In this document: piece by piece, positions 1-64,000 of the stretch
How the letters are laid out: the number at the start of each line of letters is the position of its first letter
Numbering within the stretch: the first letter of the stretch is position 1
Assembly (NCBI GenBank): GCA_965242695.1
Contig: CBDESU010000001.1
Span: 1,568,001 to 1,632,000 of the forward strand
Source: Cenarchaeum sp.
GTDB taxonomy: Archaea > Thermoproteota > Nitrososphaeria > Nitrososphaerales > Nitrosopumilaceae
Direction of reading: 5' to 3'
DNA length: 64,000 bases
Made by a program: the position numbers and the translations under genes
Notes under the pieces: model-generated
The model's input: only the letters and a program-made list of their open reading frames with translations
Told to the model about the DNA's origin: nothing
Database searches by the model: none

Positions 1-330
1 CGACATGTCGAAGGCCGGACTCTGGGTCATCATGGATGCGAAGGGCAAGTCGCCCGACCTCGAGCTCCCGTACGGCAAGGCGCTCGGGCATGCAGGCCGC
101 GTCGTGGCGGTCGCCAAGGGCGACAGGTTCAGGCATCGCGGGGTCGGATCGTGCGACAGGCCGCACTTTTGGCTAGCATTGATCGCCGGCGCGGCGACAA
201 TCTGCGCGGCGGACAAGGCGTTTGCCGATATTCCCGGCAGCGACGAAGAGTTCGGGGGCATCGCGGTGCAGCCGACGTCGGGGCCGCTCGTCGACTTGCT
301 GGCCCGAGCTCCGCAGTGCGGGCCTGCCGC
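1..330 (+). CDS. Possible 3' part of a PIN-domain protein (5' end outside window; end uncertain)
   Basis: Frame 5.. reads CDRPHFWLALIAGAATICAADKAFADI, resembling the PIN C-terminal DxxHxxxA...IxxxDxxF motif; the rest of the ORF to 763 looks like GC-rich read-through. Confidence 0.35.
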
Positions 331-768
331 CCGCCAGGGCAGGGGCATTGGCCGCAGCGACAGGATGCGAGGCGGCCGAGAAGTGAGTGATCGGCAGGAC
401 GAAGAGGGGCAGGACGGGGTCAAAGCGATGTGCGAACCTGCCGTGGCAGGGGCCGCCCTGCCTTGGCCCATAGGCAGACATCCAGGCCCCAGAGTCAACC
501 GCGCCACGGCCGCCCCCGGCGCGCGCGTCGCCTGCCAGGGGCTTGAACGCGCGCGGGCCGCACGAGGTCATATCCCCCCCACACACACGCTCCGGGCTGG
601 CGGCGGGCGGCGGGCATCCTGTCTGTATGAGCCGAGCGCCTGGGCGGCCGGACGCAGGGGGAGGCGGCGGGCAGCACTTCGCCTGCGCGCAGCCGGCGGC
701 AGGGCAGGGGCGCCGGCGGCCCAGTGCGCGCTAGCCGCACCTGCACGCCGACAACGCCCATAACAGTG

Positions 769-777
769 GTTATATAG
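769..777 (+). promoter_or_regulatory. TATA box of leaderless HEPN-TPR gene
   Basis: TTATATAG about 21 nt upstream of GTG at 798, in a GC-rich context. Confidence 0.5.
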
Positions 778-797
778 GGCCGCATTCGCCCGCGCCC

Positions 798-2051
798 GTG
801 GGACGACTGAGGATATACATCTTCTCTGCTACGAATCTAGAGCTTGGCGACTTGGTCAATGCGCTAGTAAAGTTCTATCGCCTAGCCGCCAAACTGGATA
901 GCACCGATCCGGACATTGTCAACGTGGTGGTCATCAGGATGTCGACTACGCTGGAGCAGGTTGGAAGGCATCTCTGGAAGCTCTACCTGGACGGGCACCC
1001 AAACGACGAGACGATCGAGATTGTCATATCACCCCACGGCTTTGACAGCGTAAGGCACATGACGGCGGCAGAGCTGGTTGCAAGCAGCAGGAACATCTCG
1101 AACACGGGCGACCTCAGGTCGATTTTTGACAAGTGCGGCCTGGGCCGCATCCTTGACGGCGAGGCGGAGGCCGATGCGCGCATCGTCATGGGCCAGCGCA
1201 ACATGGTCGTCCACGGCACAATGGATGCCGACGCAGACATGGGCCGCTTGTACACGTCGATCGAGGGGCTGATCCGCAGGGCGTTGTCGCACGACGAGCA
1301 GGGGCTTCTCATGATGTACGTTGCAAAGGCGACCGTGGCGGAGATGCTCGACGGCGGTCCCTTCCAGCCAGACAAGTGCCACGAGGATGTCGTGATGCAG
1401 TCCAAGAGAGTCAAGGGAGGGGATCAAGCGTTCACACTGCATTCTAGGGGACACTCGCTCGGCGCGCTGGGAAGAAACGTCGAGGCGCTGGAAGCGTACG
1501 ACGCCGCAGTCGGGATCGACCCCGCAGATGCCGCCGCGCACGCAGGCAGGGGCGGCGCGCTCGCCGCGATGGATCGCGTTGCCGAGGCGCTGGAGGCGTA
1601 CGATCGGGCGGCGGATTTAGATCCCGGCTTTGCCCCCTTCCACTTGTTCCGTGGCGGCGCGCTCGCCGCGCTGGGCAGGGACGACGAGGCTCTGGAGGCG
1701 TACGACGCCGCAGTCGGGATCGACCCCGCAGATGCCGCCGCGCACGCAGGCAGGGGCGGCGCGCTCGCCGCGATGGATCGCGTTGCCGAGGCGCTGGAGG
1801 CGTACGATCGGGCGGCGGATTTAGATCCCGGCTTTGCCCCCTTCCACTTGTTCCGTGGCGGCGCGCTCGCCGCGCTGGGCAGGGACGACGAGGCTCTGGA
1901 GGCGTACGATCGGGCGGCAGGGATCGATCCACTGTACGCAGAGGCGCAAGCCGGCAGGGGCGACGCGCTCGCCGCGCTGGGCAGGGACGACGAGGCGCAA
2001 GCGGCCCACGAAACGGCATCTCGTCTGTCAAGCAGCACAGATCACCCCTAG
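798..2051 (+). CDS. HEPN-like domain + TPR repeat protein
   Basis: N-terminal half has RNMVVH (R-x4-H HEPN motif); C-terminal half has 34-aa TPR repeats (EALEAYDRAA.LDP) including a near-exact 204-bp internal duplication. Confidence 0.75.
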   Translation: MGRLRIYIFSATNLELGDLVNALVKFYRLAAKLDSTDPDIVNVVVIRMSTTLEQVGRHLWKLYLDGHPNDETIEIVISPHGFDSVRHMTAAELVASSRNISNTGDLRSIFDKCGLGRILDGEAEADARIVMGQRNMVVHGTMDADADMGRLYTSIEGLIRRALSHDEQGLLMMYVAKATVAEMLDGGPFQPDKCHEDVVMQSKRVKGGDQAFTLHSRGHSLGALGRNVEALEAYDAAVGIDPADAAAHAGRGGALAAMDRVAEALEAYDRAADLDPGFAPFHLFRGGALAALGRDDEALEAYDAAVGIDPADAAAHAGRGGALAAMDRVAEALEAYDRAADLDPGFAPFHLFRGGALAALGRDDEALEAYDRAAGIDPLYAEAQAGRGDALAALGRDDEAQAAHETASRLSSSTDHP

Positions 2052-2223
2052 TGTACGCATCGCAGAGAATGAAGACCTAGCACAACTACGTGCAGTGCGT
2101 CTGCAAGCCGTGCCGACGGCGGCCCGACGCCACTCGACGGAGCAACGGCCTGGTGCCGCCTGCCTACAACGGGAGCTCCGCGCAGATCAAGGCCGTGCCA
2201 CCACACGTCGGTGCCACATCAAC

Positions 2224-2566
2224 TCAAGCACCTTTTTCCCCGGCGATCGCCTTTCTCGTCCCGGGTCGGCGTTGCATCGATCTGAGTCCATCCACGTCAA
2301 ACCATATTAGGCGGTGTTCAGGTCGATGCATACGGGCCTTGATGTGGGCCTTGATGTGGGCCTTGAGGCGGGCCCTGCGGACCTCAAGATCGTCGCCGAG
2401 GGCGCCCCCAAGGATACGGCCTCCATCCTCGCCGGCGACCCGGACACGGCTTGCGGGTAGCAGACTGCGGGCATTGCTCCGGTTCGCCCCACAGTCCGGC
2501 CCGTGCGGCTTGCCGGCACCACGCGCGCCAGCAACGGCCTCTACAGACTCCGCCTCCGCGTCCATG
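2224..2566 (-). CDS. Small hypothetical protein (copy 1)
   Basis: MDAEAESV...LIWFDVDG...KAIAGEKGA; same stop and frame retained in the paralog at 4060-4389. Confidence 0.45.
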
Positions 2567-2700
2567 GTGGGCGGCCATCTCCACGCCATATAACTTTTGC
2601 CCGCCTCGGCTAGGGCGTTGCCGGGTACCGCCTGAACCTCGTCGCTTGACCATTCACGCAGTTGCCACGAGCCCGCCTGGCGGCATGTAACAGCCCCTAT

Positions 2701-3008
2701 ATGCGGCGCATCTGCGGCCCGTGCGTGGACTACAGCTCGGGGCAGGGCGCCTGCAGCAGCCGCAGCACGACGGACAGGCGCGCGGACAGGGCGGCGCCAG
2801 GCCGGGTCCGGCCCAGGGAGGAGACGGGTAGGGCCTCGCAACAACGGCGGCCCCAGCGCGCACCCTAACATGGGCCGAGGCCGAGACGATGGATATCCTG
2901 GCCGACGGCGACATGATGGAGTGCATTGCAGAGGGCAGGGAGGACGCAAAGGCAGGCAGGCTCGTCGAATGGAAGCCGCAAGGCGCAGGGCATGCGCGGC
3001 CCGCATGA
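2701..3008 (+). pseudogene. Frameshifted copy of antitoxin-like small protein
   Basis: Homologous to 4525-4824 but 8 nt longer, so the ETMDILADGDMME segment is out of frame with the start. Confidence 0.45.
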
Positions 3009-3056
3009 CCCCGGGCGGGGCATGATCAGGAAGCGGCGCCCGCAACATCAGTAGAT

Positions 3057-3134
3057 GCCGTGTTGCACAGCCGCGCTGTTGACGCCTACGGCAAGGCGTG
3101 CGTAGGCGTCAGAATGAACCTTGTGCAGCACGGT
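3057..3134 (+). repeat. Dispersed ~78-bp structured element, copy 1 (others 4875-4952, 8095-8173 minus, 22346-22424)
   Basis: Terminal stem CCGTGTTGCAC/GTGCAGCACGG, inner hairpin TGACGCCTACG/CGTAGGCGTCA, conserved GAATGA. Confidence 0.7.
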
Positions 3135-3585
3135 AGATTATGCCGTTGTGGGCGCGCAGCCGCGCTCGCCGCACCGCCTCGTGCCGGTTCCGGGGAGGGT
3201 GGGCCAAAACGGGCAGGGTCGCGCGCCTTCTGCAGCCTCCGCCCGACCGCTGCCGCCCCGGCTCCGCTCTGGCGAGAGGCTGCTGATCGTCGATGCGATG
3301 GGTCGGGCAGGCGGCCGGACTGGCTGCGGGCCGCTGCATCGGGCGCATGCGGATGGTAGACCGCTCCCGATGCAGGAGGGCGCCATGGAGTACGGGGCCG
3401 CATGGCCGCGGATCGAATGGATGACGGAGGCCGGCGCGCGATCGCATGTCCGACACGGAACGGGGGCCGGCGCCAGGCGGTGGCCTGATGGGACTGCGCC
3501 CGCGAATCCGCTCCGGGCCGGGCGCGGGGGCGGGGCCGGCGGGGGCGCGCGCGGGCAGCGGATCTGGAGGCCCCGAGGGCGAGGC

Positions 3586-3888
3586 GGCAGGGGCGACGCG
3601 CTCGCCGCGCTGGATCGTGTTGCCGAGGCGCTGGAGGCGTACGATCGGGCGGTGGATTTGGATCCCGACTTCGCCCCCTTCCACTCGTTCCGTGGCAATG
3701 CGCTCGCCGCGCTGGATCGTGTTGCCGAGGCGCTGGAGGCGTACGATCGGGCGGTAGGGATCGATCCACTGTACGCAGAGGCGCATGCCGGCAGGGGCGA
3801 CGCGCTCGCCGCGCTGGGCAGGGACGACGAGGCGAAAGTAGCCCACGAAACGGCATCTCGCCTGTCAAGCAGCACAGATCACCCCTAG
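3586..3888 (+). pseudogene. Duplicated 3' fragment of the TPR gene
   Basis: Last three TPR units and identical C-terminus ...ASRLSSSTDHP, without the HEPN part. Confidence 0.65.
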
Positions 3889-4059
3889 TGCCCACATCGC
3901 AGAGAATGGAGACATGGCGCAACTACGTGCAGTGCGTCTGCAAGCCATGCCGACGGCGGCCCGACGCCACTCGACGGGCAACGGCCTGGTGCCGCCTGCC
4001 TACAACGGGAGCTCCGCGCAGATCAAGGCCGTGCCACCGCACGCCGGTGCCGCATCAAC

Positions 4060-4389
4060 TCAAGCGCCTTTTTCCCCGGCGATTGCTTTTCTCGTCCCGG
4101 GTCGGCGGTATATCGAGTTGAATGCATCCGTGTCAAACCATAATAATATGTGCTCACGTCGAAGCATGCGGTCCTTGAAGCGGGCCTTGATGCGGGCCTT
4201 GCGAGCCTCAAGATCGTCGCCAAGGGCGCCCCCGAGGATACGACCGCCATCCTCGCCGGCGACTCGGTCGCGGCTTGCGGGTGACAGACTGCTGGCAGTG
4301 CTCCGGTTCGCCCCATAGTCCGGCCCGTGCGGCTTGCTGGCGCCACGCGCGCCGGCAGCGACCCCTACAGGCTCCGTTTCCGCACCCAT
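4060..4389 (-). CDS. Small hypothetical protein (copy 2)
   Basis: 109-aa paralog of 2224-2566. Confidence 0.45.
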   Translation of the reverse strand: MGAETEPVGVAAGARGASKPHGPDYGANRSTASSLSPASRDRVAGEDGGRILGGALGDDLEARKARIKARFKDRMLRREHILLWFDTDAFNSIYRRPGTRKAIAGEKGA

Positions 4390-4524
4390 GGGGGGCGGCC
4401 ATCTCTACTCCATATAACTTTTGTCCGCCCCGGCGAGGGCGTCGCCAGGTGCCGCCTGAACCTCGTTGCTTGACCATTCACGCGGTTACCACGAGCCCGC
4501 CCGGCGGCCTGCAACAACCCCTAT

Positions 4525-4824
4525 ATGCGGCGCATTCATGGCCCGTGCGTGGACGACAGTACGGGACAGAGCGCCTGCAGCACGGCGGCACAGGCGCGCG
4601 GACAGGACGGCGCCAGGCCGGGTCCGGCCCAGGGAGGAGACGGGCAGGGCCTCGCAACAACGGCGGCCCCCGCTCGCACCCTCACATGGGCCGAGGCCGA
4701 GACGATGGACATCCTGGCCGACGGCGACATGATGGAGAGCATCGTAGAGGGCAGGGAGGACGCAAAGGCCGGCCGGGTCGTCGAATGGAAGCCGCAAGGT
4801 GCGGGGCATGCGCGGCCCGCATGA
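4525..4824 (+). CDS. Antitoxin-like small protein
   Basis: C-terminus ETMDILADGDMMESIVEGREDAKAGRVVEW resembles the toxin-binding tail of RelB/Phd-type antitoxins. Confidence 0.5.
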   Translation: MRRIHGPCVDDSTGQSACSTAAQARGQDGARPGPAQGGDGQGLATTAAPARTLTWAEAETMDILADGDMMESIVEGREDAKAGRVVEWKPQGAGHARPA

Positions 4825-5592
4825 CCCCGGTGTCGGGGCATGATCGGGAAGCGGCGCCCGCAGCATCAGTAGATGCCGTGTTGTATAGCCTCACTGTTGA
4901 CGCCTACGGCGAGGCGCGCGTAGGCGTCAGAATGAAGATTGTGCAGCACGGTAACTTGTGCCGTTGCGCGGCGCGCTCGCCGCTCCGCCTCGTGCCGGTT
5001 CCGTGGAGGGTGGGCCAAAGCGGCAGGGTCACGCGCCTTTTGCAGCCTCCGCCCGACAGCTGCCGCCCCGGCTCCGCTCTGGCAAGAGGCTGCTGATCGT
5101 CGATGCGATGGGTCGGGCAGGCGGCCGGACTGGCCGCGGGCCGCTGCATCGGGCGCATGCGGATGGCAAAGGCCGATCCCGATGCAGGTGGGCGCCCATG
5201 GAGTGCGGGGGCCGCATGGCCGCGGATCGAATGGATGACGGAGGCCGCCGCGCGATCGCATGTCCGACACGGAACGGGGGTCGTCGCCGGGCGGCGGCCG
5301 GATGGGACTGCGCCTGCGAATCCGCGCCGGGCTGGGCGCAGGGGCGGGGCCGGCGCGGGCGAACGCGGGCGGCGGATCTGGAGGCCCCAAGGGCGAGGCG
5401 GCAGGGGCGCGCTAGGCGGTCGGAGGGAGATGCGGCGCTACGGCATTGCTACAAGGGGGCCGGCGCCGCAGGGCCCCGAGCTCTGCATGCGGAGGCACCG
5501 GCGCAGCGGCCCGCGCCGCGGCTTGGATCCGCGCATGCGGAGCATCCCGTTCCCTCGTGCAGGCCGCCCTGGCGGGGCAGTGTCTTCGCGGC

Positions 5593-6462
5593 CTAGGCAT
5601 GCCCCGGGGCATCGCCGCCGTGCGCGGCGGCCCACTTCCTGGCAAAAACCTCCAGCAGGTCTTCGCCTTTAATCGAGGCGTAGTCGACGATGTAGGCCCC
5701 GTCGGCGCCCTTTCTCGCCATCTTGATCTTGACCAGCCCGTCCATGGCCTTGACGATCCACCTGCGGCGCGGGATCGACGGGGCAAAGGATCCAAGTGCG
5801 CGAAACCCCTCCATGATTTCATCAACCGTTATGCACAGCTGTGCCCCTTCCTGCAGGATTCTTCCCTTGACCGCCTCGGAAAATATTTTTTCCCAGAGTA
5901 TGCTCATCGTGTACGTGGGGTGTGGCTCGCTGTCGTAGAACCAGAGTGCGCTAAAGTTGAGCAGGGCGGAGAGGGTGCTGATCTCGATGCCGCGCCTCAT
6001 CGATGAGCACAGGCCCGGGTTTGTGAGGCATCCCGACACGGCCTTGACAAAAAACGACTCCTCGTCCCTCCGGAGCCGAGCAAACTCTGCCACGCACAGC
6101 GGATTTGAAAACGGGCCCCCGTCGGATCCCGCCTTTGAGTTCAGGTAGTTCGACATTTCTACGGCGTTTTGCGGCAACGTCGCCGCCACGATGTCGTGCC
6201 TGTCCACGTCCTTTTCCATCCAGCCCACTAGCCTGCAGTCGTATTTTTTCAGCTGCTCGAATATCTTCTGGCGAGCGCGGGCGCACGAGGGAAAGCCCGC
6301 CTTGATCTCGACGACGACGCTCAGGCCGCGCCCCTGCGCCATCATGTCGGGAGTCACGGGGCCCGGCACGATCGTGCCGTCGGCGGAAACCCGCCTTACC
6401 GCCCTGCCCACGTCGACGGATGCGCCGTACCGGCTGAATATTGCGCCGAGTGCTGCGAGCAT
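5593..6462 (-). CDS. Putative PD-(D/E)xK nuclease-fold protein
   Basis: TPDMMAQ...VVVEIKAG motif; helical/wHTH-like C-terminus; start may lie slightly upstream. Confidence 0.6.
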   Translation of the reverse strand: MLAALGAIFSRYGASVDVGRAVRRVSADGTIVPGPVTPDMMAQGRGLSVVVEIKAGFPSCARARQKIFEQLKKYDCRLVGWMEKDVDRHDIVAATLPQNAVEMSNYLNSKAGSDGGPFSNPLCVAEFARLRRDEESFFVKAVSGCLTNPGLCSSMRRGIEISTLSALLNFSALWFYDSEPHPTYTMSILWEKIFSEAVKGRILQEGAQLCITVDEIMEGFRALGSFAPSIPRRRWIVKAMDGLVKIKMARKGADGAYIVDYASIKGEDLLEVFARKWAAAHGGDAPGHA

Positions 6463-6513
6463 CTCGGTCGTATCCTTGTACGATCTGCACTCGGCCAGAT
6501 CCTAGATGCGCCG

Positions 6514-7692
6514 TCAGTGCCGAGCCTCATGGTGCTCCTCCACGCGCCCCTCGCCGAACCGCTCGAATATGTGGTTTACCAGGCGGGCAACGGCGGCAGG
6601 CGTGGCCCCAAGCTGCGGCACGATGGTGATCCTGTCCACGGGCGTTGCCCATACGTCGAACGACGAGCCGTCCACGCAGTCTACTAGCGACATGTGCACA
6701 TGCGGGGCCCTGCGGTACGTGCTGCCCATGGTGTCCGGCATGGAGCGGACGGTGCGCACAAACCTTTCGTTTTCACGCATGTCCCCAAACGCGCCGTCGT
6801 CTAGCGTGATCGCAATAGCCCTGAATCGGCCGCCGTTTTCCTTCCTGGAGCGCCCCGAGTAGAACCCGGTCTTGCCGCTCGCCAGGCCCGCCATGTACGG
6901 CAGCGCGCTAGTACAGAACGGCCGCATCGACAGCCGGAACTGGAGCCGGCACCGCCTAGAGATCTGGCACTCCATCGAGGGGACGCCGTCCTGGACCAGG
7001 CGCATCTGCACCCTGCCTATCCGCCGGCCGCCCTCGGCGGCCTCGTCAAGGGCGTCGCGGTACGGGGCATCCGCGCATGCCGCGGACGATCCGCGCTCCG
7101 ACTCCCTAGTATCGGGCCAGCCGCGGCCGCCCGCCCCGTCCCCGTCAGGGCACGCCTCCACGCCGGCGATCCTGACGGCCCCGCCCGACCTGCGCTCGAG
7201 AATGTCGAGCGCCCCGCGCATCTCGGCCGAGCTCAGGGCCGCCTCGGACACGCCTGGATAGAGCGACTGGACGAACGGCTCAAGTACGCGATCCACGAAC
7301 GCGGCGCTCCCGTCGGTGACGGCAAGGTATACGAACGGATCCTGCATCTTTGCAATCCGTACCATCCCAGACCCGCCGGCGCCCTCGCTGCTCACTGAGA
7401 CGCTTGCCATGCCCGTCCCATGGTCCAGCCGCACCACCTCTGCGGAGAGCGGTGACCCTGACCGCCCCCCGCCCAGGCTGCCGAGCATGTCCACCTTGCA
7501 GACGAGGATCATCGCAGTGACCTTCAGCCGCCCGTCCCCGCGCAGCATCGCGTCGAGCCTCTCCAAGAGCTCCGAGAGTCCACCCTTGTACTCGTGCTCG
7601 TACAGCCAGTACGCCGCGTCCTGCCGTTCCCTCTGCCTGGCCACGAGCCTTGTTTCCTGCCCCGCCATGGTTGCGGGAACTGCCTGCCGCAT
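6514..7692 (-). CDS. Hypothetical protein, co-oriented with the nuclease gene
   Basis: Long ORF with globular composition, about 50 nt upstream of the nuclease ORF; start may be ATG 7668. Confidence 0.7.
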   Translation of the reverse strand: MRQAVPATMAGQETRLVARQRERQDAAYWLYEHEYKGGLSELLERLDAMLRGDGRLKVTAMILVCKVDMLGSLGGGRSGSPLSAEVVRLDHGTGMASVSVSSEGAGGSGMVRIAKMQDPFVYLAVTDGSAAFVDRVLEPFVQSLYPGVSEAALSSAEMRGALDILERRSGGAVRIAGVEACPDGDGAGGRGWPDTRESERGSSAACADAPYRDALDEAAEGGRRIGRVQMRLVQDGVPSMECQISRRCRLQFRLSMRPFCTSALPYMAGLASGKTGFYSGRSRKENGGRFRAIAITLDDGAFGDMRENERFVRTVRSMPDTMGSTYRRAPHVHMSLVDCVDGSSFDVWATPVDRITIVPQLGATPAAVARLVNHIFERFGEGRVEEHHEARH

Positions 7693-8174
7693 TTATGTCG
7701 TTGTGCATTGTGCCGCAGCAGTTGCGGCCGCCGCTCGCATTTGGGCGGCGGGCGCGCGGACGGACTTGCGGGCGGCGCGGGCCGCATGGCCGGGAATGCC
7801 GCCCCTGCCAGCCGGCATGGCGGCTCGCTGCGCGCCCCTCCGTCCCGCGGGGCGGTGCTGGGCTGCGGGGCCTGCATCCGCCCTTGATCGGGCGCAGCCT
7901 CCGATCCGCCCGCGGCTCATCCGGCGCCGGCGCCCGGGGCGGAGGCGCGGCTGCCGCCAGCCGGCGCCAGAGCCGTGGACAGGCGGCGGCCCGCGGCCGG
8001 CAGCCGACGAGGGGCGCGATTCTGCACTCCCATGCCCGGGCACCCGCACTCTGCCCTGTCCGCCCGCCGGCCGCAGCAGTGCCGGCCCCGCCGCACCGTG
8101 CTGCACAAGGGTCATTCTGACGCCTACGCATGCCTATGCTGTAGTCGCCAACAGCGCGGCCATGCAACACGGCA

Positions 8175-10847
8175 TCAGTAGAAGAACTGGTCGATGCCCG
8201 CCTGCTTTGGCTTGCCTAGGACGTCGTCAAAGTCCAGGCCCATCGCGGACGTGAGCTGGTCTAGCGTCGACTCCATGAACTCTAGGTACTTTTTCGTGTC
8301 GACCTCGTCCTGGCGCGCCGTCTCTAGCGGCTTTACGCCGGCCTTGCCGATCGTCTTTACGTACGATATGATGTCGCCCTTTCGGACGGTCCTGTCCCGG
8401 TCGTGCTGCTCTAGCAGCCGGGCCGCGCGTATGTGCTGCGGGACGGTCTTTGTGTACTCGGCCGGCGCCTTGCTGATCATTACGCGGAACGCGAGCTCTT
8501 TGAGTGGCACCTTGCGGTCCTCGACGCGGCGGCCGCACTCGGCTATCCGCTCGGATATGCGCGCCTTTGCCGCGTCGAACTCTTCCGGGGCGGTCACCGC
8601 GGAGAGCACCTCCAGCAGCTCGGAGAACAGGGCGCGCAGGAACGGCGGCGTGTGCGACTTTTTTCCCGTCAGCCCCTTTACGTCGACCTTGCCGGACTTT
8701 GTCACGCCAAAGTAGTTCTTCTTGCGGTCGCTCAGCACGACGTACCTGTACTCCTTGTCGACCTCCAGCTCCACCCCGTGCTCGTCCTTTGCCCTGCCGA
8801 TCACGCGCCCGACCTGCTCGGGCGTGTGGTCCTTTATGAAGACCGAGTCCGTGTCGCCGTACAGCACCCGTATGCCGTCGCCGCGGCACGCCTCGATCGT
8901 CCTCACGATGATGTGCCGGCCGACGGCCGTCGTGGCCTCGGCGGCCGGCAGAAAGTACAGCGGGAATATTTCGGCGCCCATCACGCCGTAGCTCGCGTTG
9001 AGGATGACCTTGAGGGCCTGGCTGACTACCGTGTACTGCTGCCGCTGATCCTCGCGCAGCGCGGGATCCTTTGAGAGGCTCTTGTAGTAGTTTACGCGCA
9101 GGTCGCGCAGCGTCCCTATCAGCAGCGACTCTATGCCGTTGCGCCTCCCGCACGACCAGTGGGCCGTGTCTGGTATGGTGTTCTTTTTGCACGCCTCGTG
9201 GTCGCACCTCACCGTCTCGTACGACAGGTTGCGCACCTTTATGATGCTTGGGTACAGGCTCGCAAAGTCCATGACGGTCACGTCAAAGTGGACGCCCTCC
9301 TCTGGATCGACGACGAGGCCGCCGCGGTACTTTTTGTTCTTGATGACGGCATCGTTGCTAACCCCCTGCGACCTGCGCTCGAGCTCGTCGCGCCGCGGTA
9401 TGAGCCACCCGCGCCTGCGGTGCTCGTGGTACAGCAGGCTGCGTATCCACTGCGAGACGCCGACGCGCGAGATGTCGTCGATGGGCATCTTTGATATGCG
9501 GCTGATGACGACGAGCAGGTCCATGAGGATGCCGCTGCCGAACGTCGTGAGCTCGTGCGTGAGCCGCGCATCGTTGTAGCAGTAGTTTGCCGTCTGCTGC
9601 ACGTCGAGCTCGCCGAGCTGCACGCCGTAGTCTACCTTTTCCTCTCCTAGCAGCGCCTTTGCGACGCTGTTTAGCTTGAAGTCGGTGTACTTTGCGCCGA
9701 ACGCGTATATCTGGAACGCCCTGTTCGAGAGGGTCTTGTACAGGTCGATGTGCACGCCGCCCTTTAGCGTCGCCGAGTCGCGCATCATGTACAGCGGGTT
9801 CTCGGCGCGCGGTATGCCGAGGCGCTCGGCCCTGTTGAACATGTACGGCATGTCAAAGTCGTCGCCGTTGTACGTCAGGACGAACGGGAACGACCCTATC
9901 ACGGCGAGCGCATCGCGCACCATCTCCTTCTCGTCGCCGTACACGACGACCTCGACATCCTCGGCAAGCTCGCGCTTGCCCTCCCTGTCGCCTTCCCGGC
10001 GCAGGACGAAGACCCTCTTGTACTTGCCGCTGCCGTCGAACCCGACGGCCGTGACCTGGCGGTCGGCCAGGCGCGCGTCGGGTATGCGCCCCTCTTCCGA
10101 GTCGACCTCTATGTCGAACGCGAGGCGGCGCACGTGCGGTATCGGCTGGCTGAGCAGGTCGGCCCACTCCTCGGCGAACTTCTTGAACTCGGCCGGATCG
10201 ACCATCGAGTCGTACGAGACGCGGTCCCACAGGAGCGTCTTTAGGGCCTCGCGCACGCCGGCCGGCACGTCCATGTCGGACGCTACGATCTTTCCGCCCT
10301 CGGCCGCATAGTACCTGCCGACGACAAGGCCCGCGTCGTACAGGTACGTCTCGTAGTACTTTATGTCCGACTCCCAGGTCTCGACGATGCTGCGGACGCT
10401 GCCGTCGCGCCCGCCGATGACGAGCGGGTCAGTGGCCGTGATCTTTGTTACCGTGACCTTTTCGTCGCGCAGCGGATCGTACAGGCCCACGGGCTCGACC
10501 GAGACGACCCCCTGCATGCCCGAGACGTTTTCCAGGTCGGCAGGCGGCAGCCTAGAGTAGCAGTACGGCCTGTGGCCGGTGCGGTCCGTCCAGAGGCGCA
10601 CCGTCTTTGCCTCGGGGTCGTAGAACTTTAGGACGGCCGACCTCGTGCGGTTGTCGTACGCGGCCGAGACGAGCATCGACTGCGGCATCGCATCGCCTTC
10701 GGCCGCGACGGCGCCCGGATCGGGCCGCGCGGCAGGTGGATCGGCGGCGGCGGCGCCCCCGTTCCCGTCCGTCGGCTTCGCAGCCGCGCCGCCGCTGCTC
10801 GCCTGGCCCGCCCCGCCGGGGCCGGCGCCGCCGTTCCCGTCCGTCAA
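8175..10847 (-). CDS. polB: Family B DNA polymerase
   Basis: Exo motifs FDIEV and YNGDDFD; pol motifs DFASLYPSII, KVILNASYG, YGDTDS; start set at TTG 10847 overlapping the upstream stop. Confidence 0.97.
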   Translation of the reverse strand: MTDGNGGAGPGGAGQASSGGAAAKPTDGNGGAAAADPPAARPDPGAVAAEGDAMPQSMLVSAAYDNRTRSAVLKFYDPEAKTVRLWTDRTGHRPYCYSRLPPADLENVSGMQGVVSVEPVGLYDPLRDEKVTVTKITATDPLVIGGRDGSVRSIVETWESDIKYYETYLYDAGLVVGRYYAAEGGKIVASDMDVPAGVREALKTLLWDRVSYDSMVDPAEFKKFAEEWADLLSQPIPHVRRLAFDIEVDSEEGRIPDARLADRQVTAVGFDGSGKYKRVFVLRREGDREGKRELAEDVEVVVYGDEKEMVRDALAVIGSFPFVLTYNGDDFDMPYMFNRAERLGIPRAENPLYMMRDSATLKGGVHIDLYKTLSNRAFQIYAFGAKYTDFKLNSVAKALLGEEKVDYGVQLGELDVQQTANYCYNDARLTHELTTFGSGILMDLLVVISRISKMPIDDISRVGVSQWIRSLLYHEHRRRGWLIPRRDELERRSQGVSNDAVIKNKKYRGGLVVDPEEGVHFDVTVMDFASLYPSIIKVRNLSYETVRCDHEACKKNTIPDTAHWSCGRRNGIESLLIGTLRDLRVNYYKSLSKDPALREDQRQQYTVVSQALKVILNASYGVMGAEIFPLYFLPAAEATTAVGRHIIVRTIEACRGDGIRVLYGDTDSVFIKDHTPEQVGRVIGRAKDEHGVELEVDKEYRYVVLSDRKKNYFGVTKSGKVDVKGLTGKKSHTPPFLRALFSELLEVLSAVTAPEEFDAAKARISERIAECGRRVEDRKVPLKELAFRVMISKAPAEYTKTVPQHIRAARLLEQHDRDRTVRKGDIISYVKTIGKAGVKPLETARQDEVDTKKYLEFMESTLDQLTSAMGLDFDDVLGKPKQAGIDQFFY

Positions 10848-11410
10848 CAGCACCCGCCCCCGCCGCCGCCGCCGCCGGCGCGCGCGCCGGCTATCCTGCC
10901 GGCCCAGTGGACGACGCGCTCCTCTTCCATCGGGCAAAGCTCGACGCCGGCCTGCTTGGCCAGGCCGCGATCCTTCTCGGGATAGTCGGCAAGGTATACG
11001 AACCGCCTGATGCCGATCGTGACGGCCATCTTTGTGCACTCCAGGCACGGGACCAGGGTCGTGTACAGGACAGCGCCCTCTGTGCCCGTCTCGATGCCGA
11101 GTATCGCGCAGTGCATTATGGCGTTGGCCTCGGCGTGGGTGCACAGGCACCTCTCGAGCTGCTCGCCCGACCTTATCTCGCCGCGCACCCGCCTCTGGCA
11201 GCGATCGCACCCGCCCTCGTGGCAGTTCGTCATGCCGGGCGGCGTGCCGTTGTAGCCGGTCGCCAGCTGGCGGTTGTCCCGCGCAATGACGGCGCCTACC
11301 TTTTGCGCAATGCAGTTTGAGCGCAGCTTTGCAAGCTCGGCCTGGAGCATAAAGTACTCGTCCCAAGTGGGCCGGTCGAACCCGCCTTCGCTGCCGCCAG
11401 CGCCCGCCAT
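10844..11410 (-). CDS. dCMP deaminase (ComEB family)
   Basis: RPTWDEYFM, ATGYNG, HAEANAI, PCLEC zinc motifs. Confidence 0.93.
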   Translation of the reverse strand: MAGAGGSEGGFDRPTWDEYFMLQAELAKLRSNCIAQKVGAVIARDNRQLATGYNGTPPGMTNCHEGGCDRCQRRVRGEIRSGEQLERCLCTHAEANAIMHCAILGIETGTEGAVLYTTLVPCLECTKMAVTIGIRRFVYLADYPEKDRGLAKQAGVELCPMEEERVVHWAGRIAGARAGGGGGGGGCC

Positions 11411-11596
11411 GCAGGGCCACGCCAGGCGAGCGCAATATACGTGTCGCACGGTGGAGGAGCGATCGCTCCCCGGCCCGGCCGGCGGCGCGGGCGGGCGGGC
11501 GGGGCGGCGCCGCATCCCCGCCGCCCCCTCGCGCCGGCCCTGCCGCACTGCCCCCCTCCCCCCAACGCATAAAGCGGCTCGGCATGCGGCGGGGCC

Positions 11597-13174
11597 GTGG
11601 GCCCCGACTTTGTCGTCCAGAGGTACGTCAGGGAGGGGGCCGTCGAGCGGCGCGACTACCAGGTGGCGCTCGCCGACCAGGCAAAGAAGGAAAACTGCAT
11701 CGTCGTCCTGCCGACGGGCCTAGGCAAGACCGCGGTGGCGGTCCAGGTCATCGCCGAGTTCCTCTCGCGCGGCGACGGCGGCGCGCTGTTCCTGGCGCCC
11801 ACGAGGGTCCTTGCCAGCCAGCACCATACGTTCCTGCAGAAGGCGCTGACGATCGAGGATATTGCGCTGATCACGGGCGAGGACGCGGCGGCAAGGCGCA
11901 AAAAGATGTGGAACAGCAGCAGCGTGGTATGTGCTACCCCCGAGATCGTCCGCAACGACCTAGACAGGGGCGCCGTCGAGGCATCGCAGTTCAGCCTTGC
12001 CGTGTTCGACGAGGCGCACCGGGCCGTCGGAGACTACGCGTACACAAGGATAGCCGACGCAATGGCAGGCGCCGGCGCCCGCATAGTCGGCATGACGGCG
12101 ACGCTGCCTAGCGAGCAGGCAAAGGCGAGGGGCATCATGGCGTCCCTGCGCGCGGCCGGCGTCGCGCAGCGCACCGAGGACAGCGGCGACGTAAAGCCGT
12201 ACATACAGACTACGGACACCGAATGGATAAAGGTCGCGCTCCCGCGCGAGATAGAAAACGTCAGGGCGCTGCTCAACAAGGCGCTCGACTACAGGTACGG
12301 CGCGCTCGCCGGCCAGGGCTTTAGCCTCGGGTCGCGCCGCTCCCTGTCTGCCCTGCTCGGCATACGAAGCGCCGTCCTCTCGCAGCGGCGCGGCGCGGCA
12401 AAGCCGCTCTTCGAGGCCATCCGCATAACGTACGCGCTAAACATGCTAGAGGCGCACGGGATCACGACATTCCTGAGGTTCTGCGAGCGGACGGCAAAGA
12501 GGGGCGGCGCGCCGGCAAAGGCCCTGTTCGAGCAGGACGAGCGCGTGTCAAGGGCCGTCCGGCTCGCAAAGGAGGCGCAGTCGCGCGGCATCGAGCACCC
12601 AAAGATACCAAAGCTCGTAGAGATACTGCGGGGCAACGCCGGCGGCCGGACGCTCGTCTTTTCCAGCTACCGCGACTCGGTCGACGTCATACGGGCGAGC
12701 CTGGAGGAGGCGGGGATCACCTCGGCCATACTCATCGGCAAGGCCGGCGAGGAGGGCCTAAAGCAGAAAAAGCAGGTAGAGACCGTCGAGAGGTTCCGCG
12801 CCGGCGAGTACCAGGCGCTCGTGTCGACGAGGGTCGGCGAGGAGGGCCTGGACATATCCGAGGTCAACCTGGTCGTCTTCTACGACAACGTTCCAAGCTC
12901 GATACGCCACGTGCAGCGCAGGGGGCGGACCGGCAGGAGGGATGCCGGGCGCCTTGTCGTGCTCATCGCCGAAAAGACCATCGACGAGGCGTACTACTGG
13001 ATCGGCAAGAGGAAGATAAGGGCGGCAGGCCGCATGGGCGAAAAGCTCAACATGGAGGTCGGCGCGCCGGCCGCAAGGGCCGCGGCGGCGGCCGAGGCGG
13101 GGGCGCGCGGCGCGCTCGAGGGCAAGGAGCAGGGGGCGGCCGGCGGCGGCAACGTGCTCGACGACTTCCTCTAG
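11597..13174 (+). CDS. Hef/FANCM-type DEAH-box helicase (no nuclease domain)
   Basis: LPTGLGKT, DEAH, TAT, VGEEGLDI, QRRGRTGR. Confidence 0.92.
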   Translation: MGPDFVVQRYVREGAVERRDYQVALADQAKKENCIVVLPTGLGKTAVAVQVIAEFLSRGDGGALFLAPTRVLASQHHTFLQKALTIEDIALITGEDAAARRKKMWNSSSVVCATPEIVRNDLDRGAVEASQFSLAVFDEAHRAVGDYAYTRIADAMAGAGARIVGMTATLPSEQAKARGIMASLRAAGVAQRTEDSGDVKPYIQTTDTEWIKVALPREIENVRALLNKALDYRYGALAGQGFSLGSRRSLSALLGIRSAVLSQRRGAAKPLFEAIRITYALNMLEAHGITTFLRFCERTAKRGGAPAKALFEQDERVSRAVRLAKEAQSRGIEHPKIPKLVEILRGNAGGRTLVFSSYRDSVDVIRASLEEAGITSAILIGKAGEEGLKQKKQVETVERFRAGEYQALVSTRVGEEGLDISEVNLVVFYDNVPSSIRHVQRRGRTGRRDAGRLVVLIAEKTIDEAYYWIGKRKIRAAGRMGEKLNMEVGAPAARAAAAAEAGARGALEGKEQGAAGGGNVLDDFL

Positions 13175-13179
13175 CGGCG

Positions 13180-13461
13180 TCAGGCCAGGCGCTTTATCAC
13201 GTGGTATCCGTACCGGGTCTTTACCGGCGCCGACATCTCGCCGACGGCGAGCGAAAAGGCCGCCTTTTCAAACTCCTTTACCATGGCGCCGCGCCCAAAG
13301 TAGCCGAGGCTGCCGTCCCTGCGCGCGCTGCCCGAGTCGTTCGAGAGCTCGCGCGCGAGCCTGCCGAACTTTTCGCCCCCCTTGACGCGCGCGATCGCCG
13401 CCTCTGCCTCGCCGAGCTTTTCGACGAGTATGTGCGAGCACTTTATCTTGCCTTCGGCCAC
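13180..13461 (-). CDS. Parvulin-type peptidyl-prolyl isomerase
   Basis: CSHILV, GSLGYFGRGAMVKEFE, TRYGYHVIK. Confidence 0.95.
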   Translation of the reverse strand: MAEGKIKCSHILVEKLGEAEAAIARVKGGEKFGRLARELSNDSGSARRDGSLGYFGRGAMVKEFEKAAFSLAVGEMSAPVKTRYGYHVIKRLA

Positions 13462-13523
13462 GGGCGGGCGCCGGGCGGCGGTGCTAAAAGGCTTGGGGCA
13501 GGAGGGCGCCGGCGCATGAGCCG

Positions 13524-13817
13524 CTACACGCCGAGTATCTTTTTTAGCATGACGCGGTAGTCGACGTCTACCTTTTTGGCGCCGGCCGCCGGGAGGGCAA
13601 AGACCAGCGTCGACGTCCTTGCGCGCAGCGCCGTCAGCTCGTCGGCGATGGGGCCCGACACGTCGTCGCTAACCAGGACCAGGCCCACGTCCGAGTCGCC
13701 CGAGAGCCGCCGCACCTCGGCGAGCGCCCCGTCGGGGGTGTCGGCGACCGTGCCCGGCACGCCGGCGAGCTCAAAGCTGGTCACAAACGACCGCTTGCCG
13801 ACCGTGACGATCCTCAC
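13524..13817 (-). CDS. atpF: A/V-type ATP synthase subunit F
   Basis: From GTG 13817: RIVTVGKRSFVTSFELAGVPG...YRVMLKKILGV. Confidence 0.85.
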   Translation of the reverse strand: MRIVTVGKRSFVTSFELAGVPGTVADTPDGALAEVRRLSGDSDVGLVLVSDDVSGPIADELTALRARTSTLVFALPAAGAKKVDVDYRVMLKKILGV

Positions 13818-14296
13818 GGCGGCGGCGGCGGGAGGCTGCGATTTAACCGTTTGCGGCGGCGGGCAGGGGCGCCGCGGCAGGCGCGTACAGGCCGCATCGG
13901 GAACGCGGATCGGCGGGTGTGGCCGGAGGGCGGGCGGGCGGGCTGGGCGGGCTGGGCGCTGCCGGTGCGCCGTCCTCCGGCGCGGAACGGTGTGCGGTGT
14001 GCGGGACCTCTGGGCACCTGCCAGTGCCGGCGGCGCGCGTGACGACGGGCGGGCTGGCGGCAAGGCGGATGCGACTTGCCGGCAGTGCACTGCGCAGCGC
14101 ACTTGACGGCAAGCATTCCGCGTCCCGGACCGCGCATGCCGAGCCACACGGCGCCTGCCGAGCCATCGTGCCGCATCGGTGCCGGGCTGCGACGTGCCGG
14201 CCGAGGCGGCCGAGGGCGGCGGGACGGGCAATGCGGCCACGGGCGGCGGCGCGCGGACAGGCGTATGCTTGCGTAGATGCCGCACGCCCTAGCAGG

Positions 14297-17200
14297 CTAC
14301 GGCTCGGTGCACTGGGCGTTGTACGTGACGCTCTGGGTGATCGTCTCACCCTGCACCGCACTGTACTGGGTCAGGTTCAGCTTGAACCACAGCTGCCTGT
14401 CGTCCCCGCCTCCGAGCCCCGCGGCCACGGCCGTCCCCCCGCCGACGGCCGCATATGCGCCGCCCTCGATCTCTTCGCGCACCTCGGTCAGGCTGGCCGG
14501 CAGGGACACGTCGACCCTAGCAACAAGGGCGCTCGAGGCCGTGCCGTTGCCTGTCATGGACACGGGGGAGGGCAGGGACGGCGCCCCGGCGCCCGCGGAC
14601 GAGCCGGCGCCCAGGTTCGGCTGCCACCGCGTCGCCTCGATCCCGACGCGCTCAAACTCCGCCGATCCCGTGTTGAACAGCCTCTGCGAGACGGGTGTAG
14701 AGTACCCTTTCAGCCTCGCATCGTCGATCCTCAGGTCGGGCTTTTCAAGAGCTACCGAGCAGGTATGGTACACGGGGGGAGGCATCGCATCGTTTGCGGG
14801 CTTGACTGTGCCGAACCGGGTCAGGTGGTACGTGTATATGACCATGTCGCCGTCCGACTCGATCCGGCACTCGCCCGTGCCGTTCAGGTGGCGCTCCACC
14901 CTGGCGGTGTCGTCGGCGGCGCATGCCGCGTCGATCGGTGTGATCTGGCCGCCGGCGCCCGCAATATAGAACGCGCGGCCTTTGGCCTGCCCCTCGAGGG
15001 ATATGCGGACGGGCTTGTCGAATACGATGCGCACATCCTCGTCGCCGACCTCGACGACCTTCTGCAGCACGACCGCGCCCGATCCGTCGTAGGCTAGGCT
15101 GCGCTGGATGCTAGAGTTTGACGGCAGGTCGCCTGCTGCGACCACGCGCAGGACGAGCATGCCGTCGGCCGGCACGGACGTCGCAGTCGTATTTGGCTGG
15201 AAGGACACGGATGCAAACGACGTCGTCACTGTCGCGCCGCGCTGCGGGAACTGCACGGTTCCGCCGGCGATCCCGGCACCGGGCAGTCCGGACACGTCGA
15301 TCGTGACGTTCACGCCTGGCCCCCTGTCGGCAAGGTCGCCCTGGCCTGCCGGCACCCCGCCAGGCCCGATGGCAACCGTCGGGGCGTTGTCGGTCTGATT
15401 GCCCGGTCCTCCGCCGTTCGGGTCTACGGGCCCGCCGCCGTTCGGGTCTACGGGCCCGCCGTCCGTACGGGTGGTATTGATCAATATGCCGGCAAGCGGA
15501 CCGGGCGAGCCCTGGTCCGGCAGCGTCCGGTTCGCCGCGTTGCCCGCCGCATCCACGATCGAGCCTGCGTCGCCTAGCGCCCCCGCACCTGCATGGCGCA
15601 GGCCGCCCGGCGCGCTGTCGCCCTGCTGCACCACGTACATGAACATGAGCTCTGCGGCGCTACCCGTGCCCTGCACGTACGATGCGCTTCTGGGAGGTGT
15701 GGTGGCAAGGGCCAGCATCGGATTGCCCGTTACGGTGACGGCCTTGTCAAAGGTGACTGTAATGTTGATCGACTGGTCGATGCCGTACGTGCCGTCGGAC
15801 GAAGCGGAATCGACCGAGAGTACGCGTGGCGGCACGGCATCCACCAGGATGCCAGGCCCGGCAAACGCGCTCGGGGGCGGCAGAGTCAAGTTTGCCGCGT
15901 TGCTGGCCGCATCCGCGATCGAGCCAGGGCTCACGCTGAGCGCATCCGTGCCGGCATGTCGCAGGCCGTCGGAGGTGCTGTCGCCAAGCTGCACCATGTA
16001 CCTGAACGTGAGCTCTGCGGCGCTGCCCGTGCCCTGCACGTACGATGCGCTTCTGGGAGGTGTGGTGGCAAGGGCCAGCATCGGAATGCCTGTTACGGTG
16101 ACATCCTCGTCAAAGGTGACGGCAATGTCGATTGTCCGGCCGATGCCGTACGTGCCGGCTGGCAAAGTAGAGTCGACCGCAAGCACGCGGGGCGGGGCGG
16201 TATCCAGCATGATGGCAGGTCCGGCAAAGTCGCCCGGTGCCGGCAGGATCCGGTTTGCCGCGTTGCCGGCCGCGTCCACGACAGAGCCGGCGGTGAGCGC
16301 GCCCGTGCCGTTGTGGCGCAGTCCGTCGGGCGCGCTGTCGCCCGGCCGCACCTCGTAGGAGAACGAGAGCATTGCGGTGCCGTTTCCCGAGAGGTACGAG
16401 GCGGATGCTACGCCGCCGTCCCCTGCGGCCACGTTCAGAGCCAGCGACGGGCCGTCAGGGCCGACCGCCCAGACCGGCTCGGAGTAGTTTAGGGCCACCA
16501 CGATGCGCGAGCCGTTGGTGTACGTATCGCTGGCGTTGGGCGAGTAGATGGCCTCCAGCACAGGTGGTTCCATGTCGAATGTAATACCGTGCACCGCCAA
16601 GAGCGAGCCGCCTGCGGGGCCCGTCCACGGGAGGGCCGTCAGTGCCGTCACGTTCTTCGGCCCTGCCGCAATGTCCGAGCCGTTCAGCATCAGCGCCGTG
16701 TCCGGATAGTGATCAAAGTCGGCTTCCGCATCGTTCTCCTGCACCGTGTACGTAAACTGCAGTGTCCTAGTCGTCTCACTGTAGTCGTATGGCACGAGCG
16801 TCGCGTTGCGTTCGGGGCCGAGCGCCAGGTACGGAATCCCGGCCGTCGTGTTGACCCTCGCCAGGTTCGTGTTGAACGAGACGTCCACAAGGACCGATCT
16901 GCCGGCCGACAGTACGTTCGCGTTGATCGCGCTGCCTGGAGTGGCCGGATCCGGCGCTGCCGTGACGCTCTTGACCGCCGGCAGGACAAATTCGTCGTAC
17001 ACCACTAATCTATTAGCGGTGCTTATCGCAGCAAGGCGGTTGTCGGAGTCGAAGCCCACCCCCACGACAGTCCCGAAGCCGCCAAATATGAGTACGGGCC
17101 TGTCGCTTGCAAGCCCTGTAGGGACTCCGTCATCCGTCGTGTTCAGCAGGAACACCTGGACGCGCTCGTTGGCGCTGTCAGCCACCGCCAAGAAGCGGCC

Positions 17201-18004
17201 GTCGCCGCTGAACGCGGCGTCTATGGGTCGACTAAACTGCCCTTCTGCGCCACCTTTCGTATCTACTGGACCTACTTTGAACAACTCCTCGTGTCCCTTG
17301 CTTATGTTGAAGATTCCGATGAAATGACCGTTTTGAGCATTACCACTAGGCCCAGAGCTAACTATCGCCAAAAGCCCTCCGGGGCCAACATCCATGCCGT
17401 CGGGAGAATCGTACTGAGATGGCAGGGTCAGTGTGCCCGCATGCGTGCCGTTGGGGTGATAGTAGATCACATCCGTGGCACTGCCGTAGGCCACATAGGT
17501 GCGCCCTTCGGGAGTCACGGCAATCCCTTTCAGTTGATTGAACGTGACGCCCGGCGGCGCGGCAAGGTTGCTGTGGTGCGAGCCGTTGAGCAGGAATATC
17601 AGGATGCGCGGGGTCGGCTGCCGATCCAGTACGAATATGTGCGTCGAGTTTAGCGCAGCGCCGGTGGGGCGAGTAAGATCGCCGTCTCCGCCAGATGTGC
17701 CTATCGTGTAGTTGTAGTTGTAATCCCTGTCGAGCACCACCACCCTCTGATTGTTTCGATCTACCACATAGATGCGCCCTTCACGGTCAAATGCGACATC
17801 TTGGGGCGTACCGTATGTGGTGGAGCTGCCGAGGATCGTTGTGCTGGCTGGCAACAAGATCTTGCCGTTGGGATTGAACTCGGGGAGCGACTCATCCGTC
17901 TGGGCCGTCGCATCCCCCAGCAACATGGCCGGCGCAAGTGTAGCAGCCAGAGCAACGGCAACGGCACAGGCCGCCAAGCGGGCGGACGGACATAGTCCGT
18001 TCAT
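14297..18004 (-). CDS. Large secreted protein: NHL beta-propeller, ~120-aa Ig-like repeats, conserved C-terminal domain
   Basis: Signal-peptide-like N-terminus; NHL repeats (PQDVAFD..GRIYVVD; AVADSANERVQVF); repeats GTYGIG..IDIAVTF...DAAGNAAN. Confidence 0.85.
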   Translation of the reverse strand: MNGLCPSARLAACAVAVALAATLAPAMLLGDATAQTDESLPEFNPNGKILLPASTTILGSSTTYGTPQDVAFDREGRIYVVDRNNQRVVVLDRDYNYNYTIGTSGGDGDLTRPTGAALNSTHIFVLDRQPTPRILIFLLNGSHHSNLAAPPGVTFNQLKGIAVTPEGRTYVAYGSATDVIYYHPNGTHAGTLTLPSQYDSPDGMDVGPGGLLAIVSSGPSGNAQNGHFIGIFNISKGHEELFKVGPVDTKGGAEGQFSRPIDAAFSGDGRFLAVADSANERVQVFLLNTTDDGVPTGLASDRPVLIFGGFGTVVGVGFDSDNRLAAISTANRLVVYDEFVLPAVKSVTAAPDPATPGSAINANVLSAGRSVLVDVSFNTNLARVNTTAGIPYLALGPERNATLVPYDYSETTRTLQFTYTVQENDAEADFDHYPDTALMLNGSDIAAGPKNVTALTALPWTGPAGGSLLAVHGITFDMEPPVLEAIYSPNASDTYTNGSRIVVALNYSEPVWAVGPDGPSLALNVAAGDGGVASASYLSGNGTAMLSFSYEVRPGDSAPDGLRHNGTGALTAGSVVDAAGNAANRILPAPGDFAGPAIMLDTAPPRVLAVDSTLPAGTYGIGRTIDIAVTFDEDVTVTGIPMLALATTPPRSASYVQGTGSAAELTFRYMVQLGDSTSDGLRHAGTDALSVSPGSIADAASNAANLTLPPPSAFAGPGILVDAVPPRVLSVDSASSDGTYGIDQSINITVTFDKAVTVTGNPMLALATTPPRSASYVQGTGSAAELMFMYVVQQGDSAPGGLRHAGAGALGDAGSIVDAAGNAANRTLPDQGSPGPLAGILINTTRTDGGPVDPNGGGPVDPNGGGPGNQTDNAPTVAIGPGGVPAGQGDLADRGPGVNVTIDVSGLPGAGIAGGTVQFPQRGATVTTSFASVSFQPNTTATSVPADGMLVLRVVAAGDLPSNSSIQRSLAYDGSGAVVLQKVVEVGDEDVRIVFDKPVRISLEGQAKGRAFYIAGAGGQITPIDAACAADDTARVERHLNGTGECRIESDGDMVIYTYHLTRFGTVKPANDAMPPPVYHTCSVALEKPDLRIDDARLKGYSTPVSQRLFNTGSAEFERVGIEATRWQPNLGAGSSAGAGAPSLPSPVSMTGNGTASSALVARVDVSLPASLTEVREEIEGGAYAAVGGGTAVAAGLGGGDDRQLWFKLNLTQYSAVQGETITQSVTYNAQCTEP

Positions 18005-18018
18005 GCCGGCCAGCGCCG

Positions 18019-18110
18019 CCCCCCCCCCCCAAGAGCCTTCGCGCCTACACGGGCAGCGCCTGCGGTCAAGCTAGGTGTCAACGGGCGTGCGCCCGGCGGG
18101 GGGTATTTAA
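18019..18110 (-). promoter_or_regulatory. TATA box, TTG and G12 tract upstream of surface-protein gene A
   Basis: TTAAATAC 18110-18103; TTG 18081; poly-G 18030-18019; same layout at the paralog. Confidence 0.5.
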
Positions 18111-18183
18111 GAGTGACAGGCTAGGCGCAGGCGTGCCGACGAGCCATAGCCGACGAGCCGTGCGGATGCACGACGACCACCGG

Positions 18184-21100
18184 CTACGGCTCGGTGCACT
18201 GGGCGCTGTACGTAACGCTCTGGGTGATCGTCTCGGCCTGCACCGCATCGTAGGCGGTCAGGTTCAGCTTGAACCACAGGTCCTTGAAGGCTCCGCCGCC
18301 GAGCCCTGCGGCCACTGCCGTCCCCTCGCCGACGGACGCGTAGGCCCCGCCCCTGCCAGCCTCGCCCACCTCGGTCAGGCCGGCCGGCAGGGACGTGTCG
18401 ACCCTTGCGACAAGGGCGCTCGAGGCCGTACCGTTGCCCGTCATGGACACGGAGGAGGGCAGGGACGGCACTCCGGCATCCGGCGGGGCGTCGCCGCCAG
18501 AGCTGGCCTGCCATCGGGTCGCATCGATCTCGACGCGCTCAAACTGCGCCGATCCCGTGTTGAACAGTTTCTGCGAGACTGGCGTAGAGTGTCCCTCCAG
18601 CCTTGCGTCGTCGATCCTCAGGTCGGGCTTTTCAAGGGCCACCGAGCAGGTATAGTATGCGGGCGGCATCGCGTCGTTCGCGGACGAGACGGTGCCGAAC
18701 CTGGTCAGGTGGTACGTATAGATGACCATGTCGCCGTCCGAGTCGATCCGACACTCGCCCGTGCCGTTGAGGTGGCGGTGCACCCTCTCGCTGTCGTCTG
18801 CCCCGCAAGCATCGTCGATCGGCGTGATCGTGCCGCCGGCGCCCGCAATGTAGAACGCGCGCCCGCCGGCCTGGCCCTCTAGGGATATGCGGACGGGCTT
18901 GTCGAATACGATGCGCGTATTTTCGTCGCCGACCTCGACGACCCTCTGCAGTGCGACTGCACCCGAGCCGTCGTAGGCCAGGCTGCGCTGGATGCTAGAG
19001 TTTGACGGGAGGGCGCCTGCTTCGACCACGCGCAGGACCAGCATGCCGTCGGCCGGCACGGACGTTGCGGTCGTGTTTGGTGGGAAGGACACGGATGCAA
19101 ACGACGTCGACACTGTCGCGCCGCGCTGCGGGAACTGCACGGTTCCGCCGGCCGTCCCGGCGCCGGGCAGTCCGGACACGTCGATCGTGACGTTCACGCC
19201 GGGCCCCCTGTCGGCAAGGTCGCCCCGGCCGTCGGGCATCCAGTCCGGCCCGATGGCAACCGTGGGGGCGTTGCCGGTCTGGTTGCCGGGCCCGCCTCCG
19301 GTCTGGTTGCCCGATCCGCCGCCCATACTGGCAGTGTTGATCATGATGCCAGCAAGGGGAACTGGTGCCGGCAGTGTCAGGTCTGCCGTGTTGCCCACTG
19401 TATCCACGATCGAGCCGCCGCTGAGCGCGCCCGCACCCGCATGTCGCAGTCCGCCCGGTGCGCTGTCGTCCGCCTGCACCTCGTACCTGAATAGGATCTC
19501 AGCATCGCCGTCAGTGTCTGGCACGTATAGCGCACTTCTGGACGGGGTGGTGGCAAGGGCCAGCACGGGGCTTCCAGTTACGGTGACGGCCTCGTTAAAG
19601 GTGACGGCAATGTCGACAGACTGGCCGGCTCGGTACGTGCCGCTCAACGAATCGGACTCGACAGTGAGTACTCGGGGCCGTACGGCGTCCAGCCAGATGC
19701 CCTGTTCGGCGAGCGGGCCCGGGGGCGGCAGGGTCAGATTTGCCGCGTTGCCCACTGCATCCGCGATCGAGTCGCCGCTAGTGCTCAGCGCGCCCGTGCC
19801 GTCGTACCGCAGGCCTTCCGGCGCGCTGTCGCCCGGCTGCACCTCGTACCTGAACAGGAGCTTGTCATCAGCCTCCGTGTCCGGCACGTACGATGCGCTT
19901 TGGGGAGGCGTGGTGGCAAGGGCCAGCATCGGAGTGCCCGTTACGGTGACGTTCTCGTCAAAGGTGACGGCAATGTTGATCGTCTGGCCGATGCCGTACG
20001 TCCCGCGGGGCGAATCGGACTCGACCGAGACTACCCGGGGCGCCACGGCGTCTAGCCAGATACCCTGCCCGGCGAGCGGGCCTGGGGGCGGCAGCGTCCG
20101 GTTTGCCGCGTTGCCGGCCGCGTCCACGATTGTGCCGTCGGCGCCGAGCGCGCCCGTGCCGTCGTATTGCAGGCCGCCGAGCGCGCTGTCGCCCGCCCCC
20201 ACCTCGTACCTGAACAGGATCTCGGCATCGCCGTCAGTGTTCTCCACGTATGTTGCGCTTCTAGGCGGGTCGGTGGCAAGGGCCAGCGTGGGGCTTCCCA
20301 TGATGGTGACGGGCTCGCCAAAGGTGACGGCAATGTCGATCGTCCGGCCGATGCCGTACGTGCCGGCTGGCGTAGTAGAGTTGACCGCAAACACGCGGGG
20401 CGGAACGGTATCCAGCATGATGCCGGGTCTTGCAAAGTCGCCCGGGGCCAGCAGGTCCGGATCCGCCGCGTTGCCGGCCACATCCACGACAGAGCCGCCG
20501 GTGAGCGCGCCCGTGCCGTTGTGGCGCAGGCCCCCTGCTGGCGCGCTGTCGCCCGGCTGCACCTCGTATGAGAATTCGAGTGTAGTGGTGCCGTTGCCCG
20601 AGAGGTACGAGGCAGGGGCGGCAACGCCTCCGCCCTCTGAGATCACGTTCAGGGCTAGCGATGGGCTGTCGGATCCAACCGCCCAGACAGCCTCGGAATA
20701 GTTCAGGGCCACCACGATGCGCGAGCCGTTGGTGTACGTATCGCTGGCGTTGGGCGAGTAGATGGCCTCCAGCACAGGTGGTTCCATGTCGAATGTAATG
20801 CCGTGCGCCGCCAAGAGCGAGCCGCCTGCGGGGCCCGTCCACGGGAGGGCCGTCAGTGCAGTCACGTTCCTCGGCCCCGCCGTGATGGCAGAGCCGTTCA
20901 GCCTCAGCGCGGTATCCGGATAGTGCTCAAAGTCGGACTCCATGTCGTCATCCTGCACCGTGTACGTAAACTGCAGCGTCCTAGTCGTCTCGCTGTAGTT
21001 GTAAGGAACGAGCGTTGCGTTGCGCTCGGGGCCGAGCGCCAGGTACGGCACCCCCGCCGTCGTGTTGACCCTCGCCAAGTCCGTGTTGAACGTGACGTTC

Positions 21101-22224
21101 ACAAGGGCCGAGCTGCCGGCCGACAGTACGCTCGCGTTGATCGCGCTGCCGGCAGTGGCCGGATCCGGCGCGGCCACAACGCTCTTGACCGCCGGCAGGG
21201 CCACTTCGTGCACCTCTACGTGAAATATCCCCACCATGGCAAGGCGGTGGGCCGAGTCGAATCCAACCCCGGTGGTGCCAGTAATGGGGAATACGAATAC
21301 GGGCAGGGCGCTTGCAAGGCCGGTGGCGACTCCGTCGTCCGTCGTGTTCAGCCTGAACACCTGGACGCGGTTGTTCGCGGAGTCGGCCACCGCCAAGAGG
21401 CGGCCGTCGCTGCTGAACTTGACATCGCGGGGCCGGTCTAACTCCCCCTCGTCGCTGCTTCTCGTCCCCACTGTGCCTATTACAAACACCTCCCGGTGAT
21501 CGTCGCTCATGTTGAGGATGCGGACGGCATTACCAGCACCAGAGGTCCCGGCTTCAGCTAGCGCCAAGAGCCCTCCGCGCCCAACATCCATGCCGTCGGG
21601 TCCGCTGTTAGTCGATCTGGTCAGCGTGCCCTCAAGTGTTCCGTTGGGGTGATAGTATCGTACTATTACACCGTCATCAGCCACGTAGATGCGCCCCTCG
21701 GGGGTGATGGTTATGCCCTTCGGGTTATTCAGACCCGTTACAAAGGTGTGGGAAAACGAACCGTTGGGCAGAAATACCATGACGCGGTTGTTGGGACCGT
21801 CCAATGCAAATATGTGCTGGGTCGAATTCAACTCAACTCCGGTGGCACGATTAAACTGACCTGGTCCACTTCCCTGTACGCCTTCATAGGTGGTCGGGTT
21901 GATGTTTCCTATCCTGTCGACGAGATTGTACTCTCTGTCAAGCACCACCAGCCTGTAATTTCTCTGATCGGCCAGCAACATGCGATCCTCGCGGTCAAAG
22001 GTGACTTCGCGGAGGTATTGGTATTTGTCGAGGCTGCCGGACTTTGACAGCGTGCTGTTGCCGTCATCTTTGAACAGCAGGGTGCCGCTAGGAGCGAACT
22101 CGGGGAGCGACTCATCCGTCTGGGCCGCGGCCTCACCCAGCAGCATGGCCGGCGCCAAGGCGGCCGCCAGCGCAACGGCCGCGGCGCAGACCGCCAAGCG
22201 GGCGGACGTACAGCGCCCGCTCAT
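18184..22224 (-). CDS. Large secreted NHL/Ig-like repeat protein, paralog with one extra repeat
   Basis: Same architecture and C-terminus (..AQCTEP) as 14297-18004; ATG 22224 is equivalent to ATG 18004. Confidence 0.85.
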   Translation of the reverse strand: MSGRCTSARLAVCAAAVALAAALAPAMLLGEAAAQTDESLPEFAPSGTLLFKDDGNSTLSKSGSLDKYQYLREVTFDREDRMLLADQRNYRLVVLDREYNLVDRIGNINPTTYEGVQGSGPGQFNRATGVELNSTQHIFALDGPNNRVMVFLPNGSFSHTFVTGLNNPKGITITPEGRIYVADDGVIVRYYHPNGTLEGTLTRSTNSGPDGMDVGRGGLLALAEAGTSGAGNAVRILNMSDDHREVFVIGTVGTRSSDEGELDRPRDVKFSSDGRLLAVADSANNRVQVFRLNTTDDGVATGLASALPVFVFPITGTTGVGFDSAHRLAMVGIFHVEVHEVALPAVKSVVAAPDPATAGSAINASVLSAGSSALVNVTFNTDLARVNTTAGVPYLALGPERNATLVPYNYSETTRTLQFTYTVQDDDMESDFEHYPDTALRLNGSAITAGPRNVTALTALPWTGPAGGSLLAAHGITFDMEPPVLEAIYSPNASDTYTNGSRIVVALNYSEAVWAVGSDSPSLALNVISEGGGVAAPASYLSGNGTTTLEFSYEVQPGDSAPAGGLRHNGTGALTGGSVVDVAGNAADPDLLAPGDFARPGIMLDTVPPRVFAVNSTTPAGTYGIGRTIDIAVTFGEPVTIMGSPTLALATDPPRSATYVENTDGDAEILFRYEVGAGDSALGGLQYDGTGALGADGTIVDAAGNAANRTLPPPGPLAGQGIWLDAVAPRVVSVESDSPRGTYGIGQTINIAVTFDENVTVTGTPMLALATTPPQSASYVPDTEADDKLLFRYEVQPGDSAPEGLRYDGTGALSTSGDSIADAVGNAANLTLPPPGPLAEQGIWLDAVRPRVLTVESDSLSGTYRAGQSVDIAVTFNEAVTVTGSPVLALATTPSRSALYVPDTDGDAEILFRYEVQADDSAPGGLRHAGAGALSGGSIVDTVGNTADLTLPAPVPLAGIMINTASMGGGSGNQTGGGPGNQTGNAPTVAIGPDWMPDGRGDLADRGPGVNVTIDVSGLPGAGTAGGTVQFPQRGATVSTSFASVSFPPNTTATSVPADGMLVLRVVEAGALPSNSSIQRSLAYDGSGAVALQRVVEVGDENTRIVFDKPVRISLEGQAGGRAFYIAGAGGTITPIDDACGADDSERVHRHLNGTGECRIDSDGDMVIYTYHLTRFGTVSSANDAMPPAYYTCSVALEKPDLRIDDARLEGHSTPVSQKLFNTGSAQFERVEIDATRWQASSGGDAPPDAGVPSLPSSVSMTGNGTASSALVARVDTSLPAGLTEVGEAGRGGAYASVGEGTAVAAGLGGGAFKDLWFKLNLTAYDAVQAETITQSVTYSAQCTEP

Positions 22225-22238
22225 ACCGGCCAGCGGCG

Positions 22239-22329
22239 CCCCCCCCCCCACGAGCCTTCGCGGCGGCACGGGCAGCGCCCGCGGTCAAGCTACACGACAA
22301 CGGGCGTGCGCTCGGCGGGGGGTATTTAA
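22239..22329 (-). promoter_or_regulatory. TATA box, TTG and G11 tract upstream of surface-protein gene B
   Basis: TTAAATAC 22329-22322; TTG 22300; poly-G 22249-22239. Confidence 0.5.
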
Positions 22330-22881
22330 CAATGACGGGCGCAACGCCGTGTTTCATAGCCGCGCGGCAGGCGCCTGCGGCGCAGATGCGCATAGGCGTC
22401 GGAATGAACCCTGCTCAACGCGGCATCGCGCAGGCAGGGATCCCGCCTGCCGATTCTGCCTAGGATCTAGACGGCTTTTTGGCGGTATTGGCCAATCTGC
22501 GAGCGGCCTCTGGCACAGGGGCGCACGGCGAGGGCCTGCACGCCCGCCGCCGGGCCCCGCCTCGACTGCGTCGCCGGCCGCACGGCACAGGGGCGCACGG
22601 CGAGGGCCTGCACCCCGCATCAAGAGCCGGAACGGGCAACCGCTAGCACACTGCCCAGCATTCCTGCGAACCCTCGCAGAGGCCCTCCGCAGGCAAGAAG
22701 ATCCAGGCGCTATGGCCAGGCACTGCGCGCACCCGGGCAGGGGCCGCCGCAGCAGCCGCGCATGGCGCGTCAGGGCGGGCGCCGTAGAGGCGGGCGGCTT
22801 GAAGGCGGATGCGCACGCCCCGGCCTCCCAGCTTCGCGCGCATCCGGCAGGTTGATAAGCCGCCCCCGGCGCGGCCCGGCC

Positions 22882-23184
22882 GTGTCGTCCGAGATTGACG
22901 CCGGCAGGGATGCGTACCTGTTCACGCACGGGAGGTCAGACCTCGAGGAAAAGGCGATCGCCGCCCTCGTCTCGAGGGGCTTTGCCAGGGAAAAGATCAC
23001 GGTTGCGCGCCCCGACAAGGCCGGCCAGCCAGGCGACTACATGGCCATGCTGTGGATGCCCCCGAACCCGGACCACATCAAGGTGCAGAGGATCACCGCG
23101 GTGGAGCCGGCCGAGCCGGTCGGCATGATCGGCGTGTGGAAGGGCGTGAGCAAGGACGACCTGTTTACCGTGCCGCTCGCCTAG
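22882..23184 (+). CDS. Hypothetical protein
   Basis: From GTG 22882, host-like codon usage and globular sequence DAYLFTHGRSDLEEKA...GVWKGVSKDDL. Confidence 0.7.
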   Translation: MSSEIDAGRDAYLFTHGRSDLEEKAIAALVSRGFAREKITVARPDKAGQPGDYMAMLWMPPNPDHIKVQRITAVEPAEPVGMIGVWKGVSKDDLFTVPLA

Positions 23185-23303
23185 CGCCAGAGCGGGCCGG
23201 ACGCGCGCGCATTGCATCGCCCCAGCGGCCGCCTGCCGCGCCGCCCGCCCTCGCCCCGGTCCGCCCGGCGGCGGACTTCCGCGCACCGAGCCGCCCGCCA
23301 GGC

Positions 23304-23564
23304 CTAGCTGAACCCCGCGCCGAACCGGTCGCCCTCCTGCAGGGGATCGGCCGATGCGGGGGCAGACTTTAGCTTTAGGTACAGCAGGGCCTCGTAGACG
23401 AGCTGCTCGGCCTCGGCGCGGCCTGCGACGCCGGGGCGTCCGGCGGCGTCCGCAAAGTACGGATCGAGGCGCGCCGCGTCCTGCTCGTCGGCAGACACGC
23501 CGTCCCGCTCGAGGATGCCGGCCATCCTAGAGACCTCTTCGTCGCCGTACCCCGGTTCGCCCAC
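23304..23564 (-). CDS. Small hypothetical protein
   Basis: Host-like codon usage, helical C-terminus EQLVYEALLYLKLKS. Confidence 0.55.
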   Translation of the reverse strand: MGEPGYGDEEVSRMAGILERDGVSADEQDAARLDPYFADAAGRPGVAGRAEAEQLVYEALLYLKLKSAPASADPLQEGDRFGAGFS

Positions 23565-23956
23565 GCGCGGGCCCCGCCGGCGCCGGTAAATAGGCTTGCG
23601 GAATCCGCGGCAGGATGCCGCGTGCAAAAGGCGGCGGCCCTTGTCAGGGCAGGCGCCAGGCGCCCCTGGACAGCCCCGCAGGGCCCGGCATCATGCGCCC
23701 GTACGCCGGCGCCCTGCGCATGGGCGCGCCAGGGCCGCGCCGGAGCGCCCATTGCGGGGCCGCTCGAAGAGCCTGCCGGTGGGCGCGGGCGTTCGGCCTG
23801 GCGCCCCTGTAGTGCACACCCAACTGCCCCGGGATGCCGCGGACGGCGCCCGCCCGCCTTCCCCCTCCACAACCGCAAGCCCCCGGCTAGCGGTTCCGCC
23901 TAGGCGGCCCGCGGCGCCCTGTACCCGGCTGCCGCCGCGCATGCGCGCGCCAAGAT

Positions 23957-24442
23957 TCACGCATTGGGGCCGATCTTGAGCTTCTTTATTCTCCTGCCGT
24001 CCCGCCTCATCTGCCGCTCCCGATCTATGAGCCATGCGGCGTCTTGGAGGACGGCGTCGCTGGTAATCAGCTTTTGCGACATTGGATCCAGCAATGCTTG
24101 GGCTGCCACGAACGCGTCCGTATTCGTCATTCCCTTGACGTTCGTCATTATCTGACCCGCCAGCTCGGCCGTCTCGGGGTCTGGCGGCGGAAAGCAGGTG
24201 CCGGGATCCGCAACCCCCTCAGCCATCCGCAGCATCTTGCGTACGGGATCCTCCCACTCGCCGGGGCCGTAGTCCCTCATAGCGGTCGTGACCGCCTCGC
24301 CGATGACGATCTGAGGCACCTTTACGTCGTAGTCGCCGGACGCGAGGCGGGCGAAGATGCGAGCCGCCTTCTTCCGGTCGGCAGGCTTTTTCGCCATGAT
24401 CTCCCTCAGACCCCACGTGTCCACGTATGTGACAATGCCCAT
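23957..24442 (-). CDS. PIN-domain (VapC-like) toxin, copy 1
   Basis: YVDT...IVIGE...TDAFVAAQA...LITSD acidic tetrad. Confidence 0.85.
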   Translation of the reverse strand: MGIVTYVDTWGLREIMAKKPADRKKAARIFARLASGDYDVKVPQIVIGEAVTTAMRDYGPGEWEDPVRKMLRMAEGVADPGTCFPPPDPETAELAGQIMTNVKGMTNTDAFVAAQALLDPMSQKLITSDAVLQDAAWLIDRERQMRRDGRRIKKLKIGPNA

Positions 24443-24560
24443 GCCGGCCCCCCCCCCAAACTTGGGTTATTTAACTTATAGGTGTTTTATATAGGTATTT
24501 GGCCATGTCGATTGCCCGCAGTCCAAAGTCTTATAAGGCCTCCGTTGCGCGCGCCCGGCC

Positions 24561-25142
24561 ATGCTAGAAGCGTTCATGCGGTTCCTCATAGACAATGGCC
24601 TGCTCGGCCGCGAGGCCCCGGTCGGCGACGAACAATGGCTTGACGAGCTGACAGTGGTGAGCTCGTGCACGGCCATAGCAGGCAGGCTCGGTCTGGAACA
24701 TGGATACATGTTCAAGGGGCTCTGGTACGGCCCCAGGTCGGAAAGGCTGGAAGACGAGTTCGAGGAGGCGGGGCCGCGTGCGCGCGCCGGGCTCGGCGGG
24801 GCCGCGCCGCCCCTGCCGGCCGGCTTTGACGCGGAGCGGTTCCTGCGGCTGGCAGCCGGCAGGAACCTCAGGTGGCTAGAGGCCGCATCCAACCTGATCC
24901 TGTCGAGCCATTCGCGGCCCAATGCGGAAGAGCTGGCCGAGCTGGTCGGCGGGAACTCGGACGTGTGGCCCATCGAGTACTGCCTCGGCATAGTAGAGGA
25001 GATGACCTCGCCCGACATCGGCATCGTGCTAGACTACGACAAGTACTCGTACGACCGCCCGTGGCAGCCAGAGGTGGCATCGGCGACGCACCGCCCAAGG
25101 ATTGCAGCGGCCCCCCTGGCCACCCCCGCCGCTGCCGGGTAG
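24561..25142 (+). CDS. YwgA/Panacea-like protein, array copy 1
   Basis: LGLEHGYMF..WYGPRS..L and WLEAAS resemble GY.F....YGPYS and WLE..ST of YwgA/SocA-like proteins. Confidence 0.65.
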   Translation: MLEAFMRFLIDNGLLGREAPVGDEQWLDELTVVSSCTAIAGRLGLEHGYMFKGLWYGPRSERLEDEFEEAGPRARAGLGGAAPPLPAGFDAERFLRLAAGRNLRWLEAASNLILSSHSRPNAEELAELVGGNSDVWPIEYCLGIVEEMTSPDIGIVLDYDKYSYDRPWQPEVASATHRPRIAAAPLATPAAAG

Positions 25143-25215
25143 CGGGGCATTCCGGCAGGGTTCTGTCGAGGCGCCACCGCGCAAATCGATATAGGCCCCC
25201 GCTGCGCGCCCGGCC

Positions 25216-25782
25216 ATGTTGCTGGTCGCGTTCATGCGGTTCCTCATAGACAACGGCCTGCTCGGCCGAGAGGCCCCGGTCGGCGACGATCCATGGCTTG
25301 ACGAGCTGACAGTTGTGGGATCCTGCATGGCCATAGCAGGCAGGCTCGGGCTGGAGCACGGGTACATCTTCGATAGTCTCGTGAACGGCGGCCGATCGGA
25401 GAAGATGTGGGACGAGTTTGACGAGGGGGCGGGGCCGCGGGCGCGCGCCGGGCTCGGCGGGGCCGCGCCGCCCCTGCCGGCCGGCTTTGACGCGGAGCGG
25501 TTCCTGCGGCTGGCAGCAGGCAGGGATCTCGAGTGGCTAAAGGCCGCATCCACCCTGATCCTGTCGAGCCATTCGCGGCCCAACGCGGAAGAGCTGGCCG
25601 AGCTGGTCGGCGGGAACTCGGACGTGTGGCCCGTCAAGTACTGCCTCGATATAGTCGGGGAGATGACCGCCCCCGACATCGGCATCGTGCTAGACTACGA
25701 CAAGTACTCGTACCACCGCCCGTGGCAGCCAGAGGTGGCGTCGGCGACGCACCGGCCTCAGTGGTTGAAAATGTGCCCGTAA
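25216..25782 (+). CDS. YwgA/Panacea-like protein, array copy 2; 3' end displaced by IS (remainder 27969-28018)
   Basis: Near-identical to copy 1 up to ...ATHRP, then reads into the IS end. Confidence 0.65.
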   Translation: MLLVAFMRFLIDNGLLGREAPVGDDPWLDELTVVGSCMAIAGRLGLEHGYIFDSLVNGGRSEKMWDEFDEGAGPRARAGLGGAAPPLPAGFDAERFLRLAAGRDLEWLKAASTLILSSHSRPNAEELAELVGGNSDVWPVKYCLDIVGEMTAPDIGIVLDYDKYSYHRPWQPEVASATHRPQWLKMCP

Positions 25783-27968
25783 CTTGACCTACCGCCGTCG
25801 TCTGTCCGCCTCGGGGCGGTATATACCATGGCCGCCTTCGCAGGCATGGCTAGGGACGGCGGCCGGCGGCGGCCGCCACCTGGCGCGGATCGCGGGGCGC
25901 CCGCCCGCGACAGGCCAGCGCACTCTGCCGCGCGGCCGGCGGCCGCGGCCGCGGCCGGCGGCGCGGCGGAAGGGAGCAGGGCCGACCGGCCGGGAACGGG
26001 CAGGATGCGGCGGCAGCGCAGTGCACGGCCAGATGTTGTGCATGGAGTGGAGATCCTGTACGCGGCGCGGCCGCGGCCGCGGCCGCGGCTCCCGGCCGCC
26101 GTGGCCGCCGTGGCGGCTGCGCACGGAGCCCGCCGTCCGCCGTCCGTTGCACAGCGGGACGGGGGGCAGCCTCGGCGGCCGTCGAAAATTCCCCGAGTAT
26201 GAGGGCGAATTTGCGGGGCATGCAGGGCGCCCGGGCCAAAACGCATGCGAAACTCGGCCTGCGAGTTGGGGCCGTGGGAGGGATGAAGCGGCCATCGCGG
26301 CAAAAGCTCGGCGGCTGGCATGCTTGTGCATGAATCGATTTTTTGTCTTGCACTGGTTCGACTTCAGCGAATTGGGCATTGTTAGGAATGAATGTTCTAT
26401 ATATATTTTGCAAGAAAAGATATGCGACGGCGATCCTCGGAACCGGCGTGCGCGGCATGGCGCAAATCGATTCCGTAAAACGGCACAGTAATATTACCAC
26501 CCTGGCGGGCGGGCGCCGTGGACGCGTTTCTGGGGAGAATTGAGGAGCTCGAAGCCGACGTCTCGAGCGTGTTTATGTTTTTCGTGGCAATGATGGCGGC
26601 GTTTGGGTTTCCCCTGTCCGCCCGGTACAATTCGCTGCACGGGCCCATTTCGCTGTGCGCCATCATCGCATCGATGGCATTCACAAAGTCGTGCACCGAG
26701 ACCGCGTCCAAGCTTTTCGCGCTCCGCGTCAAAGACCTGGCGTGGGGCGTCGTCGACGTCAGGTCGCTGCACCTGCCCACATCGCAGTGGGCGCTCAAGA
26801 TGATCGCCGGCCTCGACCACGGCGCGATGGAGGCGGCGTGCAGGGCGGCATTTCGCGCCTGTACAGCCCTGGCCAGGGCGCGCGGGATGATCCCCGCGCG
26901 ACCCCTAGGCATGATAGACGGGCAGAGCTCGGCGTACTACGGGGAAAAGGGCGACATGAAGTACATCACAAGGGGCAAGAGCAAGAACGGCACGACAAAG
27001 TTTCACACGTTCCTGTGCTCCATCATCAGGGCGGGGCAATACCCGCTGCACACGGCAATGTGCCGCATGTGCCCCGGGGTTCCGCTGGAGGAGTACCTCC
27101 GGGACGTGCTCGCGCAGAACCGCGAGGCCGGGATCAGGTGCTCCCACTGGCTCGTCGACAGGCTGTTCTTCAGCGTGGCCGCGATGTACGAGTTCGGCAG
27201 GGTCGACGAGTACTTTCTGATGTACGCGCGCATGACGCCGGGGATCAAGAAGGCGCTCGACGAGTACCTGAGCGGGAAGCGGGCCGCCATGTCCGAGTAC
27301 GTCGTCAGGTCGGGCCGCCGAAAGTTCACAGGAACCCTGGCGTTCGTGGAAAAGACGAGGACGAATAAGAACGGCGAGAGGGAGACGGTCATCCTCCCGA
27401 TCTTTTCGAACCTTCCGCGGGCCCAGCTTGCCGCCGCGATCCGCGACCTGCCGATCGAGATCAAGAAGAGGTGGATACACGAGTCGTCGTTCAGGGTCGC
27501 CACGTTCTCAAAGCCGATGACGACCAGCAACAGCCCCTCGCTCAGGACTTTCTTCTTCGGGATGTCCCTATTCCTCGGCAACATGTCGGTGATAGCGAAC
27601 CACGCAATAGAGGCCCGAAGCCACGCAGAGGGCGGGGAGGTGCCCGTCCCCGAGCCGCCTGCCGACGATCGCCTCGGGGACAAGCGCTGCCTGGCGACCA
27701 AGACAAAGTACAGCATGACATCCAAGGAGTTCCTGAGCCTCCTGGTCTCGGAGGCGGGCAGGCTGCACACCCGGGACAAGAGGGCTCAGGACGACTACAC
27801 CGCCTGGGCGATGGCCAAGAACGCGCACCTGATCCCGCCGCCCGTCCAAGAGCGCCCAATCCTGACGGGGGAGTACGCTTCCGGCATCCCGCGCTGGGCA
27901 TGACGGCGGGCTGGCATACCTTCATAACGGGAAGGTGACAGACCCTGCCGGCACATTTTCAACCACTG
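25759..27968 (+). mobile_element. ISH3-like (IS4 superfamily) insertion sequence, 2210 bp
   Basis: Perfect 19-bp TIR CAGTGGTTGAAAATGTGCC; 5-bp target duplication GGCCT (25754-58, 27969-73); empty site matches array copy 4. Confidence 0.93.
26518..27903 (+). CDS. DDE transposase
   Basis: IDG..AYYG, LVDRLFFSV, KKRWIHESSFR; lies inside the TIRs. Confidence 0.88.
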   Translation: MDAFLGRIEELEADVSSVFMFFVAMMAAFGFPLSARYNSLHGPISLCAIIASMAFTKSCTETASKLFALRVKDLAWGVVDVRSLHLPTSQWALKMIAGLDHGAMEAACRAAFRACTALARARGMIPARPLGMIDGQSSAYYGEKGDMKYITRGKSKNGTTKFHTFLCSIIRAGQYPLHTAMCRMCPGVPLEEYLRDVLAQNREAGIRCSHWLVDRLFFSVAAMYEFGRVDEYFLMYARMTPGIKKALDEYLSGKRAAMSEYVVRSGRRKFTGTLAFVEKTRTNKNGERETVILPIFSNLPRAQLAAAIRDLPIEIKKRWIHESSFRVATFSKPMTTSNSPSLRTFFFGMSLFLGNMSVIANHAIEARSHAEGGEVPVPEPPADDRLGDKRCLATKTKYSMTSKEFLSLLVSEAGRLHTRDKRAQDDYTAWAMAKNAHLIPPPVQERPILTGEYASGIPRWA

Positions 27969-28199
27969 GGCCTAGGATCGCCGCGGCCCCGCTGGCCGCC
28001 CCCGCCGCGGCAGGGTAGCGGGGCATGCAGGCAGAGTCACGTCGAGGCGCCGCCGCGGGTTGTATGCCGTCTGCGGCCGATATGCGCTAGGCGGTCTTCC
28101 CCCCCCCCCCCGCCGTCGGCTGGCGCCTGGTCACGCATGGCGCGTCCGAGGGCAGGCAGGGATCAGCAGGTAGGCGCGCAGGCGCCTTGCAGAGGAAAG

Positions 28200-28870
28200 G
28201 GGGCTTGTCGGGTCGAAAACCATGCGCGGAACGAGCCACTTTGAGGTGTACGTCGTGCCGCATTGTGTCAAGGGGGTGCAGATCGTGGTAGCCCGCCTGC
28301 GCGTCGACGACCTGTCAAACCTTGCAAGGCTCATCCCGTCCTGGCCGACAAGATCAGGGCGCGGGGGATACGCCGTGCTAGGCTGCTCCTTGACAGGGAG
28401 TTCAACGAGGACGGCACGGAGGAGCTGCAAGGACAAGGTTCCGCGGGATCACCTCCTGCCGCAACGCCGAGGCCGTCAAGAAGGCCCACGCCAAGTTTGC
28501 CTAGACCGGAAAGAGGACGCGCGTCGTGCGCATGGCCATCACGGGCAAGGACTGTAGGCAGGTCGAGTACTGGACGTGCATCGAGTCGCGCAAGAAGTGC
28601 GAGAAGGACGGCGAGGACGGCGGCAGAGGCTCGAGGAAGACAGTAGGCCCGAGCCGCACGGGAGGTTCGTCGGGTTCGCGGTCAGCCGGCGATCGGCAAG
28701 GCCCCGCCACTACAAGAAGAGGCGGAGGATCGAGACGCGGTTCAAGATGGTGTAAGACTGGCGGGACAAGACGTCGAGCGCCCTGCCGAACGCCGGCCTT
28801 CTCTGCTTCATCTACTCATGTTCGCCAGCAACGTGTGGGTCGTGATCAATTCCATGTTCTGGTGGCGCCC
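28200..28870 (+). pseudogene. Degraded ISH3-like transposase
   Basis: Fragments in different frames: LLLDREF, TPAVKKA, YKKRRRIETRFK, with stops and frameshifts. Confidence 0.6.
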
Positions 28871-29095
28871 GTCGGACTGCGTTCCGCGGATATCGCCAGC
28901 GGCCGCGCTCTCCATGGGCGTCAGAATGTGGGAAATTTGCGAGCCCAAACCGCCGCCGTGAGGCCCGGAGTTGGGTCGGTTGTCCACCGGCCCGCCTTCC
29001 CGCTGCCGCCGCGCGCGCCCACGGCTGCCGGTTTAGCCCAGGCGGCCCGTGGCGCCCTGGGCCCGGCCGCCGCCTCGCATGCGCCGCGCCTGGAT

Positions 29096-29581
29096 TCACG
29101 CATCGGGGCCGATCTTGAGCCTCTTTATTCTCTTGCCGTCCCGCCTCATCTGCCGCTCCCGTTCTGTGAGCCATGCGGCGTTCTGGAGGACTGAGTCGTT
29201 GGTGATCAACTTTTGCGACATCGGATCCAGCAATGTCTGGGCTGCCACGAACGCGTCCGTCCTTGTCATTCCCTCGACGTTTGCCATTATCTCAGCCGCC
29301 AGCTCGGCCGCCTCGGGGTCCGGCGGCGGAAAGCAGGTGCCGGGATCCGCTACCCTCTCGACCTCCCGCAGCATCTTGCGTACTGGCTCCTCCCACTCGC
29401 CGGGTCCATAGTCCCTCATCGCGGTCGTGACCGCCTCGCCGATGACGATCTGAGGCACCTTTACGTCGTAGTCGCCAGACTCGAGCCGGGCGAATATGTG
29501 GGCTACCCTCTTTCGGTCGGTGGGCTTTTTCGCCAAGAACTCTCTCAGCCCCCATGTATCCACGTATGTGACAATGCCCAT
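29096..29581 (-). CDS. PIN-domain (VapC-like) toxin, copy 2
   Basis: 161-aa close paralog of 23957-24442. Confidence 0.85.
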   Translation of the reverse strand: MGIVTYVDTWGLREFLAKKPTDRKRVAHIFARLESGDYDVKVPQIVIGEAVTTAMRDYGPGEWEEPVRKMLREVERVADPGTCFPPPDPEAAELAAEIMANVEGMTRTDAFVAAQTLLDPMSQKLITNDSVLQNAAWLTERERQMRRDGKRIKRLKIGPDA

Positions 29582-29695
29582 GTCGCCCCCTCAAATTTGG
29601 GTTATTTAACTTATAGGGGCTTTATATACGGCATATGGTCACGTCGATCGCCCGCGGACCAAAGTCTTATAAAGCCCCCGTTGCGCGCCCCGGCC

Positions 29696-30277
29696 ATGCT
29701 GGAGGCGTTCATGCGGTTCCTCATAGACAACGGCCTGCTCGGCCGCGAGGCCCCGGTCGGCGACGATCCATGGCTTGACGAGCTGACAGTGGTGAGCTCC
29801 TGCATGGCCATAGCAGGCAGGCTCGGGCTGGAGCACGGGTACGTGTTCACCAGTCTCTGGCATGGTGCCCAATCGGAGAGGATGTGGGACGAGTTTGACG
29901 AGGGGGCGGGGCCGCGGGCGCGCGCCGGGCTCGGAGGGGCCGCGCCGCCCCTCCCTGCCGGCTTTGACGCGGAGCGGTTCCTGCGGCTGACGGCCGGCAA
30001 GGACCTCGAGTGGCTAAAGGCCGCATCCAACCTGATCTTGTCGAGCCATGCGCGGCCCAACGCGGAAGAGCTGGCCGAGCTGGTCGGCGGGAACTCGGAC
30101 GTGTGGCCCGTCAAGTACTGCCTCGACATAGTCGAGAAGATGACCTCGCCCGACATTGGCATCGTCCTAGACTACGACAAGTACTCGTACGACGACCCGT
30201 GGCAGCCAGAGGTGGCGTCGGCGACGCACCGGCCCAGGATCGCCGCGGCTCCCCTGGCCCCGGCCGCGGCAGGGTAG
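29696..30277 (+). CDS. YwgA/Panacea-like protein, array copy 3
   Basis: Starts MLEAFMRF at 29696; paralog of copy 1. Confidence 0.65.
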   Translation: MLEAFMRFLIDNGLLGREAPVGDDPWLDELTVVSSCMAIAGRLGLEHGYVFTSLWHGAQSERMWDEFDEGAGPRARAGLGGAAPPLPAGFDAERFLRLTAGKDLEWLKAASNLILSSHARPNAEELAELVGGNSDVWPVKYCLDIVEKMTSPDIGIVLDYDKYSYDDPWQPEVASATHRPRIAAAPLAPAAAG

Positions 30278-30353
30278 CAGGACATGCCGACAGAGTCCCG
30301 CCGAGGCCCCGCCGCGCAAACCGATATAGCCCACCCCGCCGCGCGGCCCGACC

Positions 30354-30935
30354 ATGCTGGAGGCGTTCATGCGGTTCCTCATAGACAACGGCCTGCTCGG
30401 CCGCGAGGCCCCGGTCGGCGACGAGCAGTGGCTTGACGAGCTGACAGTTGTGGGATCCTGCATGGCCATAGCAGGCAGGCTCGGGCTGGAGCACGGGTAC
30501 GTGTTCAAGAGGCTCTGGTACGGCCCCCAGTCGGAAAGGCTGGACGACGAGTTCGAGGAGGGGGCGGGGCCGCGGGCGCGCGCCGGGCTCGGAGGGGCCG
30601 CGCCGCCCCTGCCGGCCGGCTTTGACGCGGAGCGGTTCCTGCGCCTGGCAGGCGGCAGGGATCTCGGGTGGCTAAAGGCCGCAGCCTACCTGATCCTGTC
30701 GAGCCATGCGAGGCCAAACGCAGAGGAGCTGGCCGAGCTGGTCGGCGAGAACTCGGGCGAGTGGCCCACCAAGTACTGCCTCGGCATAGTAGAGGAGATG
30801 ACCTCGCCCGACATCGGCATCGTGCTAGACTACGACAAGTACTCGTACGACGACCCGTGGCAGCCAGAGGTGGCGTCGGCGACGCACCGGCCTAGGATCG
30901 CCGCGGCCCTCTCCATCCCCGCCGCTGCCGGATAG
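30354..30935 (+). CDS. YwgA/Panacea-like protein, array copy 4
   Basis: 658-bp repeat period. Confidence 0.65.
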   Translation: MLEAFMRFLIDNGLLGREAPVGDEQWLDELTVVGSCMAIAGRLGLEHGYVFKRLWYGPQSERLDDEFEEGAGPRARAGLGGAAPPLPAGFDAERFLRLAGGRDLGWLKAAAYLILSSHARPNAEELAELVGENSGEWPTKYCLGIVEEMTSPDIGIVLDYDKYSYDDPWQPEVASATHRPRIAAALSIPAAAG

Positions 30936-31011
30936 CGGGGCATGCCGGGCGGAGTCACGTCGAGGCCCGCCGCGCAAACCGATATAGCCCACCCCGCTGT
31001 GCGGCCCGACC

Positions 31012-31595
31012 ATGCTGGAGGCGTTCATGCGATTCCTCATAGACAATGGCCTGCTCGGCCGCGAGGCCCCGGTCGGCGACGAGCAGTGGCTTGACGAGCT
31101 GACAGTGGTGAGCTCGTGCACGGCCATAGCAGGCAGGCTCGGGCTGGAGCACGGGTACATGTTCAAGGGGATCTGGTACGGTCCCCGGTCGGAAAGGCTA
31201 GAAGACGAGTTCGAGGATGGGGCGGGGCCGCGGGCGCGCGCCGGGCTCGGAGGGGCCGCGCCGCCCCTGCCGGCCGGCTTTGACGCGGAGCGGTTCCTGC
31301 GGCTGGCAGGCGGCAGGGATCTCGAGTGGCTAAAGGCCGCATCCTACCTGATCCTGTCGAGCCATGCGCGGCCCAACGCGGAAGAGCTGGCCGAGCTGGT
31401 CGGCGGGAACTCGGACGTGTGGCCCGTCAAGTACTGCCTCGACATAGTCGAGAAGATGACCTCGCCCGACATCGGCATCGTACTCGACTACACAAGTACT
31501 CGTACGACGACCCGTGGCAGCCAGAAGTGGCGTCGGCGACGCACCGGCCCAGGATCGCAGCGGTTCCCCTGGCCGCCCCGGCCGCGGCCGGGCAG
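31012..31595 (+). pseudogene. YwgA/Panacea-like array copy 5, frameshifted near the 3' end
   Basis: GACTACACAAG versus GACTACGACAAG in other copies (1-nt deletion near 31491); homologous stop is CAG. Confidence 0.6.
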
Positions 31596-32206
31596 CGTGG
31601 CATTCTGGCAGATCACCGTAGAGGCGCCGCCGCGGGCCGCGTGCAGTCTGCGGCAGATATGCGCTAGACGGTCTTCCCGCCCCTCCCGCCCCCCCCCCCC
31701 CCCCCGCCGTCGGCTGGCGCCCGGGGCGCCTCTTCCTGACCGGGCGCGACGACGATCCCGCCCCTGCGCATACGGAAGGTTGTCCTGGACGTCCTGGCAC
31801 AGCATGCCGATGAGCGGCATCGGCATTGTGCTTTGATAGATGCGGTTCCCGCACATGTTCACGCTGACGGCCATTCTGTCGTGCCGCCTTCCACCTTGGC
31901 ATGCTAGGGGCCGGGCAGCGGCGGGGACGGGCACGGTGGCCCGGCGCCTGCCAGGGCCGCGCGCATGTTCGCGGAGGGGCGGAACGCGCGGACGGCGCAG
32001 GTCCAGAACGGCAGGCGGCGCCGGCTGCGGTTCCACGGCATCGGTAGGTGCTCGGCCGGCCCGCGCGGCCCTGCCGGCCGCAGGGCCGGCTCTTCAAGGC
32101 ATTCCCCGGACGCCGGCGCCTCCATGATGCGCCCCGCGCGGCATGCCCTGGCCGCGCGGCGGGCGCCGTCGGCCGATGCCGGCCGCAGGCTGCGCGCGGC
32201 CCCAGG

Positions 32207-33259
32207 CTATGCCGACCTTGCCCGGAACTCGCGGATGCCGAATATCTGGAAGGGAAACTGCGTGACCGTCCGCTCGAGCGCCTCGCGCATCCGCCTCTTT
32301 CGCTCCTCTGCCGAGAGGCCCTCTAGGGGGCACATGCCGACGAGCGGCGTATTCTCGATCGGCACGAGCCGCCCGTCGCCGCACTCGTGCTCGGGCGCGC
32401 ACCCGACGCAGTACATGTAGTCCCTGCTGTTCTCGATGCACGTGCAGCACGCCTTTGTCGCATCCTCGGCGTGGCACGAGCTGCACTCGTACTCTACGGG
32501 ATCGTTGCGCGCAAGGAGCCCGATCGGAGAGTCCATCCCGGCGCTGCTCGCCTCGGCGTACGCCGTGATCTTGATCTCCAGCCGCTCGACAGAGTCGAAC
32601 GTGTACCAAAAGCTCGACTTGTGCTGTATGATGTCGCGCAGCGGGACGCTCATGGGGCGCGACTCGTCGAGCCCCCTGCGCATCATCTGGTACAGCATGT
32701 AGCGCGGATCGTCGTCGTCGTCGTCGTCGTCGTACCCGTAGTCCTCGTCGTCGTCGTCCTCGTCGTCGTCCTCGTCGTACTCGTCGCCGTCCCCGCCGTC
32801 GGTGTCGGAAAAGACCTCGCCGCGCACGATGAAGCGGCTCTGGTGCTCGGGACAGCATACGGCCCACGCCTCGCGGAGCAGCTCGTCAAGGTCGGACAGG
32901 GTCGCCATTATATGCGCCCGCAGGAACATCCAGTAGTCGGGCCGGTTCGGGTCGGTCAGCTTTAGGATCAGCGCATCCCGGTTCGGCGGGGCCGGCGGCG
33001 TGGCATCTTCCTCCTCCTCGTCCACCGCCAGCCCGCCGGCGCCCTTTTTTCGGGACCCCTTGCCCTTGCCCTTCCCCTTGGGCTTGGCCTTGGCCTTGGG
33101 CTTTGCCTTCTTGGCCGGCTTTTCCGGGCCGGCGGTGATCTTCATGTCTATGTGCTTCTTGAGGTGGGTGCCCATCCTGGCGCCGTCTACCTTTTCGTCG
33201 CACCACGCGCAGCGCCCGTCGGACAACGCGCGGCGGCCCGATCCGCCACTATAATACAA
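32207..33259 (-). CDS. pRiA4b ORF3-like protein with Cys clusters and acidic insert
   Basis: ATLSDLDELLREAW..CC..H.S.F, LLARNDP...C..C, ENTPLVGMC. Confidence 0.7.
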   Translation of the reverse strand: MYYSGGSGRRALSDGRCAWCDEKVDGARMGTHLKKHIDMKITAGPEKPAKKAKPKAKAKPKGKGKGKGSRKKGAGGLAVDEEEEDATPPAPPNRDALILKLTDPNRPDYWMFLRAHIMATLSDLDELLREAWAVCCPEHQSRFIVRGEVFSDTDGGDGDEYDEDDDEDDDDEDYGYDDDDDDDDPRYMLYQMMRRGLDESRPMSVPLRDIIQHKSSFWYTFDSVERLEIKITAYAEASSAGMDSPIGLLARNDPVEYECSSCHAEDATKACCTCIENSRDYMYCVGCAPEHECGDGRLVPIENTPLVGMCPLEGLSAEERKRRMREALERTVTQFPFQIFGIREFRARSA

Positions 33260-33318
33260 TGCGGTTTGCCCGGGGCCGCAGACCGGCGCGCCGCCGGCGC
33301 CGCCCGCCCCCTGCGGGC

Positions 33319-33696
33319 CTAGGCGCCCGACGCCATCGACTTTATCGCGTTGACCAGGTCGATCTTGGCCTTTAGGGGCATCTCTGGCTCTACCGTCACG
33401 AATATGGTGTACCGGCTCGTGTACACGACCAGCTGCGAGACCTTTTCGCGCTCGACATGGACGTAGCGCACCTTGCCGAGCGTGCGGTCAAACTCCTTGC
33501 GCATCTGGCGGCGCTGCGCGACCTGGCGGCAAAAGTGCTCTTCCTCCTTTTGCGACTCGAGCGAGGCCTTGCCCTTTTTCATAATCCCCTCTACGATGTC
33601 GCCCTTTGGGTTGATGATGGCCACAAAGCGCATCTTTGGGCTCCGCTCGATGATCTTCTCGGCCATCTTGAGCAGTGCCGCCTTTCCCGCCGCCAC
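33319..33696 (-). CDS. Roadblock/LC7-like thaumarchaeal protein
   Basis: MRFVAIIN..G, R..FD..LGKVRY..VEREKV pattern. Confidence 0.7.
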   Translation of the reverse strand: MAAGKAALLKMAEKIIERSPKMRFVAIINPKGDIVEGIMKKGKASLESQKEEEHFCRQVAQRRQMRKEFDRTLGKVRYVHVEREKVSQLVVYTSRYTIFVTVEPEMPLKAKIDLVNAIKSMASGA

Positions 33697-33729
33697 GCGG
33701 GGCGCGCCCCGCGCGCAGGTTATAACCCT

Positions 33730-34146
33730 TTATCGGCGCAGGCGCGGCAGCAGGCCCGCGACAAGCCCCGCGTACTCGTCGTCCGAGAACATGGTGACCG
33801 CCGGCCGCTCCCTCGAGTCGGCCGACCGGACGGCGTCAAGGTGGTAGCACGAGCCGGCGCCGCCCCTGAGCAGCGCGAACCTGAACGCGGGGCACGAGCA
33901 GTAGCCGCGATCGGGGTCGACCCAGTGCTCCTCGCCCTCGCCGACGACCGTCCAGACGCGCCGGCCGCTCGGCTCGAACGCATGCATCTTTACGCCTCCG
34001 CCGTCGGCTATCCTGCCCGCCCTTGCTGCCTTGGAGGGCGCGCCTGCGCGCCGCGGCCGCGCCGTCCGCGCCGCCCGCTGCGCCTGCGGCCCCGGCGGCC
34101 CCCCGCCGGCGCGCTGCGCCGCGGCATCCGCGGTACCGGACGACAT
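33730..34146 (-). CDS. SWIM zinc-finger protein
   Basis: YCSCPAF...CYHL. Confidence 0.8.
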   Translation of the reverse strand: MSSGTADAAAQRAGGGPPGPQAQRAARTARPRRAGAPSKAARAGRIADGGGVKMHAFEPSGRRVWTVVGEGEEHWVDPDRGYCSCPAFRFALLRGGAGSCYHLDAVRSADSRERPAVTMFSDDEYAGLVAGLLPRLRR

Positions 34147-34236
34147 GCGGGCGCGGGGCGGCCCCGCTATAAAAGGGGGATTCGGGCCGTGCGGGGCGTG
34201 CCGGCGGGAGGGGAAGGCGGGCGGGCCGTGGCCAGG

Positions 34237-35016
34237 ATGCTCGCCCCCCGCCCCGCCCTGCTGCTGGAGGGGAGGCGGCGGCTCTTGGCCGTGTCCGACC
34301 TGCACATCGGGCTAGAGGACGGCCTGGCCGCCAACGACATACACGTCGACCCGTCGGGTACGGCCGACGAGGCCATATCCGACATGCAGGAGGCAGTGCG
34401 CGAGGCCCGCCCCGACGCGCTCGTCATTCTCGGCGACGTCAGGTCGGGGACGCGCTCCATATCGGCCGCCGAGTGGGACGGCGTGCCGAGGTTTCTCGAG
34501 GCGGCCCAGAGGGCGGCCGGCTCTGTCATCCTCGTGCCCGGCAACCACGACTCGAACATTGCAAGGCTCGCCCCCGACGGGGTGTCGCTGACGAGCCCCG
34601 CCGGGACGGTCCTCGAGGGCTCGCTCCTCACGCACGGGCATGCCATGCCGTCGGACAACCTCGCGTGGGTCGGCAGGATAGTCATGGGCCACCTGCACCC
34701 CGTGTTCGCCAGCGAGGGATCGCTGCTCGACGGCGAGCGCGTGTGGGTCTCGGTCCGTACGGACAGGTCGGCCGTGTTCCCGTCGCGATCGGGCCCGCTG
34801 GAGGTCACCGTACTGCCGTCTTTCAGCAGGCACCTGCACCGGGGCGGGCGGCGCGGGCCGAGGGGGCGCAGGGGGCGGCGCGGCAGGTCGATCTCGCCGA
34901 TAATGGAGAGGATTGCGGCGGCGTGGCGGCGGGGCAGCCCGGGGGTCTCGGCCAGGATTGCGACGCTGGAGGGGGCCGTGATCGGCGACGAGTCGTCCCT
35001 CGGCTGCGTGCTGTGA
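34237..35016 (+). CDS. Calcineurin-like metallophosphoesterase
   Basis: SDLHIG, LGD, GNHD, THGH, GHLHP; start may be GTG 34198 or 34228. Confidence 0.88.
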   Translation: MLAPRPALLLEGRRRLLAVSDLHIGLEDGLAANDIHVDPSGTADEAISDMQEAVREARPDALVILGDVRSGTRSISAAEWDGVPRFLEAAQRAAGSVILVPGNHDSNIARLAPDGVSLTSPAGTVLEGSLLTHGHAMPSDNLAWVGRIVMGHLHPVFASEGSLLDGERVWVSVRTDRSAVFPSRSGPLEVTVLPSFSRHLHRGGRRGPRGRRGRRGRSISPIMERIAAAWRRGSPGVSARIATLEGAVIGDESSLGCVL

Positions 35017-35097
35017 CTGACATCTGATGCCGGGCGGCTCGCGTGCGCGCGATGCAGAGGCGCCGGCGGCCCGGCCGCAGGGGCGGGCGCGGGCGGG

Positions 35098-35474
35098 ACG
35101 GCGATCGCATCTTCGCGGCAGTGTGCGGGCGGAACTCGGCGGAGGACGGGGCGACGTGCAGGACCGTACGGCGATCGCATCTTCGCGGCAGTGCGCGGGC
35201 GGAACTCGGCGGAGGACGGGGCGACGTGCAGGACCGTACGGCGATCGCATCTTCGCGGCAGTGTGCGGGCGGAACTCGGCGGAGGACGGGGCGACGTGCA
35301 GGACCGTACGGCGATCGCATCTTCGCGGCAGTGTGCGGGCGGAACTCGGCGGAGGACGGGGCGACGTGCAGGACCGTACGGCGATCGCATCTTCGCGGCA
35401 GTGTGCGGGCGGAACTCGGCGGAGGACGGGGCGACGTGCAGGACCGTACGGCGATCGCATCTTCGCGGCAGTGC
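35098..35474. repeat. Tandem repeat, 70-bp unit x about 5.3
   Basis: GCGATCGCATCTTCGCGGCAG recurs at 35101, 35171, 35241, 35311, 35381, 35451; one substitution seen. Confidence 0.95.
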
Positions 35475-35492
35475 GCCGCTGCCGGCCCGCCG

Positions 35493-38400
35493 TCAGGTCT
35501 GGGCGGGCGCCGAGGCGGCATCGTCGGGCGGCGCAGGCGGCTGCGCCGGCCGCGGGGCCGGATCGCCGCCTGCGCTGTCCCGGTACGGCTCGATCGGCAG
35601 CCGCGTCGTCTCGTTGCCGCGCAGCCACTCTAGCGTGCGCGCGAACGACTCGGCCAGCTCGGGAGTCGTGAGGACCGGCACGCCGAGCTCGAGCGCCTTG
35701 CGCCGTATCTGGTACTCGTCGTAGAGCATGCCGACGTACTTTTCGAGCGTAGAGGTGCTCGGCACGTTTACGATAAAGTCGATCTCGCGGCCGTGCAGCA
35801 GGTCGGCGATGTTCGGCTTGCGGTCCGGCTCGCTGATCTTGTGGACTATGCGCACGCCGGGTATCTTTTCGCGCAAAAACTCGGCCGTATGCTCGGTCGC
35901 AAGTATGCCAAAGCCGAGCGAGTCGAGGAGGGCGACGGTCGGCAGGAGCCGCTCCTTGTTCTCGGTGCCGCCTATGGTCACGAGCGCCGTGCCAGACCGC
36001 GGCAGGCTGTACCCGACCGACGTGAGCCCCTTTGAGAGGGCGTCGTAAAAGCTCGTCCCAAAGCATGCGGCCTCGCCGGTCGACTGCATCTCGACGCCGA
36101 GGACCATGTCGGCCCCGTCGAGCTGCATGAACGAGAACTGCGGCACCTTTATGCCGTAGGTCGGGATGCGCCGCCAGTGGTCGTCGGGCACGGGCGGCAG
36201 GGCCTCGCCGAGGACGGCGCGGGCGGCAAGGTAGATCAGGTTGGTGCGGACGAGCTTTGAGACGAACGGCATCGAGCGCGATGCGCGTATGTTCAGCTCT
36301 ATGACGTACGGCTGCCCGTCGAGGACCAGAAACTGGAGGTTGAACGGCCCGCGCACGCGGAACGCCGTCGCGATCCTCCTCGTATAGTCGGATATGGTGT
36401 CGACTGCGCTGTTGCTGAGGCGCCACGGCGGTATGCACATCATCGCGTCGCCCGAGTGGACGCCGGCGCTGTCGATGTGCTCTACGATGGCGCCGATCAC
36501 GACGTTTCTTCCGTCGCAGACGCCGTCGACGTCCACCTCTAGCGCGCCGAGCATGAACTTTGATATGACGACGGGGTGGTCCGGGGACACGGACGTCGCC
36601 TGCCCGACGTACTTTTTGAGCTCGCCCGGCGACCAGACGACCTTCATCGCTGCCCCGCTGAGCACGTACGACGGCCGCACTATGACGGGGTAGCCGACGC
36701 GGCGCGCAAACTCGCGCGCGCCGGCGATGTCCGAGAACGCCTGCCACGGCGGCTGCCGTATGTGCAGCGAGTCGAGGACGGCGCTGAACTTTGAGCGGTC
36801 CTCGGCCGCATCGACGTCGGCTGGGCCCGTGCCGATGATCTCGATGCCGCTTGCGGCAAGGGCCGGCGTGAGGTTGTTTGCCACCTGCCCGCCGACGCAC
36901 GTGACGACGCCCCTCGGCGACTCGAACTCGGCGATGTCCATTATGCGCTCGTGCGTGATCTCCTCAAAGTACAGGCGGTCGCACACGTCGTAGTCGGTCG
37001 ATACGGTCTCGGGGTTGCAGTTGACGACGGCGATGCTCTTCTCGCCGCGCTCCCGCAGGCCCCACACCATGTTTACGGTGCCCCAGTCGAACTCTACGCT
37101 GCTGCCTATGCGGTACGGGCCGGCGCCGAGCACGACGATGCCGCGCCGGCCGGGGGGCGCGGACACGTCGTCCGAGGAGCCACCGTACGTCACGTACAGG
37201 TAGTTTGTGCGGGCCGGCCACTCGGCGGCTAGCGTGTCGATCTGCTTTACCGACGGTATGATCCCGGCGGCCTTGCGGGCCCGCCGCACGTCCGACTCGG
37301 CGGCGGACGCGGCGCGCGCGATCTGCGCGTCCGAAAAGCCGAGGCGCTTGGCGCGGCGCAGCGTGTCGGGAGGCGGGATGGACGGGGCGGCAGAGGGGGC
37401 CGCAGAGGCCGGCGAAGAGCCGCCCGCCGCCGACGCGGCGGCGGACGGCGCCGGGCGGCCGGCGCCGCCCCCGCCGAGCTCGACGCCCATGCGCACTATA
37501 TTGGCGATCTTTTCGACGAACCAGGGGTCGATTGCGGACAGGCCGCGTATGCGGGCCACGGGCATTCCCCTCCGCAGCGCCTCGGCCACATGGTGGAGGA
37601 TCATGTCGTCGTGGTGCGCGAGCCTGTCCTCGAGCTCCTCGTCTGACAGGCTTCCGGCGCCGCCGGCGGCATCGCGGTTCAGGACCATGCCGTCGCAGCC
37701 GATGCCGAGCATGCGGACGGCCTTTTGGAGCGACTCTTCAAACGTGCGGCCGATGGCCATGACCTCGCCGACCGACTTCATCGTCACGCCGAGCCTTCGG
37801 TTGACGCGCTCGAACTTTGCAAAGTCCCAGCGCGGGTGCTTGCAGACCACATAGTCGAGGGACGGCTCAAAGCACGCCGTCGTCGAGCGCGTAATGTTGT
37901 TGGCAAGCTCGGGCAGCGAGTGGCCGAGCCCGATCTTGGCGGACATGTACGCGAGCGGGTAGCCGGTCGCCTTGCTGGCAAGGGCCGACGAGCGCGACAG
38001 GCGCGGGTTTATCTCGATTGCGGCGTACCGGTCGGACTCTGTGTCGAGGGCGTACTGGATGTTGCACTCGCCGACGATTCCGACGTGCCGAGTGGCCCGC
38101 AGCGCGGCCGAGCGCATCGCGTGGTACTCGGAGTTGTCTATGGTCTGCGACGGGGCCACGACGATGTTGTCGCCGGTGTGCACCCTCATCGACAGCACGT
38201 TCTCCATGTTGCATACGATGACGTTGTTGCCAGCGCCGTCGCGCATCACCTCGTACTCTATCTGCTTCCAGTCGCCGACGTACTCCTCTACGAGGACCTG
38301 GCCGACGAGGCTTGCGTTTATTCCGCGCCCGACGATCTCGTGCAGCTCGATCTCGTTGTGCGCGATTCCGCCGCCCTTGCCGCCGAGAGTGTACGCCACC

Positions 38401-38928
38401 CGGACTATGACGGGATAGCCGAGCTCGGCGGCCGCCTCGCGCGCGCCGGCAAAGTCCGTCACCGTGCGGCTGCGGAGGACGGGTACGCCGCACTCTGTCA
38501 TGGAGTCCTTGAACAGCTGCCTGTCCTCGGTCCGGCGTATGCCGGACACGGGCGTGCCGAGGACGCGCACGCCGTACCGCTCGAGCGCGCCGGACTCGTC
38601 GAGGCCGACGCCGCAGTTTAGGGCCGTCTGCCCGCCGTACGCGAGCATGAGGCCGTCAGGCCGCTCGGACTCTATGATCGACTCTACGTACTCGGGCGTG
38701 ACGGGCAGCAGGTAGACGCGGTCGGCGAACCGCGTGTCCGTCTGGATGGTCGCCACGTTGGGGTTGACGAGCACGCTCTGCACGCCGTCCTCGCGTATGG
38801 CCTTGAGGCACTGGCTGCCGGAGTAGTCGAACTGGCGGCCGCCGTACGCGGCTCTCGCCGGCCTCTCCGATCTTGATGGCCCCGCTGCCTAGCACGAGCA
38901 CCTTTCCGGGCGCCTCTGCCCTAGCCAG
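35493..38928 (-). CDS. carB: Carbamoyl-phosphate synthase large subunit, two exons (38928-38854 and 38831-35493)
   Basis: KVLVLGSGAIKIGEAGE joined to FDYSGSQ after removing 22 nt; two ATP-grasp halves (NPRLSRSSALASKATGYP, NCNPETVSTDYD); MGS domain. Confidence 0.95.
38832..38853 (-). other. Putative 22-nt bulge-helix-bulge-type intron in carB
   Basis: mRNA GGCG-AG^A-GCCGC-GUACG-GCGGC-CGCC-AG^U; cuts after the 2nd nt of each bulge restore GAG UUC GAC. Confidence 0.8.
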
Positions 38929-40159
38929 ACCCGGCCGCCCCCGCGGCGTGCGCGGCCCTGCCGTCGTTCATCATGAGCGCGCCGAGCCGCTCAAATATGA
39001 ACCTGCAATCGTATGGGCCCGGCGAGGCCTCGGGGTGGAACTGGACGGCGATGCAGCGGCGCGACCGGTGGCGTATGCCCTCGACGGTGCGGTCGTCCGT
39101 GTTGGAGAACCACAGGTCAAAGTCGGTCCCGCCGAGCGAGTCGGGGTCTATGCAGTAGCCGTGGTTCTGGCTAGTGACGTACACCTGGCCGTCGTCCAGG
39201 TTGAGGCACGACTTGTTCTGGCCGCGGTGGCCGTACTTTAGCTTGTACGTGCGCGCGCCGCCGGCAAGCCCGATGATCTGCGCGCCGAGGCATATGCCGA
39301 GGGTCGGCACGTCGCCGTCGATGAGCGCCCTTGCGGTCTCGATCGTGGCCGCGCAGCGCTGCGGGTCGCCCGGCCCGTTGCTAATGACGACGCCCGACGG
39401 GTCCATCGCCATGATGCGGCCTGCGGGCGTGTCCCACGGCACCCTGACGACGCCGTACCCGAGCCGGCGCACGCTGCGTATGATGGCGTTCTTTGCGCCC
39501 GTGTCGATGACGACGACGGGGCCGCGCGCGGCGGCGCCCGGGGGAGGGGGGGCATCGGCAGGGGCGGGCTGATCGGGGCGGGCAGGCGGCTGCCCGGGCG
39601 GCGAGGCCCGCACGCCGTACCGCACGTCCGAGGCCGTCGAGACCTCGCCCATAAACTCCTCAGAGTCGTAGCGCCGCGCGGCGGCGAGGCCCTCGCGGAC
39701 CGCATCCGCATCGACTTTTTCGCCCGGGGCGGCGACGGCGAGCGCGGCCATCATGACGCCGCCCTCGCGCAGCCGCTTTGTCAGGGCCCTCGTGTCGATT
39801 CCCGATATGCCGGGGACGCCGTGCCCGTGCAGCCACTCGTCGAGCGTCATCGACAGCCTCCAGTGGCTCGCCGTCAGGGACAGCTCGTGGACGACGAGGC
39901 CTCGCGCCTGTATGCGGTCCGACTCGAAGTGCCGCGGTATGCCGTCCTCGTCCCTGTCGGCGGGGTCTGGGACGCCGTAGTTTCCCACGAGGGGGTACGT
40001 GAGGGTGAGCAGCTGGCCGCGGTACGACGGGTCGGTGAGCGTCTCTGTATAGCCGACCATTCCGGTGTTGAAGACTAGCTCGCCGTGCGCGGTAGTCGGG
40101 CTTCCGAACCCCTCGCCCCCGAGGACGGTGCCGTCGTCGAGTACGAGCGCCGCGTCCAT
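38921..40159 (-). CDS. carA: Carbamoyl-phosphate synthase small subunit
   Basis: GELVFNTGMVGY, SNGPGDP, GICLG, SQNHGY, QFHPEA. Confidence 0.97.
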   Translation of the reverse strand: MDAALVLDDGTVLGGEGFGSPTTAHGELVFNTGMVGYTETLTDPSYRGQLLTLTYPLVGNYGVPDPADRDEDGIPRHFESDRIQARGLVVHELSLTASHWRLSMTLDEWLHGHGVPGISGIDTRALTKRLREGGVMMAALAVAAPGEKVDADAVREGLAAARRYDSEEFMGEVSTASDVRYGVRASPPGQPPARPDQPAPADAPPPPGAAARGPVVVIDTGAKNAIIRSVRRLGYGVVRVPWDTPAGRIMAMDPSGVVISNGPGDPQRCAATIETARALIDGDVPTLGICLGAQIIGLAGGARTYKLKYGHRGQNKSCLNLDDGQVYVTSQNHGYCIDPDSLGGTDFDLWFSNTDDRTVEGIRHRSRRCIAVQFHPEASPGPYDCRFIFERLGALMMNDGRAAHAAGAAGSG

Positions 40160-40329
40160 GCCCGCGTAGCGGGCCTCTTTTGTTGGAATGTCCGACCCCC
40201 CGCCCGGCGCGCCGCCGGCGAGCTATGTATATCGTGGGGCGGCCCGGCGGCGCGATGCGGGGCTCGCCCGGGTCAAGGCCGGGCGCACTGGCAGGTTAAT
40301 AGCAGGGCGCCGCGCGCGGGTGGACGGCA

Positions 40330-41577
40330 ATGGCAGAGCAGGGGGCGCCCCCCATATACCTCGACTACAACGCGACGACGCCCGTGGACCGGCGGGTAGT
40401 CGATGCGATGCTGCCGTGGATGTCGTACAGGTTTGGCAACCCGGCTAGCGCCGGCCACGCGGCCGGGCGCGAGGCGCGGCATGCCGTCGAGGAGGCGCGC
40501 GGGCAGGTGGCTGATATGGTCGGGATGAACAGGCCCGACGTGGTCTTTACGTCCGGCGCGACAGAGGCCAACAACCTTGCCGTGCGCGGCCTGTACCCCG
40601 GCAGCGGCGACGGCGTCTCCATGCACATGCTCGCCGGCGCGACCGAGCACAAGTCCGTCCTCGAGGCGGGCCGGTCGATAGAGGAAGAATACATGAGCGG
40701 CTCGCTGTGCAGCATCGTCCCGGTCCTCGGCGACGGCACGCTCGACCTCGGCGCGCTAGAGTCGGAGATGTCCAGATGGCACGGGGAGATAGACGTCGTG
40801 TCCGTAATGGCCGCCAACAGCGAGACGGGCGTGATCCACCCCGTAAAGGAGGCGGCCGAGATCGTGCACGCCCACGGCTCGATCCTGCACTGCGATGCGA
40901 CGCAGGCGGCCGGCCGCGTGCCGTTTGATGCCGGCGCGCTCGGCGCAGACATGGTGACGATCAGCGCCCATAAAATGTACGGCCCAAAGGGGTGCGGGGC
41001 CCTCGTGGCGACCAGGGAAGCCAGGCGCCTGCTCGGGCCCATGCTGCACGGCGGCGGGCACGAGGACGGCCTGCGCAGCGGCACCCTCAACGTGCCCGGA
41101 ATAGTCGGGTTCGGGGTAGCCTGTACGATAGCCGCGGACGAGGGGCTCGCCGACGCGCCGCGCCAGGAAGGGCTGCGCGACCGGTTCGAGGAGGCGCTGG
41201 CCAAAGAGGTCCCCGACGTAGAGTTCAACGGGGCCGGCGCGCCCCGCCTGCCGAACACGTCGAATGCGAGGGTGCCCGGCGCGATGGCAGAGATGATTCT
41301 CGCCAACGTGCGGCGCGTGCAGATCGCCACCGGCAGCGCCTGCACGTCGGCGGCCGTCGAGCCGTCGCACGTGCTGCTAGCGATGGGCCTCGGCAGGGAA
41401 GAGGCAGGCGAGTGCGTGAGGGTCTCGTTTGGCAGGCCGTCGACGGAGGAGGATGCGGATGCGGCGGCGCTCGACATCGCCGCCGCCGCGGGCTTTATAC
41501 GCGGGCTGGAGGCGCGCGCCGCCGGCATGGATGCGGCGGCAATAGGAGCGGCGGCACGCGCGGAGGCCGCGTCCTGA
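40330..41577 (+). CDS. Cysteine desulfurase (IscS/DndA/SspA-like)
   Basis: YLDYNATTP, FTSGATEANN, SAHKMYGPKG, GSAC; stop overlaps the next start (TGATG). Confidence 0.93.
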   Translation: MAEQGAPPIYLDYNATTPVDRRVVDAMLPWMSYRFGNPASAGHAAGREARHAVEEARGQVADMVGMNRPDVVFTSGATEANNLAVRGLYPGSGDGVSMHMLAGATEHKSVLEAGRSIEEEYMSGSLCSIVPVLGDGTLDLGALESEMSRWHGEIDVVSVMAANSETGVIHPVKEAAEIVHAHGSILHCDATQAAGRVPFDAGALGADMVTISAHKMYGPKGCGALVATREARRLLGPMLHGGGHEDGLRSGTLNVPGIVGFGVACTIAADEGLADAPRQEGLRDRFEEALAKEVPDVEFNGAGAPRLPNTSNARVPGAMAEMILANVRRVQIATGSACTSAAVEPSHVLLAMGLGREEAGECVRVSFGRPSTEEDADAAALDIAAAAGFIRGLEARAAGMDAAAIGAAARAEAAS

Positions 41578-42554
41578 TGCGCCCTGACGAGGCGGCCCCC
41601 GTCGCATCGTTCTCGCGGCACGAGACGTTCCACCTCCGGTACGGGTGGCTCAAGAAGGGGTATGATGCGATCGCAAGGGATCCGCACGCGTTCACGCGCG
41701 ACGATGCGACGGTGAGGCTCGGCGTCGGCAAGAACATGGTAAGGTCGATCCGGTTCTGGGGGCTGGCGGCAAAGGTGTACGAGGCCGACAAGAAGACAAA
41801 GACTGCAAGGCCGACGGAGATGGGCCGCGCGCTGCTCGACGATGCGGGCGGGATGGACCCGTACCTAGAGAGGCCCGACACCCTGTGGATACTCCACTGG
41901 CTCGTCTTTGCGCCCCCCTGCCTGCTGCCGGCGTGGTGGGTGCTGGTCAACGATGCGCTGGCCGGATCCGTCGTCGTGGCCACCGACGACATGAGGAGGA
42001 GGGTGCGCGATGCGGTAGAGTCGGTCGACGCGTGGAGGCGGCCGAGCCCCCGCTCGGTCGACAAGGACTTTGACGTGTTCGTCCACACGTACTCGTCGAG
42101 GAGGGGGCGCGACATGGTAGAGGACTATCTGGACTGCCCGTTTCGCAGCCTGCACGTGCTCCGGCAGGGCACGCGCGACGAGATGAGGTTTGTGCAGGGC
42201 CCAAAGCCCGGCCTCTCGCCGCTCGCCGCCGCGTTCGCATGCCTAGACTTTGCCGACAGGTCGGGGTCGGCAGGGCGCACGGCGAGCGTCCACCGGCTGG
42301 CCATGGAGGCTGGCAGTCCCGGCAGGGCCCTCAGGCTTGACGAGGCCGACATGGCCGATCTCTTGGCGGGGGCCGCCGACGAGTGCGATGCGATCGCGGT
42401 GCGCAACGTAAACGGCGCGCAGAGCCTCGCGTTCGGGGACGGGGCGGGCGCGGCCCGGGAAGAGGTGCTGCGGGCGATATACGGGCGGCGGGCGCGTAGG
42501 AAGGGCAGGAAGAGGATCGCCGCTCCGGCGACTCTGGAGGTCGAGGCCGCATGA
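41577..42554 (+). CDS. DUF4007 protein (SspB-like)
   Basis: FSRHETFHLRYGWLKKG, LGVGKNMVRSIRFW, DPYLE...TLWILHW. Confidence 0.88.
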   Translation: MRPDEAAPVASFSRHETFHLRYGWLKKGYDAIARDPHAFTRDDATVRLGVGKNMVRSIRFWGLAAKVYEADKKTKTARPTEMGRALLDDAGGMDPYLERPDTLWILHWLVFAPPCLLPAWWVLVNDALAGSVVVATDDMRRRVRDAVESVDAWRRPSPRSVDKDFDVFVHTYSSRRGRDMVEDYLDCPFRSLHVLRQGTRDEMRFVQGPKPGLSPLAAAFACLDFADRSGSAGRTASVHRLAMEAGSPGRALRLDEADMADLLAGAADECDAIAVRNVNGAQSLAFGDGAGAAREEVLRAIYGRRARRKGRKRIAAPATLEVEAA

Positions 42555-44647
42555 CCCGTGCGAGGGCCGCAGGGGCAGGCAAGAGGGGCGCCGCTCCGGC
42601 AAGGGCGGCCGCGGCCCAAGCGGCTGCCGCAAGGACGGCCGCAAAAAAGAGACACGGTGAAGCCACGCCGCTCACGAGGATCGTGCGCGTGAGGCCGCCG
42701 GCGTACGCCTCGGTCAGCATAGAGAACGACCTGCACGACAAGGGCGGCGGCGCGCTAGACGGCTACATACCCGGCGCGGGCACGCTCGACACCGTATCGC
42801 GGCTTGGCGCCGGCATGCGCGGCGGCAAGCGCGGGCATGCAATCTCGGTGACCGGCCCGTACGGGTCGGGCAAGTCCGCAATGGCCGTATTCCTAGACGC
42901 CCTGCTTGCGCCCAAAAAGTCGCGCGAGTACGCAACGGCAAAAGAGATACTGCGCGAGGCGGACTCCCGCCTTGCCGACGTGTTCGACAAGTCGAGGCTG
43001 CAGCTCGGCATACAGCGGCGCGGGATGATCCGGTGCATGGCGACGGCCAAGCGCGAGCCCGTGTCGGCGACGATACTGCGCGCGCTAGACGCCGGGGCCC
43101 GGCGGCGCTTTGGGGACTACAAGGAGTCCGACTTTGAGGGCGCATCTGCCCTGTCCCGCATGGTGCGCGGCCTGGGCCGCGGCACGGCCCCCGACGCGGC
43201 CGCCGTCGCCGAGGCGGCGCGAGGCATGTGCACGGCCGATCCGGTCATTGTCGTGATCGACGAGTTTGGCAAGAACGTAGAGTACTTTACCGACGAGAAC
43301 ACGCGCGAGGGCGACCTGTTCCTGCTGCAGGAGCTCGCCGAGATGTCGGGCGCCTCGAGGGGCGTGCGCCTGTTCGTTGTGACGATGCAGCACATGGCGT
43401 TCGAAGAGTACGCGTCGGGCGCCTCGTCGTCGCAGAGGCGCGAGTGGGCAAAGGTGCAGGGCAGGTTCGACGACATACCGTTTGCAAACTCGCCAGAGCA
43501 GGCAAGGCGGCTCGTCAGGAGCGTCCTGGGGCCGGCCGGAACGGGCGGCAAAAAGGTCGGCACGGCGCTTCGCAAGTGGTCAAGGGATCAGGCCGGCAGG
43601 GCCGCGGCCATGGGGCTCGGCGGCGACTTGGACGAGGGGCTGCTGCACTCGTGCTACCCGCTACACCCGCTCTCGCTAGAGGTGCTGCCCGAGCTGTGCT
43701 CTAGGTACGGGCAGCACGAGCGCACGCTGATCTCGTTCATGGCCGGCGGCGGCGAGCATACGGTGGCGGGCTTTGTCGACAGGGCCGCGTGGGACGGGGC
43801 GGGGCAGCCGCCGACCGTAATGCTCGACGCGCTGTACGACTACTTTGTGGCCGGCTCGGCCCTGGTCCGCTCGGCGTCGTCGTCGGGCGCATCCAGGCTC
43901 TTGGAGATAGAGACCATAATACGCGACACGCAGGGGCTGTCCGACGACGAGTCGCGCGTGCTAAAGGCCGTCGGCGTGCTGAACCTGGTAGGGAGGGCCG
44001 GCAGGCTGCGTGCCTCGCGCAGCATGGTCGCGTACGCGGCCGGCATTGCAAGGCCCGATGCGGCCCTAAAGTCGCTCGAAAAGCGGTCAATACTGACGTA
44101 CCGCCGGCACTCTGACGAGTACCGCGTGTGGCACGGCACCGATGTCGATGTGCAGATGAGCCTGGATAACGCGCGCCGCAGGCTGGTTGCAATGCCGCTT
44201 ACCGGCCTGCTAAAGGCCACGCTGCCGCTCGACCCCGTGGTGGCGGCCCGGCATGCACTGCAGACCGGCACGACCCGAATATTCGAGAGGGTGTTTGCAG
44301 GGGCGGCCGAGGTAGCATCCGTCCAGCCTGGGCCAGGGTTTGACGGGGTGATCGTGTACCTGGCCGGCGAGGAGAGTGAAGGTCAGAAGGGCGGCGACAC
44401 TCCCCTGCCTGCGGCCGGCAGTCAAGAGGGGAAGAGGCCAGCTGTCGTAATCAGGGCGGCCGATCTAGAGGCCCTGCGCGAGGCTGCCCTGGAGGTCGCA
44501 TCCGTGCGAGACGTTCGCGACAACAGCCCAGAGGTGCAGGCCGACTGGGTGGCGCGCCGCGAGATTACCGAGCGCCTAGCTTGGGCAGAGTCGGCCCTAG
44601 AGAGGGCGTTTGAGGGGGCGTACGGTACAGGGAGTATGATACTAAGC
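42551..44647 (+). CDS. SspC-like P-loop ATPase, 5' part (reads on to a spurious stop at 44887 in this orientation)
   Basis: VTGPYGSGKS, VVIDEFGK, EWAKVQGRF, YPLHP, QHERTLISF. Confidence 0.85.
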
Positions 44648-46252
44648 GTTATCATCGCGTTTTCTCCTTCTAGGCGTCACGGACAGGCGCGATCGGCGCC
44701 CGGCAGGGCGTTCGGACGGCCGTACAGGGCCGCGTGGACCTCTGCGGCCAAGGGCAGGCCGCGGGCGCCGGCAGCATGGATCGCCGCACAGCCTAGCGCC
44801 GCTTGCCCCCCGACAGCCTGCCGCTCAGCTCGGCGAGCAGGGCCTTCACGCCGTCGCCGGCAAGCCCCCTTGCCTGCAGGTCCCTGATGGCACGATCGGC
44901 GGCCCTCTTGACGTGTGGTGCCTTGTCGGGCGGCAGGGCGACGATCGCATTCTCCTCGCCCCCATCTGGCCGCGTCACGGTCACGCGGTACGCAGGATGG
45001 TCGTATGCGTCGGACACCTCTGCGAGGTGCATCGATGCCAAGCGGGAGAACCGAGCCGAGATGTCCCTCAGCTTGTTGGTAAACAGGACGCGCTGCTCGT
45101 CGCTCCACTCGGACGGTGGCATGCCCGTGAGTGTGAGGGCCACGTATTTTATCCAGTCCTCGTTGCTCTCCAGCACGTCGTTTGACACGGCAGTCAGGAA
45201 CACCTTCATCTCGCGGTCCAGCACGTGCGGGGCTACCACTGCGGCCGCCCTCGAAAGCTTTTTGCGGGTCGACATCAAGGTAGACTTCAACACATCCTTG
45301 ACAAGGCCGCCAAGCATTACGCTGAACGCCCCTGACAGCTCGGCCAGCGACTTTGCAAGGGCGGTGGCAAACTTGTATATTTTTTCTTGTCCGGGGTCGA
45401 CATGACCAGACATGGCATCATAACCGAGTGCCCGAGGCAACGACTTTAGGAGCAGTGAGTCCGGTTCGACGGCCGTCTCGACGGCTAGGCGCACGGCGAG
45501 CGCCCTCTTGCTGAGCATCCGGGTCTTTTTGATATGTGGTGGGAGTGATGCATAGACGCCCACGAGGTGGGAGACGACGTCAAGGAGTGATGCCTTTGCC
45601 GCATCTTCCGGGGGCTGGACTCCAAGCTTGCCGGCGACCTGTCGTATGGTGGCCATGGCTGCCACGCCTTGTCCAAAGTATTTTATTTCAAAATGGGCAG
45701 GATTCCTGACAAGGCGCTCTGTAATCTCTGTCGTTATGGCGCGGCAGTACGTCCCGTGCTCGTACAGTGCGATGCGGTCTCGGTGCACGAGCAGGACGGA
45801 CACTGCAAGTAGGGGCATCAGTCCGGCCTTTACGCCGTAGGGCGGTTTGGAGAGTGACTCGTACACTGCAAGCAGGGACAGACGTTTGCCGGCATCTCTT
45901 GCCATCCCGACAATCTTTTTCCATGCAGGCTTGAAGTCTGCCCGGGAGGGAGATCGCATTACATGCACAAGGCCGGGCGCGCGGTGCATTCCCGATCGCG
46001 ACAGGACGGCCTCGTAGATCGCCCTGTCGGGGCCCCACCCCTCGATGCCCAAGAGTGGTGCGTCCGCCCGCTCGACCATGCCGCCGAGGAGCCTGTACAG
46101 GGCCGTCGAGCCCTGCGGCGTCAGCGCGTTGCGGTTGATCATCTCGTTGAAGACGTGCGGCGTGTTCGTGTACCACTGGTCACAGTACTCTGAGGCGATC
46201 GAGCTGGGGGTGTCCGAGCCCTTTGTATGCCCAGTATCGCTTAATATCATAC
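44634..46252. other. Inverted segment flanked by 18-bp inverted repeats (44634-44651, 46235-46252)
   Basis: GTATGATAcTAAGCGtTA versus GTATGATAtTAAGCGaTA (16/18); both read M-I-L-S in frame with the two ATPase halves. Confidence 0.85.
44793..46250 (-). CDS. SspC-like ATPase, 3' part, inverted
   Basis: TPHVFNEMINR..L, LGIEGWGPDRAIY..VL, KPPYGVKAGL.PLL, EPD.LL...LP.ALG motifs typical of this family's C-terminal half. Confidence 0.8.
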   Translation of the reverse strand: MILSDTGHTKGSDTPSSIASEYCDQWYTNTPHVFNEMINRNALTPQGSTALYRLLGGMVERADAPLLGIEGWGPDRAIYEAVLSRSGMHRAPGLVHVMRSPSRADFKPAWKKIVGMARDAGKRLSLLAVYESLSKPPYGVKAGLMPLLAVSVLLVHRDRIALYEHGTYCRAITTEITERLVRNPAHFEIKYFGQGVAAMATIRQVAGKLGVQPPEDAAKASLLDVVSHLVGVYASLPPHIKKTRMLSKRALAVRLAVETAVEPDSLLLKSLPRALGYDAMSGHVDPGQEKIYKFATALAKSLAELSGAFSVMLGGLVKDVLKSTLMSTRKKLSRAAAVVAPHVLDREMKVFLTAVSNDVLESNEDWIKYVALTLTGMPPSEWSDEQRVLFTNKLRDISARFSRLASMHLAEVSDAYDHPAYRVTVTRPDGGEENAIVALPPDKAPHVKRAADRAIRDLQARGLAGDGVKALLAELSGRLSGGKRR

Positions 46253-46268
46253 CCGTGCGCCTCGGCCC

Positions 46269-47105
46269 GTGCGCCACGTCTGCGGCATCTCGGGCGGCAA
46301 GGACTCTAGCGCCTTGGCCGTGTACATGCGCGAGAGGGTACCCGACATGGAGTACTTTTTCTGCGACACGGGCGCCGAGCTGCCCGAGACGTACGCATAC
46401 CTTGCCAAGCTAGAGGTCGTCCTAGGCAAGCCGATCGCGCGCCTCAACTCGACGAGGGGGTTCGACCACTACTTTGAGGTGTTCAGGGGAACGCTACCCT
46501 CGCCTCAGATGAGGTGGTGCACCACGCTCCTCAAGATAAAGCCGCTGGAGGAGTGGATAGGCGACGAGGAGGTCGTCTCGTACGTGGCCATACGGGCCGA
46601 CGAGAGCAACCGCAAGGGATACATCTCGACAAAGCCGAACATACGCACAAAGTTCCCGTTCGTTGACGACGACATCGACCACGCTGGTGTGATCCGCATA
46701 CTGGAGGACTCTGGGCTTAACTTGCCCGACTACTACAAATGGAGGACGCGGTCGGGATGCTATTTTTGCTTCTTCCAGCGCAAGGCCGAGTGGGTGGGCC
46801 TGGCCGAGCACCATCCTGAGTTGTTCAAAAGGGCCGTGTCTATAGAACAAAAAATATTAAAAGATGCAGGTATAGACGGTGACGCATCATTCGAATCTAA
46901 CGCAATGAAAAATGGTAACTATACTTGGTCGCCCGGCGAAACATTGGAACAGCTTTTAAAACGCAAAGATGATATAATACGTAATCACAAAAAACGTCTT
47001 GAAAAATCTAGATCTGCACAAAAAAATCGACCGTTAATAAGCATTCTGGCAGAAAGTTTAGATAGTGAAAGTTCCGACACGGGATGCACGGTATGCCATC
47101 TATAG
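46269..47105 (+). CDS. PAPS-reductase family protein (SspD/DndC-like)
   Basis: SGGKDS, DTG.E.PETY, RWCT..LKI.P, RSGCYFCF, terminal CTVCH. Confidence 0.9.
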   Translation: MRHVCGISGGKDSSALAVYMRERVPDMEYFFCDTGAELPETYAYLAKLEVVLGKPIARLNSTRGFDHYFEVFRGTLPSPQMRWCTTLLKIKPLEEWIGDEEVVSYVAIRADESNRKGYISTKPNIRTKFPFVDDDIDHAGVIRILEDSGLNLPDYYKWRTRSGCYFCFFQRKAEWVGLAEHHPELFKRAVSIEQKILKDAGIDGDASFESNAMKNGNYTWSPGETLEQLLKRKDDIIRNHKKRLEKSRSAQKNRPLISILAESLDSESSDTGCTVCHL

Positions 47106-47330
47106 GTGATAAAAATGACAACAGGTATTAGTTATAAACTAAGCGATCTTATAAAAGAATCGATTCATGAGAAAGAAGGGCCAGACAGTATAAACGAATT
47201 GCTTGTAGACATACTTGAAAAAGAAGCTGAATGGCAATATGAAAGCCCCTATGATGCACTAGCAGAGTTTAAAAAAACATACAAGAAATTAATTCAATTG
47301 CATTGTCCATACAAGGTGGGATCAAATTGA
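47106..47330 (+). CDS. Small acidic protein (PbeB-like candidate)
   Basis: 74-aa ORF tightly packed between sspD-like gene and ATPase. Confidence 0.55.
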   Translation: MIKMTTGISYKLSDLIKESIHEKEGPDSINELLVDILEKEAEWQYESPYDALAEFKKTYKKLIQLHCPYKVGSN

Positions 47331-49504
47331 ATGGGGAGTATAGGATCGTGGAGGTTCGCCTGAATAACTACAGGCAATATTATGGTTCTGTCACGGTGAC
47401 ACTTGCGTCACAAAAAGACAGATTTGCAGCTGTGATCGGAAACAATGGCGCGGGTAAATCCAACATTCTTAATGCGATCAATTGGTGCTTTTTTCACAAA
47501 GAACCACACATGCGGCAGCTTGAAGGACTTCCAATCATCAACATCAAGCGTATCAAGGAAGCCGATGAAGAATCAAAAATTGAAATGAGTGTATCCGTAA
47601 TACTTGAGCAGGGTACGACAAAATATAACGTAACTAGAAAACTTGCGGTTGTTAAACACAAATTGGAAGTGGGTGCTGATGGCGAGTACCGAATTATTAA
47701 CCTAGAAGATGCACCATATAGTGAGCTTATGCCTGTAGGATTTGAAAAGCTTTACAATCTTTCAAGGCCAACATTTCACAGGTCTGAAAATGGCGGGACC
47801 TGGGAAGATCAAACAAAGTCACATAGATTCAGTGCAATAGTAAATCAAATATTGCCAGAATCGCTATCGAAGTTTTTCTTGTTGGATGGGGAATTTCTCG
47901 AGAAGTTTTTCGATGGACAACAAAAAATTAGCGAAGGTGTGAGGCAAATTTCACAACTTAATGTTTTGGAGGAAACATTGAATCATATAAAACGTGTAAA
48001 ATCGTCAGGTCGTGCTAATTATGATAATCAAAAAGTAAATGATCTCGAAGACAAAATCAAATTACATGAAAAATGGCTGGATTCGTTGGGCGATAACGGT
48101 GAAGAGTTAACGGATGAACTTATACCCGGTACTGATAGGGCATATCACAAAAATGGAGTGCCGAGGGAAAAAGACCTGAAAAGTGCACTAGTATACCTAG
48201 ACAGTGAGCGTAACAACATTCGTAAAAAGCTGTATGAACAAGGACAAATATCCAACGCAGATCTTCATAAGAAAAAGGCAGAGCTGGATGATAAAGTTAG
48301 CAATGTCGGTAGTCAACGATACAAAATTATAAAGCAGCAAAGAGATCTGCTGATTAAACAAAGTCCTAAAATAATGCTGGGCGAGGCCTTGAAGAATACG
48401 ATTGACATGGTGAATGTCGAAATAGAAAAAGGCAAGCTTCCAAATCGAAGTAAAATCATATTAGCTAATGATCTCCTGTCAAGAGAAACTTGCATTTGTG
48501 GAACAAGTCTTAAAACTGGAACCAGAGCGCGTGACAACGTAGAATCAATGAGGGCATCAGTCTACGACGATGTTGATCTAGACTTGGCCAATGATATTAA
48601 GTATGCAAATGAACAAGATGTAGGAAAGATGGTGGAAGTTAAGAAAATGATAGGCAAGAACACGATTGAAATCAATGACTTTGGAGACACATTACGAAAG
48701 ATTGGTGAAGAGATATTAGAGATTAAGAATCAGATAGTTGATGACTCGGATGATCAATTTCAACTGATGACACAACAGGGGCAGCGCATAGACAGGGATT
48801 ATGACAAGGTCCAAAAAGAACTAAGTGATATTGGGTTAGAGATTAAACGGCGGCAAGGAGATTTGAAATCGTGCAGGCAGGACTTGAGCGCCATAAATGT
48901 CAGTAATGAGAAAGTGGCAAGGAGATTATATGAATCAAAAGTGTTAGAACAAGTACATGACTTGCTCGAATCGCTTTGTGAAGATTTAAGCGACAGTATA
49001 AGAAAAAAAATTCAAGATAAAACAACTATGTATTTTAAAAAAATAATGTGGAAGGAGGGATTTTTCGAGCAGGTCCAAATCGACAAGGATTACAGGCTTA
49101 AGTTGCTAACGACGACGGGATTTGATGCTATCGATAGCCTAGCTGCTGGAGAGAAATTGTTTCTTGCGTTCGCATTTGTTGCGGCCCTCCGTGAAATCAC
49201 GGGCTACAGATTTCCATTAGTCATCGATAGCCCGCTTGGAAAAGTGGCAGGAACACCACGAAGGCTATTAGCCAAACAGTTGCCCGTTTTTCTTCCTAAC
49301 TCACAATTGGTTTTGTTAGTCACTAACACAGAATATTTGGTCCCACTTCCTACTAACGATGAAGACCCAAAACCTGGAAAATCGTTCAAGAGTATACTGT
49401 CTGAAAAAGTGAGCGTGTGCGAGTCCGTCATAGAGTTACACAAGGCAAACCACAGCTCTAAGGTCGTTCCGTACGACAACGGGGGGATGGATAATGACTA
49501 CTGA
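47327..49504 (+). CDS. SMC/Rad50-like ABC ATPase (DndD/PbeC-like)
   Basis: NYRQYYG, GNNGAGKS, FFLLDGE, coiled coils with CICG hook, LAAGEK, LVIDSPLG. Confidence 0.85.
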   Translation: MNGEYRIVEVRLNNYRQYYGSVTVTLASQKDRFAAVIGNNGAGKSNILNAINWCFFHKEPHMRQLEGLPIINIKRIKEADEESKIEMSVSVILEQGTTKYNVTRKLAVVKHKLEVGADGEYRIINLEDAPYSELMPVGFEKLYNLSRPTFHRSENGGTWEDQTKSHRFSAIVNQILPESLSKFFLLDGEFLEKFFDGQQKISEGVRQISQLNVLEETLNHIKRVKSSGRANYDNQKVNDLEDKIKLHEKWLDSLGDNGEELTDELIPGTDRAYHKNGVPREKDLKSALVYLDSERNNIRKKLYEQGQISNADLHKKKAELDDKVSNVGSQRYKIIKQQRDLLIKQSPKIMLGEALKNTIDMVNVEIEKGKLPNRSKIILANDLLSRETCICGTSLKTGTRARDNVESMRASVYDDVDLDLANDIKYANEQDVGKMVEVKKMIGKNTIEINDFGDTLRKIGEEILEIKNQIVDDSDDQFQLMTQQGQRIDRDYDKVQKELSDIGLEIKRRQGDLKSCRQDLSAINVSNEKVARRLYESKVLEQVHDLLESLCEDLSDSIRKKIQDKTTMYFKKIMWKEGFFEQVQIDKDYRLKLLTTTGFDAIDSLAAGEKLFLAFAFVAALREITGYRFPLVIDSPLGKVAGTPRRLLAKQLPVFLPNSQLVLLVTNTEYLVPLPTNDEDPKPGKSFKSILSEKVSVCESVIELHKANHSSKVVPYDNGGMDNDY

Positions 49505-49922
49505 TCTAGATGCAAAATTCCCCGAAGTTTTGTATGATCGAAGCTTGAATGAGAAACTGCTTGAACTTGTCAATCAAGATTGGTCACCATTTAAGGGGCA
49601 TACTATGGCCGACGTGTTCATCTACACTATGGCATACGCATTTTCACGCAACATGAAAGCAAGGCCGCTAAGCCCAAAACCCATGAAACTTCCCCCCCAG
49701 GCATTTGATGCCGAAAAACGAACATTGATGCGCTCGCTTGCAATGCATGTTAAAAACGATATTTCAGTGATTAAGAACAACAACGAAGTTATAACGATAT
49801 GTGCCGAATATTCTAACGCTGGAACTACAGAAGTTTACAATACATTGTACAATAAAGAGCACAACGTCACATCGGAAAATGTGTTGGAAGAGTTTTTGGA
49901 GGAGCGTGACAATTCATGCTAG
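49494..49922 (+). CDS. Small protein (DndE/PbeD-like candidate)
   Basis: Overlaps the ATPase stop; ADVF..TMAYAF and CAEYSNAG resemble ATPase-partner proteins. Confidence 0.55.
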   Translation: MTTDLDAKFPEVLYDRSLNEKLLELVNQDWSPFKGHTMADVFIYTMAYAFSRNMKARPLSPKPMKLPPQAFDAEKRTLMRSLAMHVKNDISVIKNNNEVITICAEYSNAGTTEVYNTLYNKEHNVTSENVLEEFLEERDNSC

Positions 49923-50886
49923 GCATAATAGGAACATCGGCAAGCACAAGGCGTACGGCAAGATGTACAAAGTGGCATCTATTGCAGATCCAAGGCATTA
50001 CTAGACAAGTCAGAGGGATTGAACATGACACTAATGAATAATAAGTTCGAACCAAAGATGTGCTGGGATTCTGACACAGACAACATACTTGATGACTTTT
50101 ATCTTCAGGGGTTAAAAAATAGCAAGAAGTATGATCGTCTTGCAGGGTATTTTTCATCAACACTATTTGTCAGAACTGCATATGAAACGCTAGATTTTAT
50201 AAAACGTGGTGGGAGAATAAGAATTGTGACCAGTGCCACACTTTCGTATAACGATTTAGATACAATAAAAAACATAAATCACTATGCAAATGCTGTAGAC
50301 GAATCATTCTTAAACGAAATAGTAAAAAATACTAATGAAATAGAACATAAATGTAAATCATTATTTGGCTGGTTGTTGAATCAAAAGGTCGAAGGGAAGC
50401 CGCAGTTAGAAATCAAAATTGCAATGCCAAAAAGGCCTACAGGCATATTTCATCAAAAAGTTGGAATATTTACTCTTGTAGACAACAGCATAGTGACATT
50501 TTCTGGATCAGTTAATGAAACAGTCAAAGGCTGGCAGGACAATGTTGAGCAATTTAAAGTGTTCATGAGTGGAAAGGACAGAACAAACGAACATGCAATC
50601 AAAAATGACCAAGATAATTTTGAAAGGTATTGGAAAAATCAAAATTCTGGATACAAAGTTGTGAACTTACCAAAAGCAGTCACCACCCATTTGCTGTCTA
50701 TTGCCCCCAATTCGGAATCAGAGTTTAAGTCGTTAGTAGACCACTTGGAAAAGAAATTCTACAAAAAGCGTGTTAGATCATCAGGCATAGTGTTGAGAGA
50801 CTATCAAGAAAAGGCAATAGAATTATGGGCAAAAAATAATTTTCGCGGCATATTCGCAATGGCAACGGGTACTGGTAAAACATATA

Positions 50887-52339
50887 TTGTTCACGTCATA
50901 AAGATTTGACTTATTTTACCCAAACTATTTGACGCGGTCAGGGTCTGCAAACAGTGGGATGTATTTTTTGGGCGACTTCGGTACCGGTTGATCGCCGTAT
51001 TTGCGGATTATATAATTCAACGCTCCTTCTTTACCATGTCGATTTTTTCTTCGCTTTATGTTTCGCCTGTATGCATACGGACTTCTCAATAGATATTTCC
51101 AAAGGTTGAGGCGAGGGTTTAACATAGTGTTAAGGTATCTTAGTGTCTTCCGCCTCTTTTTTGTAATACTTGAAAAATATTCATCATAGAACTCGGCAAG
51201 CTTGGTTTGGCGCCAATTTGCCTCCTGTAGACTCAAGTATGACGACCCCGGTGGAAGATAAAATATGATTATCATGTTTTCCATCTTGTCAATGAAATCC
51301 TTTAGTTTCTTGGACTTGTGCCATCCTGCGTTGTCAGAGATCACCACGATTGGGCCGAATTCTTCGACCGCTTTTTTCAAAAGCTTGATGACACCATCAG
51401 TGTTGGCTGCGTCGTACATAACGTTGCAATGCCGAGCAACGCCATTTTTGTCGGGCTCGGTGGTCAGTCCCAGTGCGACACACTTGGAACCCTCTCCAAT
51501 GTAGGGCACCTTGACGGCCTCGCCCGGGGGCGACCAGTAGATCAGCTTGCCGTTCGCGTCTTGGTATACTATCATCTCGTCCTCGATCACCACTAGATAA
51601 CCCTCTTTTTTGAGCGCCAAAATCTGGGGTAGGACCACTTTGCGCCAGTAGTAGACCTCGTGCGGTTCGGGCGATCCAACGTGTGCCTTCTCTGCCTTCT
51701 TTCCGGTCAGGCCTTCCTCGTGCAGTATGCGCAGGGCCTGCCTTTTGGACATTCTTAACTTGCACAGTTTGTACATTTCAGTGATAAGCTTGCGGGGGGT
51801 AATACGACCGCCGTTTTTCTTGATATTTTTGATCGCCTTTTTGACCAGTTTGCGATCATAAACGTGCGGTCGTCCCTGCCCGCCCTTATCGTACAGCCCG
51901 TTGACCCCCTTCAAGGTGAATCTTTTCATGTAATTTCTGACCGAACCTGTGGATACGCTTAGCTCTTCCGCGGTCATTTTGCAGGCCTTTGTTTTTTTCA
52001 TTTTTGATTTTTTGATCTTTACGCGAACAGAATTAACAACTAGCATTCTTTTTAGAGCCCTTGGATCTTTCTCCACCTTGATTGCTCTTTGGAGATTTCC
52101 TAACCTCATTGCCCGCCGACGCTCAGCGGGGTCTATTATATCTAGGCCTGCGTCCAAATGCCTAGAATGAAAAATTGAGTATCAGCTTTTTAGTATAAAT
52201 GATTAAAATCTATGGAATCAATTGATATCAAATCAAGTCCTGGGTGGAGTGTATGCAACCACATCGTCTGCAATCGATCGTTAATGGTTGATGGTTGGCT
52301 TGCTTCACAATTAGTGTCAAAACTTTATGTCCTAAACAA
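50887..52339 (-). mobile_element. IS630-family element, 1453 bp
   Basis: Imperfect TIR TTGTTCACGTCATAAAGATTTGAC / TTGTTTAGGACATAAAGTTTTGAC; TA duplication at 50885-86 and 52340-41. Confidence 0.9.
50925..52157 (-). CDS. IS630 transposase
   Basis: HTH with GQGRP, EDE, DNAGWH, LPPGSSYLSLQEANW. Confidence 0.9.
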   Translation of the reverse strand: MDAGLDIIDPAERRRAMRLGNLQRAIKVEKDPRALKRMLVVNSVRVKIKKSKMKKTKACKMTAEELSVSTGSVRNYMKRFTLKGVNGLYDKGGQGRPHVYDRKLVKKAIKNIKKNGGRITPRKLITEMYKLCKLRMSKRQALRILHEEGLTGKKAEKAHVGSPEPHEVYYWRKVVLPQILALKKEGYLVVIEDEMIVYQDANGKLIYWSPPGEAVKVPYIGEGSKCVALGLTTEPDKNGVARHCNVMYDAANTDGVIKLLKKAVEEFGPIVVISDNAGWHKSKKLKDFIDKMENMIIIFYLPPGSSYLSLQEANWRQTKLAEFYDEYFSSITKKRRKTLRYLNTMLNPRLNLWKYLLRSPYAYRRNIKRRKNRHGKEGALNYIIRKYGDQPVPKSPKKYIPLFADPDRVK

Positions 52340-53816
52340 TACTGCGCTAGGAGGAATCAGCAAAGTGCTGGAAAATGAAAAACGGACAATTGTAATAATT
52401 TCATCTCCACAAAAACACATTGCTGATCAATGGAGAGAGAATATAAAATCATGGAATCAAGGTGTTAAAAAAAAGGATGCGTTGGGAGAACGAGTAGTCA
52501 TGGCCTATAGCGAAAATCCCAGATGGAAAAAAGATATGGATGAATTGGTGTATAAGTTTAACAAGAATGTAATTGGCCATGATCGATTTTTAGTCAATAG
52601 TTGTATAATATGTACAACACACAACACATTTGCGACAGATAAGTTTATTAACAGGATACTCATGATGAAGAAAAACAATGCCAATGTTTTATTAATAGCA
52701 GATGAAGTACATGGAATGGGTTCCCCCAATCGTCAGAACGGGTTGAGTATGCATTATCAATACCGGTTAGGTCTTAGTGCAACACCAATACGTCATTACG
52801 ACGAATTAGGCACAAAAAAAATCCAGGAATACTTTACAAAAACAGTCTACGAACTCCCACTTCAAACAGCGATTTCTGAAGGCTATCTGGTCCAATATAG
52901 TTACCATCCACACTATATCGAACTTACTGATGCAGAGCTAATCGAGTATAGGGATCTAACGATAAGACTCGCTAAAAAATACATGGCCAAAGCAAGGGGT
53001 GAAAAAGTTGATGAAAGTGACACGAGATTGGAAGAGATGAGATCTAACATAATTGCTACGGCCATAAATAAGTATAATCAATTTGAAAATATAATAGATG
53101 GGTATGGAAATTCTCTTACGCGGTGCTTGGTATATTGTCATCCAAAACAAATTGATACTGCAACAAAAATTTTGACTGCGAAAAATATCATAAACACAAA
53201 AATTACGTGGAAGGACCCTGCTCATGATCGAGAACGGATCATTAATGCACTGGAAAACGAACAATATCAATGTGTCACTGCGATACGTTGCCTAGACGAG
53301 GGGTACGATATACCGGCCGCAAAGTTGGCCATAATTTTAGCTAGTTCAGGAGATCCCCGCCAATATATACAACGTAGAGGAAGAGTGTTACGGCGATTTC
53401 CATGTAAGGATCACGCAGAAATACATGACATATTAGTAAAACCGTCACGAATTGTTGATCAAAATGTCGAAGTGTCAAGATACATAAAAAAATTAGTGGC
53501 GCGTGAACTACTACGTCATAAAGAATTTGCAGATGCCGCATTCAACAAAAAAGAAGCATATGAAAAGGTTTATGATACGGCACAAAATTATGAAATTGTC
53601 TTGGATGAACTTTCACCGTCGTATATAGAATCAATTTAAAGATTATTTTCATAAAGCAATATTACCCGCTCCAGATCAGATCAGATCTCCCATACAACAT
53701 TAGTACTGCCGATCGTAATGTCACATCATCTGTCGTATTACCGGTTCTGTCAATTGTACATTGAGGCCGACAGACGTTTAAAACCGTCAAGCCGTGTTCT
53801 GAAAAATTCAGAGGGG

Positions 53817-55500
53817 TCAGTCACGGTGTAACCGATCTATCTTGTTGTAGTGCATGGAGTCTCGTTCACGTGCCTCTATTACGTTAGCCTTTACATCTTC
53901 GGTCAGCTGCTCAGAGAGCGGAAGGCTGCAAGGGTCTACGGCCAAGCGGCGGCTCATGCAGTACTCGGCAAGGCAGTAGTACACGTCGCTAATCAGCGTG
54001 GGCAGCACATCCGCGTACAACGGACGCCCCGGCACGGCTTCCGACGGGCCTGCTGGGCCGCCCGGGGAAGCCGGAGGGCGTGCCACCAGAGATGCGTTCG
54101 CCGCCACCGCCCTGCCGCGCCTCCTGCACAGGCCTTGCATCCTCGGCCCCGCCGTCGACGTCGACTGCGACCTCGGACCGCCCTGCCGTGCCTCCTGCAC
54201 AGGCCTTGTATTGCCCCGATCAGCTTCTGCAGCACGGCGCGCTCGGCGCGTGCGGATGGCCGGGCCTCGCAGGCCATCGCATGGGTCGACTTGACGGCCG
54301 TCATGAGGTGGAGCGCATGATCAAGCAAAGAGCCTTCGTCGTCGTCGGCATCGTGCCATCTTGTGGGCGGGCCAAGGTCGACGAGGGCTTGATCCTCAGG
54401 GCCTACCGGCGATGCGTGCCGTCCGCCCGCCAGGTCGCGCCAAGCGCCGACAACCCGCCCCAGGCCATGCCTCAGTTCGTCAAGGCGTTCCGGCACTGGG
54501 CCGAGCCCGCACGCTTTCTCGAGCAGGTCTGGAAGGCCCACGCCCTCGAGCCCCAAGGCGGCATCTTTCACTGCCTTCGGCCACGGTGGCTAGGGCGCCC
54601 AGTGGCATCCAGTATACGGCGGCCCTCGTCGGTCAGGTCGTAGTAGTAGTGCGGTTTGTTGACGGGCCTCGAATTGAAGTCGGGGTCTGCGATGATCCAC
54701 CTTTGGCACCCCTCTGGCGCGCCGTGCAGCCTTGCGCCGCGCAACGGGTCGTACCGGCGATCGCCGCGCGACGGGCCTCCCATCCGCCGATCAGACTCTG
54801 CCTCGACCAGTGACAGGGCCGCGCCAATGCCGGCGTGCGAGCAGATCGGGCCGGTCGCGTCTAGGATCAGCATGGTGGTCCATATGTAGCCGGGCACCGT
54901 GCGGATATCGGGATCGGTCGATGCCACCGGCTCGACTGTCAGTATGTGATCGGGGCTGCGCGGCACCGGCCTCGGCGTATCCAGCCACAGCGCGGCGTCC
55001 TGTAGCGGTCGGACGGACCAGGTTTGAGGGCGTATGAAAGGTGGTCAAAGTCGGACATGGTCGTGACCTCTTCGAGCCAGGTTTGAACCTGGTCGTAGAG
55101 TCCGAGCCGGCCGAGCAGCCATCCCCTGGCCCTGAGCCGGTGCCACGGCGTGTCGGACTCCTTGGCCTCGTCGCTACCATAGTACTCTAGCGCGGCGCGG
55201 TAGCCGCCGCGCCCTACCGCATCCCGCATGTAGCCGCCTATGCGGTGGTCGTCCAGCTCGGGCCTGGCATACAGGCCATGCAGGGCCGCCGCCGGCGCGG
55301 GACGGACCGCGGGATACAGGATCTTGGCGGACACTCGGCCCTGCGGCGGATTTCTGAGGGCCTGCCGAGTGCTGCCCAGGCTGACCACATCGTATCCAGA
55401 GGGGCCCGGCATTCTGGGCGCAACATCTTCGCCGCCGCCCCACGGTACCGCCCCGCCAGGCGCCTCGGCGGCCCCCCTGTCCGACGCCACACGGTAACTT
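53817..55500 (-). pseudogene. Frameshifted paralog of the 538-aa wHTH-like protein
   Basis: Homologous segments spread over ORFs 54939-55586, 54568-54966, 53993-54571, 53817-54200. Confidence 0.75.
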
Positions 55501-55589
55501 CCCACGCGGCGGGGTCGCAGGCATGCCATATAAAAGTGGGGCGTCAACCGCTGTCCCGCCAGTCGTCGTGTAGGATCCTGCCGCACAGA

Positions 55590-57206
55590 TCACTTGGCGC
55601 CAGGACGGCCATCCACATCGCTGTAGAGAGGGTTGTCCTTTGTGAGCGCCTCGATTATTTCGGCCTTTTCCTCATCGGCAAACTGCTCGGAGAGCGGAAG
55701 GCGGCACGGATCCACCGCCAGGCTGCGGCTCTCGCAGTACTCGCCCAGGCAGTAGTACAGGTCGCAGATCAGCGCGGACGAGACGTCCGAGAAGAGCGGG
55801 CGCCGCGGCGCGTTTTTTCCATTCCACCCTGTACCGCCGCCCTCGAATACGGCATCGGGGCCGGCCCGGGATACGACCGCCGCCACTGCCACGGCATGCT
55901 TCCTGCACTGGCCCCGCAGCGCCCCGATCAGCGTCTCCAGTACGGCATTTTCGGCGGCGGAGGTCGGCTTGGCCTCGCATGCGATCTTGTGGGCCGGCTC
56001 GAGTACCGCCATGAGGGAGAGCGTATGATCTAGCACAGTCCCGCCGATTGCGTCCACATTGGGCAGATTTGTGGCCGCCCCCAGGTCGGCCAGCACCTGA
56101 TCCTCCGGGCTTACCGGTGCTGCATCGATTCCCTTTTCCTGGTTCTCCCATGCGCTGTGAAGCATGGCAAGCTTGTCCCTTATTTTGCCGAGATCTTCCC
56201 GCGGGCCGCCAAGCCTGCATGCGCCCTCTAGCAGGTCGGGCAGCGACATGCCCCCGAGCCCCGATGCGGCCGCCTCCACCGCCTTTGGCCACGGCGCGCC
56301 TGCGGCCTTTGCATCGCGCAGGGCCCTGCGCCCCTCGTCTGTCAGGTCGTAGTAGTAGTGGGGTCTGCTGATGAACCACGGGTCAAAGTCGATGTCGGCG
56401 ATGATCCACCTGTGGCATCCCTCCGGCGCGCCGTGCAGCCTTGCGCCGCGCAGCGGGTCGTATCGACAGCCGCCGCCTGCATGGCCGCGCATCGGCCGAT
56501 CCGCCTCTGTTCCAACCAGGAAGGCAGCAGCCCCGAGGCCTGCGTGCGAGCAGATAGGGCCGGTCGCATCAAGGATCAGCATGTTGGTCCATATGTAGTC
56601 CGGCACCGCGCCGGCGTCGGAGGCAGCCGCCGCCACCGGCTCGAGCGTCAGTATGCGATCCACGCTGCGCGGCACCGGCCTTGGCGTCTCCAGCCACATT
56701 GGCGGCGTCCTGTAGCCTGCACGCGGGCCCGAACAGGCGTCGTCCAAGAGATGGTCAAATTGGTCTAATGGTGAAACGTCTTCAAGCCAGTCTTTCATCT
56801 GATCACAGAGTCCAAGCCTCCCGAGCAGCCAGCCCACGGCCCTGAGCCGGCGTCGCTCCGTATGGGCCGCCTTGGCCTCTTCGCTGCCATAGTACTCTAG
56901 CGCGGCGCGGTAGCCGCCGCGCTCTATCGCATCCCGCATGTAGCCGCCAGTCGACTCGCTGTCCAGTTCGGGCCTAGTGTGCAGTGCGAGCTGTCCCACC
57001 AGTGTCGCCGACCGGGCCGAGTGGCGCGGCGCCGCGAGCGAAGCCAGACTCTGCATCTCGCCACCAACAGCCAGTGGAGTGCCTGCCGTAGTGCCAGCGA
57101 CAGGACTGGCGGTAGTGGCGGCCCCGGGCGCCGTGCCCTCGCCGCGGCCCCATGCGGCTACCACGGTCGCTGGCATGTCGACTGGCGCCTCGCAGCGCTT
57201 TCCCAT
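55590..57206 (-). CDS. Hypothetical protein with divergent YwgA-like winged-helix domain
   Basis: LILDATGPI.S...L.AAAFLV, YDP...HG.P, YYYDLTDEGR; TATA-like TTTTATA about 22 nt upstream. Confidence 0.65.
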   Translation of the reverse strand: MGKRCEAPVDMPATVVAAWGRGEGTAPGAATTASPVAGTTAGTPLAVGGEMQSLASLAAPRHSARSATLVGQLALHTRPELDSESTGGYMRDAIERGGYRAALEYYGSEEAKAAHTERRRLRAVGWLLGRLGLCDQMKDWLEDVSPLDQFDHLLDDACSGPRAGYRTPPMWLETPRPVPRSVDRILTLEPVAAAASDAGAVPDYIWTNMLILDATGPICSHAGLGAAAFLVGTEADRPMRGHAGGGCRYDPLRGARLHGAPEGCHRWIIADIDFDPWFISRPHYYYDLTDEGRRALRDAKAAGAPWPKAVEAAASGLGGMSLPDLLEGACRLGGPREDLGKIRDKLAMLHSAWENQEKGIDAAPVSPEDQVLADLGAATNLPNVDAIGGTVLDHTLSLMAVLEPAHKIACEAKPTSAAENAVLETLIGALRGQCRKHAVAVAAVVSRAGPDAVFEGGGTGWNGKNAPRRPLFSDVSSALICDLYYCLGEYCESRSLAVDPCRLPLSEQFADEEKAEIIEALTKDNPLYSDVDGRPGAK

Positions 57207-57783
57207 ACGTCGGGGGCGCCTGCTTGCAGTATAAAATGGGTGTGCCGGCCGCAGTCCCGCCTAGCCGTGTTACTGGTGCCTATTGCGCAGATCAGTCAAG
57301 CGTGGGCCGGCCCCCGTGCGGCAGATAGGCGTCGAACTTCCCCCGTCTTTGATTTCATCACAGCGTTGCCAACCCTACGAAGCAGATAATGACGATATCC
57401 GTGAAATACGCTGTCGAGAGAGCCGTAAGGGCACAGCGCGGGCCCCTGCCGGCGCACCGATGCGGCCCGCCCCGCCTACAAGAATCGACCCCCTAGGCGG
57501 TAGGTATCGACTACTTTAAGCCCAAACGTCTTGAAGATCTCGTCGGCAAAGATGGTAAAGTCCATATCATGGGTCCAAAACTCCACCGTGTACAGCTGTG
57601 CATAGTGCGCTGCTGTCGACAGTATTTTAAGGTCGTTGACGTCGGATCCTAGAACTGGATCTTCCAGTAACCGGCCTTTTTTCTTCTTCCAGCTAGCAAA
57701 CTTTGAGTTTTCAGGATCATCGCTTATCGAGGCATACATTTTTCGTGCGGCAGAAACATGCTCGAGCTCGTCGTGACGCTTTA

Positions 57784-59345
57784 TAGGGGTTCTACTAAAG
57801 TTGACAAGAATTGACCAGGTGTCAAGATCCCTTCACCCCTGTGGTGGTATAGCAGGGACGACAGGGTAGGGCATGGGGCGAAAGGGATCGATTCCAGTGG
57901 GCAAGGGCTTCATGCCTGGCACGAGCGCCCACAAGCTCAAGCGCCTTGCCAACAAGGAGATGGACGCGCTGACGGCCAAGAGGTACATGGCCTCGTACCA
58001 CCGCAAGAAGGGCAGGTCGTTCAACGAGATAGCCGGGATGGTCCTTGCATCGTACGACGCGGTCAGGGACTGGCTGGTGAAGATGCACAAGGGGGGCCTG
58101 AAGGCGGCCCCGCGGGGCAAGAGCCCCGGCAGGCGCCGATCAATTCCGCTCGAGATCCGCTGGGAGTTGATCATGGACGTCTTCATGGGGCCGCAGGCGG
58201 CCGGCTACAAGGCCAACGTGTGGACGTTCAAACTCCTGCACGACCATCTTGAGAAAAAGTACAAGGTGAAGATAGCATACTCGACGGCCGCAAAGAACTT
58301 CAAGGAGATGGGCATACGGCTCAAGGTGCCCCGCCCCGCACACCCAAAGGCGGCGAGCCTCGAGGAGCGGCTCGCCTTCCAGGCGGAGGCGCGCGCCAGG
58401 ATCAAGGAGGCCGCCGCGGCCGGCTACCATACGGTCTTCATCGACGAGGGCCATGCGCAGGGCTACAAGAACGGGCGCGAGACGGCGGGGTGAGGGGGGT
58501 CGAGATCGTGCGCACGTCGAGCGTCGGGCGCGCACGCCTGAGCTTCTTCGTAGCCGTCGGCTACGGGTGGGTCTTCGTCATGGAGTGCCCCGGCCGGGCC
58601 AACAGCGAGGCGTACATGAGGTTCCTTGACAGGGTCAGCGCCCTAGTCGGCAAGATTCAGACCATAGACGACAACGCCGGATACCACACCTCGGACAGGT
58701 CCAGTGACCACATCCGGGACAACGCGGACCGCCTGAGGCGCATACCCACGCTTCCGTACACGCCCAACGACAACGTCGCCGAGCCGCAGATCCGCGGCAT
58801 AAAGACCGCCATGTCCAACGTAGGGCTCGACAGCGTCGGGGCCATAAGCGGCGAGCTCGGGTGGTGCTTTGAGAGCGACCTAGTCGTCCCGGTCGAGTTC
58901 TACGACTATGCGACTACGGTCGACGCGCCGCAGATCAGCCCCCGCAAGGCGGCGGGGATCAAGAAAAGGCTCGGGCCGGGAGAGCACTTTGTGTACGTGC
59001 AGAGGAGAATGCCGGAAGAGGAGATCACCCTGCCGACCATCGAAGAGATTCAAGCGAAGGAGGACAAGATACTCCCTCCAGAAAAGCGCACAGAGTTACC
59101 CCCTGTGCTGGCCAATTCGAACATTCCTGCCAACTTTCTTGCGAGGCTTCCCCAGATATTGCTTGAGGAATAGAGTGGCATGCCCCGCTGCGATAAATGT
59201 TGCACTTGTGCCGCGCTGCGGAATAACAATTTACGATACAATTGTTTTGTGTAACTGTTTTGTGTAACTGTTTTCTGTGACTTTTTTTCGACCGTAATTG
59301 CATGCAATCTTCAATACGTTTTCGTGAACTCAGATAGAACCCCTA
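57784..59345 (+). mobile_element. IS630-family element, 1562 bp
   Basis: TIR starting TAGGGGTTCTA at both ends; TA duplication 57782-83 and 59346-47. Confidence 0.9.
57873..59173 (+). CDS. IS630 transposase in two overlapping frames (57873-58493, 58490-59173)
   Basis: HTH, PGRR, KVPRPAH, FIDE in ORF A; DNAGYH, LPYTPNDNVAE in ORF B. Confidence 0.8.
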
Positions 59346-59641
59346 TACGTGCTCAAGGTATTTAGAAAGCATCTTTTGCGCAGGCCCCATCACTCTCTGG
59401 GCCGTTTGATGGCCCAATTTTTGTATCAGGTCTTTGGAAATGTTGCGCTCTGCCTCAATCGCCGCCGTTTCGGGGACAAAAACGTGCGGCAGTTGATCTA
59501 GGCATCTCCTCATCACGTCCGCCCTGCGCCCGGTCGGAGGCATGCCAGAGTCATGCAGCATCCGCTCTCTGACATAGTCGATCACGCCATTGGCATCGGC
59601 GCACACATGTATCGTGGGATGTCCGCCAGGGTGCATCTGTA

Positions 59642-61205
59642 TCACCCACCGCTGCGCGAATCGGCCATGTCGGCGTAGAGGGGGTTGTCCTTTGTGAATG
59701 CCTCCATCATAGACGCCTTTTCCTCCTCGCTAAGCCGCTCGGAGAGCGGAAGGCGGCGCGGATCAGATGCCAGGTTGCGGCTCTCGCAGTACTCGCCCAG
59801 GCAGTAGTACAGGTCGCAGATCAGCGCGGGCGCCGCGTCCGAGTACAGCGGGCGCCGCAGCGTGTTAGCCACCAGCCCCGTGTGGGCGTCGCTCGCAGTG
59901 GCAGTGTGTTGAATCGCCCGGGACGCGGCCGCCACTACAGCATCTGCATGCCTCCTGCACTGATCCTGGAGCGCCCCGATCAGCGCCTGCAGTACGGACA
60001 CCTCGGCATCCGAGGGAGACTCGGCTTCGCATGCGATTTTGTGGGTCGACTCAATCACTGCCATGAGGCAGAGGAGGTGATCTGCCGCTGAGCCTGTGCC
60101 GCTGCCAGGGTGGGGCCGCCTCGCAATCGTCCCGAGGTCGACTAGCGCCCGATCCTCTGCATTCATCGGCGTCGCATCCGTTCCTTTTTCCTGGCATTCC
60201 CATGCATCGAGAAGCTGTGCAAGCCCGTCTCTCATCTTGCCAAGATCGTTACGGTTGCCGCCAAGCCCACATGCGCTCTCAAGCAGGTCTGAAAGGGACA
60301 TGCCCCCGAGTCGCGATGCTGCCGCCTCCGCCGCCTTTGACCACGGGGCGCCGGCAGCCCTAGCAGCCGCCAGTATCCCGCGCCCCTCGTCGGTCAGGTC
60401 GTAGTAGTAGTGGGGCTCTTCAATGAGCCACGGTTCAAAGTCGATGTCGGCAATGATCCACCTGTGGCAACCATCGGGCGCGCCGTGCAGCCTTGCGCCG
60501 CGGAGCGGGTCGTACCGGCCAGGGCCGCATGCCTGGCCGCGCATCTGCTGACCCGCCCCCGCGCCGACCAGGAACGCGGCCGCGCCGAGGCCGGCGTGCG
60601 AGCAGATAGGACCGGTCGCATCAAGGATCAGCATGTTGGTCCATATGTAGTCCGGCACTGTGTGAATGTCTAGATCGGGCGCGGCGGCCGGCTCCACCGT
60701 CAGGATGTGATCTGCGCTGCGCTGGACTGGCTTTGGTTCTTCCAGCCACAGTGCGGGCGTCCTGTAGGCGGCGCGTTGGACGGATACGCGGGCGTCCAAG
60801 AGATGGTCAAAGTCGGGCAGAGCTGTGGCCTCTTCAAGCCAGCTATCCAGCTGATCGTAGAGCCCGAGCCTCCCGAGCAGCCAGCCGCGTAGCCTGAGCC
60901 GATGCCACGGCGTGTCGGATTCTTTGGCCTCGTCGCTACCATAGTACCCGAGTGCGGCGCGGTAGCCGCCGCGCCCTATCGCATCCCGCATGTAGCTGCC
61001 AACCATGTCGCTGTCGGGTTCGGGCCTAGCAAGCAGGACACGGGGTGCCGCCAAGGTCGTCGACGGGGCAGGGCGGCGTAAAGTCACGTTGGCCAGTGCC
61101 ACGCTCTGCGGGACATCCCCGATCGCTTGTTGCATGCCACCCTTGACGCCAGTGACTGGCCGGGCCGAAGCGTCCTCTAGTACGACATTCCCGTCGGCGC
61201 CCCAT
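59642..61205 (-). CDS. Paralog of the 538-aa wHTH-like protein, coupled to the PIN gene (start uncertain)
   Basis: Highly similar to 55590-57206; stop overlaps the PIN start (GTGA). Confidence 0.65.
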
Positions 61206-61522
61206 GGCGCCTTTCCGCCTACCGCCTTGCCAATCCTGGCGCTCGGCGCCTCGTGTCGATCACCCACGCGGCAAGGTCGTATGGATCCTATATAAGCCGT
61301 ACGCCGGCACAGATCGCAGGCTGGGCGCATGCCCGGCTCGAAGACGCCGTGGCTCGAATCGGCCAACGGGGCATCCCACCCGCAGCGCGAGTCAAGTGCC
61401 CCAAGTCGACGACAGACACTGCAAGCGATCTGCCCGGCGATGTGCATTCAACGGATGCCCGGCTTGATGGGGTCAAGATAGGAGCGGTGGCAGTGCCACG
61501 CCCTCGCCCGGTCCCACCCAGC

Positions 61523-62716
61523 CTACAGCGCCTGGAACTGCTCGCTCCACTGGTAGTAGGCGCGCAGCATTTCGTGCGATACGCTCGGCTTGCGCCGGAT
61601 CATTATATCCTTGAAGTCGGCCATTGTGATGTCCCGCGGCTGCTGCGGCTCCTCGCCGGACACCGGCTCGCGGTACTCGGGGTCGCTGAACAGCTCGTGC
61701 ACGACGCGCAGCTGGGCCGCCTGGCAGACGTCCTTTATGTCGCTCGCGCTGTACCCCTCGAACAGCTTTGCGAGCACCGGTATGCGCAACTTTGCATCCT
61801 TCTTTAGCGGCTCGGTGTACAGCTCGAACAGGTTATGCCGCGCCTCGATCGTCGGGAGGTTCACGTAGATGCGCTTCTGGAAGCGGCGCAGGAACGGGTG
61901 GTCGAGGCTCCACGGCTTGTTCGTCGCCCCGATGACGTACATCATGAGGTCCTTGCCCTTGCCGTTGACGCCGTCCATCTCGGTGAGGAACTGGTTCTTT
62001 ACGCGCACCTCGCCTCCGACCTCGCTGTTGCGCGAGCCGAGCAGCGAGTCTACCTCGTCGACGAACAGTATGACGGGCTTGCCCTCCTTCTCGGCGTAGC
62101 CGCGGGCCATCGAGAACAGCTTTGAGACGTTCTTCTCGGCCTCGCCGAGCCACTTGCTCATCATCGAGGCCGCATCGACGTTGATGAAGTAGCCTTCGAT
62201 CTCGCTCGCCGTCGCCGCCGCGAGTATGGTCTTGCCGCACCCCGGGGGCCCGTACAGGAGCATGCCGCGCGGCCAGCCGAGCGGGAACAGGTCGCCCCTC
62301 TTTGACGGGTACACGATCGACTCGCGCAGGGCGTTCTTTGCGTCGTCGAGCCCGATGACCTCGGACCAGCTAATGTCGGGCTTTTCCTTCATGATGAGCT
62401 CGTCAAAGTCGTTCTTGGTCTGCTGCTCCTCGATCTGCGCCTTCTGCTCGGCAGGCGGCGCGCTCGGGTCGACCGCCGGCTCTATCGACGTGGAGTCGCG
62501 CAGCATCTTTATGCGCTTCTGGTACGACGCGCTGCGCTCGCGGTAGATCGGGTTGAGCTTGCTGCCGGGGTACAGCTGGATGAGGCGCATGAGCGAGTCG
62601 ATGGCCTTCTGGTAGTTTGTAATGGCCATGCCGCGCGCCCCCTGCGAGTCGCACTTGATGGCCTCCGAGGCGTACTTGCTCGCGCTGTTCTCTAGCTCTT
62701 GCGGCGCCATGCTCAA
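61523..62716 (-). CDS. cdvC: Vps4/CdvC AAA ATPase with MIT domain
   Basis: N-terminal MIT, GPPGCGKT, FVDEVDSL, ATNKPWSLD, RRFQKRIY. Confidence 0.95.
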   Translation of the reverse strand: MSMAPQELENSASKYASEAIKCDSQGARGMAITNYQKAIDSLMRLIQLYPGSKLNPIYRERSASYQKRIKMLRDSTSIEPAVDPSAPPAEQKAQIEEQQTKNDFDELIMKEKPDISWSEVIGLDDAKNALRESIVYPSKRGDLFPLGWPRGMLLYGPPGCGKTILAAATASEIEGYFINVDAASMMSKWLGEAEKNVSKLFSMARGYAEKEGKPVILFVDEVDSLLGSRNSEVGGEVRVKNQFLTEMDGVNGKGKDLMMYVIGATNKPWSLDHPFLRRFQKRIYVNLPTIEARHNLFELYTEPLKKDAKLRIPVLAKLFEGYSASDIKDVCQAAQLRVVHELFSDPEYREPVSGEEPQQPRDITMADFKDIMIRRKPSVSHEMLRAYYQWSEQFQAL

Positions 62717-62717
62717 C

Positions 62718-63329
62718 CTATACCACTGCTCCTGTCCGGTATGCCCGCCCGCGTTGGTAATGGGCGGTGTCGGATCCGGTCGACTTGGGGGTCAAATTTT
62801 CTACACCTGCGGGCCGCGCCGCAGGCGCCGACGGGGCCGGATCGGCGCCCCTGACCGTCCGCGAGGCGCCCGCGGCGGGCGCTGCGCCGCCGAACAGGGG
62901 CGGCCCCTCCGACGGCCCTGGCCCGCCGGTGGCCGCAGGGCCTGGCGCGGCGGCGGCTACTGGCCCGCCAAGGAGCACAGAGCCGACGCTCGCGTGCGCC
63001 TCGCGGATGCGGCGTATCGAGTCCTCGGCCGACAGGACCAGCTCGCCCATCTCGTCGTCGATGCCGTCAAGTCCCTCTGTCGAGCGCTCGATCACCTCTA
63101 CGAGCGCCCCGAGCAGGGCGCGCAGCTCGCGCCTGTCCTCGTACTTTACGAGCAGGTAGCGCGCCGCCTGGAGGACGGCGTCAAAGTCGCGCAGATCCTC
63201 GGGGGCGACCGCGTTTACGGCCCTGCGGTCCGCGTCCGAGAGGGCGGCGAGCCTCTCGGATGCGAGGGCCGATGCGGCCCCGATCCGGGCCTCGTCTGCC
63301 GCCCCCCCTGTCCTGCCCCCTAGCAGCAT
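62718..63329 (-). CDS. Hypothetical protein in the cdv operon
   Basis: Helical/coiled-coil ORF packed between the ESCRT-III-like gene and cdvC. Confidence 0.65.
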   Translation of the reverse strand: MLLGGRTGGAADEARIGAASALASERLAALSDADRRAVNAVAPEDLRDFDAVLQAARYLLVKYEDRRELRALLGALVEVIERSTEGLDGIDDEMGELVLSAEDSIRRIREAHASVGSVLLGGPVAAAAPGPAATGGPGPSEGPPLFGGAAPAAGASRTVRGADPAPSAPAARPAGVENLTPKSTGSDTAHYQRGRAYRTGAVV

Positions 63330-64000
63330 GCGCGCGTCACGGCCAGCATGCGCGCGCCGTGCATATCAGGGTACAGCCGCCTTAGTTTAGACTCGGCGGT
63401 CAACTTTGCTTGAGCCAGCGCGGCCGACGAGGCGGCGTTGGACCTGCCAAAGTCGAGCCTGGCGTCGGCGACGGCGGCAGAGTCGGCCAGGACGCCGCCG
63501 AGGACGGACGAGGCCTCGCACAGGAGCGCGCTCTGGGCAGGGTACGAGGCGTGCAGGGCCGAGCTGACGCGGCGCAGGACGGCAATGGCCGCAGGCACCT
63601 CGTCCGTCACGGGGGCCGAGCGGCCGGCGCGCCCAAGCCACGAGGCCGCCTCCAAGAGGGCCAGGACGGCCGTGCGCGCGGCAAGCTCGCCGGCCAGCGC
63701 GGCGGGCAGGGACGTGTGCGCGGCGGCCGCGCGCATGATGCCTGGGCGGCCCGCCGCTGCCGCGCCCGACTCGCCGGCGCCTACAGGGGCGGCCTCCGCC
63801 GCCGCCAGCCGCCGGTTGCGGCGCGAGATATCCTGCAGCTCGGCCGACAGCCCGGTACAGATGTCGCCGAGCAGGGAGCGCGCGTACTCTAGGCGCGGCA
63901 GTATCTCCCTCGTACGCGCAGCCGCCGCGGCGTCGCCGACTCGGGGGCGCGCTGCCTCTGCTGCGCAGGCCGCTGTCGCCCCCGCCGGCTGCCCGCGCCT
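63320..64000 (-). CDS. Divergent ESCRT-III/CdvB paralog (5' end beyond window)
   Basis: Frame open to the window edge; ILPRLEYARSLL and PAAIAVLRRVSSAL...P...L...SSVLG resemble Snf7/CdvB helices; upstream of cdvC. Confidence 0.55.
   Translation of the reverse strand, partial: RRGQPAGATAACAAEAARPRVGDAAAAARTREILPRLEYARSLLGDICTGLSAELQDISRRNRRLAAAEAAPVGAGESGAAAAGRPGIMRAAAAHTSLPAALAGELAARTAVLALLEAASWLGRAGRSAPVTDEVPAAIAVLRRVSSALHASYPAQSALLCEASSVLGGVLADSAAVADARLDFGRSNAASSAALAQAKLTAESKLRRLYPDMHGARMLAVTRACC

Follow-up and report, generated by a model that had tools for sequence, protein, structure and literature searches.

A candidate phosphorothioation island joining an Ssp-type writer to a Pbe-type effector set, with an inverted segment in sspC

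Introduction

The systems SspABCD-SspE and SspABCD-SspFGH were reportedly described by Xiong 2020 (Nat Microbiol) and Wang 2021 (mBio). Both are single-strand phosphorothioate (PT) systems, as cited in passages of PMC12707154 and PMC10853773. The DndCDEA-PbeABCD system is haloarchaeal; according to parts of PMC6459918, PbeA is a PLD-helicase, PbeB a protein of ~70 aa, PbeC an ABC ATPase and PbeD a protein of ~145 aa. Passages of PMC10853773 equate Pbe with the CxC ABC ATPase-DndE conflict systems, a family that comprises a CxC ATPase, its cognate DndE, an HKD nuclease-SF2 helicase and a small disordered protein, and that is said there to 'mix and match' with modification modules. The partners named in section 16 of that source are DndD-type PT modules and cytosine methylases, and Ssp is unmentioned in this section. 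BREX type 4 consists of BrxP-BrxC-PglZ-BrxL (parts of PMC12839542). Among invertible DNA segments (invertons), phase-variable Type I hsdS shufflons and 'partial intergenic invertons' are described in sections of bioRxiv 10.1101/2023.03.11.532203, where only 12 putative invertons are counted in 42 archaeal genomes.

Here, we describe a locus at positions 40330-53639 of a 64,000-nucleotide stretch of archaeal DNA, which as a whole is called the window.

Results

An Ssp-type writer is joined to Pbe-type genes

The eight gene types that an earlier note had listed for this locus (cysteine desulfurase, DUF4007 protein, large ATPase, PAPS reductase, 74-aa protein, CxC ATPase, 142-aa protein and PLD-helicase) are all present at 40330-53639. 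PADLOC HMM calls were obtained for SspA, SspB, SspC, SspD, PbeC and PbeA; the 74-aa ORF is PbeB-like and the 142-aa ORF is PbeD/DndE-like. However, the genes do not form the one co-oriented cluster of that note. The portion of sspC matching profile positions 655-1101 lies on the minus strand, and a minus-strand IS transposase splits the PLD-helicase gene. The writer genes other than sspC are:

40330-41577, plus strand: sspA, cysteine desulfurase, 415 aa (Pfam Aminotran_5 E 8.9e-63; GC 0.70)
41577-42554, plus strand: sspB, DUF4007 DNA-binding/nicking subunit, 325 aa, ATG at 41577
46269-47105, plus strand: sspD, PAPS-reductase-type sulfurtransferase, 278 aa, intact, of chimeric composition

The sspA product matched the PADLOC models SspA (E 2.8e-121) and DndA (E 2e-120), and a TTAATA element ~30 nt 5' of its ATG is a putative promoter. 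The sspB product covered Pfam DUF4007 over profile positions 1-288 of 288 (E 8.8e-77) and matched PADLOC SspB (E 3.8e-85). An entry identical to this protein is present in the protein collection. SspD covered positions 1-276 of 277 of its PADLOC model (E 2.1e-109). It is also the best PADLOC match to DndC in the window, yet with E 1.7e-6 only, and is of the short PAPS-reductase type (~280 aa), not DndC (~500 aa).

PADLOC searches of window ORFs (screens of 11, 8 and 34 ORFs) returned no SspE, SspFGH, DndFGH, PglZ or BrxL, in agreement with the earlier statement that SspE, PglZ and BrxL are missing. Nor did PADLOC find DndE or a second ABC ATPase among the screened window ORFs. Since the gene calls come without these other partners, we assign the locus to an SspABCD writer with a PbeBCDA effector; the proposed joining of an Ssp-type writer to a Pbe-type effector set is supported.

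The same four writer genes occur in the same order as in SspABCD systems, and the PADLOC Ssp models were matched end to end when the sspC halves were summed. Unlike in SspABCD-SspE and SspABCD-SspFGH, neither published partner (SspE, which is DUF262-DUF1524, or SspFGH) stands beside the writer among PADLOC-screened window ORFs, and the Pbe set is the neighbour. In contrast to published Ssp loci, sspC of the window is inverted and carries a clade-specific recombination site. As in DndCDEA-PbeABCD, all four Pbe components adjoin a PT writer in an archaeon (parts of PMC6459918), but the writer is Ssp, with no DndC, DndD or DndE among screened window ORFs. The order is B-C-D-A instead of A-B-C-D, pbeA is IS-broken, and PbeC represents a Nitrosopumilaceae-type subclade that is 23-26% identical to haloarchaeal PbeC. 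DndCDEA-PbeABCD as published was rejected on the weak DndC score of SspD, the best available, and on the lack of DndE and of a second ABC ATPase. All four features of the CxC ABC ATPase-DndE family were seen in the window. SspC, SspD and SspB are homologous to BrxC, the BrxP PAPS reductase and DUF4007 of BREX type 4 (parts of PMC12839542), and weaker PADLOC matches to BrxC and BrxP are present. BREX type 4 was rejected because PADLOC found no PglZ or BrxL among the screened window ORFs, SspD and DUF4007 are separate genes, and the Brx models are outscored by a wide margin by the Ssp models.

sspC is split by an inversion between short repeats

A single intact SspC of ~1100 aa was expected, but the halves of the gene lie on opposite strands:

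42551-44647, plus strand: sspC 5' part, residues 1-699, ending ...GTGSMILS (PADLOC SspC PDLC02781)
44634-44651, plus strand: left inverted repeat GTATGATACTAAGCGTTA, encoding M-I-L-S
44652-46234, no strand: putative invertible segment between the repeats, made up of a 141-bp spacer and the sspC 3' part
44793-46250, minus strand: sspC 3' part, inverted, 485 aa from the MILS ATG at 46250, in a frame that is open as far as 46277
46235-46252, minus strand: right inverted repeat GTATGATATTAAGCGATA, 16 nt upstream of the sspD start

The 5' part matched PDLC02781 over positions 3-635 of 1104 (E 5.3e-187), and the inverted portion, which is the 3' 40% of sspC, over positions 655-1101 of 1104 (E 2.7e-104). 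In alignment with SspC of a Nitrosopumilaceae MAG (locus L004), the 5' part is alignable up to residue 695 and the 3' part aligns to L004 residues 489-896; no residue is lost at the split. In the present orientation the 5' ORF continues to 44887 via a 79-aa non-homologous tail. The two 18-nt repeats are 89% complementary (16 of 18 positions) and coincide exactly with both break points of SspC homology. Exactly 2 copies of the repeat pattern occur in the 64 kb, compared to 0.02 expected, and 2 copies were reached in 0 of 100 shuffles. The left repeat contains a 6-8-6 dyad (ATGATA-N8-TATCAT at 44636-44655), and the MILS site consists of AT-rich rare codons inside a gene with a GC3 of ~0.85. Flipping the segment in silico yielded a single 1180-aa ORF that starts at 42551 and is separated from sspD by a spacer of 175 bp; fused SspC relatives have 1021-1192 aa.

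The split (OFF) junction, [MV]ILS|V, was present in 13 of 13 N-half proteins of the clade, namely the window, 4/4 members of its cluster at ≥90% identity and 8/8 relatives at 75-86% identity. C-halves were intact in all six homologues at 75-82% identity, five of which start at MIL, and in 3/4 other members of the ≥90% cluster, the fourth (P0262) being without its first 57 residues. One metagenomic protein, P0120, reads N[282-699] followed by C[10-60]. This is letter for letter the fused (ON) junction, with 100% identity over 468 residues. Both orientations are thereby known for identical sequence, OFF in the window and 12 relatives and ON in P0120, all as assembled proteins rather than reads. 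P0120 lies on a contig of the same size (16431) as an OFF-junction N-half and C-half, a co-location judged from equal sizes and not from the DNA. The next homologues are fused (67-70% identity), and the MILS site is missing in 5/5. The 18-nt repeats are probably conserved in the relatives, as judged from these protein junctions. With 13 OFF among the 14 observed junctions, a split gene that is stable and possibly functional would fit as well.

Like described invertons, the segment has short repeats, one intragenic and one outside, exceeds 1 kb, is known in both orientations and affects a defence or epigenetic target (compared with sections of bioRxiv 10.1101/2023.03.11.532203). Unlike hsdS invertons, sspC has no alternative domain to swap in, and the segment is therefore taken as an on/off (fused/split) switch; the target is a PT-writer ATPase, and the host is archaeal. 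The inversion in sspC has the appearance of a switch that is reversible and conserved.

Quite unlikely, in our judgement, is a stable split in which the N-terminal ATPase half and the C-terminal half are expressed separately from opposite strands and assemble in trans, making OFF the working form. Such a gene would account for the split arrangement of all 13 clade N-halves, for the intact C-halves, which in 5/6 relatives start exactly at the ATG within the repeat, and for the similar divergence of the halves (75-86% for the N-half, 75-82% for the C-half). However, a fused form with 100% identical residues exists, and little conservation is seen in the tail into which the N-half reads through (23-60% identical among relatives versus 81-88% for the body). 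The C-half ATG is preceded by 50 nt of GC-rich sequence coding for SspD, apparently devoid of an AT-rich TATA-like element. Moreover, were the inversion permanently fixed, conservation of the MILS repeat at both junctions would be left without a reason.

The Pbe genes and an IS insertion in pbeA

The Pbe half of the locus comprises the following features:

46830-53900, no strand: low-GC foreign cassette (GC ~0.33-0.47 versus ~0.68 for the genome)
47106-47330, plus strand: pbeB-like small protein, 74 aa (71 aa if begun at the ATG at 47115; local HMM)
47303-49504, plus strand: pbeC, CxC-type ABC ATPase, 733 aa from TTG (PADLOC PbeC E 3.1e-87)
49494-49922, plus strand: pbeD-like, DndE-fold protein, 142 aa (synteny and fold)
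50019-50886, plus strand: pbeA 5' fragment, PLD/HKD nuclease plus the SF2 helicase as far as Walker A (GTGKTY) (Pfam PLDc_2, ResIII)
50887-52339, minus strand: IS630-family element, 1453 bp, with 26-nt terminal inverted repeats
52342-53639, plus strand: pbeA 3' fragment, remaining helicase and C-terminal domain (PADLOC PbeA)

The 74-aa ORF has no match in Pfam, PADLOC or NCBIfam. An HMM trained on the 5 small ORFs that immediately precede PbeC in loci L001-L005 matched it as the sole ORF among 854 in the window (E 1e-7), and also picked up the small ORF right before PbeC in 12 loci outside the training set. The best DndD model scored only E 1e-35 against PbeC, which has the Walker A motif GNNGAGKS and the CxC motif as C-I-C at residue 397. 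This motif is present in 28/29 PbeC-type rows versus 0/18 DndD rows. A phylogeny, which the earlier note had named as the means of telling DndD from PbeC, placed the ATPase in the CxC/PbeC clade, separate from DndD (split support 100/100) and as sister to L004 PbeC (96/94). The nearest genomic relatives of the low-GC Pbe half are Nitrosopumilaceae. The protein collection holds a 718-aa form of PbeC starting at 47348. PbeD homologues lie directly downstream of PbeC in 18/29 genome loci. The PbeD-like protein matched NCBIfam TIGR04062 dnd_assoc_4 below the family cut-off (E 3.6e-6), and its AF2 model (pLDDT 89.8) found DndE structures 7x4e and 4lrv as best PDB folds, with a probability of 0.96-0.97 and weak E-values of 0.14-0.35.

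PbeA is not an intact PLD/HKD-SF2 helicase here; its halves are collinear with the IS between them. The 5' fragment, with an HxK...GSxN motif at residue 145, covers PADLOC PbeA positions 8-283 of 672 (E 1.3e-76), and the 3' fragment covers positions 284-671 (E 5.9e-119) and matches NCBIfam dnd_restrict_1 (E 3.9e-97). The transposase is encoded at 50925-52157 on the minus strand (Pfam DDE_3; NCBIfam transpos_IS630 E 1.3e-33, above cut-off), and the target duplication TA was found at 50885-50886 and 52340-52341. An intact relative, P0280 (727 aa), is identical to the 5' fragment at 269/287 residues and reads GTGKTYTALGG across the insertion point, and the junction is in frame. Because P0280 is intact, the insertion is strain-specific, and we read it as a recent knock-out of pbeA. 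The system is currently off on both sides, in the writer through the sspC inversion and in the effector through the IS in pbeA.

Two independent disruptions within one locus, one of them strain-specific, could point to a decaying island, a defence locus in the course of being lost, where inversion and IS arose as isolated accidents and nothing is programmed. Pfam and NCBIfam found no recombinase or integrase among the window ORFs scanned, which fits decay and leaves an invertase for the sspC segment hypothetical. Against this stand the recurrence of the split junction, with both halves open, in relatives of as little as 75% identity, the known fused junction, repeats that are exact to the homology break far beyond chance, and the full retention of residues. 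We therefore consider decay very unlikely.

The locus is a mosaic with a boundary inside sspD

Composition profiles gave a GC of ~0.68-0.70 up to the middle of sspD and of ~0.33-0.41 from there to ~53900. Codons 1 to ~185 of sspD are high-GC and the remainder low-GC; GC3 falls from 0.80-0.95 to 0.10-0.45 at ~46810-46840, right after the conserved SGCYFCFFQRKAEWVGL block. The drop of GC3 from 0.85 to 0.25 inside sspD marks the Pbe half as a foreign low-GC cassette. The cluster is thus compositionally in two parts, with the GC step inside sspD. Compared with cluster members, residues 1-185 of SspD are 94-98% identical and residues 186-278 72-83%; the C-terminal third is intrinsically less conserved, which weakens the identity step as an argument for a mosaic and leaves the GC3 step unaffected. 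The locus is a mosaic. Its native high-GC portion consists of sspABC plus the initial two thirds of sspD, and its low-GC cassette, which would have been joined by recombination inside the conserved sspD core, of the final third of sspD plus pbeBCDA. Neither a tRNA nor, at the right border, a remnant of a second sspD 3' end was found for the cassette (46830-53900).

Sharp compositional changes, and inversions bounded by repeats, can also be assembly errors, and misassembly or chimerism might then lie behind both the inversion and the GC jump. We hold this to be extremely improbable: high-GC DNA returns beyond the far side of the island, the proteins sit on a 2.21-Mb contig, the same split occurs in 12 independently assembled relatives, and SspD and PbeC apparently stand together on five related contigs. 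The 18-nt repeat is also shorter than the k-mers usual in assembly.

The Ssp-Pbe pairing recurs

The earlier note had allowed that the downstream genes might never occur with Ssp genes elsewhere. This objection fails, since they co-occur in L004, where SspC-SspD-PbeA faces PbeB-PbeC-PbeD, and on two alphaproteobacterial plasmids, one of Rhizobium indigoferae and one of Sphingomonadaceae. A PbeA match was present in 41 records, from which 9 plasmid loci were inspected, and these two are the ones in which SspABCD adjoins Pbe; one of them is wholly co-oriented, with sspD and pbeA overlapping by 4 nt. SspD proteins of the ≥90% cluster and PbeC relatives (71-84% identity) were found on contigs of the same sizes (30668, 15789, 7691, 12350 and 7280), and these five related metagenomic contigs probably carry the pairing too. 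The tree requires the Ssp-linked label to have been gained or lost 3 times, and the starred branches force at least 2 such changes. The literature searched contained no paper describing Ssp with Pbe. 'Uncharacterised', as the earlier note had called the arrangement, is fair with respect to the literature, although annotated public plasmids already contain it without a name.

Instead, the island might simply house two neighbours, an SspABCD writer that is an orphan and a CxC/Pbe module that is self-sufficient, with Pbe blind to Ssp-made PT. CxC systems without any PT writer are reported, and PT dependence is questioned, in passages of PMC10853773; dndCD is missing within 10 kb for 320/553 PbeAC in parts of PMC6459918; and neither Ssp nor DndC is nearby in 14/29 genome loci and 3/9 plasmid loci. 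We nevertheless regard two independent neighbours as unlikely. The pairing recurs in at least 3 unrelated contexts, with the label changes on the tree given above, and forms one single co-oriented operon with overlapping sspD and pbeA on the plasmid described. The cassette boundary lies within sspD, and the donor therefore already had pbeB directly after sspD.

Discussion

The reading that we think probable is a two-module PT island, with a writer that is switchable by sspC inversion and a Pbe effector whose pbeA is IS-broken. PT chemistry and its motif, which for an SspABCD writer would be single-strand PT at a CCA-type motif, are predicted: the cysteine desulfurase SspA would hand sulfur to the PAPS-reductase-like SspD, while SspB (DUF4007) and the large ORC/Cdc6-type ATPase SspC would select and prepare the DNA site. 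The Pbe set occupies the place of the published Ssp partners SspE or SspFGH. It comprises the CxC ABC ATPase PbeC, the DndE-fold partner PbeD, the small PbeB and PbeA, a PLD nuclease joined to an SF2 helicase. From the analogy to DndCDEA-PbeABCD, we expect this set to stop invading DNA that lacks the mark, in a way that depends on PT. Functional coupling of Ssp and Pbe is suggested, not proven, by their adjacency, because CxC/Pbe systems are argued to act, in many cases, independently of adjacent PT writers (passages of PMC10853773).

The 1.6-kb segment would be a 'partial intergenic inverton', with one repeat inside sspC and the other outside. In our reading, its inversion turns PT writing on or off, and hence also the defence that depends on PT, and this switching is reversible and conserved. 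The inversion would be carried out by an unlinked site-specific recombinase; frequent flipping by such an enzyme, and the resulting phenotype, are inferred. In Dnd-Pbe, deletion of the writer led to loss of protection without a growth defect (parts of PMC6459918), so that an off switch in the writer should be tolerable.

The earlier note had spoken of an ammonia-oxidiser lineage. This is not supported, as the host DNA has ~68% GC and no Amo family was found in Pfam and NCBIfam scans. The one taxonomic lead comes from the CdvC-like ATPase, for which the nearest ESM-Atlas clusters are mostly Nitrososphaerota.

Gene content of the island and identity of the Pbe set

The genes between positions 40330 and 53639 were identified with Pfam and PADLOC models. 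The PADLOC matches to the phosphorothioate (PT) writer and to the effector ATPase PbeC were as follows.

Island genes and their PADLOC matches
within 40330-53639: SspA, E = 2.8e-121
41577 (ATG start): SspB, a DUF4007 protein, E = 3.8e-85
within 40330-53639: SspD, E = 2.1e-109
within 40330-53639: PbeC, E = 3.1e-87, versus 1e-35 for the best DndD model

None of the window ORFs screened with PADLOC matched SspE, SspFGH, DndFGH, PglZ or BrxL, which bears out the earlier note's observation that no SspE, PglZ or BrxL is visible.

PbeC of the window has a Walker A motif as well as C-I-C at residue 397. A tree was calculated with IQ-TREE from 48 ABC ATPases of the window and 38 fetched comparison loci. 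The CxC/PbeC clade was split from DndD with a support of 100/100, and PbeC of a Nitrosopumilaceae MAG (locus L004) was the sister of the window protein (96/94). Among these 48 ATPases, the CxC motif was present in 28 of 29 PbeC-type sequences versus 0 of 18 DndD sequences. Two plasmid ABC ATPases located inside the CxC/PbeC clade, from Lactiplantibacillus (L038, 2478-4487, plus strand) and Aurantiacibacter (L036, 13222-15207, plus strand), form long branches and have a mid-region without CxC.

Homologues of the 142-aa ORF (orf142) are found directly 3' of PbeC in 18 of the 29 genome loci. The NCBIfam model dnd_assoc_4 matched orf142 weakly and below cut-off (E = 3.6e-6). Its fold was predicted confidently (pLDDT 89.8), and the top PDB matches of the model were the DndE structures 7x4e and 4lrv, with a probability of 0.96-0.97 and an E-value of only 0.14-0.35. 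Synteny, the dnd_assoc_4 match and the DndE-like fold agree with the published view of PbeD as a DndE cognate (PMC10853773). For the 74-aa ORF (orf74), a PbeB profile was built from the small ORFs immediately 5' of PbeC in L001-L005. Within the window orf74 was its sole match among 854 ORFs (E = 1e-7), and the profile also matched the PbeB position in 12 further loci. Both ORFs are genuine members of the Pbe set. PADLOC models gave no PbeB-like or PbeD-like match in the window or in any locus; the two assignments were made by synteny, the local HMM and fold comparison.

Recurrence of the Ssp-Pbe pairing

According to the accessible part of PMC6459918, Pbe was defined next to dndCDEA, protection required all four of its genes, and deletion of the writer beside Pbe caused no growth defect. 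A later paper treated Pbe as identical with the CxC-DndE systems; these are found together with Dnd modules or methylases, or by themselves (PMC10853773). The accessible part of a 2025 review gives dndFGH/sspFGH, sspE and pbeABCD as restriction branches and does not include an Ssp-Pbe pairing (PMC12707154). The term "pbe" is absent from a 2026 BREX survey and a 2026 gut PT paper. No paper found describes the pairing; Data S1 of PMC10853773 and Data 3/4 of PMC6459918 may list such loci.

Genome loci were those found with a PbeC alignment, and the plasmid loci inspected were taken from 41 records with a PbeA match.

Writer genes linked to Pbe in the comparison loci
29 genome loci: Ssp-linked 1 (L004); DndC-linked 14; neither 14, several of them short contigs
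9 plasmid loci: Ssp-linked 2; DndC-linked 4; neither 3, one of them with a methyltransferase beside Pbe

In L004, SspC-SspD-PbeA face PbeB-PbeC-PbeD. One Ssp-linked plasmid is pRinCIP108029a of Rhizobium indigoferae. A Sphingomonadaceae plasmid (CP099618.1) carries sspA-B-C-D-pbeA-B-C-D as a single co-oriented operon, in which sspD and pbeA overlap by 4 nt. The Ssp-linked label undergoes three changes on the tree, where the starred branches force at least two and the two Ssp-linked plasmid sequences sit on long branches. The Ssp-Pbe pairing recurs. Next to Dnd-DndFGH, Dnd-Pbe and Ssp-SspE/SspFGH, the PT pairings described so far, it is a fourth one, found in Archaea and Bacteria.

Several comparison loci showed other neighbours of Pbe. 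In L001, a 30%-GC Chloroflexota MAG, the Pbe set has two neighbours: a DUF262-like Orf5/HEC-06 protein (1632-3401, minus strand; PADLOC E = 2.7e-67) and, at the contig edge, a dndA/sspA gene of which the 3' end is present. In two Rhodobacterales plasmids (L034 and L035), the Dnd module is separated from the Pbe module by a gene for a ~1000-aa protein with the annotation "sigma factor-like HTH" (8105-11158, plus strand), and a "DGQHR protein 1" is encoded 3' of Pbe.

Inversion of the sspC 3' part

The plus-strand sspC ORF covers only positions 3-635 of the 1104 positions of the SspC profile, and the remainder is encoded on the opposite strand.

Features of the sspC inversion
44634-44651 and 46235-46252: 18-nt inverted repeat, at both sspC break points
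44793-46277 (minus): SspC profile positions 655-1101

The 18-nt repeat is present twice in the window versus 0.02 copies expected, and none of 100 shuffles contained two. Both copies encode M-I-L-S, and the left one contains a perfect ATGATA-N8-TATCAT dyad. The repeat site has a high AT content and rare codons; the GC3 of the gene is ~0.85. When aligned to SspC of L004, which is intact, the two parts together show no loss of residues. Flipping the segment in silico yielded a single ORF of 1180 aa, with 175 bp between it and sspD. In inverton terminology, as used in the accessible part of bioRxiv 10.1101/2023.03.11.532203, the segment is a "partial intergenic inverton"; the same part reports only 12 putative archaeal invertons from 42 genomes.

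A second inverted repeat (44561-44577 and 45712-45728; 17 nt, 94% complementary) was rejected as a recombination site, since each arm encodes EITERL, a peptide that even distant fused homologues retain in both positions. The repeat is probably a coincidence of the coding sequence. Scans of window ORFs with NCBIfam and Pfam (40, 36 and 16 ORFs) revealed no recombinase gene and returned transposases only, two of the IS630 family and one ISH3-like.

Split and fused sspC in relatives

The split was also found in related proteins. The junction GSMILS/VIIAF is shared by 4/4 other members of the window's N-half cluster (at least 90% identity), and the next 8/8 N-half relatives (75-86% identity; 749-808 aa) have the junction [MV]ILS/V. 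The C-half is full length in three of the four other members of the window's C-half cluster at the same threshold, the fourth starting without its first 57 residues. It is open to the normal C-terminus in 6/6 relatives at 75-82% identity. In two N/C half pairs the contigs are of equal size within the pair (25141 and 3980242). In the next five homologues (67-70% identity), SspC is one fused protein and the MILS site is missing. The relatives' junctions suggest that the inversion is more than an accident, and plain decay of the island appears very improbable beside these conserved open halves.

The M of MIL is the start of the C-half in 5/6 of the relatives at 75-82% identity, as might be expected if sspC were permanently split yet working. 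We regard this explanation as unlikely. One fused junction was observed, in the protein P0120, which consists of N-half residues 282-699 followed by C-half residues 10-60, letter for letter. Its contig has the same size (16431) as those of P0257, an N-half with the split junction, and P0262, a C-half without its first 57 residues. We infer that all three may derive from one fold-back contig, which an assembler could build only if both junction types were among the reads. Past the split junction, the read-through tail is 23-60% identical among relatives versus 81-88% for the body of the protein, and behaves like non-coding DNA. Taking these observations together, we consider it fairly probable that the inversion is a conserved, reversible switch. 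An SspA, both SspC halves, an SspD and a PbeC of 84% identity come from contigs of one size, 30668, which points to a probable second complete hybrid locus with sspC in the split state.

Interruption of pbeA by an insertion sequence

50887-52339: IS630-family element in pbeA, 1453 bp, with 26-nt terminal inverted repeats and a flanking TA duplication

The transposase of this element scored above the NCBIfam IS630 cut-off. The element is inserted directly 3' of the pbeA Walker A codons; PADLOC PbeA positions 8-283 are encoded on one side of it and positions 284-671 of 672 on the other. An intact 727-aa protein (P0280) falls into the same 90% cluster as both pbeA fragments; its GTGKTYTALGG motif runs across the insertion point, and it is identical to the N fragment at 269/287 and to the C fragment at 393/424 positions. 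The similarity of this intact protein argues for a recent and strain-specific insertion. Since sspC is in the split orientation and pbeA carries the element, the island would now be silent.

Other traces of transposition were noted. A second, high-GC IS630-family transposase gene (57873-59173, plus strand) is split into ORFs of 206 and 227 aa; it was rejected as a sister of the pbeA element, its protein being only 30% identical. A 461-aa ORF (26518-27903, plus strand) matched an ISH3-family transposase weakly and below cut-off (NCBIfam E = 2.9e-19). In its surroundings (22-33 kb) many ORFs are without family match, and two PIN-domain ORFs are located nearby (23957-24442 and 29096-29581, both minus strand). 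In a Nitrosopumilus genome (L002, 2486-6897 and 7958-9607), several IS630-like transposase fragments related to the window element and a DpdB-like ORF (PADLOC E = 1.7e-16) precede the Dnd-Pbe locus.

Mosaic origin of the island

The GC content is 0.68-0.70 in sspA, sspB and the plus-strand 5' part of sspC, 0.62 in the inverted 3' part, and 0.33-0.41 in pbeB, pbeC, pbeD and pbeA, returning to high values at ~53900. Inside sspD, at ~46810-46840 and directly after the most conserved sspD block, SGCYFCFFQRKAEWVGL, GC3 falls from 0.80-0.95 to 0.10-0.45. A break inside sspD implies that in the donor pbeB and pbeC already came right after sspD, and the island would have been put together via recombination within sspD. 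Six members of the SspD 90% cluster share 94-98% identity with the window protein in residues 1-185 but only 72-83% in residues 186-278, and five of them lie on contigs equal in size to those of PbeC relatives (71-84% identity). This suggests that the Pbe cassette and the sspD 3' end are exchanged or evolve faster than the writer. As the SspD C-terminus is intrinsically more variable, the compositional step is firmer evidence than the identity step. It was the GC3 profile that revealed the chimera; SspD identity to L004 alone did not show it.

A tblastn search of the island's right border found no native sspD 3' end or other Ssp remnants, and neither ARAGORN nor Rfam reported a tRNA or RNA gene as integration site (0 each). 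A sigma-70 promoter and terminator scan was disregarded as inapplicable to an archaeon.

Proposed role of the island

In the best-supported account, the island is a PT restriction-modification-like system in which the Ssp writer would serve the Pbe effector set. This functional coupling is suggested by the recurrence of the pairing, by the operon structure and by where the cassette boundary lies. If Pbe works with Ssp, it must cope with single-strand PT marks, a point that matters for the ongoing debate on whether PT is read by Pbe/CxC systems in the first place.

More tentatively, a high-GC archaeal clade, probably of the Nitrososphaerota, might phase-vary its whole PT epigenome. The sspC 3' half would be flipped at a purpose-built 18-nt site, turning PT marking and PT-dependent Pbe defence on and off as bet-hedging, and the Pbe cassette would be swapped between strains by recombination inside sspD. 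If true, no programmed switch of a DNA-backbone modification system would have been known before, and the inverton would be among very few functional ones known in Archaea. The accessible literature on phosphorothioation with phase variation and inversion describes no switchable PT system. The inverted sspC would represent a natural on/off allele of a PT writer, and a comparison of both orientations within one population would reveal the costs and benefits of PT; the sspD breakpoint would be a concrete case of effector-module swapping via recombination in a conserved writer gene. Because gene callers turn the split sspC into two hypothetical proteins, the clade is overlooked by surveys that need intact sspBCD.

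Host and neighbourhood

The window DNA is archaeal with a GC content of ~68% and carries PolB, Hef, carAB and a CdvC-like ATPase. An ammonia oxidiser is at most a candidate host, and host taxonomy is a lead only, taken from the one CdvC-like ATPase, whose nearest ESM-Atlas clusters are mostly Nitrososphaerota.

Other genes of the window have unusual features. Two neighbouring giant ORFs of 1235 and 1361 aa (14297-22269, minus strand) have NHL repeats as their sole recognisable feature. The family-B DNA polymerase ORF (8175-11585, minus strand) has ~300 extra N-terminal residues, the NCBIfam match beginning at residue 298; the start may have been mis-called in high-GC DNA, or the extension may be real. 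The carA small subunit (38921-40159, minus strand) contains a proline-/alanine-rich insertion of ~35 residues between its two domains, and its profile match spans 394 residues versus 359 in the model.

Follow-up and report, generated by a model that had tools for sequence, protein, structure and literature searches.

DNA inversion as a means of phase variation is textbook matter for bacterial pathogens and gut commensals, and the tyrosine recombinase RecV of Clostridioides difficile serves several dispersed switches. RecV is described as acting on inversion switches (PMC7446863, PMC9286219), and HvsR of Mycoplasma pulmonis as a tyrosine recombinase inverting both the vsa surface-antigen and the hsd restriction-modification loci (PMC2268961, citing Sitaraman et al., 2002). 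Gene-altering programmed inversions are also described in bacterial defence, namely in BREX PglX, DISARM, and Type I hsdS (Milman et al., 2023, PMC9881135), in a survey from which archaea were excluded and whose main text has no occurrence of phosphorothioation (PT). Partial intergenic and intragenic invertons are treated by Chanin et al. (bioRxiv 10.1101/2023.03.11.532203), with 12 putative archaeal invertons from 42 euryarchaeal and crenarchaeal datasets; none of the archaeal cases given in the available text of that preprint comes from ammonia-oxidising archaea or from a PT system. A full-text literature search returned no report linking PT systems with inversions; supplementary tables could hold such cases.

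The window considered here is a stretch of 64,000 nt from the genome of a Cenarchaeum sp., one of the sponge-type ammonia-oxidising archaea (GCA_965242695.1, contig CBDESU010000001.1, positions 1,568,001 to 1,632,000). It contains an sspABCD locus in which sspC is broken as assembled. The assembled orientation is called OFF below and the opposite one ON, and the features are as follows, in coordinates of the window.

40330 to 41577, + strand: sspA, cysteine desulfurase (PADLOC SspA, E 2.8e-121; Pfam Aminotran_5, E 8.9e-63)
41607 to 42554, + strand, start approximate (listed ORF from 40992): sspB, DUF4007 (PADLOC SspB; Pfam DUF4007)
42551 to 44633, + strand: 5' part of sspC, the N-terminal ATPase part, 694 codons to the site (PADLOC SspC)
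44634 to 44655, no strand: left recombination site, with outer arm GTATGATAC, core TAAGCG (44643 to 44648), and inner arm TTATCAT
44649 to 46237, no strand: invertible segment, 1589 bp between the two cores, both orientations in Logan contigs
44656 to 44792, - strand: non-coding spacer, no frame kept, in the ON form between the sspC stop and the right site
44793 to 46250, - strand: 3' part of sspC, in inverted orientation as assembled, with 485 codons counted from MILS and a stop (PADLOC SspC)
46231 to 46252, no strand: right recombination site, in reverse complement GTATGATAT, core TAAGCG (46238 to 46243), and ATACTGG
46269 to 47105, + strand: sspD, PAPS-reductase-like (PADLOC SspD model positions 1-276 of 277, E 2e-109)
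47303 to 49504, + strand: PbeC/DndD-like SMC-type ATPase gene, putative PT-dependent effector module (PADLOC PbeC, E 3e-87)
50019 to 53639, + strand: pbeA-like PLD-helicase gene, interrupted by an element of IS630 type (50925 to 52157, - strand)

All four genes of the SspABCD module are matched by PADLOC, sspC being contiguous only after the segment is flipped. In the sspB ORF (40992-42554), residues 206-497 match the PADLOC SspB model (E 3.8e-85) and Pfam DUF4007 (E 8.8e-77). Residues 54-693 of P0001 (42551-44887, + strand) correspond to positions 3-635 of the 1104 positions of the SspC model PDLC02781 (E 5e-187), after which the assembled frame runs into an 83-codon tail, ending at 44887, that is conserved merely as the antisense of coding DNA and not as protein. 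The model is resumed on the opposite strand by P0002 (44793-46277), residues 23-461 of which correspond to positions 655-1101 (E 3e-104), and in these model coordinates the break coincides exactly with the two sites. P0002 has a single match in the genome, with no second cassette for the flipped coding part. Flipping the segment in silico with exchange in the core yields an ORF of exactly 1180 aa and the gene order sspA-B-C-D, as the initial annotation had foreseen in outline (about 1180 aa). The resulting protein is colinear with SspC of congener G002, an intact protein of 1171 aa (65% identity over 1149 columns), in agreement with the contiguity that the initial annotation expected of the fused protein, and in this alignment its junction lies within a Gly/Arg linker of variable sequence. 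The start of sspD lies 17 nt from the right site; an ATG within the dyad was considered as an alternative sspD start and rejected, being out of frame, with the SspD model beginning at GTG 46269. Further downstream, the 672 positions of the PbeA model are shared between the ORFs 50019-50909 (positions 8-283) and 52212-53639 (positions 284-671), between which a DDE_3 transposase is found.

The invertible segment comprises the last 481 codons of sspC, some 40% of the gene, and a 138-nt trailer. Its inverted repeat arms (44634-44651 and 46235-46252) are 18 nt long, with 16 of 18 positions identical (89% complementary), and the sites have a GC content of 33% in a 3.89-Mb genome of 67-68% GC, in which, with up to two mismatches allowed, the 18-mer occurs at these two places and nowhere else. 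The 16-mer ATGATAYTAAGCGWTA has two matches in the window against 0.03 expected, a count reached in 0 of 100 shuffles. By its length alone such a repeat is unremarkable, 65 inverted pairs being listed in the same 3-kb scan. Both sites encode M-I-L-S in frame and carry the identical core TAAGCG, which has a mismatch on either side (44642/46244 and 44649/46237). In the left site, a dyad, the inner arm matches the outer arm at six of seven positions; the right site is a poor dyad in this genome (3/7) and a good one in congener G004 (6/7). The second arms of the sites are weak. In all these respects, namely the inverted 481 codons between AT-rich 18-bp repeats, the tetrapeptide in frame at both of them, and the left dyad with mismatches around an identical core, the initial annotation proves accurate. 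Its description of the switch as intragenic stands for the left site, which lies in sspC, and not for the other, which in the ON form lies 138 nt beyond the sspC stop codon; since only one site is intragenic, the element is a "partial intergenic" inverton in current usage.

Sequencing evidence was taken from Logan contigs, not raw reads, of runs X1, X2, X4, and X5, which come from two studies: X1 to X3 and X5 belong to one that may include the source sample of the genome, and X4 differs from X1, X2, and X5 in study and organism label. Junctions of both orientations, with the flanks of this very genome, are present in the contigs of all four runs. Loose ends at 44634 are the reverse complement of 46253-46267 (X1, X2) and those at 46252 the reverse complement of 44619-44633 (X1, X4, X5), both flank 15-mers having been checked to be unique in the genome. 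In X4, a 497-nt contig of depth 5 joins the reverse complement of 46710..46238 to 44649-44672, and the reference junction is spanned by a 54-nt contig of depth 4.1, as compared with depths of 5 and 7.1 for the flipped junctions; in X2, one of the two flipped junctions is seen. Contigs end at 44648 (44646 in X2) and at 46243 (X1), or start at 44643 (X1, X2, X4) and at 46238 (X1, X2), the match of contig 20 of X4 also ending at 46238, and the hybrid junctions carry 0-1 other letters. Because the contigs break at the mismatch positions flanking TAAGCG and nowhere else, the exchange is placed inside the 6-bp core, where the initial annotation had located it. OFF is the state of all consensus assemblies, including this one, in which sspC had rightly been read as caught in the split form; flipped junctions nevertheless coexist with it in the contigs of public runs, so that the presence of a single orientation holds for the assembled relatives (7/7 OFF) and not for the sequencing data. 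Taken together, these data make it likely that the sspC segment is a programmed, conservative site-specific inversion switch.

Whole-genome searches with PF00589 and PF00239 placed no tyrosine or serine recombinase inside the window, in line with the earlier proposal of a drive in trans; IS630-type DDE transposase genes are present there. With PF00239, 0 matches were obtained among four candidates, in a genome that is 96% complete, and with PF00589 a single hit was obtained elsewhere in the genome (30.5 bits). XerA, named at the outset as the candidate driver, was rejected, as the genome has no XerA ortholog: the best genomic match to NF040815 reaches 19.2 bits against a cut-off of 220, which is exceeded in 4 of 14 control genomes. 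The single PF00589 hit, P0004, is a protein of 526 aa (G000:C1:2155933-2157513) encoded about 540 kb from the sspC sites, and scores 28.8 bits against the Phage_integrase family itself, whose curated cut-off is 27.1. Six of its residues, R293, K329, H412, R415, H438, and Y444, do not vary among 26 homologs and, going by motif order, presumably fill the catalytic R-K-H-R-H/W-Y roles. Its predicted fold (pLDDT 79.5) matches tyrosine recombinases alone, XerA structures coming first (E 6e-7); the top Foldseek hits in the PDB are XerA, lambda Int, XerH, Tn1549 Int, and Cre, with 34 hits at E<=0.001 and modest TM scores (target-normalised, about 0.5). A profile of the P0004 family gave 0 matches against PDB sequences.

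The connection between P0004 and the sspC sites came from a genome-wide scan for AT-rich inverted repeats, followed by a search with the arm only. The arm GTATGATAYTA occurs seven times in the genome, as the two sspC sites and five listings (four distinct) of AGTATGATAC-TAGTAA sites, which have the outer arm in common with the sspC sites and a different core. The shared arm of the two site families measures 11-12 nt. The TAGTAA sites flank large surface-protein-like genes, and one of them is separated from the P0004 start by about 190 nt, as is also the case in G004. Scans with the whole 16-mer around P0004, at up to five mismatches, returned no convincing sspC-like site because the cores differ. 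An ESM Atlas search with P0242, a multi-copy unknown protein, gave no usable match. One of the TAGTAA-bounded segments appears in both states in the assembly itself: the same 12,526 nt end contig C1 and begin contig C2 and reach exactly as far as a TAGTAA site extends, past which C1 proceeds with the reverse complement of the flank of the partner site (2179 nt, 99.95%) and C2 with a unique flank, so that this 13.3-kb segment is contained in both orientations. Three features, namely the P0004 ortholog, the TAGTAA sites, and the sspC sites, go together: this genome and G004 have all of them, whereas G001, G002, and G003 have none, a co-occurrence based on two of five related, non-independent genomes. 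P0004, the only tyrosine recombinase of the genome, is thus a candidate that, from its sequence and surroundings, is probably the invertase of the sspC sites, on which it would act in trans because it adjoins active TAGTAA inversion sites with a common arm and another core.

That a real switch is operated by some other enzyme, be it one of the four DEDD (Piv-like) proteins of the IS110 family or a recombinase not recognised as such, appears unlikely. PF01548 has four matches in the genome, which are alternative invertase candidates, and P0004 is both distant from the sspC sites and linked to them by sequence comparison. However, a genome-wide 18-mer scan at up to four mismatches revealed no site-like sequence near the IS110 copies, the layout of arm, 6-bp core, and arm suits tyrosine recombinases, the common arm stands beside P0004 in two species, the P0004 ortholog and the sites co-occur, and no serine recombinase was found in the genome.

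Conservation of the locus was examined first of all in congener G004 (77-80% protein identity), whose locus, compared with the window by blastn, shows the same gene arrangement, identical 16-mers, and the same mismatch pattern. The spacer beside the left site is only 43-58% identical between the two, as against 78% overall. Among 301 genomes of the family, the 16-mer is found in two, once forward and once reverse in each, control matches numbering 0. At 75-100% identity there are seven protein clusters, and in all of them the C-half is an ORF of its own, 485-512 aa long; six start with MIL(S/R), the seventh, P0127, having an internal MILS after an N-terminal extension of 26 residues. Among 172 matches, 120 of which are listed, there was no full-length relative with more than 64% identity; these 120 listed full-length relatives are all single chains, with MILS at the junction in none and at its own N-terminus in one. 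Neither sspC half has stops or frameshifts, and both are under purifying selection as judged by dN/dS against G004, which is 0.24 in the N part and 0.20 in the C part (dS 0.42-0.67). The 511-aa frame of G017 was rejected as a second split sspC, being a C-half only, beside an sspA-like gene; no N-half was found there with P0001 as query, and no sites. JGI metagenome contigs gave no match by protein pattern or by right-junction DNA pattern, and a collection of genome contigs returned a single distant bacterial SspC, records close to this genome being possibly absent from both.

These observations also bear on the view that the split form is a stable state, either tolerated or amounting to two working polypeptides, and that the flips are off-target products of the recombinase of the surface-protein shufflon. 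Consistent with it are the assembly of all seven close lineages in the split form, with no close full-length form among the matches listed, the strong arm common to the sspC and TAGTAA sites, and the start ATG of the C-half inside the site. Weighing against it are the preservation of both sites, identical and in frame, in two species beside a spacer that has diverged so far, the maintenance of the site, as read from MIL(S/R), in seven lineages, purifying selection on both halves, and the listed full-length relatives, which are single chains devoid of MILS at the junction; in addition, the site itself is the sole AT-rich promoter-like stretch upstream of the C-half, and in X4 the depth of the flipped junctions equals or exceeds that of the reference junction. 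We regard this explanation as improbable. A one-off mutational inversion leaving a dead gene, or an assembly error, is scarcely credible: although the broken form stands alone in the assembly and assemblers can be misled by short inverted repeats, the reference junctions occur in runs of two studies, where flipped ones coexist with them, the arrangement recurs in the assembly of a second species and in seven lineages, and both halves are intact, with dN/dS of about 0.2.

In the inversion switch that is favoured here, the segment flips between two sites of about 20 bp, in each of which the core of 6 bp, TAAGCG, follows the arm GTATGATAY and precedes a second, weaker arm. In the ON orientation, sspC is a single gene of 1180 codons within an sspABCD operon; in the OFF orientation, it is cut into the N-terminal ATPase part, to which a nonsense tail is joined, and the C-terminal part in antisense. 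SspC would then be lost and, with it, phosphorothioate modification would be expected to go. On balance, the predicted phenotype would be an ON/OFF phosphorothioation with OFF as the majority state in natural populations. The locus looks like a heritable ON/OFF switch for DNA modification, of a kind hardly known in archaea. More tentatively, P0004 may be an archaeal "master invertase" running a small regulon of two devices, a shufflon at an expression site, made up of four huge genes for surface proteins, with the core TAGTAA, and in trans the ON/OFF switch of the SspC ATPase with the core TAAGCG, which would result in PT-mosaic, mostly unmodified populations.

Phosphorothioation is partial, and puzzlingly so, a fraction of the consensus sites being occupied. 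An ON/OFF switch in the modification machinery, if true, would be a new source of this heterogeneity. If the "master invertase" reading is true as well, it would represent the first phase-variable phosphorothioation system and a heritable, reversible device for epigenome and defence bet-hedging in at least seven lineages. Together, the switch and the surface-protein shufflon would offer a testable mechanism of population-level variation for uncultivated sponge symbionts, and the compact pair of sites of about 20 bp with a candidate archaeal recombinase is suited to a plasmid assay.

The known systems resemble this one in different ways. With Xer/dif, it shares the predicted chemistry of a tyrosine recombinase and inverted arms around a central region of 6 bp, and solved XerA structures are the best matches to the modelled fold of P0004; Xer acts on a single dif in resolution, whereas here two inverted sites 1.6 kb apart would serve inversion in a genome devoid of a XerA ortholog. 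RecV, as described, is like the proposed switch in being a trans-acting tyrosine recombinase with short inverted-repeat switches and ON/OFF phase variation, but most of its switches are small stretches of regulatory DNA that precede genes, in contrast to the 1.6 kb of coding sequence considered here. The inversions described in bacterial defence likewise have one of their repeats within a gene for defence or modification and give rise to population heterogeneity (PMC9881135). The BrxC-like ATPase family contained in the sspC neighbourhood is a further likeness to these systems. According to the survey, they swap alternative cassettes of specificity subunits and their recombinase is usually adjacent (PMC9881135), whereas the sspC segment has no alternative cassette, it is the ATPase that is targeted, and the candidate enzyme is distant. 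With the invertons as presented by Chanin et al. (10.1101/2023.03.11.532203), the sspC switch shares a boundary in coding sequence and an inversion that truncates or recodes a gene. HvsR, as described in PMC2268961, offers a parallel in its layout: its tyrosine recombinase gene adjoins a locus of several surface-protein genes that carry sites at their 5' ends, a second class of sites for this enzyme lies in a DNA-modification or defence locus elsewhere, and its site specificity is dual. Unlike that system, the present host is archaeal, and the enzyme is distantly related, with a predicted activity; the target would be the SspC ATPase of a phosphorothioation system instead of hsdS specificity cassettes, and inversion would produce a whole or a broken gene where in M. 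pulmonis it produces a new specificity.

The sspC gene of this Cenarchaeum sp. breaks off at an inverted repeat, and the stretch beyond the break lies on the opposite strand. The features concerned are as follows:
sspA-sspB-sspC-sspD cluster, downstream of carB and carA, which lie on the opposite strand
44634-44655, left site
46231-46252, right site
44649-46237, segment between the cores, carrying the inverted 3' part of sspC
PbeC/DndD-like ATPase gene, next after the ssp cluster and followed by the pbeA-like gene
50019-53639, pbeA-like PLD-helicase gene, cut cleanly in two between PbeA model positions 283 and 284
50925-52157, minus strand, IS630-type element (DDE_3) inside the pbeA-like gene

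A repeat search pairs 44634-44651 with 46235-46252, an 18-nt inverted repeat matching at 16 of 18 positions. By itself this length is unremarkable, 65 inverted pairs being listed in the same 3 kb. The 16-mer ATGATAYTAAGCGWTA has two matches in the window against 0.03 expected, and the 18-mer (33% GC in a 68% GC genome) is absent elsewhere in the source genome, G000, at up to two mismatches in a whole-genome scan. As proposed in the initial annotation, the repeat sits exactly at the break of sspC: in the PADLOC SspC model (1104 positions), the plus-strand ORF covers positions 3-635 and the minus-strand ORF positions 655-1101. The annotation also holds in that both sites encode M-I-L-S in frame and that an in-silico flip, with exchange in the core, yields one ORF, of 1180 codons, with 176 nt between its stop and the start of sspD. 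The flipped product is colinear with the intact 1171-aa SspC of the congener G002 (1149 aligned columns, 65% identity), the junction falling in a poorly conserved Gly/Arg-rich linker with four extra residues in this lineage. Upstream of sspD, the sole AT-rich stretch is the outer portion of the right site (CTTAATATCAT; within 46238-46269), about 26 nt before the GTG start; speculatively, it might in either orientation also serve as a TATA-like element from which a leaderless transcript of sspD starts.

Misassembly or a one-off inversion, considered at the outset in case only one orientation existed, is countered by the presence of both orientations in Logan contigs of four public sequencing runs (X1, X2, X4 and X5), aligned to 43900-47000. 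Contigs ending at the sites carry 15-nt overhangs that are the reverse complement of the opposite flank, that of 46253-46267 being found before 44634 in X1 and X2, and that of 44619-44633 after 46252 in X1, X4 and X5. Both strings are unique in G000 (string check) and, therefore, the flipped molecules carry the organism's own flanks. X4 comes from another study and bears another organism label than X1, X2 and X5. Of its contigs, one of 497 nt (depth 5) joins the reverse complement of 46710..46238 to 44649-44672, one of 810 nt (depth 7.1) crosses from inside the segment into the left flank in reverse complement, a single letter differing, and one of 54 nt (depth 4.1) spans the reference left junction. 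The right flank of the flipped and reference junctions in X5 is a variant one, pointing to another related strain that has the switch; X2 shows a single flipped junction. X1-X3 and X5 form one study, and the source sample may be among them. The evidence consists of contigs, from which ratios of whole (ON) to split (OFF) sspC and rare forms are read unreliably.

These k-mer-built contigs end at 44648 (44646 in X2) and 46243 and start at 44643 and 46238, so that the assembly graph branches exactly at the two mismatch positions flanking TAAGCG; the C at 44642 is retained in every left flank, with T or A following at 44649. This branching is what a reciprocal exchange confined to the 6-bp core, the crossover point first suggested, predicts. 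Two inverted sites of about 20 bp, exchanging reciprocally within TAAGCG, are what separates an intact from a split sspC. In low-depth contigs of a relative of about 92% similarity (X1, 21.8; X2, 7.4; at 46100 / 46267), the start of sspD directly follows 50 nt of the conserved stretch coding for NEMINRNAL, read on the opposite strand; such contigs may be chimeric or may come from a co-occurring strain with a different arrangement.

The same split arrangement is present in the congener G004 (77-80% protein identity), where identical 16-mers with the G000 mismatch pattern stand at both boundaries and the right site is a good 7-6-7 dyad; the non-coding spacer beside the left site is 43-58% identical between the two. 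Across 301 family genomes, the 16-mer is present in these two, once per strand in each (control pattern, 0). Matches to the SspC C-half occur in 9/61 related genomes. In a 5.8-billion-protein collection, all seven C-half clusters at 75-100% identity are separate ORFs of 485-512 aa, six starting with MIL(S/R) and one having the motif after a 26-residue extension. The closest full-length SspC relative among the matches listed has 64% identity, and the junction motif is found in none of the best 120 of 172 such relatives. Since the close C-half clusters carry the motif and full-length relatives lack it at the junction, the site is an acquisition specific to this lineage, made in a variable linker and kept by at least seven lineages. 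Every consensus assembly has the broken orientation. Between G000 and G004, dN/dS is 0.24 and 0.20 for the two halves (dS 0.42 and 0.67), values indicative of purifying selection on both, the inverted half being no decaying pseudogene by this measure. A selected, site-specific inversion switch of sspC is likely.

Two further arrangements are found in the family. The 4.3-Mb genome of G017 (L015, G017:C1:203000-222000) has a lone C-terminal SspC half (9721-11088, minus strand; 511-aa frame, 41% identity), with an sspA-like gene as its neighbour; querying that genome with the N part of sspC (P0001) gave no N-half, and no switch sites were found. G002 (L016, G002:C1:404000-423000) has sspA, sspB and its intact sspC; those 19 kb show no sspD match.

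XerA, the candidate driver first proposed, is absent from G000 (NCBIfam XerA model, 19 bits against a cut-off of 220), and neither a resolvase-type serine recombinase nor an SSV-type integrase was found there; four IS110-family genes are present. The sole PF00589 match of the genome is P0004 (526 aa, C1:2155933-2157513), about 540 kb from sspC. R293, K329, H412, R415, H438 and Y444 are invariant in 26 sequences of its family, and its AlphaFold model (pLDDT 79.5) matches tyrosine recombinases only in the PDB, archaeal XerA structures ranking first at 12-15% identity. A genome-wide scan for AT-rich inverted repeats and an arm-only search link P0004 to sspC through a second family of sites, the B-sites, with core TAGTAA:
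G000:C1:2157706-2210357 (outside the window; L036, L046, L048, L050, L052, L053), four AGTATGATAC-TAGTAA sites in minus/plus pairs 10.4 and 13.3 kb apart
G004:C2:1089126-1130767, matching B-site region in the congener

GTATGATAYTA occurs seven times in G000 (about 0.2 expected by composition), namely at the two sspC sites and at four separate AGTATGATAC-TAGTAA places (five listings). The start codons (ATG) of large paralogous genes (e.g., 1626 codons) come 10 nt after the B-sites. These genes form convergent pairs whose members share long homologous stretches in inverted orientation (1437 nt at 94%), and their Asp/Thr/Gly-rich products have a signal-like N-terminus and match no Pfam family. 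The gene-side flank is identical over at least 45 nt in all copies of both species, and the other flank diverges from the first base past TAGTAA; the sspC flanks diverge at the equivalent position, directly after TAAGCG. About 190 nt upstream of P0004 there is a B-site in divergent orientation, and G004 has this layout too. The end of C1 equals the start of C2 over 12,526 nt (100% identical), an overlap that runs up to the final base of a B-site. Past this point, C2 has a unique AT-rich flank, identical to one in G004, and C1 has 2179 nt that are the reverse complement (99.95%) of the partner B-site's flank. The assembly records a B-site inversion, C1 and C2 holding both orientations of one segment. 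This region beside the sole tyrosine recombinase resembles a surface-protein shufflon, with the AT-rich flank that the two species share unchanged seemingly serving as a single site of expression.

Of the five genomes compared in the genus, G000 and G004 have P0004 or its ortholog (80% identity), B-sites and sspC sites, and G001, G002 and G003 have none of the three; the whole G002 genome, with its intact sspC, has no PF00589 match. From these findings together we infer one recombinase with two site classes, the binding arm being common and the cores different, which would keep the two systems from recombining together. P0004 is a fairly likely sspC invertase.

The host is an ammonia-oxidising archaeon, since G000 contains full-length archaeal 16S rRNA (1450 bits) and archaeal amoA (E 2e-118). 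Its assembly has 3.89 Mb in two contigs (67-68% GC, 96% complete), genomes in the family being mostly 1-2 Mb. The last 28.7 kb of C2 also overlap the first 28.7 kb of C1 (96.5% identity) in a long-tandem-repeat region, and the overlaps at both contig ends suggest one circular chromosome, the assembly being broken at variable regions. Sponge metagenomes contain small parts of the region (shares 0.11-0.19). Sponge-associated relatives are described as having high GC (64.8%) and being enriched in transposases, restriction-modification and putative phosphorothioation genes (PMC6790972). A second IS630-like element (57873-59173) has separate HTH and DDE_3 ORFs, probably through a frameshift. A 540-600-aa protein family (55590-57206 and 59642-61447, minus strand; also about 54182-55268) with no match in Pfam, PADLOC or Atlas has copies (about 70% DNA identity) on the downstream side of the ssp locus in both G000 and G004, and others elsewhere on C2.

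In the proposed mechanism, P0004 would bind the GTATGATAY arms and invert the segment. In the ON state, a full-length SspC ATPase would, with SspA, SspB and SspD, install phosphorothioate; the OFF state would allow no more than a truncated ATPase ending in 83 nonsense residues, and modification would stop. It is somewhat probable that the switch toggles phosphorothioation. An OFF-biased bet-hedging switch, with a minority of cells modified, is favoured because every consensus is OFF and selection nevertheless keeps the gene intact. The ON state may bring a benefit other than classical restriction, since pbeA, encoding the putative phosphorothioate-dependent effector, is broken by an IS in G000 and Pbe genes are absent beside sspD in G004.

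Among known systems, HvsR of Mycoplasma pulmonis comes closest. The gene of this tyrosine recombinase lies next to the vsa surface-antigen locus and, as PMC2268961 describes, the enzyme also inverts hsd restriction-modification loci, using sites of another kind; in C. difficile, RecV is likewise described as a single enzyme for dispersed switches. Specificity cassettes are what gene-altering inversions exchange in bacterial BREX, DISARM and Type I systems, according to a survey whose text places archaea outside its scope (PMC9881135), and the PhaVa survey gives 12 putative archaeal invertons for 42 euryarchaeal and crenarchaeal datasets. In searches of the full text of articles, no report was found linking phosphorothioation with inversion, phase variation or invertons. 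Unlike those bacterial inversions, the sspC switch has no alternative cassette in G000, and its target is a BrxC-like ATPase. Its novelty does not lie in the mechanism class, which is familiar, but in the target system, the whole-versus-broken logic, the host lineage and a candidate trans-acting archaeal recombinase.
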